Assembly: GCA_045543495.1 (NCBI GenBank)
Contig: JAZQMO010000010.1
Coordinates: 2,240 to 66,239, forward strand
Direction: 5' to 3'
Length of the DNA: 64,000 nucleotides
Source of the DNA: Eubacteriales bacterium
GTDB taxonomy: Bacteria > Bacillota > Clostridia > Oscillospirales > SIG627
Shown: positions 1 through 64,000 of the stretch, one piece after another
Position numbering within the stretch: the stretch's first letter is position 1
How the letters are laid out: every line of letters begins with the position of its first letter
The notes under the pieces: generated by a model
Told to the model about the DNA's origin: nothing
The model's input: only the letters and a program-made list of their open reading frames with translations
Databases searched by the model: none
Made by a program: the position numbers and the translations under genes

Positions 1-1296
1 AATGCCTTTCAGTCCTTTAAAAACAAAGGTAAATTAACCCCCGCCGATGTGAAAGTGGGGATGCGGCAGATCAAGCTGGCGCTTCTTGAGGCTGATGTAA
101 ACTTTAAGGTCGTCAAGGAATTTGTGAACCGAGTCAGCGAAAGAGCCGTCGGCTCCGAAGTGCTGGAAAGCCTTTTGCCCCATCAGCAGATCGTCAAGAT
201 CGTGCGGGAAGAGCTTGTGGCCATTATGGGTGAACGAAACGAGAAGCTCACCATTTCTCCCAAGCCGCCTACGGTGGTGATGATGTGTGGCCTTCAGGGT
301 AGCGGTAAAACCACCCATTCGGCAAAATTGGCCAAATGGATGAAGAAGCAAGGGAAGAGACCCCTTCTGGTGGCTTGTGACGTGTACCGTCCCGCCGCTA
401 TCACACAGCTGAAGGTTGTGGGAGAGCAGGTGGAGACCCCCGTCTTTTCCATTGACGATTGCAAGGATGTCGTCCGCATCGCTCGGGAGGGCGTGGCCTT
501 CGCCGAAAAAAATGCTCACGACCTTGTCATTTTGGATACCGCAGGCCGACTCCATGTGGACGAAGAGCTGATGGAGGAGCTCAGAAGGGTGAAGGAAACG
601 GTGAACCCCACCGAGATCCTTCTGGTGGTTGACTCCATGACCGGTCAGGATGCCGTCAATGTGGCCGAAAGCTTTAACAATCTTTTGGATGTCACCGGCG
701 TGATCCTCACAAAGCTGGATGGCGACACCCGAGGCGGTGCGGCCCTTTCCGTTCGCTATGTAACGGGAAAGCCCATTAAGTTTATCGGCGTGGGAGAAAA
801 GCTGGATCAGCTTGAGCCCTTTTATCCCGACCGTATGGCAAGCCGCATCATCGGAATGGGCGATGTGCTCACTCTCATTGATAAGGCGCAAGATGCTTTC
901 GATGAAAAGAAGGCCAAGGAAATGGAGCAAAAGCTCCGTCATAATTCCTTTACCTTGGAAGATTATATGGAGCAGTTCGAGCAGCTGAAGAATATGGGCT
1001 CGCTGGAGCAGCTGATGGGAATGATCCCCGGAATGAATGCGGGCGCCCTGAAGGATGCCAAGATCGACGAGCGGCAGCTGGATCGGACTCGAGCCATCAT
1101 TCAGTCTATGACGCCAAGGGAAAGGCAAAAGCCCGATATCATTAACTCTTCTCGAAAAAAGAGAATTGCCGCAGGCTGCGGTCAAACGGTGGAGGATGTG
1201 AACCGCCTTTTGAAGCAGTTTGAGGCCATGAACAAAATGATGAAGCAGTTGACCGGCAAAAAAGGAAAATTCGGTAGAATGAAATTCCCGTTTTAA
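1..1296 (+). CDS. ffh: Signal recognition particle protein Ffh (5' end outside window)
   Basis: Frame open from base 1 ([17 protein letters not shown]...); [17 protein letters not shown]-loop, DTAGR, TKLDG, Met-rich M domain. Confidence 0.98.
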
Positions 1297-1325
1297 GGGT
1301 TTTCTATATAAAAGGAGGTGAAATC

Positions 1326-1571
1326 ATGGCAGTTAAGATCAGACTCAGAAGAATGGGTGCAAAGAAGGCTCCCTTCTACCGTGTTGTTGTTGCAGATTCC
1401 CGCTATCCCCGTGATGGCAGATTCATCGAAGAGATCGGTACTTACAATCCTCTCATGGATCCCCCTGCAATCAATATCGACGTAGAGGCTGCAAAGAAGT
1501 GGATCGCAAACGGCGCTCAGCCTACCGAGACCGCAAAGAGCATCCTCAAGAAGAGCGGCGCAATTGAATAA
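1326..1571 (+). CDS. rpsP: 30S ribosomal protein S16
   Basis: [35 protein letters not shown]; SD AGGAGG. Confidence 0.99.
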
Positions 1572-1585
1572 TCAAGGAGTAAGGT

Positions 1586-1813
1586 ATGAAACAAATACTC
1601 ATTGATATCGCTAAGGCGCTGGTTTCGAAGCCCGAAGAGGTTGTTGTGGTTGAGCGTCAGGATGGAAACGTTCTCCATCTGGAGCTCAGCGTGGCGCCTG
1701 AAGATATGGGTAAGGTGATCGGCAAGCAGGGAAGAATCGCCAAGGCGATCCGTTCCGTTATGAAGGCTTGTGCAACCAAACAGAACAAAAAAGTTATGGT
1801 GGATATCATCTGA
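1586..1813 (+). CDS. khpA: KH-domain RNA-binding protein KhpA (YlqC)
   Basis: 75 aa, GKVIGKQGRIAKAIR KH motif, directly after rpsP. Confidence 0.95.
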   Translation: MKQILIDIAKALVSKPEEVVVVERQDGNVLHLELSVAPEDMGKVIGKQGRIAKAIRSVMKACATKQNKKVMVDII

Positions 1814-1815
1814 CG

Positions 1816-1849
1816 AAAAAAGACAAGGAAGCAATTCCTTGTCTTTTTT
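1816..1849. terminator. Bidirectional intrinsic terminator after khpA
   Basis: AAAAAAGACAAGGAA-GCAA-TTCCTTGTCTTTTTT between convergent genes. Confidence 0.85.
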
Positions 1850-1874
1850 CTTTCTATATATAATATAGTTTGTG

Positions 1875-2288
1875 TCAGGAACCCTTGGAAGCGCCTTTTG
1901 GCCTGATCTGCAAATGGGGAATCCGGCGAAAAAGAAAAATCGCAAATCGTGCCAAAAGAAACCAGTAGAAGGAAAAGAGAAGAGAGATCTGCCCTGCCAG
2001 CTGAAAGGGGAGAGCGGAATAATCCCAAACCCCGAGCCCCAAGCCAAGATTGAGAACCACACCGAAAATGAATTCCAGCTGGGTAATGATCACGGCTGAG
2101 AGCAGTGCCTTCCAAACGGGCCGAAGCCTGCCGCCCCAAAGATCCACCAAGCGGATCAGAACAAGGCAGATCCCGCCCAAAAGGGCCATGGAGGGGTGAG
2201 AATACCCCCGATACAGGATCTCAAGCGTAGGATAAAGGATAAATCCCAAGAAAAAAAGAAGAATCCAAGGGTTCAAACGCTTTTTCAT
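1875..2288 (-). CDS. Small membrane protein, putative ABC-permease/CmpB-like family
   Basis: ~4 TM segments; E..YRGYSH..M and LEF..G..LN......WDYS..PF...GQI motifs; SD GGAGG upstream. Confidence 0.65.
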   Translation of the reverse strand: MKKRLNPWILLFFLGFILYPTLEILYRGYSHPSMALLGGICLVLIRLVDLWGGRLRPVWKALLSAVIITQLEFIFGVVLNLGLGLGVWDYSALPFQLAGQISLLFSFYWFLLARFAIFLFRRIPHLQIRPKGASKGS

Positions 2289-2415
2289 AAATACCTCCCT
2301 GCATTTTTCTTCCTATTTTCTACCGAAAAGGAGGGGGTTATCCTAAAAAAATGCTTATTTTGCGGAATTTTTGCCCTGAAATTGTAAATATTTCTTTAAC
2401 AATTTCAAAAACATA

Positions 2416-2444
2416 TTGATTCTATATCATTAAAAATGTATAAT
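2416..2444 (+). promoter_or_regulatory. SigA promoter of the S10 operon
   Basis: TTGATT-17bp-TATAAT. Confidence 0.75.
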
Positions 2445-2450
2445 TGTCGA

Positions 2451-2667
2451 GCTTGATGTGCGTTGAAGCGGGAGGTTGCTGCGCGAAATCGCAGGTTTTT
2501 CCGCAGAGTATGTCCGACAAATCGGGCGAAAGCGAGCGTATGCTGCTTTCTCCGCCTGGGGCCTTGCCTGAGGCGGAGTCGTTTACTGAGAAAGAAAAGA
2601 AACACCCGAGAGCGTATTACGCTTGCGCTTCCCATCAAGCGAGCTGCTTCTCCACAAGGGAGGAGCA
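2451..2667 (+). ncRNA. Structured rpsJ 5' leader (S10-Clostridia-like ribosomal leader)
   Basis: GCTTGATG(2451)/CATCAAGC(2633) closing stem, inner GAAGCG/CGCTTC and CTCCGCCT/AGGCGGAG stems; starts right after the promoter, ~245-nt UTR. Confidence 0.7.
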
Positions 2668-2694
2668 AATAAAATAAATATAGGAGGCAAAAAA

Positions 2695-3009
2695 ATGGCA
2701 AAGAACGAAAAGATTCGCATCAGACTCAAGGCGTATGATCACACGATCATCGACCAGAGCGCGGAAAAAATTGTTGAGACTGCAAAGCGTCAGGGTTCCA
2801 AGGTGTCCGGACCCATCCCGTTGCCCACCGAGAAGGAAATCGTGACCATCTTGCGTGCAGTTCACAAGTACAAGGATTCCCGCGAACAGTTCGAGCTTCG
2901 CACCCACAAGAGACTCATCGATGTGTTGAACCCCTCTAAGGCTACTGTAGATGCACTCATGTCGATCGAGCTCCCCGCCGGCGTTGAATTGGAATACCAC
3001 TTCGCGTAA
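2695..3009 (+). CDS. rpsJ: 30S ribosomal protein S10
   Basis: [29 protein letters not shown]; start reassigned to ATG 2695 after SD AGGAGG. Confidence 0.99.
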
Positions 3010-3077
3010 ACCATTCACCCGGAAAACGAGTCATGTTGGGAAAATCCCAACCAATAACATGTTTTTAGGAGGAAAAA

Positions 3078-3707
3078 ATGAAGAAAGCAATCATTGGCAA
3101 AAAACTCGGAATGACTCAGATCTTTACTGAAAACGGCGCTGTGATTCCCGTAACCCTTATTGAAGCCGGTCCCTGTGCAGTAGTTCAGAAGAAAACCATG
3201 GACAAGGACGGTTACAGCGCACTTCAGCTCGGTTTTTCCGACGTTGCAGAAAGAAAGCTCACCAACCCCGTTAAGGGACACTTTAAGAAGAGCGGCGTAG
3301 TTTACAAGAAGTACCTCAAGGAGTTCCGCCTTGAGAACGCCGAAGAAATGAATGTTGGCGATACCATCTCCGCTTCCGTGTTCGAGGAAGGCGAGAGCGT
3401 AGACGTAACCGGTATCACCAAAGGCCGTGGATACAGCGGTGTTATTAAGAGATGGGGTCATCACCGTCTCCGTATGACTCACGGTACCGGCCCTGTTCAC
3501 CGTCAGCCCGGTTCCATGGGTGTTATCGACCCCGCCAGAATCTTCAAGAACAAGAAGATGGCAGGTCAGTATGGTAACGAGCAGGTCACTGTTCTGAACC
3601 TGAAAGTTGCAAAAATCGACGCGGAAAAGAACATCATCGCAGTTCGTGGTGCCATCCCCGGCGCAAAGAACGGTATCGTGTTCATCCGTGACAGCGTAAA
3701 AGCTTAA
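3078..3707 (+). CDS. rplC: 50S ribosomal protein L3
   Basis: GKKLGMTQIF, KKMAGQYG; operon position. Confidence 0.99.
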   Translation: MKKAIIGKKLGMTQIFTENGAVIPVTLIEAGPCAVVQKKTMDKDGYSALQLGFSDVAERKLTNPVKGHFKKSGVVYKKYLKEFRLENAEEMNVGDTISASVFEEGESVDVTGITKGRGYSGVIKRWGHHRLRMTHGTGPVHRQPGSMGVIDPARIFKNKKMAGQYGNEQVTVLNLKVAKIDAEKNIIAVRGAIPGAKNGIVFIRDSVKA

Positions 3708-3731
3708 TCCAAGAGAAGGGAGAAAAACAAG

Positions 3732-4358
3732 ATGCCTAACGTAAAAGTTTATGATATGGCAGGACAGGTAACCGGTGAAATCGCCCTTTCCGAGGAGCTC
3801 TTCGGCGCAGAAATCAATAAGAGCGTTTTGCACAGCGTTGTCCGCGCATATCTGATCAATCAAAGACAGGGTACTCAGTCTACCAAGACCCGCAGCGAAG
3901 TTTCCGGCGGCGGTAAGAAGCCTTGGAAACAGAAGGGTACCGGCAGAGCTCGTCAGGGTTCTACCCGTTCTCCTCAGTGGACTCACGGCGGTATTGCTCT
4001 GGGACCCAAGCCCCGCACCTTCCATGTAAACGTAAACAAGAAGGTCAAGAGAATCGCTCTCAAGAGCGCTCTTGCTGCCAAGCTTGCAGATAATGAGATC
4101 CTCGTTGTTGAAGGCCTCAAGGCCACCGAGTACAAGACCCGCCCCATGGTGGAGATGCTCCGTGCCCTGGAAGCCGAGAGAAAGCCTCTGGTCGTTCTGC
4201 CTGAGATCGACAAGGTTCTGATCAAGAGCTTTGCCAACATCCCCGGCGCAACCACCTGCCAGGCCAACAACCTCAACGTATACCAGATCCTCAACCACAA
4301 GAAGCTTATTATCTCCAAAGAGGCCGTTGAAGTAATGGAGGAGGTTTATAAGGCATGA
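3732..4358 (+). CDS. rplD: 50S ribosomal protein L4
   Basis: [33 protein letters not shown]. Confidence 0.99.
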
Positions 4359-4651
4359 AAACAGCTTACGATATTATCTTAAAGCCGGTGATCACCGAGG
4401 CTTCCATGACCGCCACCGCTGCTCAGAAGAAATACACCTTCCGTGTAGCAGGCGATGCCACCAAGATCGAGATCGCTCGCGCTGTTGAAGAGTTGTTCAA
4501 AGTAGAAGTGAAGTCCGTAAATACGGTTTCCATGAAGTCCAAGGCAAAGAGAATGGGCGTTCACCTGGGTAGAACCAGCGAGTGGAAGAAGGCCATTGTA
4601 ACCTTGACCGAGGGCTCCAAGACCATCGAGTTCTTCGATGGTATGATGTAA
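4355..4651 (+). CDS. rplW: 50S ribosomal protein L23
   Basis: [22 protein letters not shown]. Confidence 0.99.
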
Positions 4652-4664
4652 GGAGGTACGGTAA

Positions 4665-5495
4665 ATGCCTGTAAAGATCTATAAGCCGACTACACCCGGC
4701 AGAAGAAATATGAGCGTGCAGAGCTTTGCCGAGCTCACCAAGAAGGCTCCCGAGAAGAGCCTGCTCGAGCCTCTGAAGAAGCACGCAGGCCGCAACAACA
4801 CCGGCCGCATCACCGTTCGTCATCACGGCGGCGGTAACAGAAGAAAGTACAGAGTCATCGACTTCAAGAGAGCAAATCAGAACCCCGCAACCGTAATTGC
4901 TCTGGAGTACGATCCCAACAGAACCGCTAATATCGCACTGATCCAGTACGAAGACGGCAAGAAGAGCTACATCATCGCTCCCGTAGACCTGAAGGTCGGT
5001 GATGTGATCACCTCCGGTGCCGAGTCCGATATTAAGCCCGGTAACGCTCTGCCCATCGCCAACATCCCCGTAGGTACTCTCATTCACAACATTGAGCTTT
5101 ACCCCGGCCGTGGCGCACAGATGGTTAGAAGCGCAGGTGCTATGGCTCAGCTCATGGCAAAGGAAAACGGTATGGCTCAGGTCAGACTCCCCTCCTCCGA
5201 GGTTCGTTATGTCCGTCTGGACTGCATCGCAACCATCGGTCAGGTTGGTAATCTGGAGCATGAGAACGTAAAGGTCGGTAAGGCCGGTAAGACCAGACAC
5301 ATGGGCATCCGTCCTACCGTTCGCGGTTCCGTTATGAACCCCTGTGATCACCCCCACGGTGGTGGTGAAGGTCGTTCTCCCATCGGTCGTCCCACTCCTG
5401 TTACTCCCTGGGGCAAGCCCACCATGGGTTACAAGACCAGAAACAAGAAGGCGCGCACCAATAAGTTTATTGTAAAGCGCCGTAACGATCGCTGA
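4665..5495 (+). CDS. rplB: 50S ribosomal protein L2
   Basis: [35 protein letters not shown]. Confidence 0.99.
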
Positions 5496-5512
5496 GAGAG
5501 GAGATACTGATT

Positions 5513-5788
5513 ATGTCTAGAAGTGTTAAAAAAGGACCTTTCGTCCAAGAAAAACTTTTTGCAGCAATCGTTGAGATGAACAACAAGAACGAAAAGAAGG
5601 TTATCAAGACCTGGTCCCGTTCTTCCACCATCTTCCCCGAATTCATCGGTCACACCATTGCTGTTTACGATGGCAGAAAGCATGTTCCGGTATATGTTAC
5701 CGAGGATATGGTAGGCCACAAGCTGGGTGAGTTCGCTCTGACCCGTACCTTCAAGGGACATTCCGGTTCCAAGGTAGCCAACAGCTAA
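5513..5788 (+). CDS. rpsS: 30S ribosomal protein S19
   Basis: [27 protein letters not shown]. Confidence 0.99.
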
Positions 5789-5810
5789 TCTTAAAGGAGG
5801 AAACTGACAA

Positions 5811-6170
5811 ATGAACGAAACGGCAAAGAAAAGAGCCGTGGCACACAGAAACGAAGTCCGGATTTCTCCGAGAAAAGTTCAGATCGTGCTGGACCTCATC
5901 AGAGGAAAAGACGCTGAGCTGGCAAAGGGAATTCTGAAGAACACCACCAAGAGTGCCGCAGAGCCTATTTTGAAACTTTTGAACGAAGCGTGTGCAAACG
6001 CTGAAAACAATTTCCAGATGGACAAGGAAAAGCTTTTTGTTGCTGAGTGCTACGCCACCGCAGGCACCACCCTGAAGCGCATCAGACCCCGCGCACAGGG
6101 CAGAGCATTCCGCATTCTGAAGAGAGCTTCTCACATCACCATCGCAGTAGAAGAGAAAGGAGGAAATTAA
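5811..6170 (+). CDS. rplV: 50S ribosomal protein L22
   Basis: RISPRK, RPRAQGRAFRILKRASHIT. Confidence 0.99.
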   Translation: MNETAKKRAVAHRNEVRISPRKVQIVLDLIRGKDAELAKGILKNTTKSAAEPILKLLNEACANAENNFQMDKEKLFVAECYATAGTTLKRIRPRAQGRAFRILKRASHITIAVEEKGGN

Positions 6171-6173
6171 GAG

Positions 6174-6944
6174 ATGGGACAGAAAGTAAATCCCCACGGC
6201 CTTAGAGTCGGTGTCATCAAGGATTGGGACTCCAGATGGTTTGCTAAGGATGAAGATTTCGGCGACACTCTTGTTTCCGACTACAAGCTTAGAAAGTATC
6301 TGAAGGAAAAGCTGCAGGCTGCAGGCGTTCCCAAGATCGAAATCGAAAGAACCGCTACCAAGGTTCGTGTTACCATTCACTGTGCAAAGCCCGGTATCAT
6401 CATCGGCCGTGGCGGCGCAGAGATCGAAAAGCTCCGTGCAGAGCTTGAGAAGATGCTCGGCAAGTCCGTTGCTGTCAACGTTGCCGAAGTTAAAATGCCC
6501 GATATGAACGCACAGCTCGTTGCCGAGAACATTGCCGGTCAGCTGGAGAGAAGAATTTCCTTCCGCCGTGCCGTAAAGCTTGCCATCGGCAGAACCATGA
6601 GACTGGGCGCACGTGGTATCAAGGTATGCGGCTCCGGCCGTATCGGCGGTGCAGAAATCGCCCGTACCGAGCACTATCACGAGGGTACCATCCCGCTGCA
6701 GACCATTCGTGCCGACATTGACTACGGCTTTGCCGAAGCCAATACCACCTACGGTAAGGTTGGCGTGAAGATCTGGATCTACAGAGGCGAGGTTCTCCAG
6801 ACTGTAAACCGTACCAACCCCAGAAGAAACGATTTCCGTCAGGATCGTCGTCCCCGTGGCGATAGAAAGCCCGGCGACCGCAGAGGCGGGCCTCGTTTCA
6901 ACAATTCTTCCAGAGAAGGAGGACGCAGAAATGTTAATGCCTAA
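6174..6944 (+). CDS. rpsC: 30S ribosomal protein S3
   Basis: [13 protein letters not shown] domain, [10 protein letters not shown]; Arg/Gly-rich tail overlaps rplP start by 14 nt. Confidence 0.99.
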
Positions 6945-7356
6945 GAGAGTAAAATTCCGTCGCGTTCACCGTGGAAGATTGACCGGTAAGGCTTATAGAG
7001 GCAACAAGGTTACCAACGGTACCTACGGTCTGATGGCACTCGAGCCCGCTTGGATCACCTCCAACCAGATCGAGGCTGCCCGTATTGCAATGACCCGTTA
7101 CATCAAGCGTGGCGGTCAGGTTTGGATCAAGATCTTCCCTGACAAGCCCATCACCGAAAAGCCTGCAGAAACTCGAATGGGTTCCGGTAAAGGTTCTCCC
7201 GAGTATTGGGTTGCAGTTGTGAAGCCCGGCAGAGTAATGTTCGAGATGGACGGCATCAGCGAAGAAGTTGCAAAGGAAGCAATGCGTCTTGCTTCTCATA
7301 AGCTTCCGATCAAGTGTAAATTCGTAACCAAGGAAGTTAAGGAGGATACACTGTGA
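6931..7356 (+). CDS. rplP: 50S ribosomal protein L16
   Basis: [18 protein letters not shown]; start reassigned to ATG 6931 after AGGAGG. Confidence 0.99.
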
Positions 7357-7568
7357 TGAAACTTAACGAAATCAGAGAAAAGAATATTGACGAGTTGAAT
7401 GCAGAGCTTGTAGCAAAGAAAGAAGAGCTTTTCAACCTCCGCTTCCAGCACGCCATCAATCAGCTTGAGAACCCTCAGAAGATCGTAGAGGCCCGCAAGA
7501 CCATTGCCCGCCTGATGACTGTGATCCGCGAGAAGGAAATCCAGGCCGATAAAGACTCCGCTCAGTAA
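7353..7568 (+). CDS. rpmC: 50S ribosomal protein L29
   Basis: [18 protein letters not shown]; start GTG 7353 or ATG 7356. Confidence 0.98.
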
Positions 7569-7581
7569 TTAAAGGAGAATT

Positions 7582-7842
7582 ATGATCATGGATAGAAACC
7601 TTAGAAAGACCCGTGTAGGAAAGGTCGTTTCCAATGCTACCGATAAGACCATCGTGGTTGCAATCGAGGACAACGTAAAGCACCCCCTCTACTCTAAGAT
7701 CATCAAGCAGACCGTGAAGTTCATGGCTCACGATGAGAACAACGAGTGCGGTGTTGGTGACAAGGTTGAGATCATGGAAACCAGACCCCTTTCCAAGAAT
7801 AAAAGATGGCGCCTTGTGAGAATCATCGAAAAGGCGAAATAA
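7582..7842 (+). CDS. rpsQ: 30S ribosomal protein S17
   Basis: [22 protein letters not shown]. Confidence 0.99.
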
Positions 7843-7864
7843 ACCTGATTGGAGGTAACGAAAA

Positions 7865-8233
7865 GTGATTCAGCAGCAGAGCTTAATGAAGGTCGCTGAC
7901 AACACCGGCGCAAAAGAGCTGATGTGCATCCGAGTTCTCGGCGGCACCGGCAGACGTTATGCCGGCATCGGTGACGTTGTAGTCTGTGCAGTTAAAAAAG
8001 CGGCCCCCGGTGGTATGGTAAAGAAGGGCGACGTTGTGAAAGCCGTTGTCGTCAGAACCGTACAGCCCACCCGCAGACCTGACGGATCTTATGTAAGATT
8101 CGATGAAAATGCGGCCGTTATCATTAAAGAAGACAAGAACCCCAGGGGAACCCGAATTTTCGGACCGGTTGCAAGAGAGCTTCGTGATAAAGATTATCTG
8201 AAGATCCTCTCCCTTGCTCCCGAAGTACTCTGA
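7865..8233 (+). CDS. rplN: 50S ribosomal protein L14
   Basis: [34 protein letters not shown]. Confidence 0.99.
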
Positions 8234-8321
8234 TTCCTGTCACACCGAATAGTAACTTACGGAAGGAGAATGGCGCTGAGCAATCCCGAAGAGAGAATTG
8301 TAGGCAGCGCTTCGTGAGAAA

Positions 8322-8663
8322 ATGAACAATAAGCTTCACATTAAAAAAGGCGATACGGTCGTTTTGAATGTTGGCAGCTATTCCAACAAGTTCACTAAGC
8401 CCGGCACTCCCAAGACCGGTAAGGTTCTGGAAGTCAGCCCCAAGGAAGGCAAAGTGATCGTGGAAGGCATCAATATGGTGTCCAAGCACGTGAAGCCCAG
8501 AAAGCAGGGCGAGAACGGCGGTATCGTGAAGGCAGAGGCTCCCATCAATGCATGCAAGGTTAGCCTCTACTGCCCCAAGTGCGCCAAGGGCGTAAGAGTT
8601 AAGATCAAGGTCGATGGCGACAAGAAGACCCGCGTTTGTGCAAAATGCGGTCAGGAACTGTAA
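8322..8663 (+). CDS. rplX: 50S ribosomal protein L24
   Basis: KKGDTV, VIVEGIN, EAPI; CPKC...CAKC zinc ribbon. Confidence 0.97.
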
Positions 8664-8677
8664 GGGAGGAAAGCAAA

Positions 8678-9217
8678 ATGGCTAAAATGAAAGAGTTTTA
8701 CACCAAAGAAGTTGCTCCCGCTCTTATGGAGGAGTTCAAGTACAAGAGCGTTATGCAGATCCCCAAGATCGACAAGATCGTGGTGAATGTAGGCGCAGGC
8801 GAGGCAAAGGAAAATGCCAAGGTCATCGATAACATTATCGACGATCTGTCCGCTATTACCGGTCAGAAGGCAGTTCCCACCTACGCAAAGAAATCCGTTG
8901 CAAACTTTAAGATCCGTCAGGGTCAGAAGATCGGTGCAAAGGTGACTCTCCGTGGCGAGATCATGTATGAGTTCATCGACCGTCTGTTCCACCTGGCTCT
9001 TCCCAGAGTTCGTGACTTCAAGGGCATCAACCCCGACGCATTCGACGGACGCGGAAACTACTCTCTCGGTATCAAAGAGCAGTTGATCTTCCCCGAAATC
9101 GAGTATGACAAGATTGATAAGATCCGTGGTATGGACATCGTGTTCGTAACCACCGCTAACACCGACGAGGAAGCTCGCAAGCTTCTGGCGCTTATGGGCG
9201 CTCCGTTTGCAAGATAA
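8678..9217 (+). CDS. rplE: 50S ribosomal protein L5
   Basis: [27 protein letters not shown]; start reassigned to ATG 8678. Confidence 0.99.
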
Positions 9218-9238
9218 GGTTAAGGAGGAAAGAGTAAA

Positions 9239-9424
9239 ATGGCAAAGAAAGCAATGATTCTCAAGCAGCAGAAGAAGCAGAAGTTCTCCACCAGAGAGTA
9301 CACCAGATGCAAGATCTGCGGCCGTCCCCATGCCTATCTTCGCAAATTCGGTATCTGCCGTATCTGCTTCCGTGAATTGGCCTATAAGGGTCAGATCCCC
9401 GGTGTCAGAAAGGCAAGCTGGTAA
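9239..9424 (+). CDS. rpsZ: 30S ribosomal protein S14, zinc-binding type Z
   Basis: 61 aa, CKICGR...CRICFR, KASW. Confidence 0.98.
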
Positions 9425-9491
9425 AATACCGGCATTATGTGTTCAAGTGCGCTTCGGCGCAAACTAAATGCAATCAGGAGGAAAAATTAAA

Positions 9492-9890
9492 ATGCAAATT
9501 TCAGACGTTATTGCTGATATGCTCACCCGTATCAGAAACGCAAATGCTGCAAAGCATGAAAAAGTAGATATCCCCAATTCCAATATGAAGAAGGCAATTG
9601 CTCAGATCCTGTTGGACGAGAGTTATATCAAAGGTTTTGAGGTCGTGGACAACGGCAACCAGGGCATCATCCGTGTGACCCTGAAGTACGGTCCCAACAA
9701 GCAGCGCATCATTCAGGGCATCCGCAGAGTATCCAAGCCCGGTCTTCGTATCTACGCAAGCTGCGAAGAGATCCCTCAGGTTATGCACGGACTCGGTGTT
9801 GCCATCGTTTCCACTTCTAAGGGCATCATGACCGATCGTGCTGCAAGAAAAGCAAACGTTGGCGGCGAAGTGCTCGCTTTCGTTTGGTAA
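9492..9890 (+). CDS. rpsH: 30S ribosomal protein S8
   Basis: [29 protein letters not shown]; start reassigned to ATG 9492. Confidence 0.99.
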
Positions 9891-9905
9891 GGGAGGGGAA
9901 GAGAT

Positions 9906-10442
9906 ATGTCAAGAATTGGATTGAAACCCATTGCAGTTCCCGCCGGTGTTAAGGTTACCGTAAACGGTAATGCCGTAACCGTACAGGGACCCAAGGGCAC
10001 CCTCACAAGAGATGTTCATCCCATGATGAAGGTGGAAGTCGGCGCAGCCGAAGTAACCGTATCCCGTCCCAACGACGAAAAGACCGCTAAGAGCCTTCAC
10101 GGCCTGACCCGTACCCTTATTGCCAACATGGTAGAAGGTGTTACCAACGGCTACAAGAAGGAGCTGGAGATCAGCGAAGGCGGCTACCGTGTAGCAAAGA
10201 AGGGCAATCAGATCGTGATGAACCTTGGCTTCTCTCATGACGTGATCATGACCGAGGGCGACGGAATCACCTTCGAGGTTCCCGATGCCAACCACATCAC
10301 TGTTTGCGGTATCGACAAGCAGAAGGTAGGCCAGATTGCTGCCGAAGTTCGTGGTAAGAGACCCCCCGAACCCTACCTGGGCAAGGGTATCAAGTATGTT
10401 GGCGAGCGTATTCGCCGCAAATCCGGTAAGGCCGGCAAATAA
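9906..10442 (+). CDS. rplF: 50S ribosomal protein L6
   Basis: MSRIG, GPKGTL, RPPEPYLGKGIKY. Confidence 0.99.
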   Translation: MSRIGLKPIAVPAGVKVTVNGNAVTVQGPKGTLTRDVHPMMKVEVGAAEVTVSRPNDEKTAKSLHGLTRTLIANMVEGVTNGYKKELEISEGGYRVAKKGNQIVMNLGFSHDVIMTEGDGITFEVPDANHITVCGIDKQKVGQIAAEVRGKRPPEPYLGKGIKYVGERIRRKSGKAGK

Positions 10443-10460
10443 GGAAAGGAGTGGAATAGA

Positions 10461-10820
10461 ATGGTTTCTCGCGTTGATACGAATAAAAAGCGTATTAGAA
10501 GACATAAAAGAGTTCGCGGTAAGATTTTCGGAACCGCTCAAAAGCCGAGACTTTGCGTTTTCAGATCCCTCAAGAACATCTATGCTCAGGTGATCGATGA
10601 CGAAAACGGCAAGACTCTCGCCTCCGCTTCCTCTCTGGATAAGGAATTCAATCAGTACGGCGGCAACAAAGAGGCCGCAAAGCTTGTGGGCCAGGCAGTT
10701 GCCAAGGCAGCTCTTGAAAAGGGCATTACCGAGGTAGTGTTCGACCGTGGCGGGTACATCTTCCACGGAAGAGTTCAGGAACTTGCTGAAGGTGCCCGCG
10801 AAGCTGGGTTAAAATTCTAA
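10461..10820 (+). CDS. rplR: 50S ribosomal protein L18
   Basis: [30 protein letters not shown]. Confidence 0.99.
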
Positions 10821-10833
10821 GGGAGGAAATGAT

Positions 10834-11337
10834 ATGGCACAGAAAATTGATGCGGCTACTCTCGATCTGAGAGAAGACGTAGTATACACCAAAAGCGTTT
10901 CCAAAACCGTAAAGGGCGGCCGTGTTCGTAAGTTCTCCGCACTGGTTGTTGTGGGTGACGGTCAGGGTCACGTAGGCTACGGCCTCGGAAAAGCATCCGA
11001 GCGTCCCGAAGCAGTCCGCAAGGGCGTGGAAGACGCAAAGAAAAATATGATCGAAGTTTCCATGAAGGGAACCACGATTCCTCACGAGATTATCGGTGAA
11101 TTCGGCGCAGGCCGCGTTCTGTTGAAGCCCGCTCCCAAGGGTACCGGTATCATCGCAGGCGGTAAGGTTAAGAGTGTTCTGCAGCTGGCAGGCATTTCTG
11201 ACATCCGTGCAAAGTGCCTGGGTACCAACAACCCCGGCAACGTTGTCAAAGCTACTTTTGAAGGACTTCGCACCCTCCGCTCCGCTCAGCAGGTTGCTGA
11301 AATGCGCGGCAAGAGTGTAGAGGAAATTCTGAACTGA
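10834..11337 (+). CDS. rpsE: 30S ribosomal protein S5
   Basis: [22 protein letters not shown]. Confidence 0.98.
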
Positions 11338-11353
11338 ACGAGGAGGAGAAACA

Positions 11354-11530
11354 ATGGCTCTTAAAATTACGCTCGAGAAAAGCCTTATCGGCAGACTCGA
11401 AAAGCAGAAGAAGACTGCTGCTTCTCTCGGTCTGAAGAAGATCGGCGATTTCACCGTTCAGGAAGACAACGCAGCAGTGAAGGGCAAAATCGAAGTGATC
11501 AAGCACATGGTCCGCGTCGAGAACGCCTGA
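11354..11530 (+). CDS. rpmD: 50S ribosomal protein L30 (not in ORF track)
   Basis: Manual translation MALKITLEKSLIGRLEKQKKTAASLGLKKIG...HMVRVENA, 58 aa, SD AGGAGG, between rpsE and rplO. Confidence 0.96.
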   Translation: MALKITLEKSLIGRLEKQKKTAASLGLKKIGDFTVQEDNAAVKGKIEVIKHMVRVENA

Positions 11531-11548
11531 GAAAAATAGGAGGAACAT

Positions 11549-11992
11549 ATGAAGCTTCATGAATTAGCTCCCGCAGTGCCTACCAAAAAGGCATGGCGCA
11601 AGGGCAGAGGACCCGGCTCCGGAAACGGTAAGACCGGCGGCCGTGGACACAAGGGCCAGCAGGCTCGTTCCGGCGGCGGTGTTCGCATCGGATTCGAAGG
11701 CGGCCAGATGCCCGCATACAGAAGACTTCCCAAGAGAGGATTCAACAACGCAAGATTCGCTACCGAGTACGCTATCGTAAATCTTTCCGTTCTGGACAAG
11801 TTTTTCGAGGACGGTGCCGTAGTTGATCTGGTTGCTCTCGTGGAAGCAAATTTGATTACGAAGCCGCTCGACGGCCTGAAGGTTCTCGGAAACGGCAATT
11901 TGACCAAAAAGTTGACCGTAAAAGCCCACAAGGTTTCCGATGCCGCCAAGGCAAAGATTGAGGCAGCCGGCGGAACGGTTGAGGTGATCTGA
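11549..11992 (+). CDS. rplO: 50S ribosomal protein L15
   Basis: [27 protein letters not shown]. Confidence 0.99.
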
Positions 11993-11993
11993 A

Positions 11994-13328
11994 GTGCTGA
12001 AAACATTTGCCAATGCTTGGAAACTTCCTGATCTCCGCAGAAAGCTCCTCTTCACCTTGTTCATCATCGTGATCTACCGTATCGGCTGCGTATTGCCGGT
12101 TCCCTTTATCGATCCCGGTGCTATTGAAGATTGGTTTAATACGGAGACTTCAGGAACGATGCTCCAGTATTTGAACATTCTGTCAGGTAGTGCTTTCTCC
12201 CAAGCAACTTTGTTTGCACTTTCTGTATCCCCTTACATTACCTCCTCCATCGTCATTCAGCTTCTGACCATTGCGATCCCCGCATTGGAAAGACTGTCGA
12301 AGGACGGCGAGGAAGGCAAGAAGAAAATTACTCAGATCACCCGCTATACCACCGTCGGTATTGCTCTGATGACCTCTTACGGCTACTATGTAACCCTGAA
12401 GAGCAGCTCCATCAATGCAATTTCCGATCCCAACTGGTTTAAGGCGATCGTGATCATCTCCTGCCACTGTGCAGGCGCAGCTCTTATTATGTGGCTGGCT
12501 GAAAGAATCAATGAAAACGGCATTGGAAACGGTATCTCCATGATCCTCTTTGCCAACATCATTGCAGCTCTGCCTACGATGGTCACCGGCTTTGTGAAGA
12601 CCCTGAACCTTTCCGGCGGAGAGGTTTCCTTCAAGAGTGTAACGCAGACCATCCTGGTTTATGCTTTGTTTGTTGTGATCGCAGTTCTCATCGTGGCCTT
12701 CGTTGTCTTTATGACCGAGTCTGAGAGAAAGATCACCGTTCAGTATGCAAAGCGTGTGGTCGGTCGTAAAATGTACGGCGGCCAGAGCACTCACCTTCCC
12801 ATCAAGCTGAATATGTCCGGTGTAATGCCCATCATCTTTGCTTCCAGCATTCTGATGCTGCCGGCTACCATCGCAATGTTCTTCCCGGATCCCGCAGAGG
12901 GAAGCTTCTGGGCAGGATTTTTGGGACTGTTCAGCACCACCAACATTGTATATGTTCTCGTAGAATTGGTTCTGATCATTGCCTTCTCTTACTTCTACCT
13001 GGCAATTTCCTTCAACCCTGTTGAGGTTGCCAACAACCTGAAGAAGAACGGTGGCTTCATTCCCGGACTTCGTCCCGGAAAGCCCACCAGCGACTTCATC
13101 GCCAGCTCTTTGAAGAAGATCACCCTCATCGGTGCATTCTTCCTGGCCGTGATCGCAGTGCTTCCTATGCTGATCAACATCATCTCCTCCTTGGTAGGCG
13201 GTGTTGACCTGGGTAGCGTATCCTTCGGTGGTACCTCCATGCTGATCGTAGTCGGCGTGGTTCTGGAAACCGTAAGAGATTTGGAATCTCAGATCACCAT
13301 GAGACATTACAAAGGCTTTCTTGGATAA
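11994..13328 (+). CDS. secY: Preprotein translocase SecY
   Basis: Multi-TM; SPYITSSIVIQLL, GIGNGIS, FIPGLRPG, GGTSMLIVVGV. Confidence 0.99.
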   Translation: MLKTFANAWKLPDLRRKLLFTLFIIVIYRIGCVLPVPFIDPGAIEDWFNTETSGTMLQYLNILSGSAFSQATLFALSVSPYITSSIVIQLLTIAIPALERLSKDGEEGKKKITQITRYTTVGIALMTSYGYYVTLKSSSINAISDPNWFKAIVIISCHCAGAALIMWLAERINENGIGNGISMILFANIIAALPTMVTGFVKTLNLSGGEVSFKSVTQTILVYALFVVIAVLIVAFVVFMTESERKITVQYAKRVVGRKMYGGQSTHLPIKLNMSGVMPIIFASSILMLPATIAMFFPDPAEGSFWAGFLGLFSTTNIVYVLVELVLIIAFSYFYLAISFNPVEVANNLKKNGGFIPGLRPGKPTSDFIASSLKKITLIGAFFLAVIAVLPMLINIISSLVGGVDLGSVSFGGTSMLIVVGVVLETVRDLESQITMRHYKGFLG

Positions 13329-13334
13329 TCTGCA

Positions 13335-13961
13335 ATGAAATTGATTTTTCTCGGAGCGCCCGGAGCCGGGAAAGGAACGCAGGCAGCGCGAATCAGCGCC
13401 GCCCTTGCGATCCCGGCGATCTCAACCGGCGACATCATCAGAGAGGCCATCCGCACCGGATCCCCCTTGGGACTTGAAATGAAAAGCTACACCGATCAGG
13501 GAAAACTTGTTCCCGATGAGCTCGTGGTATCGCTTCTCACTCAGCGTCTTAATAAGGCGGATTGCGAAAACGGATTTATTCTGGATGGCTTTCCCCGCAC
13601 AATTCAACAGGCAGAATTTCTTGACAGATCCGATTGCAAGATCGATCGGGTCGTCAACATTGAGGTAGCCGACGATCGGATCGTCAAAAGAATGGGCGGC
13701 AGAAGATTTTGCCCCCAATGTCAGAAGACCTACCACGTCGTTTACTCCAAACCGGCAGAGGATGGAATTTGTGATACCTGCAAGGTTCCTCTTTCCATTC
13801 GGGAGGATGACAAACCGGAAACGGTTCTCAACCGCCTTGAGGTGTACCACCGCCAGACCGAGCCCCTGATCCGGTATTATCAGGATAAGCTCTTCACGGT
13901 AGACGGTACCCTGACACCGGAAGAAATTACCGAGAGAATTCTTGAGGATCTGAACGCATGA
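13335..13961 (+). CDS. adk: Adenylate kinase (Zn-LID type)
   Basis: GAPGAGKGTQ, LDGFPR, CPQC...CDTC LID. Confidence 0.98.
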   Translation: MKLIFLGAPGAGKGTQAARISAALAIPAISTGDIIREAIRTGSPLGLEMKSYTDQGKLVPDELVVSLLTQRLNKADCENGFILDGFPRTIQQAEFLDRSDCKIDRVVNIEVADDRIVKRMGGRRFCPQCQKTYHVVYSKPAEDGICDTCKVPLSIREDDKPETVLNRLEVYHRQTEPLIRYYQDKLFTVDGTLTPEEITERILEDLNA

Positions 13962-14704
13962 TCAAATTAAAGAATTCTCAGCAGCTTGCGGCAATGCAGG
14001 AGGCTTGCAGGCTGACAATCGCTGCTCTTTACCACGGTGCCGAGATCATCGCACCCGGTGTGGAGCTCGGCGAAATCGATCAAAGGATCCGGCAGTACAT
14101 TGAGAAGCACAAGGGCACCCCTTCCTTTCTCGGCTACGCCGGCTTCCCCAAAAGCTCCTGTATCAGCGTCAATGATGTGGTGATCCACGGAATTCCCGGA
14201 CACCGGGTGCTAAAGGACGGAGACATCGTATCCATCGATGTGGGCGCCTACTTAAACGGCTACCACGGCGACTGTGCGAGAACCTTCCCCTGCGGCAAGA
14301 TCTCTCCCGAAGCCGAGCGGCTCATTCGGGTGACCGAAGAAAGTTTTTATGCTGGGCTTTCTGCGATTCATCCTCAGTGCCGTGTGGGCGACATTTCGGC
14401 GGCTGTTCAGAAAACAGCGGAGGAAAATGGTTTTTCCGTTGTCAGAGAATATGTCGGTCACGGGGTGGGAGAAAATCTGCACGAAGCACCCGATGTACCC
14501 AATTTCGGGATGGCCGGAAAAGGACCTCGTCTTTACGCCGGAATGACCTTGGCCATTGAGCCGATGATCAATTACGGCAAAAAAGAGGTACGTCAGCTTT
14601 CCGACGGCTGGACCGTCGTAACCCTTGACGGCTCCCTTTCCGCACATTATGAAAATACCGTCGCCGTCACGGCAGATGGCGCAAAAATCTTAACCGAACT
14701 GTAA
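13958..14704 (+). CDS. map: Methionine aminopeptidase type I
   Basis: SVNDVVIHGIP, GHGVG..LHEAP, EPMI, SAHYENT. Confidence 0.98.
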   Translation: MIKLKNSQQLAAMQEACRLTIAALYHGAEIIAPGVELGEIDQRIRQYIEKHKGTPSFLGYAGFPKSSCISVNDVVIHGIPGHRVLKDGDIVSIDVGAYLNGYHGDCARTFPCGKISPEAERLIRVTEESFYAGLSAIHPQCRVGDISAAVQKTAEENGFSVVREYVGHGVGENLHEAPDVPNFGMAGKGPRLYAGMTLAIEPMINYGKKEVRQLSDGWTVVTLDGSLSAHYENTVAVTADGAKILTEL

Positions 14705-14734
14705 TGAATGCCAAGATCTAAAGGAGTGATTATT

Positions 14735-14950
14735 TTGGCAAAAGACGATGTAATGGAATTTCAGGGTACCGTAATCGAGACCCTTCCAAATGCCACGAGC
14801 AAAGTTAAGCTTCCCAATGATATGGTGATTCTCGCTTACATTTCGGGTAAGATGCAGCAACACTATATCAGAATCATCCCGGGGGATAGAGTGCTGGTTG
14901 AGGTCAGCATTTACGATCCGACCCGCGGAAGAATCATCAGGCGTCTGTAA
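14735..14950 (+). CDS. infA: Translation initiation factor IF-1
   Basis: TTG start after AAGGAG; [27 protein letters not shown]. Confidence 0.95.
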
Positions 14951-15091
<141 letters not shown>

Positions 15092-15111
15092 TTAAGAGGA
15101 GGAAAAACAGT

Positions 15112-15480
15112 ATGGCACGTTTAGCAGGTGTAGACCTTCCCAGAGAGAAGCGCGTCGAAATCGGCCTGACCTACATTTTTGGTATCGGTCTTACATCTTC
15201 CAAGAAGATCCTCGAAAAGACCGGAATCAACCCCGATACCAGAGTCAAGGATCTGACTGACGATGATCTCGCAAAGCTTCGTGAGATCCTCGAAAACGAG
15301 TACACCGTAGAAGGCGATCTCCGCAGAAACATTGCATACGATATCAAGAGAATGAAGGATATCGGTTGCTACCGCGGAATCCGCCACCGCAAGGGTCTTC
15401 CCGTAAGAGGTCAGAGAACCAAGACCAATGCGAGAACCAGAAAAGGTCCCGCAAAGACCATTGCCAATAAGAAGAAGTAA
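15112..15480 (+). CDS. rpsM: 30S ribosomal protein S13
   Basis: [27 protein letters not shown]. Confidence 0.99.
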
Positions 15481-15498
15481 AGGAGAGTAGAGGAAAAC

Positions 15499-15900
15499 AT
15501 GGCTGCAGTTACGAAAGCAAAAAGAACTACCAAGAAGCGCCGCGAAAAGAAGAATATCGAAAAAGGCGCCGCTCATATCCGTTCTACTTACAACAACACC
15601 ATCATCACTCTCACCGATGTAAATGGTAATGCCATTTCTTGGGCATCCGCCGGCGAATTGGGCTTTAAGGGCTCCAAGAAGTCCACTCCCTTTGCCGCAC
15701 AGATGGCAGCAGAGACTGCTGCAAAGCTTGCCGTTGACCAGGGTTTGAAGACCGTTGAGGTTTTCGTAAAGGGCCCCGGACAGGGAAGAGAATCCGCCAT
15801 CCGTGCTCTCCAGACCGCAGGTCTTGAGATCACCCTGATCAAGGATGTAACTCCGATCCCCCACAATGGCTGCCGTCCTCCCAAGAGAAGACGTGTATAA
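15499..15900 (+). CDS. rpsK: 30S ribosomal protein S11
   Basis: [25 protein letters not shown]. Confidence 0.99.
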
Positions 15901-15921
15901 TCCAGAAAGGAGAGAGATAAA

Positions 15922-16551
15922 ATGGCTAAGTATACAGGCCCTGCGTGCAGACAGTGCCGCAGAGAAGGCGTAAAGATGTTTTTGAAGGGAGACAGATGCT
16001 TCTCCGATAAGTGCCCCATCACCAGACGTGGCACCGTACCCGGACAGCACGGTGCTGCCCGTGCCAGAATGATGAAGAACTACGGACTTCAGCTCCGTGA
16101 GAAGCAGAAGACCCGTCGTTACTACGGCATTCTGGAGACCCAGTTCAGAAACTACTACAAGAAGGCAGACGCACAGGAAGGTATGTCCGGTGTGAACCTG
16201 CTTATCATGATCGAGCGGAGATTCGACAACGTTGTTTACAGAATGGGATTGGCCGAGAGCCGCAGAGACGCACGTCAGCTGGTTCGTCACGGTCACTTCA
16301 CCGTAAACGGCAAAAATGCTAACATTCCTTCCATGCTTTTGAAGGTTGGCGACGAGATCGCAATTAAGGACTCCAAGAAGGACCGTCCCAAGATCAAGAC
16401 CGTCATCGAGAAGAGCGAAGGAAAGCTTATCCCGAAGTGGATCGAAGTTGATAAGGAGAATGGAAAGGGCAAGATCATTGCAATGCCTCAGCGTGAGGAC
16501 ATTGACTTTGAAATTGACGAACAGCTCATTGTCGAACTTTACTCCAAATAA
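15922..16551 (+). CDS. rpsD: 30S ribosomal protein S4
   Basis: CRQCRREG, QLREKQK, RQLVRHGH, IVELYSK. Confidence 0.99.
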   Translation: MAKYTGPACRQCRREGVKMFLKGDRCFSDKCPITRRGTVPGQHGAARARMMKNYGLQLREKQKTRRYYGILETQFRNYYKKADAQEGMSGVNLLIMIERRFDNVVYRMGLAESRRDARQLVRHGHFTVNGKNANIPSMLLKVGDEIAIKDSKKDRPKIKTVIEKSEGKLIPKWIEVDKENGKGKIIAMPQREDIDFEIDEQLIVELYSK

Positions 16552-16578
16552 TCCCTAAATTTTTAAGGAGGTTATTTC

Positions 16579-17529
16579 ATGATAGAAATCGAAAGACCGG
16601 GTATTAAAACAGTTGAACAGTCCGAGGACGGCTCCCGCGGTGTATTTGAAGTAGAACCCTTGGAGCGTGGCTTCGGAATCACGCTGGGTAACTCCCTGCG
16701 TAGAATTCTGATCAGCTCTCTTCCCGGTGTAGCCGTGACCAGCGTAAAGATCGACGGCGTACTGCACGAGATCTCTACCATCAACGGCGTGAAGGAAGAT
16801 GTACCCGAAATCATCTTGAATATCAAGAGCATTCGCGCAAAGCTTTTCACCAATCAGCCCAAGGTTTGCGTGATCGACGTACAGGGCGACTGTGTGGTAA
16901 CAGCAGGCGATATCAAGTCGGATGCAGACATTGAGATCCTCAATCCCGACCTGCATATCTGTACCGTAGCACAGGATGCGAAGCTTTATATGGAGCTGAC
17001 CTTTGAAACCGGCAGAGGCTATGTGGATGCCGAGCGGAACAAGGCTCAGGGAACTCCCACCATCGGTACCATTTATACCGATTCCATCTTTACTCCCACC
17101 AAGAAGGTCAACTTCACCGTTGACAATGCTCGTGTGGGCGACCGTATGGAGTTTGATAAGCTCACCCTGGAGGTGGAGACCGACGGTACCATTACCGCAA
17201 AGGAATCCATTTCTCTCGCCGCCAAGATCCTCAACGATCACCTGAATCTCTTCATCGATCTTTCCGATGAAGCGAAAAAGATCGAGATCATGAAGGACAG
17301 AGAAGAAGTCGTCAAAGAGAAGGTCCTTGAGATGACCATTGAGGAGCTTGATATGTCGGTTCGTGCCTTCAACTGCTTGAAGCGCGCCGGTATTAATACC
17401 GTTGAAGATCTGATCAATCGTAGCGAGGAGGACATGATCAAAGTCCGTAACCTCGGTAAGAAATCACTGGAAGAAGTCATTCTGAAACTCCAATCCTTGG
17501 GCTTTGAGCTCAAGAAGGAAGAAGAATGA
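16579..17529 (+). CDS. rpoA: RNA polymerase alpha subunit
   Basis: [19 protein letters not shown], alpha-[11 protein letters not shown]...NLGKKS. Confidence 0.99.
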
Positions 17530-17562
17530 TCTCGTCCCAATACTATCAGGAGGAAAACTGAA

Positions 17563-18102
17563 ATGCCCGGAAGAAAACTTGGCAGAAAGACGGATCATAG
17601 ACTTTCCATGCTCCGCGGTCAGGTAACGTTCCTGCTTGAAAAAGGCAGATTGGAAACTACCGCGACCCGTGCAAAGGAAGTTCAGAGTCTTGCTGAAAAA
17701 ATGATTACCCTCGGAAAGAAGAACACCCTGGCTTCCAGAAGACAGGCTCTTTCCTTTATTACCAAAGAGGACGTTGTTAAGAAGCTCTTTGATGAGATCG
17801 CTCCTTCCTATGAGGGAAGATGCGGCGGTTACACCAGAGTGATCCTGACCGGTCCCCGTCGCGGCGATGCTGCTGAAATGGCCATTATCGAGCTGGTTCT
17901 CGACGAAAAGGAAGAGAAGAAGCCCGCTAAGAAGGCTACCAAGAAGGCTCCTGCGAAGAAGGCTACCAAGGCTGAAGAGAAGAAAGAGGAAGCTGTTGAG
18001 GCTCCCGCTGAAGCTCCTGCCGAAGCTCCTGCCGAAGCTCCCGCTGAAGCTCCCGCCGAGGCTCCTGCCGAAGCTCCCGCCGAAGAAGCAAAGACTGAGT
18101 AA
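17563..18102 (+). CDS. rplQ: 50S ribosomal protein L17 with low-complexity C-terminal tail
   Basis: [28 protein letters not shown]; then Lys/Ala-rich segment and (APAE)7. Confidence 0.98.
18001..18084 (+). repeat. 7 x 12-bp coding tandem repeat GCTCCYGCYGAR (APAE)
   Basis: Seven units read directly, differing only at third codon positions. Confidence 0.95.
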
Positions 18103-18111
18103 TCAAAATTT

Positions 18112-18141
18112 GACCCCGACATTTGTCGGGGTCTTGTTTTT
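18112..18141 (+). terminator. Intrinsic terminator of the ribosomal cluster
   Basis: GACCCCGACA-TT-TGTCGGGGTC followed by T-rich tail. Confidence 0.85.
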
Positions 18142-18184
18142 CCCATTTTTTGTATCTTTTTTCTGAATTTTGGAAATAAATATC

Positions 18185-18213
18185 TTGATAAAACAATGGG
18201 ATTGTGGTATGAT
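18185..18213 (+). promoter_or_regulatory. SigA promoter of pgk-tpiA
   Basis: TTGATA-17bp-TATGAT with TG extension. Confidence 0.65.
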
Positions 18214-18245
18214 AAGATAACTTATTATGAAGAAAGGGAACTACC

Positions 18246-19535
18246 ATGAACAAGAAGTCAGTAAAAGATGTTGAAGTTCGCGGCAAGAGAGTATTCGTTC
18301 GTTGCGATTTCAACGTACCCATGAAAGACGGTGTGATCACCAGCGATAAGAGAATTACCGGCGCCCTGCCCACCATCCGGTATCTGTTGGAGAACGGCGC
18401 AAAGGTGATCCTTTGCTCTCACATGGGCAAGCCCCACAATATTTTCACCGAGGGATTCGGCCTGACCAAGAAGGAAAAGAAGGCTGTTGAGAAACTTCCC
18501 GCCGAAGAGCAGGCAGCTGCCAAGGCAGCATATCTTGCCAAGGCAGGAGACGATAAGAAGAAGCTCACCCTCAAGCCCGTTGCTGTCAGACTCAATGAGT
18601 ACCTGGGCGACAAGGTTACCTTTGCAGAGGATATCATCGGCGAGGATGCCAAGGCAAAGGTTGCCGCTCTGGAGGAAGGCAAGGCCGTTCTTCTGGAGAA
18701 CGTTCGTTTTGATGCAAGAGAAGAAAAGAACGGTGCGGATTTTGCAGAGGCTCTGGCTTCCATGGCAGATCTGTTTGTAAACGATGCCTTCGGCACCGCT
18801 CACCGTGCTCACGCTTCTACCGAGGGAATTTCTCACTACATTCCCGCAGTTTCCGGTCTGCTCATTGATAAGGAGATCACCTTTATGGGCGGTGCTCTGG
18901 AAAATGCAGCCCGTCCCTTCGTTGCCATTCTCGGCGGCGCAAAGGTTTCCGATAAGATCGGTGTGATCCAGAACCTCATTGAAAAGGTTGACACCATCAT
19001 CATCGGCGGCGGTATGGCTTATACCTTTATGAAGGCTCAGGGCGGCAAGATCGGTACCTCCCTTTGTGAGGACGATAAGATGGAGCTTGCTCTCTCCCTC
19101 ATTGCCAAGGCAAAGGAAAAGGGCGTAAAGTTCCTGCTCCCCTTGGATAACAAGTGCGCTACCGCATTTGATAACGATGCTCCCAGCGCCATCTTCGCCA
19201 CCGGCGATATTCCCGATGAATATATGGGTATGGATATCGGTCCCAAGACCATTGAGCTGTACTGTGATGCTGTGAAGGATGCCAAGACTGTGATTTGGAA
19301 CGGACCCATGGGCGTGTTCGAGTTTGAGAACTATGCCGTTGGTACCTGCTCCGTAGCAGAGGCCGTTGCTCAGAGCGAGGCCATTTCCATCGTAGGCGGC
19401 GGCGACTCTACCGCAGCCATTGAGAAGCTCGGCTTTGCCGATCGCATTTCTCACATTTCCACCGGCGGCGGTGCAAGCCTTGAGTTCCTGGAAGGCAAAG
19501 AGCTTCCCGGTATCGCTTGCCTGCAGGACAAATAA
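18246..19535 (+). CDS. pgk: Phosphoglycerate kinase (with ~35-aa insertion)
   Basis: [43 protein letters not shown]. Confidence 0.99.
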
Positions 19536-19545
19536 GGAGTAAATT

Positions 19546-20301
19546 ATGAGAAAGACCATTATTGCAGGAAACTGGAAAATGAATAAGACCCCCAGCGAGG
19601 CCGCAGAGCTTGCTGCTGCCATTGCCAAGATCGAGGGGGCAAAGTGTGAAGTGGTGATCTGTCCCCCCTTCGTAGACCTGTTCTATGCCAAGAAGGCTCT
19701 GGAAGGCTCCAACGTAAAGCTTGGCGCACAGAACTGTCACTGGAAGGAAAGCGGCGCTTACACCGGTGAGATCAGCGCCGATATGCTCATTGAGGTTGGC
19801 TGCGAGTATGTCATCATCGGTCACTCCGAGAGAAGACAGTACTTTGGCGAGACTGACGAGACCGTAAATCTCCGCACCAAGGCCGCCCTTGCAAAGGGGC
19901 TGAAGGCCATCGTGTGCGTTGGCGAGACCCGTGAGGAGAGAGAAGGCGGCGTTACCGAAAAGGTGATCGAGCGCCAGATCCGCCTCGGCCTTGCCGATCT
20001 GACCAAGGAAGAGATGGCAGGCGTTGTCATCGCTTACGAGCCCGTTTGGGCCATTGGTACCGGTCTGACCGCTACCAATGAGCAGGCAGAGGAGGTTTGT
20101 GCCTTCATCCGCTCCTTGATTGCAGATCTCTTCGGTAAGGATGTTGCAGAAGAAACCACCATTCAGTACGGCGGTTCCATGAATGCAGGCAACTGTGCCG
20201 CTCTTCTGGCTATGCCCAATATTGACGGCGGCCTCATCGGCGGTGCGGCGCTCAAGCCTCAGGACTTTGCTGTGATTGTGGAAGCAGGCAGCGCAAACTA
20301 A
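19546..20301 (+). CDS. tpiA: Triosephosphate isomerase
   Basis: AGNWKMN, GHSERR, AYEPVWAIGTG, YGGS. Confidence 0.99.
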   Translation: MRKTIIAGNWKMNKTPSEAAELAAAIAKIEGAKCEVVICPPFVDLFYAKKALEGSNVKLGAQNCHWKESGAYTGEISADMLIEVGCEYVIIGHSERRQYFGETDETVNLRTKAALAKGLKAIVCVGETREEREGGVTEKVIERQIRLGLADLTKEEMAGVVIAYEPVWAIGTGLTATNEQAEEVCAFIRSLIADLFGKDVAEETTIQYGGSMNAGNCAALLAMPNIDGGLIGGAALKPQDFAVIVEAGSAN

Positions 20302-20310
20302 AGCTTTTTC

Positions 20311-20340
20311 AGATAAGGGGCAGTTATGCCCCTTATCTTT
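20311..20340 (+). terminator. Terminator after tpiA
   Basis: AGATAAGGGGCA-GTTA-TGCCCCTTATCT-TT. Confidence 0.7.
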
Positions 20341-20354
20341 ATAAGGAGAAAACC

Positions 20355-21056
20355 GTGCATAAATTTTCCATAAAACTTGCGGCAAAAAAATCGAAATATG
20401 ATGAGGAAGGTTTGGATGGATACGATTGGTACGAAGGGCAGACCAAATGGCCTCTGACCCGTATCATCAAGGTGGTGTTCTGCACCATCAGTGTTTTGGT
20501 TTGGGCTGTGATCCTCTTTCGGATCTATTCCTCCTCCAATGGGGAATTTGAGAAAATGATCCTTCTCAATGACCGTGCCGCTCCCATTTATTATGAAACC
20601 CATACCCCTGTGGTTCGCATCAATTCCTCCACGGAAAATCAAGAGGACAATGCAGCCCTGACCTATTATCCTATCTATCTTCCCGAAACGGAAAATTTGC
20701 AGTTCACCGTACGAATCAACCGCAATCATCTGCCGCCGGGAAAAGGGGAAACGGGCTACACCTTCATTCTCCGTGCCGTCTCGGGAGAGGAGACCACCTA
20801 TTATCCTTTGTCCTACTATGAAAAGGAGAAAACCTTTCAGTATACCTTCTTCCGCCTTTGCTTTGAGGGGGTCAAGTGGGATGATAAGGGAGTTTATACC
20901 TTCCTCCTCTTTCAGGGGGATTATGAGGCTCTTCAAGGGGATCAGCCTTACCCCGTAACCGATTCAAAGTATCACTTTGTTATAAAAAATTCCGAAACCT
21001 ATTGCAGAGAGACCACCCCCAAGCAGGATGTCTTCCGTTTGCTGAAAACAAAATAA
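20355..21056 (+). CDS. Hypothetical single-pass membrane protein
   Basis: GTG start after AAGGAG; one TM near residues 36-57; followed by terminator. Confidence 0.75.
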   Translation: MHKFSIKLAAKKSKYDEEGLDGYDWYEGQTKWPLTRIIKVVFCTISVLVWAVILFRIYSSSNGEFEKMILLNDRAAPIYYETHTPVVRINSSTENQEDNAALTYYPIYLPETENLQFTVRINRNHLPPGKGETGYTFILRAVSGEETTYYPLSYYEKEKTFQYTFFRLCFEGVKWDDKGVYTFLLFQGDYEALQGDQPYPVTDSKYHFVIKNSETYCRETTPKQDVFRLLKTK

Positions 21057-21085
21057 AAGCAGGTCATTTGACCTGCTTTTATTTT
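21051..21085. terminator. Bidirectional terminator
   Basis: AAATAAAAGCAGGTCA-TT-TGACCTGCTTTTATTT. Confidence 0.85.
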
Positions 21086-21126
21086 GTAAATTTGATGCAA
21101 GAGAAAAGAACAGAATCACCAAAGGG

Positions 21127-21591
21127 TCAGTGGAAGCTTCTTTCTGTTCCGTCATAATCGGTCCAAAGGTACCACCAATGCTCGTCGAGCTTTTCGCCTC
21201 TGATAATGTCATTGCCCATTGTATCTTGTTCCAGATACGACTCGGTTTGACCGCCGAAGGTACCGTCTTCGGTATAAACCAAATCCCAGTACTGACCGCC
21301 GAGCATACCTTGTGCATCAATGGAAAAGACAACAAGGCCATCCCCTTTGTGGCAAATATAAGAATACTCCTTAAATTTTCCTGAAGCATTATTCGCTGAT
21401 TCCAAAGAATCAACAGCGATCTTTTCCATCTCGCCCTGATATTGATCAAGGACTTTTTCGCATTGTTCTTTTGCTGAATGATACGTTTTAGGAAGGAGAG
21501 AACGAATCAAAAACCAAAGACCAATGCTTATGATTGCGAAAACAGCAATAAAGGCAGCGATTGAAATACCGATTTTCTTTTCTTTGCTCAT
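21127..21591 (-). CDS. Hypothetical membrane-anchored protein
   Basis: Start reassigned to MSKEKKIG after GGGAG SD; N-terminal TM anchor; AT-richer than flanks. Confidence 0.7.
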   Translation of the reverse strand: MSKEKKIGISIAAFIAVFAIISIGLWFLIRSLLPKTYHSAKEQCEKVLDQYQGEMEKIAVDSLESANNASGKFKEYSYICHKGDGLVVFSIDAQGMLGGQYWDLVYTEDGTFGGQTESYLEQDTMGNDIIRGEKLDEHWWYLWTDYDGTERSFH

Positions 21592-21705
21592 ATAATCTCC
21601 CTTTCCGCTTGTTATCTTTTTTTCAGTATAGCATAAAGCTATATAAATTGCAACCATTATAAGTTTTCCAAAGCGAAAGAAAGTAGTCTCTTTGCGGATA
21701 CAAAC

Positions 21706-21743
21706 AAAAAGAAAGACACGATGAAAATCGTGTCTTTCTTTTT
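21706..21743 (-). terminator. Terminator directly after tRNA-Thr
   Basis: AAAAAGAAAGACACGAT-GAAA-ATCGTGTCTTTCTTTTT. Confidence 0.85.
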
Positions 21744-21818
21744 GGAGCTAGTGACGTGACTTGAACACGCGACCTGCTGATTACGAATCAGCTGCTCTAC
21801 CAACTGAGCTACACTAGC
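21743..21818 (-). tRNA. tRNA-Thr (anticodon CGU)
   Basis: Minus strand GCTAGTGTAGCTCAGTTGGTAGAGCAGCTGATTCGTAATCAGCAGGTCGCGTGTTCAAGTCACGTCACTAGCTCCA, 76 nt, full cloverleaf with encoded CCA. Confidence 0.97.
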
Positions 21819-22050
21819 ACATATTTAATTTTTGCTTTGCCTATCCCCTTGAAAAAGAGAAAAGCCGTCGCAGCAATCAGCTGCTCTTCCTGTTGCAACA
21901 TCGCCTCTGCCGTCGCCCGCAGGGCTTGGCAATCGCCGTGTTGCTGCCACTCCTTATTGCTCGCTTCATCCGCCCCCGGCGGCGCTCGCAAGCGTCCCCA
22001 ACTGAGCTACACTAGCACATATTTAATTTTTGTTTTGCCTATCCCCTTGA
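21800..22050. repeat. 53-bp direct repeat (21800-21852 and 21998-22050, one mismatch): tRNA 5' end plus its leader
   Basis: CCAACTGAGCTACACTAGCACATATTTAATTTTTG[C/T]TTTGCCTATCCCCTTGA present twice, 198 bp apart. Confidence 0.95.
21875..22016 (-). pseudogene. Truncated tRNA-Thr 5' half with ~108-nt insertion in the D-loop
   Basis: Minus strand: GCTAGTGTAGCTCAGTTGG-[insert]-GAAGAGCAGCTGATT; homology stops at the anticodon. Confidence 0.8.
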
Positions 22051-22103
22051 GAAACGGATCGGCGGTGGCGTTGGAGAAGCTTTGCACTCCAAGGACACCG
22101 CCG

Positions 22104-22132
22104 ATTATACCACAAAGAAAAGAAAAAATCAA
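22104..22132 (-). promoter_or_regulatory. SigA promoter of the tRNA-Thr transcript
   Basis: Minus strand TTGATT-17bp-TATAAT with TG extension. Confidence 0.75.
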
Positions 22133-22136
22133 GTGT

Positions 22137-22577
22137 TCAGAAATCTTTTTTCATTTGTTTATAGGCAAAGAATGTAAAGCCGAGCTTTTTGTATAGACGA
22201 ACAGCCCCTTCATTCTCATCCTCCACCTCCAAACGGAAGCGCTTGGCGCTATCTTTGTATTCCGTTTCCAAGAAGGCAAAGAATTCACTTCCCAGACCAA
22301 GGCCTCTTTTTTCGGGCAAAAGATAGATCTCCTCGATCCAAACAGCCTTCCCCCCCGCCTCCTGAGACCAGGTCTCGGCCAAAAGGGCGTATCCGCATTC
22401 CTCGCCGTCCCGCTCCAGAATATATCCCTTGGCATAAGGATTATCGGTCAGGAGCAGATCAAAGGTTTTTTTCAAATTTTCCTCAGGAACGGGGGACAGC
22501 ACGGCATCGCTTTCATAAAAGGCTTTTGCCATACTCAAATACAGATCGTGATCTTCTTTTCGGATGCTGCGGATCAT
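22137..22577 (-). CDS. GNAT family N-acetyltransferase
   Basis: WIEEIYLLPEKRGLGLGS acetyl-CoA motif, NEGAVRLYKKLGF. Confidence 0.9.
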   Translation of the reverse strand: MIRSIRKEDHDLYLSMAKAFYESDAVLSPVPEENLKKTFDLLLTDNPYAKGYILERDGEECGYALLAETWSQEAGGKAVWIEEIYLLPEKRGLGLGSEFFAFLETEYKDSAKRFRLEVEDENEGAVRLYKKLGFTFFAYKQMKKDF

Positions 22578-22679
22578 ATTTTACCTCGGTGATTTTTTCT
22601 ACATTATAAAAAAAAGCCACTTAAAAGTCAATGAAGATAATGTTTTTTTGTAAAAAATCGTTCTTTTTTTCATAATGGG

Positions 22680-22708
22680 TTGAAAAGGAGAAACGAAAGT
22701 GCTAAAAT
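22680..22708 (+). promoter_or_regulatory. SigA-like promoter for paralogs 1-2
   Basis: TTGAAA-17bp-TAAAAT. Confidence 0.55.
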
Positions 22709-22738
22709 GAAAAAAATGCTCAAATTTGGAGGATTACA

Positions 22739-24067
22739 ATGAGTGTTCAATTGAAAGCCGGATACGGCAAAGTCGACATTACTCCCTCTTTTTCCGTTCC
22801 TCTGCGTGGCTACGGAAATACCCATAAGAGAATGCATACCAATGTGTTGGATCCTATTTATGCCATCTGCGTTGCCATTAACGACGGAGAAAAGACCCTT
22901 CTTCTCTATCATTTGGATCTGACCGGCTTCCCCGATGATTTGGTGGAGATCTGCCGAGATGAGCTTTTGAAAAAGTACGGTATCGGTGCAGAGTATATTC
23001 TGTTTAATTCTACCCACAACCACTCCGCTCCTGACTTGCAGAGTCCTCTGGATTGCATCAAGGAGTATAAGCCCATTCTGTGCGAAAACTTGATTCGTGT
23101 GGCAGGGGAGGCTATGGCTGATCTGGCAGATGCTTCCGTTCTCATTGGCTCCGGCAGAGTAAAAAATATGAACTTCGTTCGTCGCTATCTTCTGTCCGAT
23201 GGCTCCTACGGCGGCGATAACTTCGGTGATTTTGTAAATAATACCATCGTAGATCACGAGACCCGTGTGGATGATATGATGCAAGCCATCCGTCTGGTAA
23301 GAGAGGTCAAGAAGGATATTGTTTTGGTCAACTGGCAGGGGCATCCCCACCGTACCGGCGGCACGCTCCGTCCCGATCTTTCCTCCGACCTGATCGAGCA
23401 CTTCCGCAATACCGTGGAGGAAGAGCACGGCGTTCTCTTCTCCTTCTATCAGGGCTGCGGCGGCAACATCAACCACCACTCAAGAATAGAATCCGAGCCC
23501 CGTCTCGATGAGGTAGAGGCAGGAAAGGGACTTGCCGCAGGGCTGACCCCCATTCTCGGCAATATGCGCCCTGTGAAGGTGGATAGGATCCGTGCCACCC
23601 GCTCCATCTTTGAGAGTCCCATCAACCACAGTCTGGATCACAGAGTGGAGGACGCCAAAAAGGTTCAGGAATTCTGGAAGAATTGCAATGTTCACGGTGA
23701 ACCCTCAAGGTTTGCTCAGTCTCTCGGCTTTAACTCCGTGTATCACGCAGGCGCTGTCATCGCCCGTGCCAAGATGCCCGCAACCCATTCCTATAACATC
23801 GGTGCCGTTTCCTTTGGTGATGTGTGCATCGTTTGGGCTCCCAACGAGCTTTACGATACCACGGGTATGTACCTGAAGGCCACCAGCCCCTTTGAAATGA
23901 CCTTTGTTTGCGGCTATACCAACGGCTCGGGCTGCTATATGCCCACCATCAAGGCCTTTGCCCACGGCGGCTACGGATGCGATACCTGCCGCTTCGGCCC
24001 CGGCGTGACCGAAAAAATGACCGAAGCCCTCTTGGAAAAGATTTTGGAGGTTAAGGAATCAAAATGA
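22739..24067 (+). CDS. Neutral/alkaline ceramidase-like metallo-amidohydrolase, paralog 1
   Basis: AGYGKVDITP, THNHSAP, NWQGHPH, QGCGGNIN, PNE, GYTNG..YMPT..AF.HGGY; no signal peptide. Confidence 0.75.
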   Translation: MSVQLKAGYGKVDITPSFSVPLRGYGNTHKRMHTNVLDPIYAICVAINDGEKTLLLYHLDLTGFPDDLVEICRDELLKKYGIGAEYILFNSTHNHSAPDLQSPLDCIKEYKPILCENLIRVAGEAMADLADASVLIGSGRVKNMNFVRRYLLSDGSYGGDNFGDFVNNTIVDHETRVDDMMQAIRLVREVKKDIVLVNWQGHPHRTGGTLRPDLSSDLIEHFRNTVEEEHGVLFSFYQGCGGNINHHSRIESEPRLDEVEAGKGLAAGLTPILGNMRPVKVDRIRATRSIFESPINHSLDHRVEDAKKVQEFWKNCNVHGEPSRFAQSLGFNSVYHAGAVIARAKMPATHSYNIGAVSFGDVCIVWAPNELYDTTGMYLKATSPFEMTFVCGYTNGSGCYMPTIKAFAHGGYGCDTCRFGPGVTEKMTEALLEKILEVKESK

Positions 24068-25389
24068 GTGTTTCGCTTCAGGCGGGCTATGCCAAAATTG
24101 ATATTACCCCCTCCTATCCCGTTCCCTTGGCGGGCTACGGCAATTCACACAAGAGAATTCACCAATCGGTGGACGAGCCTATTTATGCTGTCCTGACCGC
24201 TCTCTCCGACGGAGAAAACACCCTTCTTATTTATAATCTGGATCTGACAGGCTTTATTCAGCCCAATGTGGATGCTTGCCGAGAGGCCATTTTGGCTCGG
24301 TACGGCATTGCACCCGAGTATATTCTCTTCAACGCTTGTCATACCCATGCCGCCCCCGATCAAAGAAGCCCTCTGGACTGTATCAAGACCTATACGGCAG
24401 AGCTTCAGAAGGCCATTGTAGACCTTGTAGAACAGGCCCTTTCGGATCTTGCTCCTTGCTCGATCAGCATCGGAGAGGGAAGAGTGCCGGGCTATAATTT
24501 CGTTCGCCGCTATCTGCTTTCCAATTTTACCTACGGTGGCGATAACTACGGAGATTTTGTTAACAATACCATCCTCGGTCACGAATCCGAGCCTGATGAT
24601 ACCATGCGCCTCGTTCGCTTTGTCAGAGAAGAGAAAAAGGATATCGTTTTGGTCAACTGGCAGGCTCATCCCCACCTGACCGCCGAGAAGGACAAATCCA
24701 TTCTCACCTCTGACGTGGTGGGATATTTCCGCCGCTTTGCCGAGGAGGAAAACGGCATTTGCTGTGCCTTCCTTCAGGGCTGCGCAGGGAATATCAACAC
24801 CCACTCCCGCCTTCCCGAGGAAAACGTTTCGATGGATAGTAGTGTGGTGGGAAAAGCCCTTGCGGCAGGGCTTTCTGCCATTCTTTCGGATATGCGCCCT
24901 GTAAAATCGGGGCCGATTTGCACCGTCCGCCGATTTTTTGAAGCGGAGATCAACCATTTGTGGGACGATCGCATTGACATTGCCCAAAGGGTGGTGGATC
25001 ACTGGAAGGCGAGCACAGACTCCCGAGAGGCAAGACGCTTCGCCAATGAAAACGGCTTCAACTCCGTGTATCACGCAAGCGAGGTGATCTCTCGCTCCCG
25101 CCTTCCCGAAAAAAAGAGCTATAACATCGGCGCCGTTTCCTTCGGTGATGTGTGCTTTGCCTGGATGCCCAACGAGCCCTATGATACCACGGGTCTTTAC
25201 ATCCGCGCCACCAGCCCCTTTGAAATGACCTTTGTTCTGGGCTACACCAACGGGTACGACAGCTATATGCCCACCATCCGTGCCTTTGAGCACGGTGGCT
25301 ACGAGTGCGATACCTGCACCTATCCTCCGGGTACCACCGAGCGCCTCACAAGCGAATTGATCGAGCTTGTGGTGGAAACCAAGAAATAA
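24064..25389 (+). CDS. Neutral ceramidase-like protein, paralog 2
   Basis: CHTHAAP, NWQAHPH, QGCAGNIN, PNE, HGGYE; ATGA overlap with paralog 1. Confidence 0.75.
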   Translation: MSVSLQAGYAKIDITPSYPVPLAGYGNSHKRIHQSVDEPIYAVLTALSDGENTLLIYNLDLTGFIQPNVDACREAILARYGIAPEYILFNACHTHAAPDQRSPLDCIKTYTAELQKAIVDLVEQALSDLAPCSISIGEGRVPGYNFVRRYLLSNFTYGGDNYGDFVNNTILGHESEPDDTMRLVRFVREEKKDIVLVNWQAHPHLTAEKDKSILTSDVVGYFRRFAEEENGICCAFLQGCAGNINTHSRLPEENVSMDSSVVGKALAAGLSAILSDMRPVKSGPICTVRRFFEAEINHLWDDRIDIAQRVVDHWKASTDSREARRFANENGFNSVYHASEVISRSRLPEKKSYNIGAVSFGDVCFAWMPNEPYDTTGLYIRATSPFEMTFVLGYTNGYDSYMPTIRAFEHGGYECDTCTYPPGTTERLTSELIELVVETKK

Positions 25390-25391
25390 AG

Positions 25392-25424
25392 AAAAAGCGG
25401 CTTGAAAAGCCGCTTTTCCTTTTT
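25392..25424 (+). terminator. Terminator after paralog 2
   Basis: AAAAGCGGCTT-GAA-AAGCCGCTTTT plus T tract. Confidence 0.8.
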
Positions 25425-25431
25425 CCCTTTC

Positions 25432-25459
25432 TTGACAAATGAAAAGGGAATAGTATAAT
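25432..25459 (+). promoter_or_regulatory. SigA promoter for paralog 3
   Basis: TTGACA-16bp-TATAAT. Confidence 0.75.
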
Positions 25460-25495
25460 GGAGACAGATGATTATGTTAAAAAAAGGAGAAGCGT

Positions 25496-26824
25496 ATGAG
25501 TATACAGTTAAAAGCAGGCTTTGGAAAGGTGAGCATTACGCCTGAATATTCCGTCCCTCTTTATGGCTACGGAAACAGCCACCTGAGAATGAGCACGAAT
25601 GTTTTGGACCCCATTTACGCCATTTGCGTGGCCCTTACCGATGGAGAAAGTACCATTCTTGTCTATAATTTGGATCTGACCGCCATCGCCGATGACGACA
25701 GCGATTTTTGCCGCAGTGTGATGGAGCAGGAATTCGGGATTCCGAAACAGAATATTCTGTTAAACGCCACCCACAATCACTCCTCCCCCGATCTGTACAG
25801 TCCCTTGGACTGCATTCAGAAGGATTATAAGCCCTTCCTGCGTCAGCAGGTGATTCTGGCTGCTAAAATGGCTCTGGCCGATCTGTCTGAGGCCACGCTT
25901 TTCATTGGCTCGGATCATATTCCCGGCTACAATTTTGTTCGCCGCTACCTTCTGTCCGACGGTACCTACGGCGGCGATAACTTCGGCGATTTTGCGAACA
26001 ATACCATCCTCGGCCACGAGACCGAGGCCGATGCCGAAATGCAGGCCGTCCGTTTGGCAAGAGAAGGCAAGAAGGATATCGTTCTTTGCAACTGGCAGGG
26101 TCATCCCCACCGCACGGGCGGCAGCAGGGCGCCCGATCTTTCTTCTGACCTGATCGAATACATCCGCCGTACCGCTGAGGAAAAGGAGGATGTATTGGTT
26201 GCCGTTTTGCAGGGCTGCGGCGGTAACATCAACCACGATTCCCGCATCAAGGAGGAAATGATCTCCACCTCTCATGTTGAGATCGGTACCGCTCTCGGGG
26301 AGGGGCTGGTTTCCATTCTCGGGAAGATGCGCCCCGCAAAATCGGGGAAGATCTCATCCGTCACCCGCTGCTTCACCGCAAGGATCAACCACGATTGGGA
26401 TCACAAGGTGGAGGATGCTAAGAAGGTTTTGGATCATTGGCCCACCTGTGAAACTCCCAGAGAAGCAAGGCTTTATGCCAACAAGTTTGGCTTCAACTCC
26501 GTGTATCACGCCATGTACGTTATAAGCAGAAGCGAAATGCCCGAGACCGAGTCCTACGAGATCGGCGGCGTTTCCTTCGGGGATGTATGCCTTGTATGGA
26601 CTGCCGATGAGCTTTACGATGTAACGGGAATGTATCTGAAGGCCTCCAGTCCCTTTGAGACCACCTTTGTGATGGGCTATACCAACGGGGAGCGAAGCTA
26701 TATGCCCACCATCAAGGCCTTTGCCCACGGGGGCTACGGCTGTGATATCTGCAATTTCCCCGCCGGAACCACCGAAAAGCTTACGGAAGAAATGCTGGAT
26801 CTGATCGTAGCATTGAAAAAGTAA
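25496..26824 (+). CDS. Neutral ceramidase-like protein, paralog 3
   Basis: THNHSSP, NWQGHPH, QGCGGNIN, ADE, HGGYG. Confidence 0.75.
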   Translation: MSIQLKAGFGKVSITPEYSVPLYGYGNSHLRMSTNVLDPIYAICVALTDGESTILVYNLDLTAIADDDSDFCRSVMEQEFGIPKQNILLNATHNHSSPDLYSPLDCIQKDYKPFLRQQVILAAKMALADLSEATLFIGSDHIPGYNFVRRYLLSDGTYGGDNFGDFANNTILGHETEADAEMQAVRLAREGKKDIVLCNWQGHPHRTGGSRAPDLSSDLIEYIRRTAEEKEDVLVAVLQGCGGNINHDSRIKEEMISTSHVEIGTALGEGLVSILGKMRPAKSGKISSVTRCFTARINHDWDHKVEDAKKVLDHWPTCETPREARLYANKFGFNSVYHAMYVISRSEMPETESYEIGGVSFGDVCLVWTADELYDVTGMYLKASSPFETTFVMGYTNGERSYMPTIKAFAHGGYGCDICNFPAGTTEKLTEEMLDLIVALKK

Positions 26825-26834
26825 ATCAAAAGAT

Positions 26835-26862
26835 AAAAAACGGCTTTTTAAGCCGTTTTTTT
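26835..26862 (+). terminator. Terminator after paralog 3
   Basis: AAAAAACGGCTT-TTT-AAGCCGTTTTTTT. Confidence 0.8.
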
Positions 26863-26884
26863 CGTGGAAAAGACCCCCTTTTTC

Positions 26885-26912
26885 TTGACAAAAAGGGGAG
26901 GGGTGGTATAAT
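26885..26912 (+). promoter_or_regulatory. SigA promoter for paralogs 4-5
   Basis: TTGACA-16bp-TATAAT with TG extension. Confidence 0.75.
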
Positions 26913-26951
26913 TGTAGGTGAAAAAGCTTTGTATGAAACAAGGAGATCCGT

Positions 26952-28274
26952 ATGAGCGTACCATTCAAGGCAGGCTATGCCAAAGTCGACATTACCCCTT
27001 CCTATCCCGTGCCTCTGGCAGGCTACGGCAACGAGCAGAATCGCATCCATAACAATGTGCTCGATCCTATCTACGCCATTTGCGTGGCCGTTTCCGATGG
27101 GGAAAAGACCCTTCTTTTCTATCATTTGGATCTGACGGGCTTTTCACAGCCCCTTCACGAGGAGTGCTGCGAAAAGATCCTCAAGCGATACGGGATCCCC
27201 ATGGAAGATATGCTCTTTAACGTGACCCATACCCACTCCGCTCCCGCTCTTGGGTGTCAGCTGGAGTCCATTACCCGCTACAAGAAGGAATTGGTCGAAA
27301 AGCTGGTGGATCTGGCAGAGCCCGCCATTGCCGACCTTTCTCCCGCCACCATAGAGATCGGCTCGGGTCAGGTGTATGGCCTCAATTATGTGCGCCGCTA
27401 TCTTCTCTCTGACGGCTCCTACGGCGGAGACAACTTCGGTGATTTTAAGAACAATACCATCCTCGGCCACGAGACCGAGGCGGATCATACCATGCAGGTC
27501 ATCCGCTGGGTCAGAGAGGAAAAGAAGGATATCGTGATGGTCAACTGGCAGGGCCATCCTCACCTGACAGGCGGCAGCGTGAGACAGGACCTTTCCTCCG
27601 ACCTGATCTGGCATTTCCGTGATACCGTAGAAAAGGAGCACGGCGTTCTCTTCTCCTTCTATCAGGGCTGCGGCGGTAACATCAACCACCATTCCAGAAT
27701 GGAATCCGAGCCCAGACTTGAGCACGATGAGTCGGGCAGACGCCTTGCCGCAGGGCTCACCCCCATTCTGAAGAATCTTCGCCCCGTAAAGCTTGGAAAG
27801 ATCCGCACCTCTATGAGAACCTTTACCGGCCCCGTGAACCACAGCCTGGATCATCTGGTGGATCAGGCCAAGGTCGTGAAGGAGTTTTTTGAAACACATA
27901 CCCACGCCGAAACGGCAGAATTCGCCCGCTCCAAGGGCTTTAACTCCGTGTATCACGCAAGCGCGGTCATCCGCCGTGCCGAGATGCCCGAGACCTATTC
28001 CTTCCACATCGGCGCCATTTCCTTTGGCGATACCTGTGTGGTTTGGGCTCCCAATGAGCTCTACGATGTAACGGGAATGTACCTGAAGGCCACCAGCCCC
28101 TTTGAAATGACCTTTGTTTGCGGCTATTCCAACGGTATGGGCCACGGCTATATGCCCAACATCAAGGCCTTCGCCCACGGCGGCTACGGCTGCGACACCT
28201 GCCGCTTCGGCCCCGGTGTCACCGAGAAGCTGACGGGCGAAATGCTGGAAGAGATCTTGAAGGTAAAAGAATAA
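26952..28274 (+). CDS. Neutral ceramidase-like protein, paralog 4
   Basis: THTHSAP, NWQGHPH, QGCGGNIN, PNE, HGGYG. Confidence 0.75.
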   Translation: MSVPFKAGYAKVDITPSYPVPLAGYGNEQNRIHNNVLDPIYAICVAVSDGEKTLLFYHLDLTGFSQPLHEECCEKILKRYGIPMEDMLFNVTHTHSAPALGCQLESITRYKKELVEKLVDLAEPAIADLSPATIEIGSGQVYGLNYVRRYLLSDGSYGGDNFGDFKNNTILGHETEADHTMQVIRWVREEKKDIVMVNWQGHPHLTGGSVRQDLSSDLIWHFRDTVEKEHGVLFSFYQGCGGNINHHSRMESEPRLEHDESGRRLAAGLTPILKNLRPVKLGKIRTSMRTFTGPVNHSLDHLVDQAKVVKEFFETHTHAETAEFARSKGFNSVYHASAVIRRAEMPETYSFHIGAISFGDTCVVWAPNELYDVTGMYLKATSPFEMTFVCGYSNGMGHGYMPNIKAFAHGGYGCDTCRFGPGVTEKLTGEMLEEILKVKE

Positions 28275-28284
28275 GGAGAGAGAC

Positions 28285-29610
28285 ATGAGTATTCCATTCA
28301 AAGCAGGCTACGGCAAGGTCGATGTGACCCCTTCTTATCCCGTTCCTATGGCGGGCTACGGTAACATTGAGCAAAGATATCACGACAATGTACTGGATCC
28401 CATCTATGTCATTTGTGTGGCCCTTTCCGACGGAGACAACACCCTTCTTTTCTACCATATGGACTTTACCGCCGTGTGGGACGATCAGGTAGAGGATTAC
28501 AGTCACCGTCTTTGGGAAAAGTATCACATCCCCGCCGAAAATCTTATTTTCAATACCACTCATACCCACTCTGCCCCTGCGGTGCAGGGCAAGATGGACT
28601 GTATGGTGGAGTATAAGAAATTCTTGTCCGACAAGATCCTGGAGGCCGCCGATCAGGCCATTTCCGATCTTGCCCCCGCCTCTCTTTCCATTGGCTCGGG
28701 TCAGGTGTACGGGGTGAATTTCGTGCGCCGCTACCTTCTGTCCGACGGCTCCTACGGCGGCGATAACTTCGGCGATTTTGAAAACAATACCATCCTCGGC
28801 CACGAGACCGAGGCAGACCATACCATGCAGGTCATTCGTCTTACCAGAGAGGAAAAGAAGGATATCGTTCTGGTGAACTGGCAGGGCCATCCCCACCGCA
28901 CGGGCGGCGCCAGAAGATACGATCTTTCCTCTGACTTGATCGAATATTTCCGTAACAAGGTGGAGAAGGAGCACGGCGTTCTCTTCTCCTTCTATCAGGG
29001 CTGCGGCGGCAACATCAATCATCACTCCCGTATAGAGTCGGAGCGGATCTGGTTGACCCATCAGGAGGTGGGCGAAAAGCTTGCCGAGGGGATCACCCCC
29101 ATTCTCGGTAATATGCGCCCCGTGAAGGTGGATAAGATCCGTGCTACCGTGAAGACCTTTACAGGCCCCGTAAACCACGACTTGGATTACAGATTGGAGG
29201 ATGCTGAGAAGGTCGCAAAACTTTGGAAGGAAAGCACGGTTCCGGGAGAAGCAAAGCAGCTTGCTTTGGAGCTTGGCTTTCATTCCGTGTACCACGCCAA
29301 CGCCATTATCAAGCGTAGCAAAATGCCCGCCACCCATTCCTATCGCATCGGTGCCATTTCCTTTGGAGATGTGTGCTTTGTCTGGACTCCCAATGAGCTT
29401 TACGATGTAACGGGAATGTACCTGAAGGCCACAAGCCCCTTTGAAATGACCTTCGTTTTGGGCTACACCAACGGCTCCCACGGCTATATGCCCACCATCA
29501 AGGCCTTTGCCCACGGCGGCTACGGCTGCGACACCTGCCGCTTCGGCCCGGGCGTAACGGAGCAGCTCACAGGTGAGCTTGTAGACCTTTTGGCAGAAAT
29601 GAAACAGTAA
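28285..29610 (+). CDS. Neutral ceramidase-like protein, paralog 5
   Basis: THTHSAP, NWQGHPH, QGCGGNIN, PNE, HGGYG. Confidence 0.75.
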   Translation: MSIPFKAGYGKVDVTPSYPVPMAGYGNIEQRYHDNVLDPIYVICVALSDGDNTLLFYHMDFTAVWDDQVEDYSHRLWEKYHIPAENLIFNTTHTHSAPAVQGKMDCMVEYKKFLSDKILEAADQAISDLAPASLSIGSGQVYGVNFVRRYLLSDGSYGGDNFGDFENNTILGHETEADHTMQVIRLTREEKKDIVLVNWQGHPHRTGGARRYDLSSDLIEYFRNKVEKEHGVLFSFYQGCGGNINHHSRIESERIWLTHQEVGEKLAEGITPILGNMRPVKVDKIRATVKTFTGPVNHDLDYRLEDAEKVAKLWKESTVPGEAKQLALELGFHSVYHANAIIKRSKMPATHSYRIGAISFGDVCFVWTPNELYDVTGMYLKATSPFEMTFVLGYTNGSHGYMPTIKAFAHGGYGCDTCRFGPGVTEQLTGELVDLLAEMKQ

Positions 29611-29612
29611 AG

Positions 29613-29640
29613 AAAAAAGCGGCCGATGAGGCCGTTTTTT
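29613..29640 (+). terminator. Terminator after paralog 5
   Basis: AAAAAAGCGGCC-GATGA-GGCCGTTTTTT. Confidence 0.8.
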
Positions 29641-29651
29641 CTTTTGCTTTC

Positions 29652-29680
29652 TTGACGGAAAAAAACCAAAGGGGTATAAT
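29652..29680 (+). promoter_or_regulatory. SigA promoter for ylmH-GNAT-copA
   Basis: TTGACG-17bp-TATAAT. Confidence 0.75.
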
Positions 29681-29709
29681 ATCTTTGTATGATAATAAGG
29701 TGAGGGATT

Positions 29710-30459
29710 ATGACAAAGGAAGAAAAAGAAAGCATCGCCCGTTATGCCAAGCTCTCTCAGAGGGCCTTGGAAAGGGGAATTTATACTGAGACCCCCTTTC
29801 TCACAGAAGGGGAGCAGGCTCTTTTGAAGCAGGAAAAATTGCCCCTTCCGCCCCGCTTTGAAGGGGGATTTTGTGAGGCTCAACGCCGCCTTGCGGTGTT
29901 TGGCTCGGCAGAGGAATTCGGCTGGGAATGGGAAAGCCCCATTGTGATTTTGAAAATAGAGCCGAAAAGCAGAAAATTTGCCGAGAAGCTGACCCATCGG
30001 GATTATTTGGGGGCAATTTTAAATCTTGGCATCAAGCGGGAAATGCTGGGAGATCTCGTTTTGTCCGAGGGGGACGCCTATCTCTTTTTGCTCTCTAAAA
30101 TTTTCCCGTATTTGGTGGAGAATCTGACCCGTGTCCGTCATACGGATGTGCTCTTATCTCCCGTAGCCTGTCTCCCCGAGGGCGTGGGGATCGAGCTCTT
30201 GGAAAAAATCGTCATTGCCGCCTCCCCCAGAGTCGATGCTCTGGTGGCCGCCGTATTTGACCTGTCCCGCTCTGAGGGAAGGGAATTGGTGGAAAAGGAG
30301 AGGGTCAGCCTTTCGGGGCTTCCCGTTACCGATCCCGCCAAGGAGATTCTCGAGGGAGAGAAAATTTCGGTTCGGGGCTACGGCAAGTTCATTTTTGAAG
30401 GCGCCGTAGGTGAGACCCGAAGCGGAAGGCAGAGAATGAAAATACAGCTTTTTGTATAA
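29710..30459 (+). CDS. ylmH: YlmH/Sll1252-family S4-domain RNA-binding protein
   Basis: LTHRDYLGAILNLGIKREMLGD, RVDALVA..F.LSR, ISVRGYGK. Confidence 0.88.
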   Translation: MTKEEKESIARYAKLSQRALERGIYTETPFLTEGEQALLKQEKLPLPPRFEGGFCEAQRRLAVFGSAEEFGWEWESPIVILKIEPKSRKFAEKLTHRDYLGAILNLGIKREMLGDLVLSEGDAYLFLLSKIFPYLVENLTRVRHTDVLLSPVACLPEGVGIELLEKIVIAASPRVDALVAAVFDLSRSEGRELVEKERVSLSGLPVTDPAKEILEGEKISVRGYGKFIFEGAVGETRSGRQRMKIQLFV

Positions 30460-30469
30460 AGGAGAAAAA

Positions 30470-30937
30470 ATGGAAATCAGAAAAGCCAAGGAATGTGATC
30501 TGGAAGGCATCGGAAGCCTTCTTTCTCAGGTCCTTGAGGTGCACCATAAGGGAAGACCCGACCTGTTTTACAGCGGTGTGAAAAAATATACCGATAAGGA
30601 GGTCTTACAGATCCTCGCCGATCCTGCCCGCCCCGTCTTTGTGGCGGTGGAGGAGGGGAAGGTCTTGGGCTATGCCTTCTGTATCTTTCAGCAAATTACC
30701 GACAGCCACGTTCTCACCCCCATTAAAACCCTGTATTTGGATGACCTTTGTGTGGATGAGAGCACCCGTGGTAAGGGCGTGGGCAAAAAGCTTTATGAAG
30801 CGGTCTGCGATTTTGCCCGAGCCGAGGGCTGCTACAACCTGACCCTGAATGTATGGAATTTCCCCAATAGTGCCGTTTCCTTCTATGAAAAATTGGGAAT
30901 GAAGGTGCAGAAGCTCGGAATGGAGACCATTTTGTGA
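30470..30937 (+). CDS. GNAT family N-acetyltransferase
   Basis: LYLDDLCVDESTRGKGVG, FYEKLGM; start reassigned to ATG 30470 after AAGGAG. Confidence 0.9.
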   Translation: MEIRKAKECDLEGIGSLLSQVLEVHHKGRPDLFYSGVKKYTDKEVLQILADPARPVFVAVEEGKVLGYAFCIFQQITDSHVLTPIKTLYLDDLCVDESTRGKGVGKKLYEAVCDFARAEGCYNLTLNVWNFPNSAVSFYEKLGMKVQKLGMETIL

Positions 30938-30951
30938 TAAAAGGAGAAAGA

Positions 30952-33387
30952 ATGGAAGAATTTATCATAACGGGAATGAGCTGCGCCGCTTGCAGTGCTC
31001 GTGTGGAGGGAGCCGTCAAAAAGGTGGCGGGGGTGACATCTTGCGCCGTCAGCCTTCTGACCAATTCCATGACCGTGGAGGGCACCTTTTCCTCTGCCGA
31101 TGTGATCTCGGCCGTGGAGAAGGCGGGCTACGGCATCGGCAAAAAGGGGGAGGAGGCCAAAAAAGAAAGATCCGAGGAGAAGCAGGATCGCAGTCTTTTT
31201 TCTCTTGTGATCTCTGCTCTTCTTCTGTTGGCCTTGATGTATGTTTCCATGGGGCATATGCTCTCCCTCCCGCTCCCCGCCTTTTTCACCCCACTCTTGC
31301 AGGGGCTTTATCAGTTTCTTTTGAGCCTTGTGATCCTTGTTTTGCACCGAAAGTATTTTATCAACGGAGCCCGCGGTCTTGTGCGGGGCGGTGCCAATAT
31401 GGATACCTTGGTGTCCTTGGGCTCGGGCATTTCCTTCCTGTACAGCACCTATCTTTTGGGACGGATGCTTCTTTCCCCCGAGGAGGCAAAGGAGATTCTT
31501 CATTCCCTCTATTTTGAATCCGCCGCCATGATTTTGGTGCTCATTACCGTGGGCAAAAAGCTGGAGGCCTATTCCAAGGGAAAAACCACCTCCGCCATTC
31601 GCTCCCTCCAAAGACTTTCTCCCGATACCGCCCGTGTTTTGGTGGAAGGGGCGGAAGTGGAAAAGCGGGTGGATAAGCTCCAAAAGGGCGATCTTGTTGC
31701 CATTCGCCCCGGTGAAAACTTCCCTGTGGACGGTGTGATCCTGGAAGGGGAAGGCGCAGTAGATGAATCCGCCCTGACGGGAGAGAGCCTCCCTGTGGAT
31801 AAAAAAACAGGGGATTCGGTGTATACAGGCACCTCAAACCTTTCGGGGTATCTTGTTTGCCGTGCCGAAAAGGTGGGAGGAGAAACCACTCTGGCCCGTA
31901 TGATCGATCGGGTCATTGCCTCGGGTGCCTCCAAGGCTCCCATTGCCCGCCTTGCCGATCGGGTCTCGGCGGTCTTTGTCCCCGTGATCCTGATCCTGTC
32001 TCTTATCACTCTTTCCGTCCACCTTCTTTTGGGGGCTGAATTTGCCAAGGCCTTGGAGCACGCCATTGCCGTTCTTGTGGTCAGCTGTCCCTGCGCCTTG
32101 GGCCTTGCCACCCCCGTTGCCATTATGGTGGGAAGCGGTGTGGCCGCCCGTCACGGCGTTCTGTTCAAAACGGCAGAAAGTCTGGAAAAGGCAGGAAAAA
32201 CCAAGATCGCCGTGCTGGATAAAACAGGCACCGTCACCGAGGGAAAGCCCTCTGTTTCCGATGTCTACTGCCCCCCCGAGGTCGACCGCAGAGAATTTTT
32301 GTCTCTTGCCGTCTCCTTGGAGGAAAAAAGCGCCCATCCCTTGGCCGAGGCCATTGTCTCTTACGGAAAGAATGAAGGGATCGAGTCCCTTGCCGTGTCG
32401 GAATTCTCCTCCCGCACAGGCTTTGGAGTAGAAGGGATCGTGCAGGGGGAAAAGGTCATCGGCGGCAAAAAGGAAATGCTGTCAGCCCCTCTGTCGGATC
32501 AGGCCCTTGGCCGTGCCGAGGAATATGCCCGAGAGGGAAAAACCCCCGTGTTCTTTGAAAAGGGAGGCACATTTTTGGGGATCCTTGCCCTGTCCGATGC
32601 CATTAAGGCCGATTCCGCCAAGGCCATCGCAGAGCTTCATAAAATGGGGATCCGCACCGTAATGATCACGGGTGACCGCCAAAGAACCGCCGAAGCCATT
32701 GCCAAAAAGGCGGGGATCGATACGGTCTATGCCGAGGTTCTCCCCGAGGGCAAGGAGGAATTGGTGCGAAAGCTCTCGACGGAGGGCGCCACTATGATGG
32801 TGGGGGACGGCATCAACGATGCCCCCGCTCTCGCCGCCGCCGAGCTTGGCGTTGCCATCGGAGGAGGAATGGATGTGGCCATGGATGCCTCCGAGGTGGT
32901 TTTGATGCAGAGCCGTCTCACCTCGCTTCCTTTCCTTGTGGGGCTGTCCCGCAAGACCTTAAAGAATATTAAAGAAAACCTGTTTTGGGCCTTTTGCTAC
33001 AATTTGGTGGGAATTCCCCTTGCGGCAGGTGTGCTTGAGCCTCTTTTCGGCTGGAGCCTGACCCCCATGTTCGGTGCCGCCGCCATGAGCGTTTCCAGCT
33101 TCCTTGTGGTGTCCAACGCCCTGCGCCTGAACCTTTACGGAGAAAAGAAAGAAAAACAAAGAAAAATAAAAAAGGAGAATAAAACGATGGAAACAGTTTT
33201 AAAGATCGAAGGGATGATGTGCCCCCACTGCGAGGCTCACGTAAAAAAAGCGCTGGAGGCGCTGGAGGGAGTCCAAGAGGCCATTCCAAGCCACGAGAAG
33301 AACGAGGCCCGTGTGATCCTGTCCTCTCCCGTTCCTTATGAAGTCTTAAAGGAGACCGTGGAAAAAGAGGGCTATAAGGTTCTGTAA
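30952..33387 (+). CDS. copA: Cu(I)-translocating P1B-type ATPase with N- and C-terminal HMA domains
   Basis: GMSCAAC, TGES, CPCALGLATP, DKTGT, HP, GDGINDAP, YN and MSVSS TM motifs, C-terminal GMMCPHC; ATG 30952 after AAGGAG. Confidence 0.93.
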   Translation: MEEFIITGMSCAACSARVEGAVKKVAGVTSCAVSLLTNSMTVEGTFSSADVISAVEKAGYGIGKKGEEAKKERSEEKQDRSLFSLVISALLLLALMYVSMGHMLSLPLPAFFTPLLQGLYQFLLSLVILVLHRKYFINGARGLVRGGANMDTLVSLGSGISFLYSTYLLGRMLLSPEEAKEILHSLYFESAAMILVLITVGKKLEAYSKGKTTSAIRSLQRLSPDTARVLVEGAEVEKRVDKLQKGDLVAIRPGENFPVDGVILEGEGAVDESALTGESLPVDKKTGDSVYTGTSNLSGYLVCRAEKVGGETTLARMIDRVIASGASKAPIARLADRVSAVFVPVILILSLITLSVHLLLGAEFAKALEHAIAVLVVSCPCALGLATPVAIMVGSGVAARHGVLFKTAESLEKAGKTKIAVLDKTGTVTEGKPSVSDVYCPPEVDRREFLSLAVSLEEKSAHPLAEAIVSYGKNEGIESLAVSEFSSRTGFGVEGIVQGEKVIGGKKEMLSAPLSDQALGRAEEYAREGKTPVFFEKGGTFLGILALSDAIKADSAKAIAELHKMGIRTVMITGDRQRTAEAIAKKAGIDTVYAEVLPEGKEELVRKLSTEGATMMVGDGINDAPALAAAELGVAIGGGMDVAMDASEVVLMQSRLTSLPFLVGLSRKTLKNIKENLFWAFCYNLVGIPLAAGVLEPLFGWSLTPMFGAAAMSVSSFLVVSNALRLNLYGEKKEKQRKIKKENKTMETVLKIEGMMCPHCEAHVKKALEALEGVQEAIPSHEKNEARVILSSPVPYEVLKETVEKEGYKVL
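33187..33387 (+). CDS. Putative internally initiated 66-aa CopZ-like copper chaperone, in frame within copA
   Basis: AAGGAG at 33172-33177, 9-nt spacer, ATG 33187 in an A-rich linker; METVLKIEGMMCPHC... is a complete HMA domain. Confidence 0.5.
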   Translation: METVLKIEGMMCPHCEAHVKKALEALEGVQEAIPSHEKNEARVILSSPVPYEVLKETVEKEGYKVL

Positions 33388-33492
33388 AGAGTGAAAATGA
33401 ATAGTTTTCATTTTACTTGAATATTTAATGATAAATATTCGTTCAAAATGGAAAAAACGTGGAAAAACCTGCAAAAAATCAAGGGAAACCTA

Positions 33493-33521
33493 TTGCATTT
33501 TATTCTGTGTTGTGATAAGAT
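33493..33521 (+). promoter_or_regulatory. SigA-like promoter of argG
   Basis: TTGCAT-17bp-TAAGAT with TG extension. Confidence 0.55.
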
Positions 33522-33562
33522 AGGTGCAGTTTAGGATTTGTAATCCAATGGGAGGAAACAAA

Positions 33563-34789
33563 ATGAAAAAAGACATTAAGAAAGTCGTACTTGCTTATTC
33601 CGGAGGTCTGGATACCTCTATCATTATTCCGTGGCTGAAGGAGAATTACAACAACCCCGAGATCATTGCCGTTTCCGGTAATGTGGGTCAGGCAGATGAA
33701 TTGGAGGGCTTGGAGGAAAAGGCCATCAAGACCGGTGCTTCCAAGTGCTACATTGAGGATCTGACCGAAGAATTCGTAGAAGAAATGGTGATTCCCACCG
33801 TTCAGGCAGGCGCCAAGTATGAGGAGTACCTGATGGGTACCGCTCTGGCCCGTCCCATCATCGCAAAGCGTCTTTGTGAGATCGCCATTGCAGAAGGGGC
33901 AGATGCCATTTGCCACGGCTGCACCGGTAAGGGAAATGACCAGGTTCGTTTTGAGCTTGCCATCAAGGCCTTTGCTCCTCAGATGACCATCATCGCTCCC
34001 TGGCGTGAGTGGGATATCAAGTCCCGTGAAGAAGAGATCGCCTATGCTGAGGCACACAATGTTCCCCTGAAGATCAACCGTGAGACCAACTATTCCAAGG
34101 ATAAGAATATGTGGCACCTTTCACACGAGGGTCTGGATCTGGAGGATACGGGAAATGAGCCCCTTTACGAAAAGGAAGGCTTCTTGGAAATGGGCGTTTC
34201 TCCCATGCAGGCTCCCGATGAACCCACCTATCTGACTCTGGAGTTCGAGGCAGGCCGCCCCGTAGCTTTGGACGGCGTTAAGATGAGCGCCAAGGAGATC
34301 ATTCTCAAACTCAATGAATTGGGCGGTAAGAACGGTATCGGTCTTTTGGATATCGTGGAGAACCGTTTGGTCGGTATGAAGTGCCGCGGCGTATATGAGA
34401 CCCCCGGCGGAGCCATCCTGTATTTTGCTCACAACTATCTGGAGACCCTGTGTCTGGATAAAATGACCAAGCATAAGAAGGAAGAGCTTTCCATCACCTT
34501 TGGTGAGCTTCTTTACAACGGTCAGTGGTACACCCCCCTGCGTGAGGCGCTCTCCGCCTTCGTAGAAAAGACTCAGGAGCATATGACCGGTAAGGTTCGC
34601 ATCAAGCTCTACAAGGGCAATATGATCAAGGCAGGCGCTTGGAGCGATTGGTCCCTCTACTCCGAAGAGATCGCAACCTTTGAGGAGGATGAGGTTTACG
34701 ATCAGACCGATGCTACCGGCTTTATCAACCTGTGGGGTCTTCCCATTTCCGTTCAGGCGCAGGTCAACGCCAAGAATCAGAAGAAGTAA
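33563..34789 (+). CDS. argG: Argininosuccinate synthase
   Basis: [41 protein letters not shown]; start reassigned to ATG 33563 after GGAGG. Confidence 0.98.
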
Positions 34790-34797
34790 GACAAAAG

Positions 34798-34832
34798 AAA
34801 ATTGCAGTTCCTTTCGGGAACTGCAATTTTTT
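34798..34832. terminator. Bidirectional terminator between argG and the AEC gene
   Basis: AAAATTGCAGTTCC-TTTC-GGGAACTGCAATTTTTT. Confidence 0.85.
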
Positions 34833-34843
34833 TATTGCTTTTT

Positions 34844-35788
34844 TCAGGCAAACAGGAAATGAAACAGCATAAAAATGAGGGGAATGGTCAGGCAGGAGAG
34901 AAGGTGGGAGATCAGCGCCATTTGCGCCGCCACGGTGGGGTCCTTGCCGTAAGCGGAGGGCACCACGATGGTATTGAGCCCCAAGGGCATGGCCAGTGCA
35001 CAAACGCAGCAGAGGGTAATGCCGTAGGGAAGGGAGAGGGGAATGAGAATTCCGATTCCCAAAAGGGGCATCACCACAAGGCGAAGGAAGGAGACCGCAT
35101 AGACCGAGGCATTTTTGAAGGCGGCCAAAAGGTCGATCCCCGCAATGGTAATACCCGTCAGAAGCATGGCCACGGGGGACATACAGCTGCCCAGAGTGGA
35201 AATGGTGGAGGAAACAAAGCCCGGCAGGGGGAGAGAGGTAATGCCCAAAATCATTCCGATGACCATACCGCCGAACATGGGGTTGCAAAGCTTTTTCAGC
35301 CCCTCCAAAGGATGGCCCTTTTCTTCGGTCTCCGGCATCAGAAGGGCGGGAACTCCCCAAACATAAATAATGGCCCAGGAGGGGATCACAAAGACCAGAT
35401 AGTTCATAAAAATATCGGGGAACAGGGCCGCCACCACGGCATTTCCCATAAATCCGAAATTGGAGAAGGAAAGACCGTAGGTGTAGATCTTGCGAATGTA
35501 GTGATCCTTGGAGCAGAATCTTGCCACCAATACGGCAAACAAAACGGAAAGGACGGCCAAAACCGTTCCCGCCAAAAGATACAGCCCCGCCTCCCGAAAG
35601 CTATCGAGGGTAAAGTGGGTCAGGAAGGTGCCCATGGCAAGGGCGGGGATCAAAACGTTGTTTTCCAGCTTGGAAAGCACCGCGGCGCTTTCCTTTGGCA
35701 AAAGCTTGAAGCGAGATAAAACATAGCCGATGGCGATCATCAGGAGCAAAAAGCCCATCTGATTGATGGTGGAGAGAAAAACCGTCAC
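34844..35788 (-). CDS. AEC (auxin efflux carrier/malate permease) family transporter
   Basis: Multi-TM; FSNFGFMG, NP, AMP motifs; GTG start 35788 after AAGGAG overlapping the upstream stop. Confidence 0.85.
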   Translation of the reverse strand: MTVFLSTINQMGFLLLMIAIGYVLSRFKLLPKESAAVLSKLENNVLIPALAMGTFLTHFTLDSFREAGLYLLAGTVLAVLSVLFAVLVARFCSKDHYIRKIYTYGLSFSNFGFMGNAVVAALFPDIFMNYLVFVIPSWAIIYVWGVPALLMPETEEKGHPLEGLKKLCNPMFGGMVIGMILGITSLPLPGFVSSTISTLGSCMSPVAMLLTGITIAGIDLLAAFKNASVYAVSFLRLVVMPLLGIGILIPLSLPYGITLCCVCALAMPLGLNTIVVPSAYGKDPTVAAQMALISHLLSCLTIPLIFMLFHFLFA

Positions 35789-36561
35789 TTTACAAGGCTC
35801 CTTCCTTCCCAATCGGAGGACTTGGGAATTTCCATCAGATCGGCAATGGTGGGAGCCAAATCCAAAAGGCTGATCTCATCGCTTCTTTCCTCACCGCATT
35901 GGAAGGCATTTCCGATGAAGAACATGGGAATGGTCATATCCTCGGGCAGATCGGTTCCGTGGGCACGGTCATGTCCGCCGTGGTCTGCGGTGACGACGAT
36001 GCTGTATTCCTCACCGAATTCCTCCCATACTCTCTTTACCTGATCAATGGCGGTGGAAATGTATCCCAAATAAGCCTCGCTCATCCAGCCGTTGTCGTGG
36101 CCGCCCTTTTCATCGGTCTCCACCAGATACAGGAAGACAAAATCGGGTCTGCACTTGCGGATCCGCTCCAGAGCGCAGTCGGTGAGGGCGCGGTCGGTAT
36201 CATCATCCTGACGGGCGCGAATGAAGGTGGAATAGGCCAGCGTGAGAGGGGCGGAAACATCACGCAGGGGCTCCCAGCCGTAATACATGGCGGAAATACC
36301 GCCTGCCGCCTTGATCTTATCAAACAGGCTTTCCAAGGGATGGGAGAAGGGAATAAACTGGTTTGTGGTAATGCCGTGTCTCTGGGGAGGGACGCTGTGA
36401 AACATAGACATATGACAGGGCAGGGTCTTGGAAGGGAATACGCTCTTTGCTTTCAGGGTGTAGGCTCCAAGCTCCATCAAGGTCTTGGCAAAGGGGTTGC
36501 CGCAGGCCAAAAAGCCGTCGGGCCGCATTGCGTCAATTGAGATCAGAATTGCTTTTTTCAT
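35785..36561 (-). CDS. Alkaline phosphatase superfamily (NPP/phosphodiesterase-like) protein
   Basis: ISIDAMRPD, PSKTLPCH (Thr nucleophile), TDEKGGH, TADHGGH. Confidence 0.85.
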   Translation of the reverse strand: MKKAILISIDAMRPDGFLACGNPFAKTLMELGAYTLKAKSVFPSKTLPCHMSMFHSVPPQRHGITTNQFIPFSHPLESLFDKIKAAGGISAMYYGWEPLRDVSAPLTLAYSTFIRARQDDDTDRALTDCALERIRKCRPDFVFLYLVETDEKGGHDNGWMSEAYLGYISTAIDQVKRVWEEFGEEYSIVVTADHGGHDRAHGTDLPEDMTIPMFFIGNAFQCGEERSDEISLLDLAPTIADLMEIPKSSDWEGRSLVK

Positions 36562-37414
36562 GGTTCGTTCCTCCTTGGTAACGGATATTTTCTAAAATTT
36601 GATTTCGGGAATGAATGTGTCTGGTAAAGCTGTCATAATCCTTGGTGGCAAGGATCATGGTCAGGGCATCCACCAGACAAAGATGGCCAAGCCTTGCGGA
36701 AACCGCTTCTACGGGGTAGTTTGATTCATCGGCATAAACGGCCACCGAAAGATCGCTCTCCCGATACAGAGGGCTGTCGGCAAAGCTTGTGAGGGAGAGC
36801 ACCGTTGCTCCGCCCTTTTTGGCAGTGCGAACGGCATCCACCACCGCCTTGGTTCGTCCACTGTGGGAAATGGCCAAAACCACGTCTTCGGGCCCCGCAT
36901 TGGAGGCGGAGACATTCATAAACAAAATGTCGGTATAGGCCGCCGCCCAAAGCCCCAGTTGAGACAGGCGGTACTGGGCATCCACGGCAATCACGGAGGA
37001 GGTGCCCACACCAAAGAGAAAAATCCGCTTGGCCCCCTCCAAAAGAGCGGCCATTTGAAGGATCCGTTCTCGGTCGATGAGACCCAAGGTGTCCTTCAGA
37101 GTGCCCACGGCGTTTTGAAAGACCTTGTCCACGATATGCTCTGCCGTATCCCCCTTTTGAAAGGCGGGCAGTCGGGAAGTACTCTCTCGTTTTCCCATTT
37201 CCTGAGCCAAAGCGATCTTCAATTGGGAAAAGCCCTCCAGCCCGATGGATTTGCAAAAGCGGATCACGGCGGAGGGAGCGGTGCCGCTTATTTTTGCTAC
37301 CTGACTTGCCGTGGAGCGGATCACCTCTTCGGGAGAAGAAAGGATCTGATCGGCAATTCTTTTTTCCACGGGAGTCAGAATGGCGTAGTGCTTTTTGATA
37401 CTGTTTGTAATCAC
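36533..37414 (-). CDS. MurR/RpiR family transcriptional regulator
   Basis: N-terminal HTH (SAVIRFCKSIGLEGFSQLK) and SIS domain (GVGTS, ISHSGRT). Confidence 0.92.
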   Translation of the reverse strand: MITNSIKKHYAILTPVEKRIADQILSSPEEVIRSTASQVAKISGTAPSAVIRFCKSIGLEGFSQLKIALAQEMGKRESTSRLPAFQKGDTAEHIVDKVFQNAVGTLKDTLGLIDRERILQMAALLEGAKRIFLFGVGTSSVIAVDAQYRLSQLGLWAAAYTDILFMNVSASNAGPEDVVLAISHSGRTKAVVDAVRTAKKGGATVLSLTSFADSPLYRESDLSVAVYADESNYPVEAVSARLGHLCLVDALTMILATKDYDSFTRHIHSRNQILENIRYQGGTNHEKSNSDLN

Positions 37415-37501
37415 ACATCCTCCTTGAAAATTTATTCTAATAATATGTAAATCACTGATATAAAATTCTAAACTCTTTCCTTTGATTTGTCAAGGGAAAA
37501 C

Positions 37502-37535
37502 AAAAAAATCCGTGTATTTTTTACACGGATTTTTT
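37502..37535 (-). terminator. Terminator after rsmI
   Basis: AAAAAAATCCGTGTA-TTTT-TTACACGGATTTTTT. Confidence 0.75.
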
Positions 37536-37538
37536 CTC

Positions 37539-38477
37539 TTATTGAAACAGCTCCTTCAAGCGAATGGCGGCAGCCTTCAAATCGTTTTTCTTAAAGGGGG
37601 AGTCACCCCGCAAAACGAGGGCCTCTACCGCATCCCGCAGAGAGGGGGCACCGCCGATCATTTCCTCTACCAAGGCCGCCTCGGGAGAATGGGGAAGGGC
37701 TTTTTCTTCCTTCTTTTCCTCCTGCACGGGCATTTCCACAATGAGGGTAAATTCTCCTTTTTCCGCATTGGGGTTGGCCTCAAGCTCCGATAGCACCTGC
37801 GAGGGGCTTCCTCGGTAAAAGCGCTCGTGGGTCTTGGTCAGATCGTTGCACAGGCAAATTCTCGCCTCGGGCAGCTTTTCTGCAAGATATGCGGCGGTCT
37901 TCAGGATCCTTTTGGGGGATTCGTAATAAATAAAGGTGCGGGTCACACCGCTTTGCAGTCGCTCCAATTCCTTCTTGCGATCACTGTTTTCCTTGGGGAA
38001 AAAGCCGCAGAAGAGAAAGGAGGTCAGATCAAAGCCCGAAACGCTCACCCCGCTGACGGCGGCGCAGGCACCGGGAACGGGGATCACGGGAAAGCCCTCC
38101 TCCAGCGCCCTTTTAATAAGTTCATTTCCCGGATCGGAAATGCAGGGGGTGCCCGCATCGGAGATCACCGCAATGCTTTTGCCGTCACGGAGGGCACTGA
38201 GAAACAATTCCGTTTTGCGGTGCTCATTGAATTTTTGGTTGGAGATCACTTCTTTGCGGATCCCCAAAATATTCAGGAGAATATAGCTTCTTCGGGTATC
38301 CTCCGCAGCGATCAGGTCTACCCCCTCCAATACCTTGATGGCACGAACCGACAGATCCACGATCCGTCCGATGGGGGTTGCCACCACGTACAAAACACCG
38401 CCGGTGACGTAAACCTCTTTTTCCTTCAATCGCTCCAGTCCCTCTTCCAATTCCTCGGGGAACAGGCTATGATCCAT
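37539..38477 (-). CDS. rsmI: 16S rRNA (cytidine1402-2'-O)-methyltransferase
   Basis: LYVVATPIG, AAEDTR, SDAGTPCISDPG, YESPKR, LTKTHE. Confidence 0.93.
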   Translation of the reverse strand: MDHSLFPEELEEGLERLKEKEVYVTGGVLYVVATPIGRIVDLSVRAIKVLEGVDLIAAEDTRRSYILLNILGIRKEVISNQKFNEHRKTELFLSALRDGKSIAVISDAGTPCISDPGNELIKRALEEGFPVIPVPGACAAVSGVSVSGFDLTSFLFCGFFPKENSDRKKELERLQSGVTRTFIYYESPKRILKTAAYLAEKLPEARICLCNDLTKTHERFYRGSPSQVLSELEANPNAEKGEFTLIVEMPVQEEKKEEKALPHSPEAALVEEMIGGAPSLRDAVEALVLRGDSPFKKNDLKAAAIRLKELFQ

Positions 38478-39643
38478 CAGGAGTCCTCCTTCATTCGTAA
38501 GTGCAAGAGAGTCTGGCGAAAGCCGTATTTCTCTTCCATTTCTGTTAAATGCTTCAGGCTCTTAGGCCTTGAGCCTGCCTTCTTTTTGGCTCTCAGCATC
38601 AGGTTTTTGGGAGAGTGGGCAAAGTCCACAAATTCCAAAACATCCACCCGATAGCCCTCACTTTCCAAAATTTTCGCACGGAAGGCATCGGTCAATAGGG
38701 CACTCATTCTTTCCTTGAAAAGACCGTGGCCCAAAAACAGATCCAGCTCTCCTTGCCCCTTTTTGATCTGTGACAGCACCTCGTGCTGACAGCAGGGGAC
38801 GGAGAAAATATAGGGAACCTCCCGCTCCAGAGCAAAATTCAAGGCGTAGTCCGTGGCAATGTCACAGGCGTGCAAGGAAATCACAAAGTCAATGGGGCGC
38901 TGGGCAAGGGCATCCCGAGTTACATCCGCCACCACAAAGGAAAGCCCGTGATAACCAAATTTCTTGGCCAAGGCGTTGCAGTTTGCCACCACGTCCTCTT
39001 TCAGATCGTACCCCGTGATATGAACCCGCTTTTTCTTTAATACGGCAAAATAATAATAGACGAAAAAGGTCAGATAGGATTTTCCGCAGCCGAAATCCAA
39101 AACGGAAATTTCCTCTTTTTCAAAATCGCTGAAGGCGTGATCCAAAATTTCAATGAAGCGGTTGATCTGGCGAAACTTATCGTACATGGCGTGAACCACC
39201 TTGTACTCCTTGGTAAAAACGCCGAGCTCCACCATAAAGGGAACGGGATCGCCCTCGCGGATCAGGTAGTTTTTCTCCCGATTGTGGCTTGTTTCCACCT
39301 TGGCGGGAGCTGTCTTCCGATTGACGCTTCGGCTTACCTTTCCCTTTTTGGAGATGCGAAAGGAGATCTCCCCCTCCGGCACAAACAGATTGATCTGCCG
39401 AAAATGCCTCTCCTCAAGGCTTTTCTTTACAAAGGGGAGAACACCGCCTTCCTCAAGGCTTTTTTGCTTTGCCTGATTGTTCACGGTGCTTTCCACGGAA
39501 AAGGCGCTCTTTCCCTCCCTTGTGACTCTTCTTTTCAAAAGGAGTTTATCGGGCAGGGAAGGGTCTTTTTCCTTGGGAGCGCTCAGGATCAGGCGGGAAA
39601 AGGAATCCAATCTTTGTTCAATTTCCGTCAAAAGAAGCTGCAT
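38477..39643 (-). CDS. Class I SAM-dependent methyltransferase
   Basis: KFRQINRF, LDFGCGKSYLTF, SLHACDIATD, PCCQHE, HSPKN. Confidence 0.88.
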   Translation of the reverse strand: MQLLLTEIEQRLDSFSRLILSAPKEKDPSLPDKLLLKRRVTREGKSAFSVESTVNNQAKQKSLEEGGVLPFVKKSLEERHFRQINLFVPEGEISFRISKKGKVSRSVNRKTAPAKVETSHNREKNYLIREGDPVPFMVELGVFTKEYKVVHAMYDKFRQINRFIEILDHAFSDFEKEEISVLDFGCGKSYLTFFVYYYFAVLKKKRVHITGYDLKEDVVANCNALAKKFGYHGLSFVVADVTRDALAQRPIDFVISLHACDIATDYALNFALEREVPYIFSVPCCQHEVLSQIKKGQGELDLFLGHGLFKERMSALLTDAFRAKILESEGYRVDVLEFVDFAHSPKNLMLRAKKKAGSRPKSLKHLTEMEEKYGFRQTLLHLRMKEDS

Positions 39644-39655
39644 GGTGCCTCCGTA

Positions 39656-41017
39656 TCAGTTTTTCAGGCTTTGCATGGGGGCGGGAAGTCGGCCGCCACG
39701 GTGAATGAAGGTGGCAGGGGACTTGGTGTTGACCGCCATAACGGGGCCTTCGCCCAAAAGACCGCCGAAGGAGAGGGTGTCGCCCACCTTCTTGCCTATG
39801 GCGGGAATGAGACGGCAAGCCGTGGTTTTGGAGTTGACCATACCGATGGCCGCCTCGTCTGCAATAATGGCGCTGATCACCTCGGGGGTGGTGTTGCCGG
39901 GAATGTTGATCATATCGAGACCCACCGAGCAAACGGCGGTCATAGCTTCCAGCTTTTGCAGGGTCAGGGTGCCGTTTGTGGCCGCATCGATCATACCGGC
40001 ATCCTCGGTCACGGGAATGAAGGCACCGGAGAGGCCGCCGATATGGCTGGAGGCCATCACGCCCCCCTTCTTCACCGCATCGTTGAGCAGGGCAAGACAG
40101 GCCGTGGTACCCCAGGCACCGCATTGCTCCAGACCCATTTCCTCCAAAATATGTGCCACCGAGTCACCCACGGCGGGGGTGGGGGCAAGGGAAAGGTCTA
40201 CGATACCGAATTCCATTCCCAGTCTGCGGCTGGCTTCCTTGGCCACCAGCTGACCCATACGGGTGATCTTGAAGGCCGTTTTCTTAATGAGATCGGCCAC
40301 CTCGTCAATGGGGGCATCCTTGGGGAGCTTAGCCAAAGCGGATCTTACCACGCCGGGACCCGAAACGCCCACGTTGATGACGGTATCGGGCTCACCTACG
40401 CCGTGGAAGGCGCCCGCCATAAAGGGGTTATCCTCGGGCGCGTTGCAGAAGACCACAAGCTTGGCGGCGCCGATGCACTGGCGATCCTTGGTCAACTCGG
40501 CCGCCTCCTTCACGATCTTTCCCATGAGGCCTACGGCATCCATATTGATGCCCGCCTTGGTGGAGCCCACGTTGACGGAGGCGCATACGTGCTCCGTCTT
40601 GGCCAAAGCCTCGGGAATGCTCTCGATCAGTTCACGGTCTCCGGCGGCAAAGCCCTTGTGAACCAGAGCGCTGTAACCGCCGATGAAGTTGACTCCCACA
40701 GTCTGGGCGCATCTCTCCAGAGTCAGCGCAAATTTTACGGGGCTTTGCCCCTTGCAGGCGCCTGCAAGCATGGCAATGGGGGTCACGGCAATGCGCTTGT
40801 TGATAATGGGAATGCCGTAGATCTTTTCGATCTCCTCCGCCACGCTTACCAGATTTTTTGCTTTCTCGCAGATCTTGGCATAGACCTTTTCGCAGGCCCG
40901 ATCAATGTCGGGGTCAATGCAGTCCAAAAGGGAAATGCCCATGGTGACGGTACGAATGTCAAGATTTTCATCCTGGATCATTGCCACCGTTTCCAAAATA
41001 TCCTTGGTATTGATCAT
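39656..41017 (-). CDS. UPF0210/DUF711 (PFL-like) family protein
   Basis: [50 protein letters not shown]. Confidence 0.9.
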
Positions 41018-41029
41018 AGTGACTCCTTT

Positions 41030-41299
41030 TTAAATGCGGTGCATAGAATTGAACAGATCCTCGTGCATCACGTGGATCTTCATTCCCAATTCTGCACCCA
41101 GCTTTTCTGCCTCGTCCACAAATTCCGAGAAGGGAATGGTGATCCCCTTTACATCGCAAAGCATGATCATGCAGAACATATCCTGCATAACGGTTTGCGT
41201 TACGTCAATAATATTGGCACCGTGGTTGGCGCACATGGTAGATACCTTGGCCAAAATTCCCACGGTATCCTTTCCGATTACGGTAATGACAGCTTTCAT
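41030..41299 (-). CDS. ACT-domain protein (UPF0237)
   Basis: MKAVITVIGKDTVGI, HEDLFNSMHRI; canonical neighbour of UPF0210. Confidence 0.9.
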   Translation of the reverse strand: MKAVITVIGKDTVGILAKVSTMCANHGANIIDVTQTVMQDMFCMIMLCDVKGITIPFSEFVDEAEKLGAELGMKIHVMHEDLFNSMHRI

Positions 41300-41435
41300 A
41301 ATGACTCCTTACGTTTATTTTTTCCTATTGTAACATAAAAAGGGGAAAAAGAAAAGCCCCCAAGGGCTTTTTTCAAAATATTTGAGGAAATGGAAGGGGG
41401 GGATCTCTCTCCCGCCGTGGCGGGAGAGAGAACAT

Positions 41436-43181
41436 TTAATTCAAAGCGTATTTTTCTGCATACAAAAGCAGGTTTTTCTGATATTCTCCGTTGCCACGGC
41501 TCAGGGCACGCAGGGTCTCGTGAAGGTCCATTTTTGTTTCCTTCATTTCGTAAATACAGCCTGCAATGTTGGAGCAATGGTCGGAGACTCTCTCTAAATT
41601 GGTCAACAGATCCGACCACACAAAGCCCGCCTCGATGGAGCAGCTTCCTTGCTGCAAGCGAATGATGTGACGGGTTCTCAGGGTCTCCTTGAGTCGGTCA
41701 ATGATCTCCTCCAAGGGCTCCACCACCATAGCGTTCTCCGCTTTTTCATGAAGGAAGGACTCCAGCGCCAGCTCACAGATCTCGCTCACCGCGCCGCAGA
41801 TCACCCCAAGCTCCTTTTCGGCCTCGGGGGTGAAGACAAGCTTCTTTTCCCGAATCTCCTCGGCGGATTCCACAAGGTTGACTCCGTGGTCTCCGATCCG
41901 CTCCAGATCACCGATCATCTTCAAAAGCTTTGTGACCTCGTTTCCCTCGTCCTGACTTAAGTGCTTGTAGCTGAGCTTTACAAGAAAGGAGCCGAGAACA
42001 TCCTCAAAATGGTCCGTTCGCTCCTCGCCCTGACGGATCCGCTCCGCCAATTCGGGGGTGTAGTGCCCGATGGCCTTCAAGCTTTCGTGGAGGGTCAAAA
42101 AGGCGGTCTCAGCCATTTCCATTGCCATCCCGCGGCATTTGCCCAAGGCAATGGCGGGGGTGGAAAGAAGGCGGTCGTCCAATTCCGTTTGCACCTCGGG
42201 AAGCTTGGATTCGGGGATGAGAAGTTTTGAGATCCTCTCCAAAAGGCCCGACATGGGCAGAAGGATCAGGGTGCAAAGGACATTAAATACGGAGTGGCAT
42301 ACGGCAATGCCCGAAAGGCTCGCTCCCTCGTTTAAGACGGCGGGGGAGAAGATGGACTTGACGGCGGCAAACACCGAGAGCCAGATCACCGTGCCGATCA
42401 CGTTAAAGGACAGGTGCACCAAGGCGGCCCGCTTGGCATTTTTGGTGGCGCCGATAGAGGAGAGAAGTGCCGTAACGCAGGTACCGATGTTCTGCCCCAT
42501 AATAATGGGCACGGCGGCACCGTAGCGGATCTGTCCCGTGGCGGCCAAGGCCTGTAAGATTCCCACGGAGGCGGAGCTGGACTGAATGACGGCGGTAAGC
42601 ACCGCACCGGCCAGAACACCGAGAATGGGGTTTTCAAACAGCAGAAACAGCGCTTGGAAGGCAGGGCTGTCCTTCAGGCCCGATACCGCACCCGACATGG
42701 TATCCATACCGAACATCAGGGTGGCAAAGCCCAAAAGGATCACCGCCGTATCCTTCTTTTTGCCGTTTTTGCCAAACATATAAAACAAAATTCCTACCAG
42801 CGCCAGGATCGGAGTGAAGGAGCTTGGCTTGAGAAGGCGGATGAATAGGTTTTCTCCCGATATTCCCGCAAGACTCAGGATCCAGGCCGTTACCGTGGTG
42901 CCCACGTTGGCACCCATAATAACGCTGATGGCCTGCCTTAAGGTCATCAGACCCGAGTTGACAAAGCCCACCACCATCACCGTGGTGGCGGAGGAGCTTT
43001 GAATGACCGCCGTTACGGCCACGCCCGTCAACAGACCCATAGCAGGATTGTTGGTCAATTTTTCCAAAATGGAGCGAAGGCTGTTTCCCGCTCTTCTCTC
43101 CAATGCCTCACCCATCAGGTTCATGCCAAAAAGGAAAAGGCATAACCCGCCGACCATGGTGAGCAGATCAAAAAAATCCAT
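41436..43181 (-). CDS. Na/Pi cotransporter family protein with PhoU-like C-terminal domain
   Basis: Two QSSS repeats, GANVGTT/GQNIGT, DLERIGDH and NLERVSDH. Confidence 0.92.
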   Translation of the reverse strand: MDFFDLLTMVGGLCLFLFGMNLMGEALERRAGNSLRSILEKLTNNPAMGLLTGVAVTAVIQSSSATTVMVVGFVNSGLMTLRQAISVIMGANVGTTVTAWILSLAGISGENLFIRLLKPSSFTPILALVGILFYMFGKNGKKKDTAVILLGFATLMFGMDTMSGAVSGLKDSPAFQALFLLFENPILGVLAGAVLTAVIQSSSASVGILQALAATGQIRYGAAVPIIMGQNIGTCVTALLSSIGATKNAKRAALVHLSFNVIGTVIWLSVFAAVKSIFSPAVLNEGASLSGIAVCHSVFNVLCTLILLPMSGLLERISKLLIPESKLPEVQTELDDRLLSTPAIALGKCRGMAMEMAETAFLTLHESLKAIGHYTPELAERIRQGEERTDHFEDVLGSFLVKLSYKHLSQDEGNEVTKLLKMIGDLERIGDHGVNLVESAEEIREKKLVFTPEAEKELGVICGAVSEICELALESFLHEKAENAMVVEPLEEIIDRLKETLRTRHIIRLQQGSCSIEAGFVWSDLLTNLERVSDHCSNIAGCIYEMKETKMDLHETLRALSRGNGEYQKNLLLYAEKYALN

Positions 43182-43370
43182 TTTGTTTTTTCTCCTTTTT
43201 TCTTATTTCTTTTCCGTTTTTCCTCAGCTTCCATTTTATCATAAAATGATCGAAAAAAACAGCGTTTTATCAAAAACGATCAAAATTTGTCGTTTTGCCG
43301 AATTTGCCCCAAAAAAAGAAAGGGATTTAGGAAAAAGCGCTCATTTTTCACTGTTTTTTCCTTCCGTTTC

Positions 43371-43436
43371 TTGACAGAGACCCCTTGCTGTGTTATACTG
43401 ACCGATAGTTCGAAATCTAACAGTTTGGTTTCTAAC
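43371..43436 (+). promoter_or_regulatory. SigA promoter with tandem candidate MarR operators
   Basis: TTGACA-17bp-TATACT, then GTTCGAAATCTAAC (43408-43421) and GTTTGGTTTCTAAC (43423-43436). Confidence 0.65.
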
Positions 43437-43461
43437 AATATCATTGGAAGGAGCAAGCCCG

Positions 43462-43941
43462 ATGAAACAGGATTGCCGTTTCGAGCACAAGAAGGATGAG
43501 GAATTCCGCTTCGGCAGAGCCTTGGGTCAGGCCAACGTGCGCTTTCGCCGCTTGGGGGATCTAAACCTTTCCCGCCACGGGATCAATATCAGCCAGCTTC
43601 GCATTTTGGGGTATCTTGCCCGAAACGAAGAAAAGGGCGAGATCTATCAAAAGGATCTGGAGGAGGCCTTCGGCGTGCGGCGCTCCAGCGTGACCAGCAT
43701 TTTGCAGAATATGGAAAAGAGCGGGTATCTGGTTCGGGAAAGCTCTCAGCGGGATGCCCGTGTCAAGCGGGTGGTCCTCACCCAAAAGGGAAGGGAATTG
43801 GACCAGACCCTTCTGCGCTACATCCATTCCTTGGAGGAGGAGATGCTATCGGGCTTTTCGCCCGAGGAAAAGGCATCTCTTCAGGGGTATTTGGTTCGCA
43901 TCATTTCCAATTTAGAAAATATTGAAGGGGGAAAAGTATGA
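43462..43941 (+). CDS. MarR family transcriptional regulator
   Basis: YQKDLEEAF..RRSSVTSILQNMEKSG, DARVKRVVLT.KG; ATG 43462 after AAGGAG. Confidence 0.92.
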   Translation: MKQDCRFEHKKDEEFRFGRALGQANVRFRRLGDLNLSRHGINISQLRILGYLARNEEKGEIYQKDLEEAFGVRRSSVTSILQNMEKSGYLVRESSQRDARVKRVVLTQKGRELDQTLLRYIHSLEEEMLSGFSPEEKASLQGYLVRIISNLENIEGGKV

Positions 43942-45671
43942 TCAAGAAATTGCTTTCCTATGTGAAAGAATATAAGGTCTATGCCATTTTGACCCCCGTG
44001 GTGATGATCGGCGAGGTGCTGATGGAGGTTTTGATCCCTCTTGTTACCGCTGATATCATCTCGGGTCTTCAAAAGGGCACGGCCGATGTGGAATACATCG
44101 CCAAGCGAGGCTTATTGATGGTGGGAATGAGTCTTGTATCCTTGGTGTTCGGTGCCTTGGGCGGTGCTCTCGGCTCCCGTGCGGCTATGGGCTTTGCCAA
44201 AAACCTGCGCAGTGCCCTTTTTGCCAAGGTGCAGGATTTTTCCTTTGGGAACGTGGATCATTTCTCCACCTCCTCTCTGGTGACCCGCCTCACCACCGAT
44301 GTCAACCACGTGCAAATGTCTTTTATGATGCTCATTCGCTCCGCCGTAAGAAGCCCTATGATGCTCATCGGTGCCGTGATCATGGCGGTGCGGATCAATC
44401 CCACGCTGGCGGGCATCTTCCTTGTGGCCATTCCCATTTTGGCCGTCTCCTTCGTTCTCATTTCCACCAATGCCCATCCCCGCTTCCGTGAAATGCTGAA
44501 AAAGTACGATGCCTTAAACTCCGCCGTTCAGGAAAACCTGATTGCCATTCGCATCGTCAAGGCCTTCGTGCGGGAAAAGCACGAAATGGAAAAGTTTGAA
44601 TTCAGCGCCGATCAGGTGCGCCGTGCGCAGGTCAGAGCGGAGAAGCTGATTATTCTCAACGGCCCCGTTATGCAGCTTGTGATGCACGGCAGCATCATCG
44701 CCGTTCTTTGGTTCGGTGGAAGAATGATCATCGGCGGCACCTTTGATCTTGGCCTTTTGACGGGCTTTCTCACCTATATCGGGCAGACCCTCACCAGCCT
44801 TATGATGCTGTCGATGCTCTTTATGATGATGATTATTTCCATTGCCGCCGCCAAGAGAATTTGCGAGGTTTTGGGTGAGGTGCCCGAAATCAGCGATCAG
44901 GATGCTGACCCCGCCCTTTCTCCCGAGGATGGCTCCATTGTGTTTGAAAACGTATCCTTCTCCTATCATAAGGATCCCGAAAACTTAAATCTTGCCGATG
45001 TGAATTTTTCCATCCGAAGCGGCGAGACCATCGGCATCATCGGCTCCACGGGCAGCGCCAAAAGCACTCTGGTTCAGCTGATCCCCCGCCTTTACGATCC
45101 CCTTTCCGGTACCGTTTCGGTGGGCGGCCGCAATGTGAAGGATTACACCCTTTCCTCCCTGCGGGATTCGGTTGCCATGGTACTGCAAAAGAATGTGCTC
45201 TTTTCGGGCACCATTCGGGAAAACCTTCTTTGGGGCAATGAAAATGCCACGGAGGAGGAAATGATCGAGGCGGCCAAAAATGCCGATGCCCACAAATTCA
45301 TCTCCTCCTTCCCCGAGGGGTACGAGACCCAGCTGGGGCAGGGCGGTGTGAATGTTTCCGGCGGTCAGAAGCAAAGGCTCTGTATTGCCCGCGCCCTGTT
45401 GAAAAAGCCCAAGATCATCATTTTGGATGATTCCACCAGTGCCGTGGATACCGCTACCGATGCCTTCATCCGTTCCTCCTTCAAGAAGAATCTGGATGGC
45501 ATCACCACTCTTATTATTGCCCAAAGAATCTCCTCCGTGCAGGATGCCGACCGAATTTTTGTATTGGATGACGGAAAAATTGCCGACATCGGCACCCACG
45601 AGGAGCTACTGAAAACCAGCGAAATCTATCGGGAGGTCTACACCTCTCAGCAGAAAGGAGAAGAGGAATAA
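43938..45671 (+). CDS. Heterodimeric ABC exporter, subunit A (degenerate Walker A/B)
   Basis: TMD+NBD; GSTGSAKS, VSGGQKQR, ILDDSTS. Confidence 0.93.
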   Translation: MIKKLLSYVKEYKVYAILTPVVMIGEVLMEVLIPLVTADIISGLQKGTADVEYIAKRGLLMVGMSLVSLVFGALGGALGSRAAMGFAKNLRSALFAKVQDFSFGNVDHFSTSSLVTRLTTDVNHVQMSFMMLIRSAVRSPMMLIGAVIMAVRINPTLAGIFLVAIPILAVSFVLISTNAHPRFREMLKKYDALNSAVQENLIAIRIVKAFVREKHEMEKFEFSADQVRRAQVRAEKLIILNGPVMQLVMHGSIIAVLWFGGRMIIGGTFDLGLLTGFLTYIGQTLTSLMMLSMLFMMMIISIAAAKRICEVLGEVPEISDQDADPALSPEDGSIVFENVSFSYHKDPENLNLADVNFSIRSGETIGIIGSTGSAKSTLVQLIPRLYDPLSGTVSVGGRNVKDYTLSSLRDSVAMVLQKNVLFSGTIRENLLWGNENATEEEMIEAAKNADAHKFISSFPEGYETQLGQGGVNVSGGQKQRLCIARALLKKPKIIILDDSTSAVDTATDAFIRSSFKKNLDGITTLIIAQRISSVQDADRIFVLDDGKIADIGTHEELLKTSEIYREVYTSQQKGEEE

Positions 45672-47566
45672 TGCCACCACCCAAGAGACCCCCCGAAAAG
45701 CCGAAGAATGCGCTTCGCACCCTTCAGCGCACCTTTTCCTACCTCTCCAAAAGCCGTTTGCCCCTGATTTTGTTTTTCACCTGCGTGCTGGTGACGGCAG
45801 GCACACAGGTGCTGGGCGGCTATATGCTTCGCCCCGTGATTGATGAGGGCATTGCCCCCCTTGTGGCCGACCCCGAAAATGCCGCCCTGATGGGACATTT
45901 TGTTTTCCTGTTGGTGAGAATGGGCCTTGTCTACGGCGTGGGCGCCCTGTCGATGTACGTCAGCTCCCGTGTGATGTTGGCGGTGTCCTCCAAGGCCCTT
46001 TATACCGTGCGCTCTCAGCTGTTTGCGGCGATGGAAGCCCTGCCCGTTCGCTTCTTTGATACCCGTACTCACGGAGAACTTATGAGCCTTTACACCAACG
46101 ATGTGGATACCCTGCGGGAAATGCTTTCCAATTCTCTGTCCAATATCGTTTCGGGTCTTGTGACCGTCATCGGCTATTTTGTGGTGATGATCTGCCTTTC
46201 CTGGCAGCTGACCTTGGTGGTGATCGTCACGCTTGTGGTCATGACTCTTGTGACCAAAACCATCAGCGGCAAAAGCGCTCATTTCTTCATCCGTCAGCAG
46301 GCCGCCCTCGGTAAGGTCAACGGATACATCGAAGAAATGATCGAGGGACAAAAGGTGGTCAAGGTCTTCTGCCGTGAAAAGGAGACCAAGGAAGCCTTTG
46401 ACAAACTCAACGATTCCCTCTGCCACGCCGCCACCAACGCCCATACCTTCGCCAATATCCTGATGCCCATTATGAATAACCTCAACCACATCAATTACGC
46501 CGTGGTTGCCACCGTGGGCGCCGCCATTGCCGTGTTCTGGCCCCAGTCTCTGACCGTGGGTACCCTCATTACCTTTTTGACCTGCTCCAATCAGTTCTCC
46601 CGTCCCTTCAGTCAAATGTCACAGCAGATCAATTCCATCCTCACGGCCCTTGCCGGTGCGGAGCGGATCTTCCGTGTCATTGATGAAAAGCCCGAGGAGG
46701 ATGAGGGCTATGTGACCCTGGTCTATGCCCAAAAGGATGAAAACGGAGTCCTGACGGAAAGCGAAACACGCACCGGAATCTGGGCTTGGCGCCATCCCCA
46801 CAAGGCCGACGGCACCGTCACCCTCACCGAGGTCAAGGGCAAGGTGGAATTGGATGGAGTCACCTTTGGCTATGTGCCCGAAAAAACCGTTTTGAAAAAT
46901 GTCTCTCTCTATGCAAAGCCCGGTCAGAAAATTGCTTTCGTGGGCTCCACCGGTGCGGGAAAAACCACCATCACCAACCTGATCAACCGCTTCTATGATG
47001 TGCCCGACGGCAAGATCCGCTATGACGGCATCAACATCAATAAGATCAAGAAGGCGGATCTGAGAAGAAGCCTTGCCATGGTGCTTCAGGATCCCCACCT
47101 GTTCTCCGGCACCGTTCTGGATAACATCCGTTACGGAAAATTGGATGCCACCGACGAGGAGTGCATCGCCGCCGCCAAACTTGCCAATGCGGATTCCTTC
47201 ATCCGCCACCTGCCCGACGGCTACCACACCTTCATTTCGGGAGACGGCTCCAATCTGTCCCAGGGTCAGGTTCAGCTTTTGAACATTGCCCGTGCTGCCG
47301 TGGCGGATCCCCCCGTTCTCATTTTGGATGAGGCCACCAGCTCCATTGATACCCGAACCGAGGCCCTCATCGAAAAGGGAATGGATCGGCTGATGGAGGA
47401 TCGCACCGTGTTCGTCATTGCCCACCGCCTTTCCACCGTGCGCAATTCCAATGCCATTATGGTGCTGGAAAACGGCGAGATCATTGAGCGTGGCAACCAC
47501 GAGGAATTGATTGCCCAAAAGGGCAAATACTATCAGCTTTATACAGGCGCCTTTGAATTGAACTGA
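45671..47566 (+). CDS. Heterodimeric ABC exporter, subunit B
   Basis: TMD+NBD; GSTGAGKT, LSQGQ, ILDEATS, AHRLST. Confidence 0.93.
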   Translation: MPPPKRPPEKPKNALRTLQRTFSYLSKSRLPLILFFTCVLVTAGTQVLGGYMLRPVIDEGIAPLVADPENAALMGHFVFLLVRMGLVYGVGALSMYVSSRVMLAVSSKALYTVRSQLFAAMEALPVRFFDTRTHGELMSLYTNDVDTLREMLSNSLSNIVSGLVTVIGYFVVMICLSWQLTLVVIVTLVVMTLVTKTISGKSAHFFIRQQAALGKVNGYIEEMIEGQKVVKVFCREKETKEAFDKLNDSLCHAATNAHTFANILMPIMNNLNHINYAVVATVGAAIAVFWPQSLTVGTLITFLTCSNQFSRPFSQMSQQINSILTALAGAERIFRVIDEKPEEDEGYVTLVYAQKDENGVLTESETRTGIWAWRHPHKADGTVTLTEVKGKVELDGVTFGYVPEKTVLKNVSLYAKPGQKIAFVGSTGAGKTTITNLINRFYDVPDGKIRYDGININKIKKADLRRSLAMVLQDPHLFSGTVLDNIRYGKLDATDEECIAAAKLANADSFIRHLPDGYHTFISGDGSNLSQGQVQLLNIARAAVADPPVLILDEATSSIDTRTEALIEKGMDRLMEDRTVFVIAHRLSTVRNSNAIMVLENGEIIERGNHEELIAQKGKYYQLYTGAFELN

Positions 47567-47597
47567 GAAAAAGCGAAGCTTCGGCTTCGCTTTTTTT
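47567..47597 (+). terminator. Terminator after the ABC exporter
   Basis: AAAAAGCGAAGC-TTCG-GCTTCGCTTTTTTT. Confidence 0.85.
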
Positions 47598-47649
47598 GTA
47601 AAGGACTTGCAACGGAGAAAAAAGTAGGCTATAATAAAGGGTATGAAAA

Positions 47650-47856
47650 ATGAAAGGGGAGAGAAGGGTGGACCGAAAGAGTCAGGCCTCGTGCGAAACT
47701 TGTCTGTATTTTGATTATGACGAGGAGAATCAGGAGGAGATCTGCACCATGGATATGGATGAAGACGAATTGGAGCGTCTGGCCGCAGGAAGATACGCCA
47801 CCTGTCCCTATTACCGTTTTTACGATGAGTATAAATTCGTGCAAAAGCAGAATTGA
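47650..47856 (+). CDS. Small Cys/acidic protein (DUF6472-like); start may be GTG 47668
   Basis: CETC..F.YDEE....C.MDMDEDE...CPYY..YDEY..V.KQN; downstream of TTGCAA-17-TATAAT (47607-47635). Confidence 0.7.
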   Translation: MKGERRVDRKSQASCETCLYFDYDEENQEEICTMDMDEDELERLAAGRYATCPYYRFYDEYKFVQKQN

Positions 47857-47862
47857 AGGAGA

Positions 47863-48642
47863 ATGAGTATGAGAATTGTGATCAAGGTGGGAACCTCCAC
47901 TCTGGCACACACCACGGGCCGATTGAACATTCGCCGCGTGGAGGAGCTGTGCAAGGTGCTCAGTGACCTGAAAAACACGGGGCACGAGGTGATTTTGGTG
48001 TCCTCCGGCGCCATTGGTATGGGTGTGGGCAAATTGAATTTGAAAAGCCGCCCCAAGGATATCCCCACCAAGCAGGCCGCCGCTGCCGTGGGTCAGTGCG
48101 AGCTGATGTATACCTACGACAAGCTGTTCTCCGAATACAATCACACCGTGGCTCAGATCCTTTTGACGGGGTATGATGTAAGAAATGAAGAGAGCCACAA
48201 TCACTTCTGCAATACCCTTTCCCGTCTTTTGGAATTGGGCGTTCTTCCCATTATCAATGAAAACGATACCGTGGCCACCGAGGAGATCGTCATTGGGGAT
48301 AACGATTCCCTTGCCGCCATTGTGGCAGTTTCCGCCAAGGCGGATCTTCTGGTGCTGCTCTCGGATATTGACGGGCTTTACAGCGCCGATCCCCATACCG
48401 ATCCCAACGCCCGCCTCATTCGCAAGGTCCACACCATTGACGATGCCGTTCTCTCCCTTGCGGGGGATAAGGGGTCGGAGCTTGCCACGGGAGGAATGAA
48501 GACCAAGCTTTACGCCGCCCGTACCGCCACCGAGGCAGGGTGCGATATGATCATTGCCAACGGAGCGGATCCTAAGATCCTCTATGACATTGCCGATAAT
48601 CAAGAGGTGGGCACCCGATTTGTTGCGGGAGGAAAGCAATGA
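47863..48642 (+). CDS. proB: Glutamate 5-kinase (no PUA domain)
   Basis: VIKVGTS, SSGAI, AAVGQ, INENDTV, GDNDSLAA, TGGMKTK. Confidence 0.97.
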   Translation: MSMRIVIKVGTSTLAHTTGRLNIRRVEELCKVLSDLKNTGHEVILVSSGAIGMGVGKLNLKSRPKDIPTKQAAAAVGQCELMYTYDKLFSEYNHTVAQILLTGYDVRNEESHNHFCNTLSRLLELGVLPIINENDTVATEEIVIGDNDSLAAIVAVSAKADLLVLLSDIDGLYSADPHTDPNARLIRKVHTIDDAVLSLAGDKGSELATGGMKTKLYAARTATEAGCDMIIANGADPKILYDIADNQEVGTRFVAGGKQ

Positions 48643-49889
48643 AGGATACACTTTCTATTTTACGGGACGCCAAAAGCGCCGGCCTTGCCATTGCTTCTCT
48701 TTCCTCTGAGGAGAAGAATCAGGTGCTGGAGGAAATGGCCAAGTCCCTCTTGGAGCACGGGGATTTTATTTTAGAAGAAAATGGGAAGGATCTGGAGGCC
48801 GCAAAGGGCTCCATTTCCGAGGTGATGCTGGATCGCCTTCGTCTGACTCCCGAGCGGATCAAGGGAATGGCCGATGGTCTTCGTGCCCTGATCGCTCTTC
48901 CCGATCCCGTGGGCCGTATCCTGAAGGAGTATAAGCGGGAGGACGGCCTTCTCATTCGCCGTATTTCCTGCCCCTTGGGCGTGGTGGGCATCATTTATGA
49001 ATCCCGCCCCAATGTGACCTGTGATGCGGCAGGCCTTGCCCTCAAAAGCGGAAACGCCTGCGTGCTCCGTGGCGGTAAGGAGGCCTTTCGTTCCTCCTCG
49101 GCCATTGTCGTGGCCCTGCAGGAGGCCTTAAAGAAAAAACAGCTCCCCCCCGAGGCCATCGGCCTTGTGGAGGATATTACCCGCCAAAGCGCTATGGATC
49201 TGATGAAGGCGGAGGGGTATTTGGATCTGCTCATTCCCCGTGGCGGCAAGGGGCTGATCCGTGCCTGTGTGGAAAATGCCACCGTCCCCTGTATCCAAAC
49301 GGGAACCGGCATTTGCCATATTTATGTGGATGAAGCGGCCGATCTTGAAAAGGCCCTTCGTATTGTGGAAAATGCCAAGTGCAGTCGCCCCAGCGTTTGC
49401 AACGCCGCCGAGGTGCTTCTGGTTGCCGAGTCCGTCGCTCCCACCTTCCTGCCTATGGTGGAACAGAAGCTTGTAGAGGAGCGAGAGAAAAACCCCGTGA
49501 CCCTTCGCCTTTGCGAAAAGAGCGCTCGGATCATCCGTGGCGAGAGGGCAGGCGAAGAGGATTTCGATACGGAATTTTTGGATTATATTCTGGCTGTCCG
49601 TGTGGTTCGGGATGTGAAAGAAGCCTGCGATCATATTCGGGCTCATTCCACAGGCCACAGCGAGGCCATTGTCACGGAGAATCAGAAAAACGCCGATGAT
49701 TTCGTTTCTATGGTGGATTCCGCCGCCGTTTATGTCAACGCCTCCACCCGCTTTACCGACGGTGGGGAATTCGGCTTGGGCTGTGAAATGGGAATTTCCA
49801 CCCAAAAGCTCCACGCCCGAGGCCCCATGGGTCTGGAGGAGCTTTGCTCATACAAATACGTGATTTCCGGCAACGGAAACATCAGATAA
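48639..49889 (+). CDS. proA: Gamma-glutamyl phosphate reductase
   Basis: IYESRPNVT, PSVCNAAE, NASTRFTDGGEFGLG, KLHARGP. Confidence 0.98.
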   Translation: MKDTLSILRDAKSAGLAIASLSSEEKNQVLEEMAKSLLEHGDFILEENGKDLEAAKGSISEVMLDRLRLTPERIKGMADGLRALIALPDPVGRILKEYKREDGLLIRRISCPLGVVGIIYESRPNVTCDAAGLALKSGNACVLRGGKEAFRSSSAIVVALQEALKKKQLPPEAIGLVEDITRQSAMDLMKAEGYLDLLIPRGGKGLIRACVENATVPCIQTGTGICHIYVDEAADLEKALRIVENAKCSRPSVCNAAEVLLVAESVAPTFLPMVEQKLVEEREKNPVTLRLCEKSARIIRGERAGEEDFDTEFLDYILAVRVVRDVKEACDHIRAHSTGHSEAIVTENQKNADDFVSMVDSAAVYVNASTRFTDGGEFGLGCEMGISTQKLHARGPMGLEELCSYKYVISGNGNIR

Positions 49890-49899
49890 GGAGAAGGAT

Positions 49900-50697
49900 A
49901 TGAAAATTGGTTTTATCGGAACCGGCAATATGGGTTCCGCCTTGGCAAAGGCAGTCAGAAGGGCCATGCAGGAGGCCGAGATCTGTCTTGCCGATTTCTG
50001 CACCGAAAAACGGGATGCCTTGGCAAAGGAGATCTCTGCCGAGGTGGGGGACAATCTTTCCCTTGTTGCCACCTGTGACTATGTCTTTTTGGGTGTCAAG
50101 CCTCAGGTTCTGCCTCAGCTTCTTTCCTCCATTGCCCCCGCCGTTCGGGAAAGAGGAAAGGATCTGACCTTGGTTTCCATGGCGGCAGGCGTCAGCATTG
50201 CCTCCGTTTTGGAGAAGCTGGAGGGAGCCTCCGTCATTCGCATTATGCCCAATACCCCCGTTTCCGTGGGGAAGGGCGTGGTGGTGTACTGCACCGCCAA
50301 TACCGCTCCCGAAAGAGAAGAGACCTTTGAAAAAATGCTCGCTCAGGCAGGCGTTGTGGAAAAGATCGGGGAAGATAAGATCGATGCGGCAAGCGCCCTT
50401 CACGGCTGCGGCCCCGCCTTCGTATATCTGTTTTTGGAGGCCTTGGCAGACGGTGCCGTTTTATGTGGCCTCTCCCGTGATCAGGCCCTCCGCTTTGCCG
50501 CCGCTACCATTGCGGGGGCAGGGGAAATGGCTCTGAAAAGCGGGGAGCATCCCGGCAAATTAAAGGATGCGGTCACAAGCCCCGGCGGAACCACCATTGA
50601 GGGGGTTCGTGCGCTGGAGGAGGCCGGCTTCCGCGGCGCCGCTATGGATGCGGTGGTAGCCGCCTACGAAAAAACCTTGGAATTGGGCAAAAAGTAA
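49900..50697 (+). CDS. proC: Pyrroline-5-carboxylate reductase
   Basis: GFIGTGNMG, VKPQ, RIMPNTP, VTSPGGTT. Confidence 0.97.
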   Translation: MKIGFIGTGNMGSALAKAVRRAMQEAEICLADFCTEKRDALAKEISAEVGDNLSLVATCDYVFLGVKPQVLPQLLSSIAPAVRERGKDLTLVSMAAGVSIASVLEKLEGASVIRIMPNTPVSVGKGVVVYCTANTAPEREETFEKMLAQAGVVEKIGEDKIDAASALHGCGPAFVYLFLEALADGAVLCGLSRDQALRFAAATIAGAGEMALKSGEHPGKLKDAVTSPGGTTIEGVRALEEAGFRGAAMDAVVAAYEKTLELGKK

Positions 50698-50700
50698 ACG

Positions 50701-50733
50701 AAAAAAAGAAGCAGTTTTTACTGCTTCTTTTTT
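50701..50733. terminator. Bidirectional terminator
   Basis: AAAAAAAGAAGCAGT-TTTT-ACTGCTTCTTTTTT. Confidence 0.85.
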
Positions 50734-50734
50734 C

Positions 50735-51901
50735 TCATTTTGTATATCCCAAATAACTGCTGGTAATGCCGTAGTAGGCCTCCATGGTGATCCAGTCTCC
50801 GTTGTTGTAGAGCGTTCTTGCCAGGTCCTCTCCCACATAGCGGAAATGCCAGGCCTCGTAAATATAGCCCGTTTCCTCGGTTTTTCCCTCGGGATAACGG
50901 AGAATAAAGCCGAAGCGGTGGGCGTTTTCATTGAGCCATTGGAATTTCTTGGCGTTCTCGGGAAGAGAGGCAAGGTAGGTGCTGGAGGTGATCAGATCCA
51001 TGGCAAGGCCGGTCTGATGCTCGCTGTGGCCGGGGCGTGCCGAGTAGGTCTCAGCCTCCTCCACCCCGTCACGGGCGGCGTAGCCACGGAAAATATAATC
51101 CTGATCGTACCAAGAGCGGTAGGCATTGTCCACCTTCAGGGTGATGCCCGCCTTTTTCGCCTCGGCGTTCATTTTGTTGTAAGCGGCCGTCGTCTCGGGG
51201 CTCATCCAAGAGGAGGTGTAGGTCTTGGGAAGGGAATAGCTCTTGTTGGCGATAATATGCCCGTCAATGGTGGCGATCCCGTCCTTCACGATCAGTTCAA
51301 AGCCGTTTCTGGTGGTGTAAACACCGTCCACCAATTTGCCGTTGTCGTCATAGGGAAGGGCGCGCACCGTCAAGGTCATGGTGCTGACAGCGCTGTTCCC
51401 CGCACGGTCGGCGGCACTCAGGGTCAATTTGTATTCTCCCGCCACATTGAAATCGTATTCCCCCGAAAGGGTCACCTGACAGGCCTCTCCCGTCTCATCC
51501 TTGGCGCTGACATTGGCCATAAGATCCGTGGTCTCACCCTTCATAACGGCGATCTGATCGGGGTGGGAGATCACGGGAGCGGTGTTGTCGTAAAACTCAA
51601 TGGTAAAGCTCTCCTCCACGATCCTTCCCAAACGGCTTTTGATCTTGATCTGAACCGTGCGGGTGCAGGCACTTTGGGCCTCAAAGCCCTCGTTTTCATT
51701 CACGAGAGTACCGTTTTTCACCTCCCGGATCAGATCCATCAGCTCCACTCTCTCCCCAACGGGGAAGCGAGTGTTCTCCGACAGAACCACCACGGGCTTT
51801 TGGAACAAAAACAGAGCCAGCCCCAAAAGGATCAGGAGAAAGAGGATGGAGAGGAGCGTTTGCACTCTTTTTTTTCGGATTCTCTTTCTTCTTGCATTCA
51901 T
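50735..51901 (-). CDS. Membrane-anchored M15B D-Ala-D-Ala/LD-carboxypeptidase with Ig-like stalk
   Basis: N-terminal TM, DNTAPVI/ADRAGN Ig-like domain, AYRS, SARPGHSEHQTGLAMD, YEAWHFRYVG. Confidence 0.88.
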   Translation of the reverse strand: MNARRKRIRKKRVQTLLSILFLLILLGLALFLFQKPVVVLSENTRFPVGERVELMDLIREVKNGTLVNENEGFEAQSACTRTVQIKIKSRLGRIVEESFTIEFYDNTAPVISHPDQIAVMKGETTDLMANVSAKDETGEACQVTLSGEYDFNVAGEYKLTLSAADRAGNSAVSTMTLTVRALPYDDNGKLVDGVYTTRNGFELIVKDGIATIDGHIIANKSYSLPKTYTSSWMSPETTAAYNKMNAEAKKAGITLKVDNAYRSWYDQDYIFRGYAARDGVEEAETYSARPGHSEHQTGLAMDLITSSTYLASLPENAKKFQWLNENAHRFGFILRYPEGKTEETGYIYEAWHFRYVGEDLARTLYNNGDWITMEAYYGITSSYLGYTK

Positions 51902-52896
51902 TTGTTTTTCACCATATAGTTCCAGCCGTCACGGCACATATCCTCAATGTTATACAGAGCCTTCCAGCCCAAGAGGCGCTCTGCCTTTTGGGTATCGGCC
52001 CAGCAGGAGGCAATGTCCCCCGCTCTTCTGGGAGCGATCTTATAGGGCACCTTCACCCCGCTTGCCTTCTCAAAGGCCGCAACCAATTCCAAAACGCTGG
52101 TGCCTTGGCTTGTGCCGAGGTTAATGGCTTCCACCCCTTGGTGCTCTATGGCCCATTCCAAGGCCTTCAGGTGGCCCTTAGCCAGATCCACTACGTGAAT
52201 GTAATCCCGCACTCCCGTTCCGTCGGGGGTGTCGTAATCGTTGCCGAATACGGAAAGACAGGGAAGGATCCCCGCCGCCACACGGGCAATGTAGGGGAAA
52301 AGATTGTTGGGAATGCCGCTGGGATTCTCTCCGATCAGTCCCGAGGGATGAGCGCCGATGGGATTGAAATACCGAAGGAGAGCCACGCTCCACTCCTGAT
52401 CGGAGGCGGCAAGGTCGGAAAGGATCTGCTCCAGCATACACTTGGTCCAGCCGTAGGGGTTGGTGCAGGAGGTGGGCATATCCTCTCGGAAGGGAGCGGT
52501 GTTGTTCATACCGTATACCGTAGCCGAGGAGGAAAAGACGATCCTTTTGCACCCGTGGGAGCGCATCACATCCAGTAAAACCAAGGTTCCGTTGATATTG
52601 TTCTCATAGTATTCCAAGGGCATCTGCACCGATTCGCCCACCGCCTTCAGTCCCGCAAAGTGGATCACGGCATCGATCCTGTGCTCGCGGAAAATGCGAT
52701 CCATTTCCTCTTTCGAGCGAATATCGGCTCGGTAAAAGGCAGGGCGAGTGCCGCTAATGGCCTGAATCTGATCTAAAACACTTTCCTTGGAATTGGAGAG
52801 GTTGTCTGCGATCACCACCTCGTGACCGCTGTTTTGCAATTCAACAACGGTGTGAGATCCGATGAATCCCACGCCGCCGGTAACCAGTATTTTCAT
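51898..52896 (-). CDS. galE: UDP-glucose 4-epimerase
   Basis: TGGVGFIGSH, FAGLKAVGES, SSSATVYG, YGWTK, GTGVRDYIHV. Confidence 0.97.
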   Translation of the reverse strand: MKILVTGGVGFIGSHTVVELQNSGHEVVIADNLSNSKESVLDQIQAISGTRPAFYRADIRSKEEMDRIFREHRIDAVIHFAGLKAVGESVQMPLEYYENNINGTLVLLDVMRSHGCKRIVFSSSATVYGMNNTAPFREDMPTSCTNPYGWTKCMLEQILSDLAASDQEWSVALLRYFNPIGAHPSGLIGENPSGIPNNLFPYIARVAAGILPCLSVFGNDYDTPDGTGVRDYIHVVDLAKGHLKALEWAIEHQGVEAINLGTSQGTSVLELVAAFEKASGVKVPYKIAPRRAGDIASCWADTQKAERLLGWKALYNIEDMCRDGWNYMVKNK

Positions 52897-52906
52897 TTCG
52901 TTCTCC

Positions 52907-54391
52907 TTAATTGTGGAAGAGCTTTTTGGTTTGATATTCGGGATCGCAGGTCAGGTTCATCCCCAGCTTGCGGAAGGTTCCCGCATCCACCTCTGTCAAG
53001 ATCACGGTGGAGTGCACCTCGCACCCTTTCAACAGGGGAAGCATATCAATGGCCTTCTTGGCATTCTCATCGTGAGCCGCCGCAATGGAAAGGGCGATCA
53101 GAACCTCGTTGGTGTGAAGTCTCGGGTTGTGGTTGCCGAGGTTTCGGATCTTCAATTCCTGTACCGGCTCAATGACCTCACGGGAGATCAGATCCACATC
53201 CTTGTGGATCCCCGCCAGCACCTTCACGGCATTCAGAATGAGAGCGGAGGAAGCCCCCAAAAGCTTTGAGGTCTTGCCCACCACGATCCGTCCGTCAGGC
53301 AATTCCAAAGCGGCGGCGGGTTGCCCCGTCTCCTCCTTTTTGGCCTGTGCGGCGGCAATGATGGTGCGATCCTCGGGAGCGATCTGCACCTGCGTCATCA
53401 AAAGCTTTAATTTGGAAATGGAGGAATCCACCGAGTGGCCCTTTCTCTTTTCGCAAAGAGCGGTGTAGTACCGTCTCAGGATCTCTTTTTTGGAGGCATC
53501 GCGGCAGGCCTGGTCGTCCACAATGCAGTCTCCCACCATATTGACCCCCATATCCGTGGGGGACTTGTAGGGGGAAGAGCCGTAGATCTTCTCAAACATG
53601 GCTCTTACCACGGGGAAGATCTCTACATCACGGTTGTAGTTGGTGGCCGCCTCGCCGTAGTGCTCCAAATGGAAGGGGTCCAGCATATTTACATCGTTCA
53701 GATCGGCCGTGGCCGCTTCATAGGCTAAATTTACGGGGTGGTTCAAGGGAAGATTCCAAATGGGGAAGGTCTCAAACTTGGCGTAGCCCGCCTTGATGTT
53801 TCTCAGGTTATCGTGGTAAAGCTGAGAGAGACAAACTGCCATTTTTCCGCTTCCGGGGCCGGGGGCCGTCACCACCACAAGGCTTTTTTCCGTCTCAATG
53901 GGATCGTTCTTGCCGTAGCCCTCGGGGCTGATCACCTTCTGAATATCCTCGGGGTAGCCCTCAATGGAATAGTGGCGGTATACACGGATCCCAAGGCTCT
54001 CCAGCTTCTCCTGAAATTTGATGGCAGAATTCTGTGCGGCAAAGCGGGTCAAAACCACGCTTCCCACATAAAGACCGCAGCCACGGAAGGCATCGATCAG
54101 GCGCAGGGTATCCTGATCATAGGTGATCCCCAGATCTCCTCTGACCTTGTTTTTTTCAATGTCGTAAGCGTTGATCACCAAAACGATCTCCGCCTCGTCC
54201 TTCAGCTGCATCAGCATACGGATCTTACTGTCCGGCTGAAAACCGGGCAGCACTCTTGCGGCGTGGAAATCGTCAAAGAGCTTTCCGCCGAATTCCAGAT
54301 AGAGCTTTCCGCCGAATTTTCCGATTCTTTCCTTGATCCTCTCCGATTGGAGCTTGAGATAACGGTCGTTATCAAATCCTATGTTTTGCAT
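52907..54391 (-). CDS. DUF1846 (UPF0371) family protein
   Basis: KLYLEFGGKLFDD, TAPGPGSGKMA, GYAKFETFPIWNLPL, SPTDMGVN. Confidence 0.88.
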   Translation of the reverse strand: MQNIGFDNDRYLKLQSERIKERIGKFGGKLYLEFGGKLFDDFHAARVLPGFQPDSKIRMLMQLKDEAEIVLVINAYDIEKNKVRGDLGITYDQDTLRLIDAFRGCGLYVGSVVLTRFAAQNSAIKFQEKLESLGIRVYRHYSIEGYPEDIQKVISPEGYGKNDPIETEKSLVVVTAPGPGSGKMAVCLSQLYHDNLRNIKAGYAKFETFPIWNLPLNHPVNLAYEAATADLNDVNMLDPFHLEHYGEAATNYNRDVEIFPVVRAMFEKIYGSSPYKSPTDMGVNMVGDCIVDDQACRDASKKEILRRYYTALCEKRKGHSVDSSISKLKLLMTQVQIAPEDRTIIAAAQAKKEETGQPAAALELPDGRIVVGKTSKLLGASSALILNAVKVLAGIHKDVDLISREVIEPVQELKIRNLGNHNPRLHTNEVLIALSIAAAHDENAKKAIDMLPLLKGCEVHSTVILTEVDAGTFRKLGMNLTCDPEYQTKKLFHN

Positions 54392-54546
54392 CCCGTTTTG
54401 AACCTGTCCCTTTTTTATATTCGCACATAATTATAGATATTATAATATAAAAAAACCGTGATTTCAACACCAAGCGCAAAAAAAGAAAAGAAAAAATGAA
54501 GAAAAAAGAGAGCGGCTTTGTGATCGCCCCCCTTTTGCCGCAAAGA

Positions 54547-54578
54547 AAAAAGCAACCGATTTTTTTCGGTTGCTTTTT
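54547..54578 (-). terminator. Terminator after the LDH/MDH gene
   Basis: AAAAAGCAACCGA-TTTTTT-TCGGTTGCTTTTT. Confidence 0.75.
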
Positions 54579-54593
54579 GGCTGGTTTTGCTTT

Positions 54594-55544
54594 TTACAGA
54601 CCCACGCTGTCCAGAGTGGCTCTGAGCACTCTTGCACTGTTTTGCAGATCCTTGAGCTCCTGCTCTTCCAGAGGGGGATCCACCTCACGGACAATGCCCA
54701 TGGGTCCCAGAACGCAGGGAAGGGAGAGGCAAACATCCTCCTTGATGCCGTAGCGGTTGTGGGCCATGGTGGAGACGGTCAGAACGGAATCGTTTCCGGA
54801 AAAGACGGATTTGGCAATGGTGGAAACACAGGTGGAAACGGCGTAGAAGGTGGCACCCTTGCGCTTGATGATCTCACCGCCCGCTTCTCTGACATCCTTT
54901 TCCACACCGCGCAGGAACACCTCGGTCTGCTCCTCGGTGTAATGCTTGATGCTGCGGCAGTATTCTTTGAAGTTCATACCGATGATACTGGTCACGCTCC
55001 AGGGGAAGGTGGAGGAATCGCCGTGCTCACCGAAGACGTAAGCGTGAATGTTCTTGGCGGAAACGGAAAGTCTTTGAGAAACCATGGAACGCAGACGGGA
55101 GGTATCCAGCATGGTTCCGCTTCCGATGATCTGGGAAGCGGGCAGACCCGAATACTTAATGAAAGCGTAGGTCAAAACGTCCACGGGGTTGCTGACCAGA
55201 ACGTATACCGCATTGGGGCAGTAGGATGCGATCTTGGGAGCGATCTCACGGATCAGATCCGTATTGATGCAGGCCAAATCCAAGCGGCTCTGACCGGGCT
55301 TACGGCCGATACCGGAGGTGACGATGACCATATCCGAGCCGGCGGCATCGGAATAATCCCCTGCATAAATATTCAAGGGGGTGGAGAAGGGAGCGCCGTG
55401 AATGATATCCATGGCCTCGCCCTCGGCTTTGGCACGGTTGATATCCAGCAAAACGATCTCGGAGGCAAGGCTTGCCTGAGACAGGGTGTATGCGACTGTG
55501 GCACCTACATTGCCGCAACCGAGAATGGTGATTTTCTTGCTCAT
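54594..55544 (-). CDS. L-lactate/malate dehydrogenase family enzyme
   Basis: GCGNVG, RKPGQSRLDL, SNPVD, GTMLDTSR, GEHGDS, KGATFY. Confidence 0.93.
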   Translation of the reverse strand: MSKKITILGCGNVGATVAYTLSQASLASEIVLLDINRAKAEGEAMDIIHGAPFSTPLNIYAGDYSDAAGSDMVIVTSGIGRKPGQSRLDLACINTDLIREIAPKIASYCPNAVYVLVSNPVDVLTYAFIKYSGLPASQIIGSGTMLDTSRLRSMVSQRLSVSAKNIHAYVFGEHGDSSTFPWSVTSIIGMNFKEYCRSIKHYTEEQTEVFLRGVEKDVREAGGEIIKRKGATFYAVSTCVSTIAKSVFSGNDSVLTVSTMAHNRYGIKEDVCLSLPCVLGPMGIVREVDPPLEEQELKDLQNSARVLRATLDSVGL

Positions 55545-55752
55545 TTTGGAATTCCTTTCTGATGCAAACGCTGTGCATTTTATATTGTTAACATTCTAAT
55601 GCAAATAGTTAAAAAAATCAAGCGAATAAGGGGTTTTCGGTAATGTTTATTCCAAATACGGGTATTTGGAAAAGTTATGGCACTTTTTCCCCTCTCCCAC
55701 GTTTTGACAAAAAAAGAGAGGGGAGCGTGGTAAGATTTTCTTGGAGGAAATC

Positions 55753-56553
55753 ATGGAGGAAATCATTTACATCGACCTTTATTTTGCTTGGAATTTCGTT
55801 TTGGATCTCGTTTCCCTTTTGGTGGGGCATCTTGCCTCCTCCCGTCGTCCCCATTTTTTTCGTCTTGTATTCGCCTCGGCTCTGGGGGCCTCCTTTTCGG
55901 TGGCAACGCTGTTTATCCCCCATCCCTTGCGGCTTTTTTCGGGCTGTGCGATCTTTTATCCCATGGTGCTCCTCTCCTGCGGCAGGGGCAGGGCAAGAGA
56001 GAAGCTTGTCGTGGGCTTTTTTACCTTTCTCACCGCTCTGTTTTTGGGCGGCGCCATGGAGTTTCTCACCTTTTACGTCGGAAGAGAAAAAGGGGGCGTC
56101 TCTCTGGGGATCCTTCTGGCGGCCGTCTTTTTGGCCTTGGGTGCCTGGAGCCTTTGGGGCAAGGCCTTGCGCAGAAGGCTGGATACCCTTGTGATCCCCC
56201 TGTCCATTTGTCATAAGGGAAAGCGGGAAGAGCTCTACGGCCTTGTGGATTCGGGGGCACTTCTTCGCTCTCCCGACGGGCGGGATGTGATCTTACTGAA
56301 GGCCCATGAGGCAGGGGGCCTTTTGACCCCGGAGGAATTGGATCGGATCCGATTCGGTCAGGGGGAGGGGCTTGTGTCCCTTCCCATCCGCACCGCCTCG
56401 GGAGAGGGCAATCTCTACGCCTTTCTCCCCACGGCCGTGTATTTTTATGAAAAAAAGAAAGTGAAGCAAAGCAATCAGGTTTTGGTGGCGCTGGATTTTT
56501 CCTGCGGTGCCTTCGGCGGCTGTCCCGTTTTGGTGCCTCTTTGCGCCCTGTAA
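55753..56553 (+). CDS. spoIIGA: Pro-sigmaE processing aspartic peptidase SpoIIGA
   Basis: IYIDLYF..NF..D N-terminus, ~5 TM, LVDSG motif, directly before sigE; ATG 55753 after GGAGG. Confidence 0.88.
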   Translation: MEEIIYIDLYFAWNFVLDLVSLLVGHLASSRRPHFFRLVFASALGASFSVATLFIPHPLRLFSGCAIFYPMVLLSCGRGRAREKLVVGFFTFLTALFLGGAMEFLTFYVGREKGGVSLGILLAAVFLALGAWSLWGKALRRRLDTLVIPLSICHKGKREELYGLVDSGALLRSPDGRDVILLKAHEAGGLLTPEELDRIRFGQGEGLVSLPIRTASGEGNLYAFLPTAVYFYEKKKVKQSNQVLVALDFSCGAFGGCPVLVPLCAL

Positions 56554-56562
56554 GGAGTTTGT

Positions 56563-57303
56563 ATGAAAAAAAGAAATTGGCTGTATCGTTTTTTTGTTTT
56601 GCCCCTTGTGAGGCTGTGGGATCTGTGGCGCTCCCGCAGGCTTTTTTATGAGGTCTATTATGTCAACGGGTCGGAGGAGCTCCCCCCGCCCTTGGGCGCC
56701 GAAAAGGAGAGGGAATGCATCGAGCAGATGGAGAGGGGAGAAAATGTTCTGATCTGCCGCAATCTTTTGGTGGAGCACAACCTACGGCTGGTGGTGTATC
56801 TTGCCAAAAAATTTGAAAGCTCGGGGGTGGGAATGGAGGATCTGATCTCCATTGGCACCATCGGTCTCATTAAGGGAGTCACAAGCTTTCGCTCCGAAAA
56901 AAACATCAAGCTTGCCACCTATGCCTCCAAGTGCATTGAAAATGAGATCTTAATGTTTCTGCGAAAGGCCGCCCGCACCCGTCAGGAGGTGAGTCTGGAG
57001 GAGCCCCTGAATACCGATTGGGACGGAAACGAGCTTTTGCTGTCCGATGTTTTGGGAAGCGACGGAGACGAGGTCCATCGGGAATTGGAAAAGCAGGAGG
57101 ATCGGCAAATGCTCCTTTCGGCCATCGAAAAGCTTTCCGAGCGGGATCGCAGGATCATTTGCGATCGCTTCGGCCTGTGCGGCGGTCGGGAAATGACCCA
57201 AAAGGAGGTGGCAGAGAAAATGGGGATCTCTCAATCCTATATTTCCCGTTTGGAAAAAAGAATCATCGCCAAATTAAAAAAGGAGATTTTGGCGAGCACT
57301 TAA
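56563..57303 (+). CDS. sigE: Sporulation sigma factor SigE (pro-form)
   Basis: Pro-sequence, [47 protein letters not shown]. Confidence 0.97.
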
Positions 57304-57377
57304 AAATCTTCAAAACCCCTTTTTTTGTTTTCCTTCTTGTGGTATACTGATACAAAATATGTCGCAAGGAGTGTATT

Positions 57378-57893
57378 ATGGCCGTATATGACCGACTCAT
57401 TCCGGATCTGATTTGCGAGAAGGTAAGCCGGATCCCCTTTGACTCCTTTTTTGCCCAAGGGGTGAAAATGGTGGTGTTTGATATTGATAATACTCTGGTG
57501 TCCTATGAGACCCCCGAGCCCTCTGCGGCGCTCATTTCCTTTTTGAAGGACTTTGAAAAAAAAGGGATCCCCGTGGCGCTGGTGTCAAACAATTCTCCCG
57601 AGCGAGTGTCACGCTTTAATGAAACGTTGGGCTTTTTTACCGTGCCCGATGCCCACAAGCCTCTGCGGCGTGCCCTTGCCCCCATTTTTGAGAACTTCGG
57701 CGTTTTGCCCGAGGAGCTTTTATTGGTGGGGGATCAGCTGTTGACGGATGTGCTCTGCGCCAAGTCCTGGGGTGCCCGTGCAGCGGTGGTATCTCCCGTG
57801 AAGAAACGGGAAAATCTGTTTTTCCGCTTCAAAAGGCTTTTGGAAAAGCCCTTTGTGGCAATTTATTACCGCCGAGAAAGGAAGAAAAAATGA
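57378..57893 (+). CDS. yqeG: YqeG-family HAD IIIA phosphatase
   Basis: FDIDNTLV, VSNN, AHKP, VGDQLLTDV. Confidence 0.88.
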   Translation: MAVYDRLIPDLICEKVSRIPFDSFFAQGVKMVVFDIDNTLVSYETPEPSAALISFLKDFEKKGIPVALVSNNSPERVSRFNETLGFFTVPDAHKPLRRALAPIFENFGVLPEELLLVGDQLLTDVLCAKSWGARAAVVSPVKKRENLFFRFKRLLEKPFVAIYYRRERKKK

Positions 57894-58960
57894 TCACGCT
57901 CTCCCGTTTTTCGGCCACCCTTGAAAAGGGCGAGGCCGCTCTTTTCTTTTCCCGTGTTTCCCGTTATTACCTCACAGGCATTTCTTCCTCCGACGGCATC
58001 CTTTTGGTTACTTGCGAGGGCGGCAGCCTGTATTTGGATTCCCGCTATTATGAAATGGCCACCTTAAAGCAGAAGGAGGGCCTTTTGCCGGAAGGACTTG
58101 CGGTTTTTCCCTATCGCTTCTCGCAGGAAATGAAGGTTCTGACCGATTCCGGCAGAATCACCCGTGTTTTGTTTGAGGATCGCAGTCTTACCGTGGCGGA
58201 ATTGGAGTCTCTGAAAAGCCGCTTCCCCAAGGCGCAGTTTTCCCCTATGGGGCACCGTTTGGAGGAGGAGAGGGTAGTCAAGGGCCCCGAGGAGATCGGG
58301 CGCATCCGAGCCTCCCAAGCCTTGGCGGAGGAGGCTTACCGCTATATTCTTCCCCGCCTGAGTGTGGGCAGAAGCGAGCGGGAGATCGCTGCCGAGCTGG
58401 AATACTATATGAAGAAAAACGGAGCCGAGGGCCCCAGCTTTTCCACCATTTGCGTATCGGGCACCCGCTCCAGCCTGCCTCACGGCACCCCCACCGATGC
58501 AGTCTTGGAAAAAGGGGGATTCGTCACCCTTGATTTCGGCTGTATGTTGGACGGCTACGCCTCCGATATGACCCGTACCGTTTGCATCGGCAGGGCAAGC
58601 GAGGAAATGAAGAAGGTGTACGGCACCGTTCTCAAGGCACAGGAAGATGCCATTGCCGCCGTGCGGGCAAATGTTTCGGGCAAAACGGTGGACAGAGCGG
58701 CCCGAAGCGTTATTGAAACTGCGGGCTACGGCGAATATTTCGGCCACAGCACGGGCCACGGTCTGGGGCTTGAGGTTCACGAGGCTCCCTCCTTTTCTCC
58801 TTCCTTTGAGGGAAAAATCCCCGCGGGGGCCGTTTTGTCCGTGGAGCCGGGGATCTATCTGCCCGGCCGCTTCGGCGTTCGCATTGAGGATCTTGTGGTG
58901 GTGACCGAAGCGGGATGCGAAAATCTCAACCGCACGGGAAAAGAACTTTTGGAATTATAA
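57890..58960 (+). CDS. Xaa-Pro aminopeptidase (M24B)
   Basis: LPHG, DFGC..GYASDMTRT, HSTGHGLGLEVHE, EPGIY, GVRIED; upstream of efp. Confidence 0.92.
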   Translation: MITLSRFSATLEKGEAALFFSRVSRYYLTGISSSDGILLVTCEGGSLYLDSRYYEMATLKQKEGLLPEGLAVFPYRFSQEMKVLTDSGRITRVLFEDRSLTVAELESLKSRFPKAQFSPMGHRLEEERVVKGPEEIGRIRASQALAEEAYRYILPRLSVGRSEREIAAELEYYMKKNGAEGPSFSTICVSGTRSSLPHGTPTDAVLEKGGFVTLDFGCMLDGYASDMTRTVCIGRASEEMKKVYGTVLKAQEDAIAAVRANVSGKTVDRAARSVIETAGYGEYFGHSTGHGLGLEVHEAPSFSPSFEGKIPAGAVLSVEPGIYLPGRFGVRIEDLVVVTEAGCENLNRTGKELLEL

Positions 58961-58980
58961 ATGTTTTTTTTCAATATATC

Positions 58981-59009
58981 TTGCCAAATAAGGAAAAAAG
59001 TTGTATAAT
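58981..59009 (+). promoter_or_regulatory. SigA promoter of efp
   Basis: TTGCCA-17bp-TATAAT. Confidence 0.7.
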
Positions 59010-59050
59010 AAAGCGTAATTTCATTTTAATATGATATTTTGGAGGACATT

Positions 59051-59611
59051 ATGGCAATTACAGCAGGCGATTTCAGAAACGGCGTTACCTTTGAGATGGA
59101 TGGCGCTGCCATGCAGGTTATTGAATTCCAGCATGTTAAACCCGGTAAGGGCGCAGCTTTCGTTCGTACCAAGCTCAGAAATGTGATCACCGGTTCTGTT
59201 GTGGAAAAAACCTTTAACCCTACTGAAAAATTCACTCCCGCCTTTGTGGAGAGAAAAGACATGCAGTATTCCTATGACGATGGCGATCTGTACCACTTCA
59301 TGGATACCGAGACCTGGGAAGAGACCCTGGTAGGTCACGATCTGGTTGGTGACAACTTCAAGTTCGTGAAGGAGGAAATGATCTGCAAGGTTCTTTCCTT
59401 CAAGGGCAGTGTATTCGGCGTTGAGCCACCCATGTTCGTGGAGCTTGCCGTGACCCAGACCGATCCCGGCTTCAAGGGTGATACCGCTACCGGTGCATCC
59501 AAGCCCGCTACTCTGGAGACCGGCGCACAGATCAAGGTTCCCCTCTTTGTCAACGAGGGCGACGTTCTGAAGATCGATACCCGTACCGGCGAATATCTGG
59601 AAAGAGTATAA
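59051..59611 (+). CDS. efp: Elongation factor P
   Basis: [29 protein letters not shown]; ATG 59051 after GGAGG. Confidence 0.99.
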
Positions 59612-59626
59612 TTAGGAGATAAGAAA

Positions 59627-60013
59627 ATGACGGTTACCGAAAAGGTTGCATATCTCAAGGGCCTTATGGAAGGCTTGGATTTTCAGGCAGATACCAAGGA
59701 AGGCAAGATCATCAAGCTGATGGCTGACATTCTGGAGGATCTGGCACTGGAGATCACCGAAACGCAGGATGATGTGGACGACATCAACGAATATCTGGAA
59801 GCGATGGACGAGGATCTGACCAATGTGGAGGAAGAGATCTTCGGCGACCTTCTGGAGGATGATGACGATTGCTGCTGCTGCGAGGATTGCGAAGAAGAGG
59901 ATTGCTACGAGGTAGAGTGCCCTCACTGCAAAGAGATCGTTTGCTTTGAGGAAGAGCCCGAGGGCGACAGCTTCCCCTGTCCCGCTTGCTCCAATCCCAT
60001 TCCCTTAGATTAA
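59627..60013 (+). CDS. CD1247-like acidic protein with zinc ribbon
   Basis: EKVAYLKGLMEG N-terminus, acidic coiled coil, CPHC...CPAC; follows efp. Confidence 0.8.
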   Translation: MTVTEKVAYLKGLMEGLDFQADTKEGKIIKLMADILEDLALEITETQDDVDDINEYLEAMDEDLTNVEEEIFGDLLEDDDDCCCCEDCEEEDCYEVECPHCKEIVCFEEEPEGDSFPCPACSNPIPLD

Positions 60014-60022
60014 GGACAAACG

Positions 60023-60052
60023 AAAGTCTCCGGCCCTGCCGGAGACTTTTTT
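60023..60052 (+). terminator. Terminator after the efp operon
   Basis: AAAGTCTCCGGC-CCT-GCCGGAGACTTTTTT. Confidence 0.85.
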
Positions 60053-60069
60053 CAGGGAAAGAGGAAAAA

Positions 60070-60543
60070 ATGAAAAAGAACATCAACACCCTCCCGTTTT
60101 CTCAGCGGGCAAGGGATTATTTTCTGGAAGGGTACAACTGTGCCCAATCGGTTTATGCCGCCTTCGCGCCCGCCCTCGGGGTGGAAGAAAAGAAGGCTCT
60201 GATGCTGGCCTCCCCCTTTGGTGGCGGCTTTGGCAGAATGAGAGAGGTCTGCGGTGCCTTCAGCGGAATGATGCTGGTGGTGGGGGAGATCTTCGGTTAT
60301 TCCGAGCTCTCTTCTCCCGAAAAAGGGGAGCTTTATCCCAGAGTGCAGGAATTGGGAAGGCTGTTTCGGGAGAGATTCGGCAACCTTCGCTGCATTGATC
60401 TGTTGGAGAATAAGGTGCCCGCAGGCGGTGCCGCCTCAGAGAGAACCGGCGAGTACTACGCCACTCGCCCCTGTGCCCGCTTTGTGGAGGGTGCGGCGGA
60501 AATTTTGGAGGACTATTTGAGACAGGAGGGGATTTTGAAATGA
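60070..60543 (+). CDS. C-GCAxxG-C-C family putative redox protein
   Basis: GYNCAQSV, GGGFG...VCGAFSG, later Cys residues; start reassigned to ATG 60070. Confidence 0.88.
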   Translation: MKKNINTLPFSQRARDYFLEGYNCAQSVYAAFAPALGVEEKKALMLASPFGGGFGRMREVCGAFSGMMLVVGEIFGYSELSSPEKGELYPRVQELGRLFRERFGNLRCIDLLENKVPAGGAASERTGEYYATRPCARFVEGAAEILEDYLRQEGILK

Positions 60544-61124
60544 CAAAAGCAAAAAACAAGCTCTTGGATTTGTTTTTGACCTTCATGAAGATCGGCGCCT
60601 TTACCTTCGGCGGCGGTTATGCCATGCTTTCCATTGTGGAAAATGAAATGACGAGCAAGAAAAAATGGCTCACCCATGACGAAATGATGGATATTTTCGT
60701 CATTGCCGAGTCCACTCCCGGCCCCGTTGCCATCAACACCGCTACCTTCGTGGGGTATAAGATCGGCGGCCTTTTCGGCTCCTTCTGTGCCACCTTGGGC
60801 GTGGTGCTGCCTTCCTTTGTTATCATTTTTATCATTTCCGTCTTTTTGAAAAACTTTTTGGAGATCACTTGGGTGGCCAGCGCCTTTCAGGGGATCAAGG
60901 CGGCGGTGGCTTTTCTCATTTTCGGTGCAGGCTGGAAAATGTTTCGCAAAATGAAGAAAAAGGCCTTGGAGCTCTGCATTTTCCTCGGCGCCCTTTTGGT
61001 GATGCTGGCCGTCAATTTTGATCTCTTTTATGTTTCCGCTATTGTGTTCATTCTTTGTGCCGCCGTCATCGGCCTTGTGTGCTACGGCGTTGCCAAAAAA
61101 GGGAAGGGAGGGGATGAAAAATGA
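60540..61124 (+). CDS. Short-chain chromate transporter (CHR), subunit 1
   Basis: KIGAFTFGGGYAM, ESTPGP, LPSF. Confidence 0.92.
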   Translation: MTKAKNKLLDLFLTFMKIGAFTFGGGYAMLSIVENEMTSKKKWLTHDEMMDIFVIAESTPGPVAINTATFVGYKIGGLFGSFCATLGVVLPSFVIIFIISVFLKNFLEITWVASAFQGIKAAVAFLIFGAGWKMFRKMKKKALELCIFLGALLVMLAVNFDLFYVSAIVFILCAAVIGLVCYGVAKKGKGGDEK

Positions 61125-61720
61125 TCACCTGTCTTCGTCTCTTTTGGGAATTTTTCAAGGTTGGCCTGTTCACCTTCGGCGGTGGATACGGTGCCATTCC
61201 CATCATTCGGGATGCGGTTCTCTCAAACCCCTGGATGGGTGTGGATGCAGATCTGTTTTCCTACATTCTCGGCGTGGCCGAGTCCACTCCCGGCCCCATT
61301 ATGATCAATTCTGCCACCTATATCGGCTCCACCACCGCAGGGATTTTGGGATCCTTCTTTGCCACCCTCGGTGTGGTGACTCCGTCCTTTGTGATCATTG
61401 TGCTCATTGCCCGTTTTCTCCGTGGCTTTATGGAGAAAAAGGCGGTTCGCAGTGCGCTGGATGCCATTAAGCCCTGCGTGGTGGGGATCATTTTGGCAAC
61501 GGGCTCCTATCTTTTGCTGTCGGGCATTCTTCCCGAGGTGAACCGTGTTGTCACCGATGGCTTCGGCAGCTTTTTGCTCCCGCAGTTTAAGACCCTTCTC
61601 ATCTTCGGGCTGGTATTCTTGGTTCGCAGCCTTTACAGAATCATCAAAAAGAAAACCATTTCTCCCATTTTGTCCATCGGCATCTCGGCGGTCTTGGGAA
61701 TTTTGGTCTACGGGGTGTAA
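61121..61720 (+). CDS. Short-chain chromate transporter (CHR), subunit 2
   Basis: KVGLFTFGGGYG, ESTPGP..IN.ATYIG. Confidence 0.92.
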   Translation: MITCLRLFWEFFKVGLFTFGGGYGAIPIIRDAVLSNPWMGVDADLFSYILGVAESTPGPIMINSATYIGSTTAGILGSFFATLGVVTPSFVIIVLIARFLRGFMEKKAVRSALDAIKPCVVGIILATGSYLLLSGILPEVNRVVTDGFGSFLLPQFKTLLIFGLVFLVRSLYRIIKKKTISPILSIGISAVLGILVYGV

Positions 61721-61721
61721 T

Positions 61722-61928
61722 ATGGAATTTATGCCTTGGCAAAAGGAATTGATGGAGACCCTTGTGAAAAAGGGCCTTGGTCGGGATGATATTTTTTCGG
61801 TGATGCTGGTTCTCACCAAGGAGGAAAAGGGGCAAAAAATGCTCTCCTTCCTGACTGAGCGGGAGAATGTTACCCCCGATGAGATCTTCGAGCAGGCGGG
61901 AAGGATCGCCTTTGAGGAAAATGCTTGA
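61722..61928 (+). CDS. Hypothetical 68-aa protein
   Basis: ATG 1 nt after the CHR stop, MEFMPWQKELMETL...; fills the gap to the T-box promoter. Confidence 0.6.
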   Translation: MEFMPWQKELMETLVKKGLGRDDIFSVMLVLTKEEKGQKMLSFLTERENVTPDEIFEQAGRIAFEENA

Positions 61929-61959
61929 CTTTTTTTTCATCCTTTGTTATACTGATAAA

Positions 61960-62218
61960 AACCGATGAACAAGAGAAGTAACCCTTCTTCGTCCTTCAAA
62001 GAGAGCCGCCCTTGGTGGAAAAGCGGTAAGGATGGGATTGGTGAATGGCCTTGTGAGGGCGATCCGAACGGGAAACCAAGTAGGTGAGACGGGTCCGACC
62101 GTTACCTCGGCAGTGTATGTCAGTACACAAGCAGTGCGCCCGTCTCGGGCGAATTTGGGTGGTACCGCGGATTTGATTCGCCCCGAACGGTTTTCCGTTC
62201 GGGGCTTTATATTTTTTT
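61960..62218 (+). promoter_or_regulatory. Trp-specific T-box riboswitch with intrinsic terminator
   Basis: Promoter TTGACT-17-TATACT (61925-61953); AGTA and AGAGAG motifs, specifier GAA-TGG (62046-62048), T-box AATTTGGGTGGTACCGCG (62152-62169), terminator GCCCCGAACGG/CCGTTCGGGGC. Confidence 0.93.
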
Positions 62219-62231
62219 GGAGGAAAAAAGG

Positions 62232-62288
62232 ATGGCAAGGCTTTTATGGAAGGAGCGATGGCGTCGTTCCCACGATTTTTTTGCCTAA
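62232..62288 (+). CDS. Putative Trp-containing leader peptide MARLLWKERWRRSHDFFA
   Basis: GGAGG at 62219-62223, 8-nt spacer, 18 codons with two TGG, stop 42 nt before trpB. Confidence 0.45.
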   Translation: MARLLWKERWRRSHDFFA

Positions 62289-62330
62289 CATACCGAATCA
62301 AAGAACAAACCATTTTTTGGAGGATAGATT

Positions 62331-63551
62331 ATGAAATTCAACGGAATTGATTTTGATACTTACTTTAATCAGTATCCCGATAAGAACGGATACTTCGGAA
62401 AATACGGCGGTGTTTACATTGATGAAAAGCTGAAAAACGCGATGGAAGAGATCACCGAGGCGTATTATTCCATTTGTCAGTCCCGCCGCTTCATTGCGGA
62501 ACTCAGACGGATCCGCAAGGAGTTTCAGGGCAGACCTACCCCTGTGACCCATTTGGAGCGCCTGTCCGATTCCTTGGGCGGCAAGGTTCAGCTTTACGCC
62601 AAGCGTGAGGATCTGAACCACTCCGGTGCCCATAAGCTGAACCACTGTATGGGCGAGGCTCTCCTTGCCAAATATATGGGCAAGAAGAAGGTCATTGCCG
62701 AGACCGGCGCAGGTCAGCACGGCGTTGCCCTTGCCACCGCCGCCGCTTATTTCGGCTTGGAGTGCGATATTTATATGGGCTCCGTGGATATTAAGAAGCA
62801 GGCTCCCAATGTGGCAAGAATGAAGATCCTCGGCGCCAATGTGGTGGAGGTGACCCACGGCCTGAAGACCCTGAAGGAAGCGGTGGATGCCGCCTTTGAT
62901 GCATACAGCAAGGAATATAAGGACTGCATTTACTGTATCGGTTCGGTTCTCGGCCCCCATCCCTTCCCCATGATGGTGCGCGATTTTCAGAGCGTGGTGG
63001 GCATTGAAGCAAGAGAGCAGTTTGTGGAAATGACAGGTCATCTGCCCGATGCCATTGTGGCCTGTGTGGGCGGTGGCTCCAACGCCGCAGGCCTGTTTGC
63101 AGGCTTCCTCAACGATCCCGTGGATATCTACGGCATCGAGCCCTTGGGCAGAGGCCCCAAGCTGGGGGATCACGCTGCCAGCTTAAAATACGGCACCGAG
63201 GGCATTATGCACGGCTTCAACAGCATTATGCTGAAGGATGAAAACGGCGATCCCGCTCCCGTTTACTCCGTGGCCAGCGGATTGGACTATCCCTCCTCCG
63301 GCCCCGAGCACGCCTTCTTGCAGGAGATCGGCAGAGTCAAGTACGATGTCATTGATGATGAGGAGACCGTGGATGCCTTCTTCAAGCTTTCCCGCCTTGA
63401 GGGTATCATTCCCGCCATTGAAAGCTCCCACGCCGTTGCCTACGGTATGAAGCTTGCCCAAAAGATGGAGAAGGGCTCCGTTCTTATCAACCTCTCCGGC
63501 AGAGGCGATAAGGATATGGATTATATTTTGGAAAAATACGGCATTCGCTAA
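62331..63551 (+). CDS. trpB: Tryptophan synthase beta chain (stand-alone)
   Basis: [14 protein letters not shown] (PLP Lys), [29 protein letters not shown]. Confidence 0.97.
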
Positions 63552-63555
63552 AAGA

Positions 63556-63597
63556 AAAAATCGGCAGATCAAGATCAAGTGATCTGCCGATTTTTTT
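63556..63597. terminator. Bidirectional terminator
   Basis: AAAAAATCGGCAGATC-N10-GATCTGCCGATTTTTT. Confidence 0.85.
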
Positions 63598-64000
63598 ATG
63601 CATCGGGAAAAATGGTGAAGGAGAAGGAGATCTCCTTTTCCGAAAGCTGATACTTTTCTGCCAAAGCGGGGCCGCAGGCTCCCGAGCCGGTGCCCGAAAC
63701 CTTGTAATCCACCCGCAGGTGGATCTTGCCGTCCCGCAGGATCTCATCCTGATGCTTTGCTTTTTGAAGTGCCTCGGCGCTGTATTCTAAAACGGAAAAC
63801 TCCATACTGTCCTCCGCACGGATCCGCAAAGAGCCGATCTTCAATTCCTTGGTGCCGAAGTGGTTTCCGTGCTCCTGCGGCATGGGATAGGGCACATATT
63901 CCTCCCCTGCACGGCTTTCATACAGGCCCACGGGAGAGGCGTGGTGCATATCGCAGTAGCTTTCCAAGGGGCCGTGGCCGTAATAGGAGAAGCGGTCAAA
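63596..64000 (-). CDS. GH2 beta-galactosidase C-terminal domain (5' part outside window)
   Basis: Frame open to the window edge: FSYYGHGPLESYCD, YVPYPMPQEHGN, DYKVSGTGSGACGP. Confidence 0.8.
   Translation of the reverse strand, partial: FDRFSYYGHGPLESYCDMHHASPVGLYESRAGEEYVPYPMPQEHGNHFGTKELKIGSLRIRAEDSMEFSVLEYSAEALQKAKHQDEILRDGKIHLRVDYKVSGTGSGACGPALAEKYQLSEKEISFSFTIFPDA

Follow-up and report, generated by a model that had tools for sequence, protein, structure and literature searches.

We identify a structured element of about 105–118 nt, widespread in gut Clostridia, that sits mostly in the D-loop of truncated 5′ copies of tRNA genes. At the tRNA-Thr(CGT) locus of the window (the whole 64,000-nt stretch of DNA analysed here), such a copy lies just upstream of the intact gene; three further tRNA loci in this genome share the architecture, and dozens of other genomes have it too. 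Comparison of the copies shows a family with a common fold, recurrent genomic contexts and conservation at orthologous loci. The reading we prefer, to which we give an even chance, is that the element forms a conserved module in the leader RNA of the tRNA precursor, one that has also been spreading like a small repeat.

Read along the minus strand, the Thr locus comprises a near-consensus promoter, nucleotides 1–19 of tRNA-Thr(CGT), the insert, tRNA nucleotides 21–35, a hairpin, a spacer and the intact tRNA (Table 1). This order, together with a 72-nt direct repeat (21800–21871 and 21998–22069, 88% identity) and a 16-nt repeat (21786–21801 and 21875–21890, 94% identity), bears out the initial annotation, which had described a 5′ tRNA-Thr copy interrupted in its D-loop upstream of the intact gene, with the same 34-nt leader before both copies. 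The 5′ fragment comprises the acceptor 5′ strand, the D-stem 5′ strand and the D-loop up to G18G19; the 3′ flank comprises the D-stem 3′ strand and the anticodon-stem 5′ strand. Chance is ruled out for the exact 13-nt resumption of tRNA sequence directly after the insert. The first leader copy is peculiar to this genome (genomes G015 and G014 have no leader duplication), and in a related strain six different letters replace 22017–22055. Congeners without the element have a homologous predicted promoter directly 5′ of a single tRNA.

Table 1. Features of the tRNA-Thr(CGT) locus, in window coordinates
Feature	Position	Strand	Details
Predicted sigma-70-like promoter, TTGATT-17-(TG)TATAAT	22132–22104	−	10/12 consensus matches, TG present; consensus matching alone
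Leader hairpin just 3′ of promoter	22058–22105; arms 22105–22087 and 22076–22058	−	19-nt arms, 89% complementary
34-nt leader, copy 1, TCAAGGGGATAGGCAAAACAAAAATTAAATATGT	22050–22017	−	Direct repeat
tRNA-Thr(CGT) 5′ fragment, GCTAGTGTAGCTCAGTTGG (nt 1–19)	22016–21998	−	Identical to intact 21818–21800
Structured element, 109 nt	21997–21889	−	Covariance-model match 21888–21999, 101.6 bits, E 1.6e-29
tRNA-derived 3′ flank, A + AGAGCAGCTGATT	21888–21875	−	AGAGCAGCTGATT (21887–21875) = tRNA nt 21–33
Small hairpin GCAGC-TGATT-GCTGC	21884–21870	−	Stands where the anticodon arm would be; without anticodon loop
Spacer (tail), including leader copy 2 (21852–21819)	21869–21819	−	Weakly conserved across species
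Intact tRNA-Thr(CGT)	21818–21743	−	ARAGORN; Rfam tRNA 70.7 bits; only gene found in the assembly for this isoacceptor
Predicted intrinsic terminator	21744–21705	−	18-bp stem then T run; consensus match only

The source assembly comprises 69 contigs and is repeat-rich, and no single contig of the runs compared spans the whole stretch. Both junctions are nevertheless bridged by contigs from two other metagenome runs (Logan contigs, not raw reads): record 3 of run X1 spans 21908–22066, and records 27, 28 and 31 of run X3 span 21793–21905, 21876–21964 and 21943–22016 and onwards. The layout also recurs at the three further loci in this genome and at more than 60 loci in other genomes. Misassembly had been named in the initial annotation as one of two findings that would undo its claim; with these contigs crossing the junctions and the layout recurring elsewhere, we regard the chance that the duplication is an assembly artefact or a chance similarity as negligible.

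The insert is a member of a family. A repeat search and covariance model, as the initial annotation had proposed, give 23 matches in this genome and place the element in 53 of the 151 genomes sampled from the order (35%), representing 19 of 30 families; in a class-wide sample it occurs in 31 of 151 genomes, 28 of them outside the order. Copy number per genome ranges from 1 to 22. An exact 21-nt motif matches 119 or more stretches from GTDB species representatives; almost all of these carry Clostridia or Oscillospiraceae-type MAG labels, and one is labelled 'Bacteroides'. Being small, repeated and ORF-less, the insert agrees with the part of the earlier proposal that called it a small non-autonomous element; a small ORF was rejected as its content on the basis of the shortness of the open frames and of identical sequence in non-coding contexts.

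Its description as a candidate for an undescribed system also stands when set against Rfam 15, which has no matching family. At the gathering threshold, the whole window matches only T-box, tRNA and S10 leader; in 21650–22200, searched at E ≤ 10, the match that overlaps the insert best, gntR-DTE, scores 14.1 bits where the gathering threshold is 63.6; and 12 copy loci of this genome gave nothing on the element at E ≤ 0.1. Twister, hammerhead, pistol, hatchet, group I and II introns and all other Rfam families, considered as possible identities, have no Rfam 15 match here. Full-text literature searches returned no description of the element, although the motif may be among the candidate RNA structures of the gut, numbering thousands, that are listed in the supplementary tables of PMC8040213.

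The element folds as a three-way junction whose joining strands are invariant and purine-rich: a GGGGAC junction is followed by P2 with tandem G·A pairs, a P2a hairpin, junction AAGGAGTGGC, a long P3 and junction AACAGGA. For 93 copies RNAalifold predicts 15 pairs, 11 with compensatory changes; across 71 distinct copies, 98.6% of cells are paired at the 16 pairs tested, and 13 of these pairs have changed on both sides. None of 500 shuffles reached the observed pairing support, and slid controls were 24–61% paired. In 93 of 93 copies the sense strand, which is co-oriented with the tRNA, gives the more stable fold, with a mean advantage of 5.9 kcal/mol over the antisense strand. Among the stems listed in the initial annotation, covariation upholds CGCC/GGCG, GCAACA/TGTTGC and TGCC/GGCA, whereas in place of CGCTT/AAGCG the comparative data favour a shifted register, namely TTGC/GCAA, then tandem G·A/A·G, then GC/GC. 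A long variant has an extra domain of about 125 nt inside P2a.

Single-sequence folding of the Thr unit gives a z of only −2.0 and predicts that the tRNA fragment pairs with the 3′ flank in a long helix. At the Trp loci a comparable GGGG/CCUC pairing can be drawn by eye. A helix of at least four pairs closing over the element occurs in 20 of 96 copies, compared with 27% of shuffled flanks, in a test that misses the D-stem because the offset allowed was at most 4 nt.

Of 96 distinct copies, 72 interrupt the D-loop of a partial tRNA copy made up of the 5′ part, and the intact cognate gene (Ser, Trp, Pro or Thr) usually follows a short way downstream. All four 5′-partial tRNA copies in this genome (Thr, Trp, Pro-CGG and Ser-CGA) carry the element, and each is upstream of the only gene for that isoacceptor; the Trp unit is located within a Met–Trp tRNA pair. 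The unit runs from the tRNA 5′ strand to D-loop G18G19, through the element, to the D-stem 3′ strand and a tight hairpin that replaces the anticodon arm; at the Trp, Pro and Ser loci a hairpin of the same kind comes after the copy, and its sequence covaries with that of the tRNA allele (at the Pro loci in its 3′ strand). Of 88 copies followed by enough sequence for the comparison, 62 have the 18-nt 5′ flank a second time where the intact gene begins, mostly 60–75 nt past the element. The tails between fragment and tRNA measure 34–85 nt, with no integrated element lying in between. All 5′ flanks end in GG, and tRNA-linked copies share the orientation of the host tRNA. In tRNA copies T20 is usually missing, and the boundaries there are ambiguous by 2–3 nt.

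Other copies sit in the loops of REP hairpins (about 18 copies in this genome, with empty REPs alongside), in 3′ tRNA fragments downstream of intact tRNAs, at the variable-loop/T-arm side, and at tyrosine integrase genes, where a 10-codon 5′ fragment precedes the element and the intact gene start follows it; 5 of 96 copies lie directly upstream of such genes. A filled and an empty REP compare as GTCGAGG-element-AC(C)GTCGG and GTCGAGG/ACGTCGG. Integrases adjoin only some loci, as on contig C35, where one lies beside tRNA-Trp. The D-loop targeting that had been proposed has support in the shared position of the 72 copies, but these other sites show that it is not exclusive. The proposed 5′-side duplication fares similarly: the link to 5′ partial tRNA copies is tight (four of four here), but 5′ fragments without the element exist (5 of 76 in the same arrays, in a sample chosen for having the element), and the element is at most a possible cause of the duplication.

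The syntenic tRNA-Met/tRNA-Trp locus was compared in five congeners, where mean pairwise identity is 0.96 for the 5′ fragment, 0.82 for the element and 0.98 for the 3′ fragment plus hairpin, with 0.41 for the spacer and 0.37 for the tail. The orthologues carry compensatory changes, with G-C, C-G and A-T at one P2 pair and four different P2a stems. The tRNA fragment and hairpin are conserved to the degree of a gene, which is more in keeping with a functional unit than with a scar left by insertion. Conversion by the neighbouring tRNA gene could contribute in part to conservation of the tRNA flanks, and conversion between paralogous copies in part to that of the element; distal-hairpin subtypes are shuffled among loci. 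At the Thr locus the element is present in only 4 of 18 congeners, and this patchy presence, like that in 35% of the order's genomes, suits a dispensable or selfish element.

What follows on transcription, on activity as RNA and on regulation is inference. Because the unit lies between a promoter and the intact tRNA, it is most likely transcribed, from the tRNA's own promoter, as the 5′ leader of the tRNA precursor, from which RNase P would release it. It would then act at the RNA level as a leader-borne module, for which candidate roles are a protein-binding domain, with K-turn/L7Ae-type proteins as candidate binders, a self-processing domain or a decoy acceptor 5′ strand affecting maturation of the downstream tRNA; and it would also have multiplied like a small non-autonomous repeat, reaching REP loops and gene fragments left at integration sites. 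By consensus matching, the sole same-strand promoter-like site at the Thr, Pro and Ser loci is upstream of the fragment (at Thr, 22132–22104), and a consensus search found no same-strand terminator-like site from that promoter to the tRNA at these three loci. Metatranscriptome run X16 has contigs over the tRNA only, and contigs show neither RNA level nor ends. As REP- and integrase-borne copies are without a tRNA part, a tRNA-specific role cannot hold for every copy; and the mix of occupied and vacant REP hairpins, the long variants with nesting and the range of 1–22 copies per genome look like mobility and weigh against the leader-module reading. A more specific proposal, which we consider unlikely, is a new RNA gene in which a catalytic or protein-recruiting three-way junction, housed in a disarmed tRNA 5′ third, controls or marks maturation of the cognate tRNA, for example by presenting the tRNA 3′ end with an alternative acceptor 5′ strand, or by self-cleavage. 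If true, gut Clostridia would regulate specific tRNAs at a level not seen before.

Mobility could instead be the whole explanation: a selfish, non-autonomous DNA element (MITE/PATE-like) would enter single-stranded DNA 3′ of a run of G in the exposed loop of a hairpin, the tRNA fragment would be a pre-existing remnant, and the fold would serve a trans-acting transposase. Insertions into working tRNAs would be lethal, and therefore survivors would be seen only in dead tRNA fragments, REPs and junk. This account, which we hold to be possible if doubtful, draws on the copy number and patchy distribution, the clean boundaries of neighbouring empty and filled REP hairpins, the additional P2a domain of the long variant, presence and absence at the Thr locus among congeners, the GG at the end of every 5′ flank, the co-orientation of tRNA-linked copies with their host, the existence of element-free 5′ tRNA fragments, and the presence in this genome of three IS200-like tnpA genes and of RAYT-like genes with REPs. 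However, no cognate transposase was found, and the ends of the IS200-like copies here are unrelated to the element. Of 53 genomes with the element 21 have Y1 transposase genes, as do 26 of the 98 without it, a co-occurrence too weak for us to retain a Y1 transposase as mobiliser, and genomes with 6–10 copies have no Y1 transposase genes. Searches of this genome, which is 93% complete, found neither TnpB nor reverse transcriptase. The element's two hairpins are dissimilar, unlike IS200/IS605 ends; with T20 usually missing from tRNA copies, an insertion there would not have been clean; four of four 5′ tRNA fragments of this genome are occupied; and orthologues remain intact, with compensatory changes, where flanks have decayed to about 0.4, while a dead insertion should decay too. 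Among related candidates, a TnpB guide RNA (omega/reRNA), which would be encoded beside a TnpB or IscB gene, was rejected on the absence of PF07282 matches in the genome and of ORFs beside the copies, and a retroelement RNA (group II intron, retron or DGR) on the absence of PF00078 matches in this genome. Three resolvase-domain genes checked as IS607-type candidates are large serine recombinases of 528–577 aa, clustered on contig C61.

A crossover of a circle with the tRNA after ...TTGG would, by reasoning, yield exactly the observed order, as if units of about 195–205 nt (element, tail and tRNA 5′ fragment) were circle-integrating cassettes recombining at the D-loop GG. The element would then be an attC-like folded site for a tyrosine recombinase, and each integration would push the old 5′ fragment upstream and restore an intact tRNA. 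Tandem arrays of units with periods of 174–217 nt, upstream fragments that are sometimes of a different tRNA-Ser allele than the intact gene (loci L082 and L135), the copies directly upstream of tyrosine integrase genes and the strand-specific fold are consistent with this, as is the one IMG/VR match, a 4.8-kb contig encoding a CI-like repressor and terminase in which the element is within a 135-nt terminal repeat. We nonetheless judge it improbable: most copies have no linked recombinase, no circular form was seen, and conservation in place argues against fast cassette turnover. Because nucleotides 21–35 of each unit are cognate to its tRNA, a universal cassette also cannot explain the colonisation of new tRNA types. 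Integron attC sites carry the inverse core RYYYAAC at the 5′ end and the core GTTRRRY at the 3′ end of the folded strand and are served by an IntI integrase; the element has conserved ends ..ACGTTTGC...GCAACAGG, with GTT before AAC on either strand rather than the attC order of AAC before GTT, and its high sequence conservation is unlike that of attC. Further, the suggestion in the initial annotation of an intron-like RNA spliced from the tRNA D-loop fails. The position within tRNA-derived sequence, a D-stem that could close around the insert and the strong structure speak for it, but the host copy ends in the anticodon stem at all four loci here and in relatives, and since it has no anticodon loop, T-arm or 3′ acceptor strand, splicing cannot yield a tRNA. 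An intact cognate tRNA is always adjacent, Rfam gives no group I or II signature, and the same element occurs in REPs and integrase leaders, leaving an intron very improbable. Bacterial group I tRNA introns are about 200 nt or more, fold into P1–P9 and interrupt a complete tRNA gene, usually in the anticodon loop; this class was rejected for an element of 109 nt whose host copy is without nucleotides ~36–76 and which has no group I match.

Several known systems share features with these loci. Partial tRNA gene fragments are described as pervasive in prokaryotes and, in the part of PMC9897764 available to us, are treated solely as integration or CRISPR by-products. As with tRNA copies at attachment sites, a gene fragment lies beside an intact gene with tyrosine integrases near some loci, and examined as att remnants the loci have partial copies, no integrated element between fragment and tRNA, and integrases at some. 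Unlike attachment-site copies, the fragment here is usually the 5′ part, lies upstream, has an element of about 110 nt in its D-loop and a hairpin for its anticodon arm, is separated from the gene by a tail of only about 50–70 nt, and is conserved across species. REP/REPIN sequences with RAYT are likewise multi-copy, non-coding and hairpin-based, and copies of the element lie in REP loops; these host hairpins are themselves GC-rich palindromes with GTAG (GTAGGGGCCGACG...), as expected of REPs, and a RAYT-like ORF (contig C24, ~5960–6460) is flanked by inverted REP copies. By contrast, the element has no GTAG, forms a three-way junction instead of a simple palindrome, and is also found in tRNA fragments and in genomes without a detected Y1 transposase, which sets it apart from REPs.

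IS200/IS605-group MITEs and PATEs resemble the element in being small and ORF-less, with a one-strand fold, no clear target duplication and a ..GG motif. Here, however, the hairpins are unlike each other (P2/P2a versus P3), no matching autonomous IS was found, the association with Y1 is weak, a whole bacterial class shares the same invariant nucleotides at the junction, and conservation extends to orthologous copies. In size, conserved junction core, variable stems, presence in several copies per genome and closeness to integrase genes and mobile DNA the element is similar to orphan RNA motifs and small ribozymes such as twister, hatchet and pistol, but it matches none of their Rfam models. 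Small self-cleaving ribozymes and orphan motifs are found near integrases and phage genes and in mobile DNA. Engineered tRNA scaffolds and natural tRNA-like structures also have a structured RNA grafted into a tRNA arm with decoding removed; for most natural units here a full L-shape is impossible because only the tRNA 5′ third is kept.

In the literature searched we found no description of this architecture, in which a domain is nested within a shortened copy of the tRNA next to it. If the element acts as RNA, it would constitute a widespread structured RNA class of gut Clostridia outside Rfam, and could reveal a new control of individual tRNAs (Ser-CGA, Thr-CGT, Pro-CGG and Trp) or, alternatively, a ribozyme or protein-binding fold of a new kind. 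Were it selfish instead, it would show that small elements survive inside dead copies of essential genes and REPs, and would explain odd 'pseudo-tRNA' annotation calls. On either reading, the covariance model is an immediate handle for annotation.

Carriage by phages or plasmids was considered and rejected. Besides the single IMG/VR contig, 50,697 phage records gave zero matches, and a plasmid collection gave one, on a chromid-sized Vescimonas replicon. The cultured Vescimonas fastidiosa MM35 is a carrier of the element, its copy being located in a REP.

At the tRNA-Thr(CGT) locus, the 5' part of the gene is duplicated upstream of the intact copy and interrupted in its D-loop by a structured insert, hereafter the element. 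The initial annotation had described this duplication and insert, and its observation is correct to the base, because the layout as read on the minus strand agrees with direct repeats of 72 nt (88% identity) and 16 nt (94%) found at the locus by a repeat finder. The arrangement is not an assembly fault: a contig from another metagenome run (X1; like X3, searched as Logan contigs and not raw reads) bridges the left junction (21908-22066), and X3 contigs tile the right side (21793-21905, 21876-21964, 21943-22016 and onward). Because the upstream leader copy is absent from one relative among the bridging metagenome contigs and from the congeners G015 and G014, we regard the leader duplication as a local addition to a core made up of fragment, insert, fragment, spacer and tRNA, in that order.

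Layout of the tRNA-Thr locus, in window coordinates
Feature	Coordinates	Strand	Basis
Sigma-70-like promoter TTGATT-17-TG-TATAAT, near consensus	22132-22104	-	consensus scan
Strong hairpin, two arms	22105-22087 and 22076-22058	-	repeat finder
34-nt leader, first copy	22050-22017	-	sequence
tRNA-Thr(CGT), first 19 nt	22016-21998	-	sequence
Insert, 109 nt	21997-21889	-	sequence
13 further tRNA bases, AGAGCAGCTGATT	21887-21875	-	sequence
Small hairpin: five bases GCTGC after the tRNA bases pair with the preceding GCAGC		-	sequence
Pyrimidine-rich stretch between small hairpin and second leader copy		-	sequence
34-nt leader, second copy	21852-21819	-	sequence
Intact tRNA-Thr	21818-21743	-	ARAGORN; Rfam tRNA, 70.7 bits
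Terminator after tRNA	21744-21705	-	terminator-like site scan

The element recurs at other tRNAs. In the window's own genome (G000; 69 contigs, 1.92 Mb, 93% complete), BLAST and a motif scan located it at three other places, in each case a short way upstream of an intact tRNA and directly after a copy of that tRNA's first 18-19 nt: at tRNA-Trp(CCA), between tRNA-Met and tRNA-Trp (contig C35), at tRNA-Pro(CGG) (C61) and at tRNA-Ser(CGA) (C63). A covariance model built from 71 distinct copies has 23 matches in G000. It detects the element in 53 of 151 genomes, spread over 19 of 30 families, when the order is sampled evenly (1-22 copies per genome), and in 31 of 151 genomes sampled class-wide, 28 of them from other orders. 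An exact 21-nt motif occurs in at least 119 stretches of GTDB species representatives; among the matches listed, nearly all labels are Oscillospiraceae, Acutalibacteraceae, Ruminococcaceae, Clostridia or Eubacteriales MAGs. The element matches no Rfam 15 family, even at permissive thresholds.

Contexts were counted for 96 distinct copies in relatives; because one sequence variant served to find them, this sample is biased. Seventy-two come after a tRNA D-loop whose last bases are GG (43 Ser-like, 7 other class II, 20 class I and two reassigned by eye), one lies in the variable loop of a 3' tRNA-Met fragment, and five separate a ten-codon 5' fragment (M-A/P-K-R/K-R-A-N-G-E-G) from the intact start of a tyrosine integrase gene (PF00589 and PF14659); the other 18 occupy REP-like or other hairpin-rich repeats. 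Among other orders, the element is also found on the variable-loop or T-arm side of 3' tRNA fragments downstream of intact tRNAs (Trp, Arg). The 18-nt 5' flank recurs downstream in 62 of the 88 copies with enough sequence, mostly 60-75 nt past the element, and this recurrence coincides with the beginning of the intact gene. Units, comprising 5' fragment, element, tRNA-derived 3' flank and small hairpin, also form tandem arrays with periods of about 174-217 nt. Only four 5'-partial tRNA copies exist in G000, all with the element, along with one 3'-partial tRNA-Pro copy without it; at relatives' loci, a sample biased by selection for the element, it is present in 71 of 76 upstream 5' fragments and absent from 5. 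At loci L082 and L135 the upstream fragment and the intact gene represent different tRNA-Ser alleles, so foreign DNA arriving in successive steps built some of the arrays.

Some 18 further G000 copies are a sequence variant situated in the loop of a GC-rich palindrome (GGGCCGTCG...CGTCGGCCCCTAC), often in short arrays and at contig ends, and unoccupied palindromes of the same kind (GGGCCGTCGAGGACGTCGGCCCC) adjoin filled ones. These host palindromes are REP elements: they have the GTAG motif, and inverted copies surround a RAYT-like Y1 transposase gene on contig C24.

RNAalifold predicts 15 pairs from 93 copies, 11 of which keep pairing through two-sided changes. For counting, we fixed a four-helix core consisting of P2 (interrupted by tandem G.A/A.G), the P2a hairpin and the base of P3. 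Across 71 distinct copies, 98.6% of 1127 cells hold standard pairs, and compensatory changes occur at 13 of the 16 core pairs. In 500 column shuffles, no pairing measure of the core was reached even once, and sliding the partners by 1-3 columns lowers pairing to 24-61%. Little or no variation is seen in the alignment at the joining strands GGGGAC, AAGGAGTGGC and AACAGGA or at the G.A positions. Among the stems proposed in the initial annotation, CGCC/GGCG, GCAACA/TGTTGC and TGCC/GGCA hold, and the outer stem gives way to a shifted register that fits better. In 93 of 93 copies, the fold of the sense strand is more stable than that of its complement, by 5.9 kcal/mol on average. The structure is thus that of the strand read into RNA along with the tRNA, or of this DNA strand in its single-stranded state. 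A long variant, which has no ORF, contains an additional domain of ~125 nt inside the P2a hairpin (in G000, C13:4690-4930, C9:3293-3533, C24:20470-20710, C32:3725-3485 and others). This domain holds a AAGGAGTG...hairpin...AGGAAG segment similar to the element's 3' half, and may be a nested relative of the element.

Synteny of the tRNA-Met/tRNA-Trp locus extends over five congeners and a single genome from a different family. Mean pairwise identity among the five congeners is 0.99 for the intact tRNA, 0.96 for the 5' fragment, 0.82 for the element and 0.98 for the 3' fragment plus hairpin, versus 0.41 for the spacer before the unit and 0.37 for the tail after it. One P2 pair in these orthologues is G-C, C-G or A-T, and four different P2a stem sequences all pair; at the Pro loci, the 3' strand of the small hairpin tracks the tRNA allele (GCTGC/GCAGC versus GCCGCG/CGCGGC). 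A dead insertion or gene fragment should decay like the spacers, which, by these comparisons, the unit does not. Gene conversion from the adjacent tRNA could preserve the flanks, but cannot account for the hairpin's non-tRNA strand or the compensatory changes. Patchy presence weighs on the other side: the Thr-locus unit is present in only 4 of 18 congeners (G000, G014, G015, G018); the others have a homologous promoter directly before a single tRNA, or a different neighbourhood. Orthologous Thr copies have unlike distal hairpins, a sign that copies may have exchanged sequence.

Consensus scans of the Thr, Pro and Ser loci of G000 place the sole same-strand sigma-70-like site upstream of the tRNA fragment (10, 12 and 10 of 12 matches; TG at all three) and a terminator after each tRNA, with no same-strand terminator-like site between the sigma-70-like site and the intact tRNA. 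The Trp unit sits within the Met-Trp tRNA pair. On the simplest reading of these scans, which are not evidence of transcription, the unit would form the 5' leader of the tRNA precursor; contigs from one metatranscriptome run cover the intact tRNA only.

Most likely, at about an even chance, the element is a conserved module, acting at the RNA level, that certain tRNA precursors carry in their leader within a disarmed 5' copy of the same tRNA, and that has also proliferated as a small repeat. Its spread would have reached REP loops and other fragments, and the second acceptor 5' strand could act as a competitor for the 3' end of the tRNA. Junction-centred conservation, tandem G.A motifs and integrase proximity would be in keeping with protein-binding domains and small ribozymes. 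The main rival, possible although distinctly less probable, holds the element to be nothing but a selfish MITE-like DNA element, one whose surviving copies are confined to dead tRNA fragments and REPs. Cleanly matched pairs of filled and empty REPs, nesting of copies, patchy presence and flanks that always end in GG argue for it; however, orthologous copies stay conserved at their sites, a cognate transposase was not found, neither TnpB nor a reverse transcriptase was found in the 93% complete G000, and co-occurrence with Y1 transposases is weak (21 of 53 genomes with the element versus 26 of 98 without). We consider it improbable that ~200-nt circular cassettes recombine at the D-loop GG, although this would fit the tandem arrays and the integrase link and reproduces the gene order exactly. 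An intron-like RNA, as initially suggested, is contradicted by the truncation of the host tRNA copies.

The element belongs to none of the families tested, and its behaviour most resembles that of a nested small repeat and an orphan structured RNA combined. Both kinds are known; the conserved tRNA-fragment architecture is what is unusual here. The literature searched holds no description of the element, although the supplementary tables of one catalogue of thousands of candidate gut RNA structures (PMC8040213) may list it. Vescimonas fastidiosa MM35 is a cultured carrier, making decisive experiments feasible.

Several other features were noted. Arrays of tRNA-Ser (CGA/TGA) 5' fragments extending through the anticodon loop occur without the element at L104, L135, L092, L136, L170 and L171; after each fragment comes a ~150-nt spacer containing a terminator-like hairpin (period 181-196 nt), and successive fragments are different alleles, as if the gene's 5' part had been replaced repeatedly. 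The REP/RAYT system at C24:5480-7221 (L194) has its RAYT-like ORF (~C24:5960-6460) between inverted GTAG palindromes (GTAGGGGCCGACG...), and the palindrome is scattered on C9, C13, C24, C66, C51 and C47 in arrays with ~64-nt related spacers. A second, two-hairpin repeat family (AAGGCTCCCCCGATGGGGGAGCTCCGCCATGGGCGG TGAGAGGGGG...) breaks the assembly at many G000 contig ends (C9:54, C30:55, C31:54, C47:56, C64:3188, C44:1758, C38:8511, C68:3814, C43:4208). A related double hairpin, with the structured element directly after it, occurs in L208 (IMG/VR contig, 4847 nt), a small element encoding a CI-like repressor (HTH and Peptidase_S24) and the large subunit of a terminase; at its two boundaries lies a 135-nt direct repeat (spacing 4608 nt) containing the structured element, with two weaker copies inside. 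G000 also carries three IS200-like elements whose sole gene is tnpA and whose hairpin ends are their own (C40:122-478, C24:19807-20163, C45:31131-31487), a fourth Y1-family gene (261-aa ORF; C52:15139-15471) flanked by CAGGGGACGGTTCTGT repeats, and three large serine recombinase genes (528-577 aa) in a row at C61:18295-25166. Known RNAs above their Rfam gathering scores in the window include a T-box leader (61956-62188, plus strand, 111 bits) and an S10-Clostridia ribosomal protein leader (2454-2529, plus strand, 48.5 bits); Gut-1 RNA (RF01706) has two adjacent opposite-strand matches (54.4 and 37.4 bits) at C47:~1403-1581 (L019).

Follow-up and report, generated by a model that had tools for sequence, protein, structure and literature searches.

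The window (the whole stretch of 64,000 nucleotides analysed here) carries between positions 22739 and 29610 an array of five intact open reading frames on the + strand, which encode proteins of 440-442 aa and contain zero internal stops (Table 1), as the preliminary description of this DNA had stated. The same description divided the genes among three transcription units (genes 1-2, gene 3 and genes 4-5), a division supported by overlaps, gaps, predicted promoters and hairpins. Gene 2 starts within the last 4 nt of gene 1, and genes 4 and 5 are separated by 10 nt; each of the two longer gaps (106 nt and 127 nt) contains a terminator-like hairpin and, after it, a sequence that matches the sigma-70 consensus at 12/12 positions. 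The terminator-promoter-RBS cassette before gene 4 is homologous to the one that precedes gene 3.

Table 1. Positions in the window of the array genes, their predicted signals and two neighbouring genes, with the orthologs of each array gene.
Feature	Position	Strand	Description	Orthologs
Promoter-like site, gene 1	22680..22708	+	TTGAAA-17-TAAAAT, TG extended, 10/12	
Gene 1 (cer1)	22739..24067	+	442 aa, ceramidase-like catalytic domain, no signal peptide	P0008/P0009/P0013
Gene 2 (cer2)	24064..25389	+	441 aa, most divergent copy	P0031
Terminator-like hairpin 3' of gene 2	25393..25417	+		
Predicted gene 3 promoter	25432..25459	+	Perfect sigma-70 consensus, TTGACA-16-TATAAT	
Gene 3 (cer3)	25496..26824	+	442 aa, own transcription unit	P0020
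Terminator-like hairpin 3' of gene 3	26835..26861	.	Palindromic; scan call on - strand, T runs on either side	
Predicted promoter, genes 4-5	26885..26912	+	Perfect sigma-70 consensus, TG extended	
Gene 4 (cer4)	26952..28274	+	440 aa	P0010/P0005/P0004/P0006/P0017
Gene 5 (cer5)	28285..29610	+	441 aa, protein modelled, pLDDT 94.1	P0001/P0002/P0012/P0016
Terminator-like hairpin 3' of gene 5	29614..29640	+		
Copper-type P-type ATPase, neighbour	30934-33387			
Mem_trans carrier, neighbour	34844-35812	-		

The neighbours of the array include two GNAT acetyltransferases, a YlmH-like RNA-binding protein and a tRNA. This tRNA was the single match of an Rfam scan of positions 21500-30500, and thus no riboswitch is indicated in the leaders of the array. 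The earlier remark that no transporter or regulator lies nearby is nearly right: a copper-type P-type ATPase and a Mem_trans carrier are found close by, but no neighbour belongs to a transcription unit of the array. In one study, three RNA-library runs yielded contigs that are 95-99% alike to parts of genes 1, 3, 4 and 5; they weakly suggest expression of the array, being assembled contigs in which DNA carry-over is possible. No piece of gene 2 is among the matches listed in these RNA runs, while a DNA run covers the gene; because contigs drop rare sequences, no conclusion is drawn from this absence.

The five proteins share 54-70% identity in pairs, and their mutual matches inside the genome (E 1e-164 to 1e-211) are far beyond chance. 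Alignment A1 contains all the motifs quoted earlier, namely H-x-H (H93/H95), NWQxHPH, QGCxGNIN, a Glu and YMP...HGGY, and reproduces exactly the strings reported after GYGN (THKRMHT/SHKRIHQ/SHLRMST/EQNRIHN/IEQRYHD) and after HPH (RTGGTLR/LTAEKDK/RTGGSRA/LTGGSVR/RTGGARR). The absence of signal peptides was likewise confirmed, since the open frames reach only 3-11 codons 5' of the ATG and residue 1 is already aligned to where the catalytic domain of ceramidase begins, which leaves no possible signal peptide. The five proteins are predicted to be cytoplasmic.

At the level of sequence, membership in the ceramidase family is marginal. The Ceramidase_alk profile (PF04734), proposed earlier as a check, gave 17.2, 32.9, 16.9, 32.0 and 39.9 bits, so that two of the five copies stand above the cut-off of 32.1 bits and three fall below it, and the match is limited to profile positions 1-231 of 509. 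The NCBIfam neutral ceramidase equivalog NF041649 matched one copy alone, with a score of 18.9 against a cut-off of 1200. PF04734 is the only Pfam match on the five proteins, and the C-terminal Ig-like domain (Ceramidse_alk_C) is absent.

Structure comparison was carried out with an AlphaFold model of the gene 5 protein (pLDDT 94.1) and bore out the neutral ceramidase fold that had been assigned from sequence. Foldseek at E <= 0.001 returned neutral ceramidases only (2zws, 1.5e-26; 4wgk, 2.4e-25). A search against 48,161 chains found 2zws_A of P. aeruginosa with Z 38.5 (residues 1-488, 374 aligned, rmsd 2.8) and human 4wgk_B with Z 36.2 (residues 99-619), the next best chain having Z 7.0. TM was 0.74-0.75 normalised to the query, at an identity of 16-18%. 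The array protein ends at residue 441, which is aligned to residue 488 of the 630 of the Pseudomonas enzyme PaCD.

The Zn-hydrolase residues claimed earlier are intact as well. Profile alignments to PDB sequences placed seven known positions on invariant residues of the array: H93 (PaCD H97, human H194), H95 (PaCD H99, human H196), R148 (human R257), H202 (human H303), E371 (PaCD E411, human E540), Y401 (PaCD Y448, human Y579) and Y413 (PaCD Y460, human Y591). All seven are invariant in alignment A2 (37 sequences) and in 39 of 39 strong paralogs of the genome. In a review, human His196, Arg257, Tyr579 and Tyr591 are named as catalytic and Ser354 is described as stabilising Arg257 (PMC6952831). 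From its motif (GDVSPN/GNLS), Ser354 is probably equivalent to PaCD S250, the Ser of GN(L/V)S; the aligned position is N245 in all five array proteins and N, V, A, G, S or T in the wider paralogs.

The array is a small part of the repertoire of this organism. A search of the 1.92 Mb genome with the A1 profile found 42 ORFs, of which 39 are strong and 3 distant paralogs, the strong ones amounting to 61,248 bases or 3.2% of the assembly. The "expanded enzyme panel" proposed earlier was understated at five copies. Lipoprotein-type or signal-type N-termini, called by regular expression and by eye rather than with a dedicated predictor, occur in 19 of the 39, and about half of the strong paralogs are thus predicted to be surface lipoproteins. 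The proposed copy count in relatives gave 66-86 first-look candidates in each of three sister genomes. Elsewhere in the order, outside family f1, 14 of 142 sampled genomes contain 1-4 matches each, and genus g3 has no ceramidase-like gene in four genomes. In public data, the profile matched 13,307 cluster representatives at E <= 1e-10, a number that falls to 3,188 at the stricter E <= 1e-30. Two giant paralogs have N-terminal parts of 1,369 and 1,147 residues with no Pfam match at E <= 1 except one at chance level (0.31), and the 1,369 residues of the first have no PDB sequence match at E <= 0.1. Other arrays lie mostly among housekeeping genes, with no transporter or regulator common to their neighbourhoods. 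GH28-type genes directly adjoin arrays on two contigs, three of them on C69 and one on C31.

With the fold and the catalytic site taken together, the array proteins are probably active Zn amidohydrolases of the neutral-ceramidase superfamily, and we read them as enzymes acting on N-acyl compounds rather than as established ceramidases. One Zn2+ would be held by H93, H202, E371 and Y401, which by homology we take to be the Zn ligands among the seven residues; the zinc would activate a water molecule, and H95, R148 and Y413 would help this water to cleave the amide (N-acyl) bond. The lack of an Ig-like domain and of a secretion signal points to cytoplasmic amidohydrolases of small N-acyl compounds, not classical secreted ceramidases, and the substrates would be small N-acylated compounds that reach the cytoplasm. 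The surface lipoprotein paralogs may attack extracellular N-acyl substrates, and the cytoplasmic copies, including the array five, may finish the breakdown of imported fragments. Such a relay from surface to cytoplasm is pure conjecture, as no importer, regulator or partner enzyme was found in the array units. As substrate classes, N-acyl lipids or their fragments can be named tentatively, N-acyl amino acids or other small amides are a more doubtful choice, and N-acyl or N-acetyl glycoconjugates appear rather unlikely.

A role in glycan processing instead of lipid harvesting, with the proteins removing acetyl or other acyl groups from N-acylated sugars or glycoconjugates, also seems rather unlikely, and the domains of relatives can be read both ways. 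A C-terminal F5/8 type C (galactose-binding-like) domain is present in 4 of 16 multi-domain relatives and in one of 12 in a second set of longer fused relatives, but it would suit glycolipid head groups equally well, and 9 of the 16 have no recognisable extra domain. Of 7,999 candidates scored, only 12 were longer fused relatives, and their domains are varied and follow no clear pattern. The GH28-type genes on the two contigs favour glycans, as does the taxonomy of look-alike clusters (~430-444 aa), which are commonest in Lentisphaerota and Planctomycetota according to taxon labels drawn from few members. However, no such genes lie beside the array five within the window, and no sugar transporter or kinase was seen adjoining any array.

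The lipid side of the amidohydrolase reading touches on the fatty-acid metabolism of the genome. No match was found in it to FabF (ketoacyl synthase, PF00109; controls 14/14 positive), FabZ (FabA/FabZ, PF07977) or DegV/FakB, and PlsX and PlsY are retained. The missing PF00109 and PF07977 beside retained PlsX/PlsY indicate a need for exogenous acyl chains. This coincidence allows a wider, speculative picture, to which we give little credence: a fatty-acid-auxotrophic lineage of gut Oscillospirales with small genomes would use 40 to 80+ amidases derived from the neutral-ceramidase catalytic domain, half of them surface-tethered lipoproteins and half cytoplasmic, to harvest acyl chains, amines or both from gut N-acyl lipids (sphingolipids of Bacteroidota, host and diet, lipid A and lipo-amino acids), with the array as the cytoplasmic end of the pathway. 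The same need for acyl chains, the fold and the seven active-site residues would suit true ceramidases, which would split ceramide or dihydroceramide from diet, host or sphingolipid-making Bacteroidota into fatty acid and sphingoid base. Yet this is improbable in view of the low identity, the missing C-terminal domain and secretion signal, the failure of the NCBIfam equivalog and the unconserved motif Ser. Moreover, the alignment covers 374 of 488 residues and leaves about 110 of the PaCD catalytic domain unmatched, and the pocket may therefore not be the same. The loss of FASII is also family-wide (PF00109 in only 4 of 51 genomes) and extends to genus g3 (0/4), a genus free of ceramidase-like genes, so that no specific link between this loss and the ceramidase-like genes can be drawn.

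The five copies could also be functionally redundant and provide gene dosage only, which we consider very unlikely. The homologs found in other assemblies fall into separate groups, one around each copy, and the array is therefore old and its members are distinct lineages rather than recent duplicates. Some of these homologs share, in pairs, the length of their longest contig (43122, 6963 and 2949), taken to mean that the members of such a pair lie on the same contig. An identity of 54-70% is far from near-identity, and the three units appear to be separately promoted. Genes 1, 3, 4 and 5 are nearly identical around all catalytic positions, which would suit redundancy, but the gene 2 lineage alone is fixed for changes close to catalytic residues (S96A, G201A, G208E, G241A, L372P and G414E), with substitutions next to H95, H202, E371 and Y413. 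In a test made weak by the small size of the orthogroups (2-6 sequences), no position is at least 80% conserved in every group with at least three states; at 75%, one position (230) has at least three states, a point in favour of redundancy, and 26 have two, most of them setting gene 2 apart.

The loops beside the motifs had been called diversified. The quoted segments do vary above average, with 3.0 and 2.57 residue states in each column vs 2.07 overall, but segments distant from the motifs vary equally or more (66-78, 3.23; 114-121, 3.38; 313-323, 2.91), and the loops vary also inside each orthogroup. Of the columns lying up to 5 residues from a catalytic residue, 56% are invariant, vs 34% of the rest. 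Diversification specific to these loops is thus weakly supported. A reversed reaction, in which cytoplasmic copies would join free fatty acid and amine into N-acyl compounds without CoA, as neutral ceramidases reportedly do (Inoue et al. are said to have described such condensation in 2009), would fit the predicted location and the unusual fatty-acid handling suggested by the lack of DegV/FakB and FASII matches, but it is highly improbable, as hydrolysis is thermodynamically favoured in water and nothing in the array neighbourhood points to lipid synthesis.

Little is known of the gut bacterial enzymes by which amide-linked lipids and further N-acyl compounds are cleaved, yet the signalling molecules of the gut include sphingolipids, N-acyl amides and bile-acid amides. 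Here, an uncharacterised family with a complete catalytic site and more than 13,000 public sequence clusters occupies 3.2% of one small genome, an investment that implies a central role in the way of life of the organism. Biochemical screens for amidases could draw candidates directly from the family, and the five conserved cytoplasmic paralogs should be soluble, single-domain and easy to express. The coincidence of the family with lost fatty-acid synthesis offers a hypothesis concrete enough to test, and N-acyl lipid harvesting by an amidase repertoire, if true, would be a previously unrecognised nutritional strategy.

Among known systems, the closest is neutral ceramidase (EC 3.5.1.23; PF04734 and PF17048; NF041649), represented by CerN/PaCD (2zws/2zxc) and ASAH2 (4wgk). 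The array proteins share its catalytic-domain fold and seven Zn/catalytic residues, and depart from it in the curated score thresholds, the C-terminal Ig-like domain, the motif Ser (Asn in all five) and secretion, neutral ceramidase being a secreted or ecto-enzyme. They have ~441 residues instead of 630-690, with the ~110 loop residues of the catalytic domain also missing, and only their clade has the Cys-rich signature QGC, GDVC, GCDxC. Neutral ceramidase is present in one copy per genome, whereas the array family has tens. Short bacterial proteins labelled [quoted passage not shown] or "hypothetical" belong to the same length class (429-444 aa) and part of them (22-85%) give the same Pfam signal, these names being annotation labels only. 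To our knowledge, no such protein has been characterised. Among the literature matches listed, nothing was relevant to uncharacterised bacterial neutral ceramidase homologs or to expansion of the ceramidase gene family in gut Clostridia, no paper naming PF04734 dealt with short bacterial homologs (further phrase matches being all eukaryotic), none was useful on the Zn-ligand residues, and for SCDase there were only papers using it as a reagent. SCDase of marine bacteria is a sphingolipid ceramide N-deacylase, which splits off the N-acyl chain of glycosphingolipids as an amidase. The array proteins would have in it an analogue in function, and a lectin-like domain in SCDase would parallel the F5/8 type C fusions in the relatives of the array.

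The five ceramidase-like genes of the window belong to a family that is old and diversified rather than recently amplified. A profile of the five proteins matched 42 ORFs in the whole genome assembly (1,917,400 bases in 69 contigs, 93% complete), 39 of them at E < 1e-44 and three distant. The 39 strong paralogs sum up to 61,248 bases or 3.2% of the assembly, 34 of them lie outside the window, and their pairwise identity has a median of 33% and a range of 20-81%. The preliminary description had regarded the five genes as an enzyme panel; that reading is supported, but the size of the panel, 39 strong and three distant paralogs against five, was greatly understated.

Ceramidase-like genes and associated features (window positions for genes 1-5; C, contig of the genome assembly; L, gene-neighbourhood locus)
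Feature	Location	Strand	Description
Gene 1	22739-24067	+	ORF, 442 aa
Gene 2	24064-25389	+	ORF, 441 aa
Gene 3	25496-26824	+	ORF, 442 aa
Gene 4	26952-28274	+	ORF, 440 aa
Gene 5	28285-29610	+	ORF, 441 aa
Window array	C10		5 strong paralogs
Tandem array	C19:21586-38424		12 strong paralogs
Paralogs	C56:4090-10088		4 strong
Paralogs	C68		2 strong
Paralogs	C66:30374-33050		2 strong
Paralogs	C31:12050-15077		2 strong
Paralogs	C69:14871-19130		3 strong
Paralogs	C45:46088-50210		3 strong
Paralogs	C43:4714-16810		3 strong, two being giants of 1,802 and 1,671 aa
Single strong paralogs	C54, C13, C8		one each
Two giant secreted proteins (1,802 and 1,671 aa)	C43, L016:4717-10122 and 10169-15181	-	ceramidase-like domain C-terminal
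GH28/beta-helix genes, three	C69, L018:4026-9736		adjoin array
GH28/beta-helix gene, one	C31, L019:15227-16537		adjoins array
C13 paralog locus	L022:12535-17221	+	452 aa, 38% identical, closest paralog outside the window array

Signal types of the 39 paralogs were assigned by a regular expression and by eye, with no dedicated predictor. In 17 copies of ~455-541 aa, a linker rich in Glu, Thr and Lys comes after an N-terminal lipoprotein-type signal (e.g., MKR-hydrophobic-C); the two giants have a signal-like hydrophobic segment at the N-terminus, and 20 of the 39, the five among them, have no signal. The N-terminal 1,100-1,370 residues of the giants gave no Pfam match, and the first giant gave no PDB sequence match either. 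The maximum-likelihood tree of all 42 ORFs (no support values) unites the five in one clade, with the topology ((3,2),(1,(5,4))), whose sister is the cytoplasmic C13 copy. Lipoprotein and cytoplasmic forms interleave in a large clade of C19, C56, C68 and C66 copies, and also within the 12-gene array of C19.

All five ORFs were found on the + strand at the positions first described, and the motifs and variable strings quoted for them all occur in the five-protein alignment. Full-length alignment needs just one or two single-residue gaps; the products of genes 2-5 are 57-69% identical to that of gene 1, and identity across all pairs is 54-70%. An N-terminal signal peptide, already reported as absent, is impossible in the five because the open frame upstream of each ATG spans only 3-11 codons. 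The proposed division into three transcription units (1-2, 3 and 4-5) is borne out by a 4-nt overlap of genes 1 and 2, a 10-nt spacing of genes 4 and 5, and, in both the gene 2-3 and the gene 3-4 gap, a perfect TTGACA-16-TATAAT downstream of a GC-rich hairpin and its T run. A promoter with a 10/12 match lies upstream of gene 1 and a terminator downstream of gene 5. The two gap cassettes (25385-25502 and 26820-26958), each with terminator hairpin, perfect -35/-10 and GGAG ribosome-binding site, are homologous, and therefore the regulatory DNA was duplicated along with the gene unit.

No leader RNA was detected by Rfam over 21500-30500, where the sole match is a tRNA (21746-21818, - strand). The neighbours of the array in the window are a pair of acetyltransferases of the GNAT type, a protein resembling YlmH and a copper-type ATPase. 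Farther upstream, ribosomal protein L17 (17563-18102, +) has a Lys/Ala/Glu-rich C-terminal tail of ~65 residues that terminates in about seven APAE repeats. In one study, three metatranscriptome libraries yielded contigs, 95-99% alike, that cover parts of genes 1, 3, 4 and 5; this is weak support for expression, since DNA carry-over or a related strain is possible. A contig from one RNA run (X7) fuses window position 23473 to 29020, linking matching positions of genes 1 and 5 and skipping 5,546 bases. Its junction falls at about codon 245 of both genes, in the conserved stretch QGCGGNINHHSR; the contig either is a chimera of paralogs made by the assembler or comes from a strain in which unequal crossover caused a deletion.

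Mere gene dosage is an unlikely account of the array. A 77-sequence tree without support values was built from the five, 71 of the database homologs P0001-P0073 and, as outgroup, the C13 copy; it omits P0003 and P0018, which are exact duplicates of window proteins, as well as P0074-P0120. Each of the five clusters there with its own homologs of other assemblies: gene 1 with P0008, P0009 and P0013, gene 2 with P0031, gene 3 with P0020, gene 4 with P0010, P0005, P0004, P0006 and P0017, and gene 5 with P0001, P0002, P0012 and P0016. The duplications are therefore older than the species split, which counts against dosage. The longest contig is equally long within the pairs P0004/P0013, P0006/P0012 and P0020/P0031, and these paired homologs suggest that the same arrays are present elsewhere. 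A sister clade makes up separate, independent arrays of three genes (L027-L029; sister genomes G001, G008 and G016).

Matches were also counted in relatives, a check proposed earlier. At E <= 1e-20, 41 of the 51 genomes of the host's family match, the present one counted: 19/19 others in its own genus (g1), 12/16 in g2, 0/4 in g3, 3/3 in g4, 2/3 in g5, 2/2 in g6, 0/1 in g7 and 2/2 in g8. The three sister genomes have at least 35-36 matches each (from 33 scored of 66, 86 and 77 first-look candidates) and the remaining g1 genomes 1-16, match counts not being copy numbers. Order-wide, 21 of 151 sampled genomes match; outside the family 14 of 142 do so, each of them 1-4 times. The relatives that bear a name are Faecousia, Lawsonibacter, and MAGs of uncultured Oscillospiraceae and "Eubacteriales", and the record of one mentions dairy-cattle colon. 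Among 1.84 billion cluster representatives, 23,298 matched the profile at E <= 0.001, 13,307 at <= 1e-10 and 3,188 at <= 1e-30. Atlas look-alikes are clusters of 429-444 aa from Lentisphaerota, Planctomycetota and Chloroflexota, labelled hypothetical or ceramidase-N-terminal-domain.

The short segments beside the motifs had been described as diversified loops. They do vary more than the alignment as a whole (2.07 residue states per column), at 3.0 and 2.57, but segments far from the motifs in sequence vary similarly or more (66-78, 3.23; 114-121, 3.38; 313-323, 2.91), and the quoted loops vary even among orthologs of a single paralog, as fast-evolving surface loops do. They are also the lowest-confidence blocks of the gene 5 structural model (pLDDT 81-84), and the reading of them as diversified pocket loops is a weak one. 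Invariant columns make up 56% of those no more than 5 positions away from a catalytic residue vs. 34% of the others. Changes beside catalytic residues that are common to paralog and ortholog occur in the gene 2 lineage only (S96A, G201A, G208E, G241A, L372P and G414E), which makes gene 2 the best candidate among the five for altered specificity. Only the five-gene clade has the Cys signature QGC, GDVC, GCDxC.

Clues to the substrate from fusions, neighbours, metabolism and expression are all indirect. A C-terminal F5/8 type C domain occurs in 4 of 16 multi-domain relatives and in 1 of 12 in a second set, and nine of the 16 have no recognisable extra domain. The C13 paralog is the last gene of an apparent operon with class-V aminotransferase, ornithine cyclodeaminase/mu-crystallin family and metallo-beta-lactamase-fold proteins, adjoined by a divergent AraC regulator, which hints at an amino-acid-derived amide as substrate of this copy. 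The C8 copy lies within a cluster of sugar-nucleotide and glycosyltransferase genes, and the other arrays have for the most part housekeeping neighbours. Just downstream of the C19 array (L014:8687-11966) are genes for a phage gp3-like packaging protein and a large terminase subunit, which may be a prophage remnant. Also on contig C31 (L019:739-7176, -) is the gene for a probable pilus or adhesin, a 2,146-aa protein in which a VWA domain accompanies seven isopeptide domains of the Spy0128-like type.

In the assembly, no match was found for ketoacyl synthase PF00109 (FabF/FabB-type; 14/14 controls positive), FabA/FabZ PF07977 (9/14 controls) or DegV; PlsY and PlsX are both present. At 93% completeness the missing FASII matches point to a likely fatty-acid auxotroph, as judged from gene content. 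PF00109 was found in only 4 of the 51 family genomes and in none of g3, itself without the ceramidase-like family. Since FASII loss is family-wide, g3 included, it is a permissive background and not a specific correlate.

Active-site residues were mapped by profile alignments to PDB sequences, with numbers counted along the alignments (human chain index + 98 giving published numbering). H93, H95, E371, Y401 and Y413 of the five correspond to H97, H99, E411, Y448 and Y460 of the Pseudomonas aeruginosa enzyme (2zws) and to H194, H196, E540, Y579 and Y591 of the human enzyme (4wgk), and R148 and H202 to human R257 and H303. We take the human zinc ligands to be H194, H303, E540 and Y579. All seven mapped residues are invariant in the 37-sequence alignment used for modelling and in 39/39 strong paralogs, and since they are kept, the five are probably active Zn-dependent amidohydrolases of the neutral-ceramidase superfamily, in line with the first reading. 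A review names His196, Arg257, Tyr579 and Tyr591 as human catalytic residues, with Ser354 stabilising Arg257 (PMC6952831). At the position of the motif serine of the P. aeruginosa enzyme (S250), the five have Asn, and the family is variable.

The fold agrees with this assignment. An AlphaFold2 model of the gene 5 protein from the same alignment (mean pLDDT 94.1, pTM 0.93) retrieved neutral ceramidases exclusively by Foldseek against the PDB at E <= 0.001 (2zws, 1.5e-26; 4wgk, 2.4e-25; TM 0.72-0.75 on the query). A Foldseek-independent search of 48,161 chains gave 2zws_A residues 1-488 (Z 38.5, 374 aligned, rmsd 2.8) and 4wgk_B residues 99-619 (Z 36.2), against a best Z of 7.0 after the ceramidases, in support of the neutral-ceramidase fold first proposed. 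The Pfam Ceramidase_alk profile, suggested as a further check, passes genes 2 and 5 (32.9 and 39.9 bits; gathering score 32.1) but not genes 1, 3 and 4 (17.2, 16.9 and 32.0), and the match is confined to the first ~200 of 509 profile positions. NCBIfam offers no usable family (neutral-ceramidase equivalog 18.9 vs. a cut-off of 1200), and our literature search found no paper on the short bacterial ceramidase-like family. Several of the tests for membership of the true neutral ceramidases turn out negative for the five. In contrast to real neutral ceramidases, the gene 5 model matches the catalytic domain alone, without their C-terminal Ig-like domain, and ~110 residues of the catalytic domain of the P. 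aeruginosa enzyme are without counterpart in it. The family is a catalytic-domain-only branch of the neutral-ceramidase superfamily, part cytoplasmic and part lipoprotein, which in one gut lineage has expanded to tens of copies.
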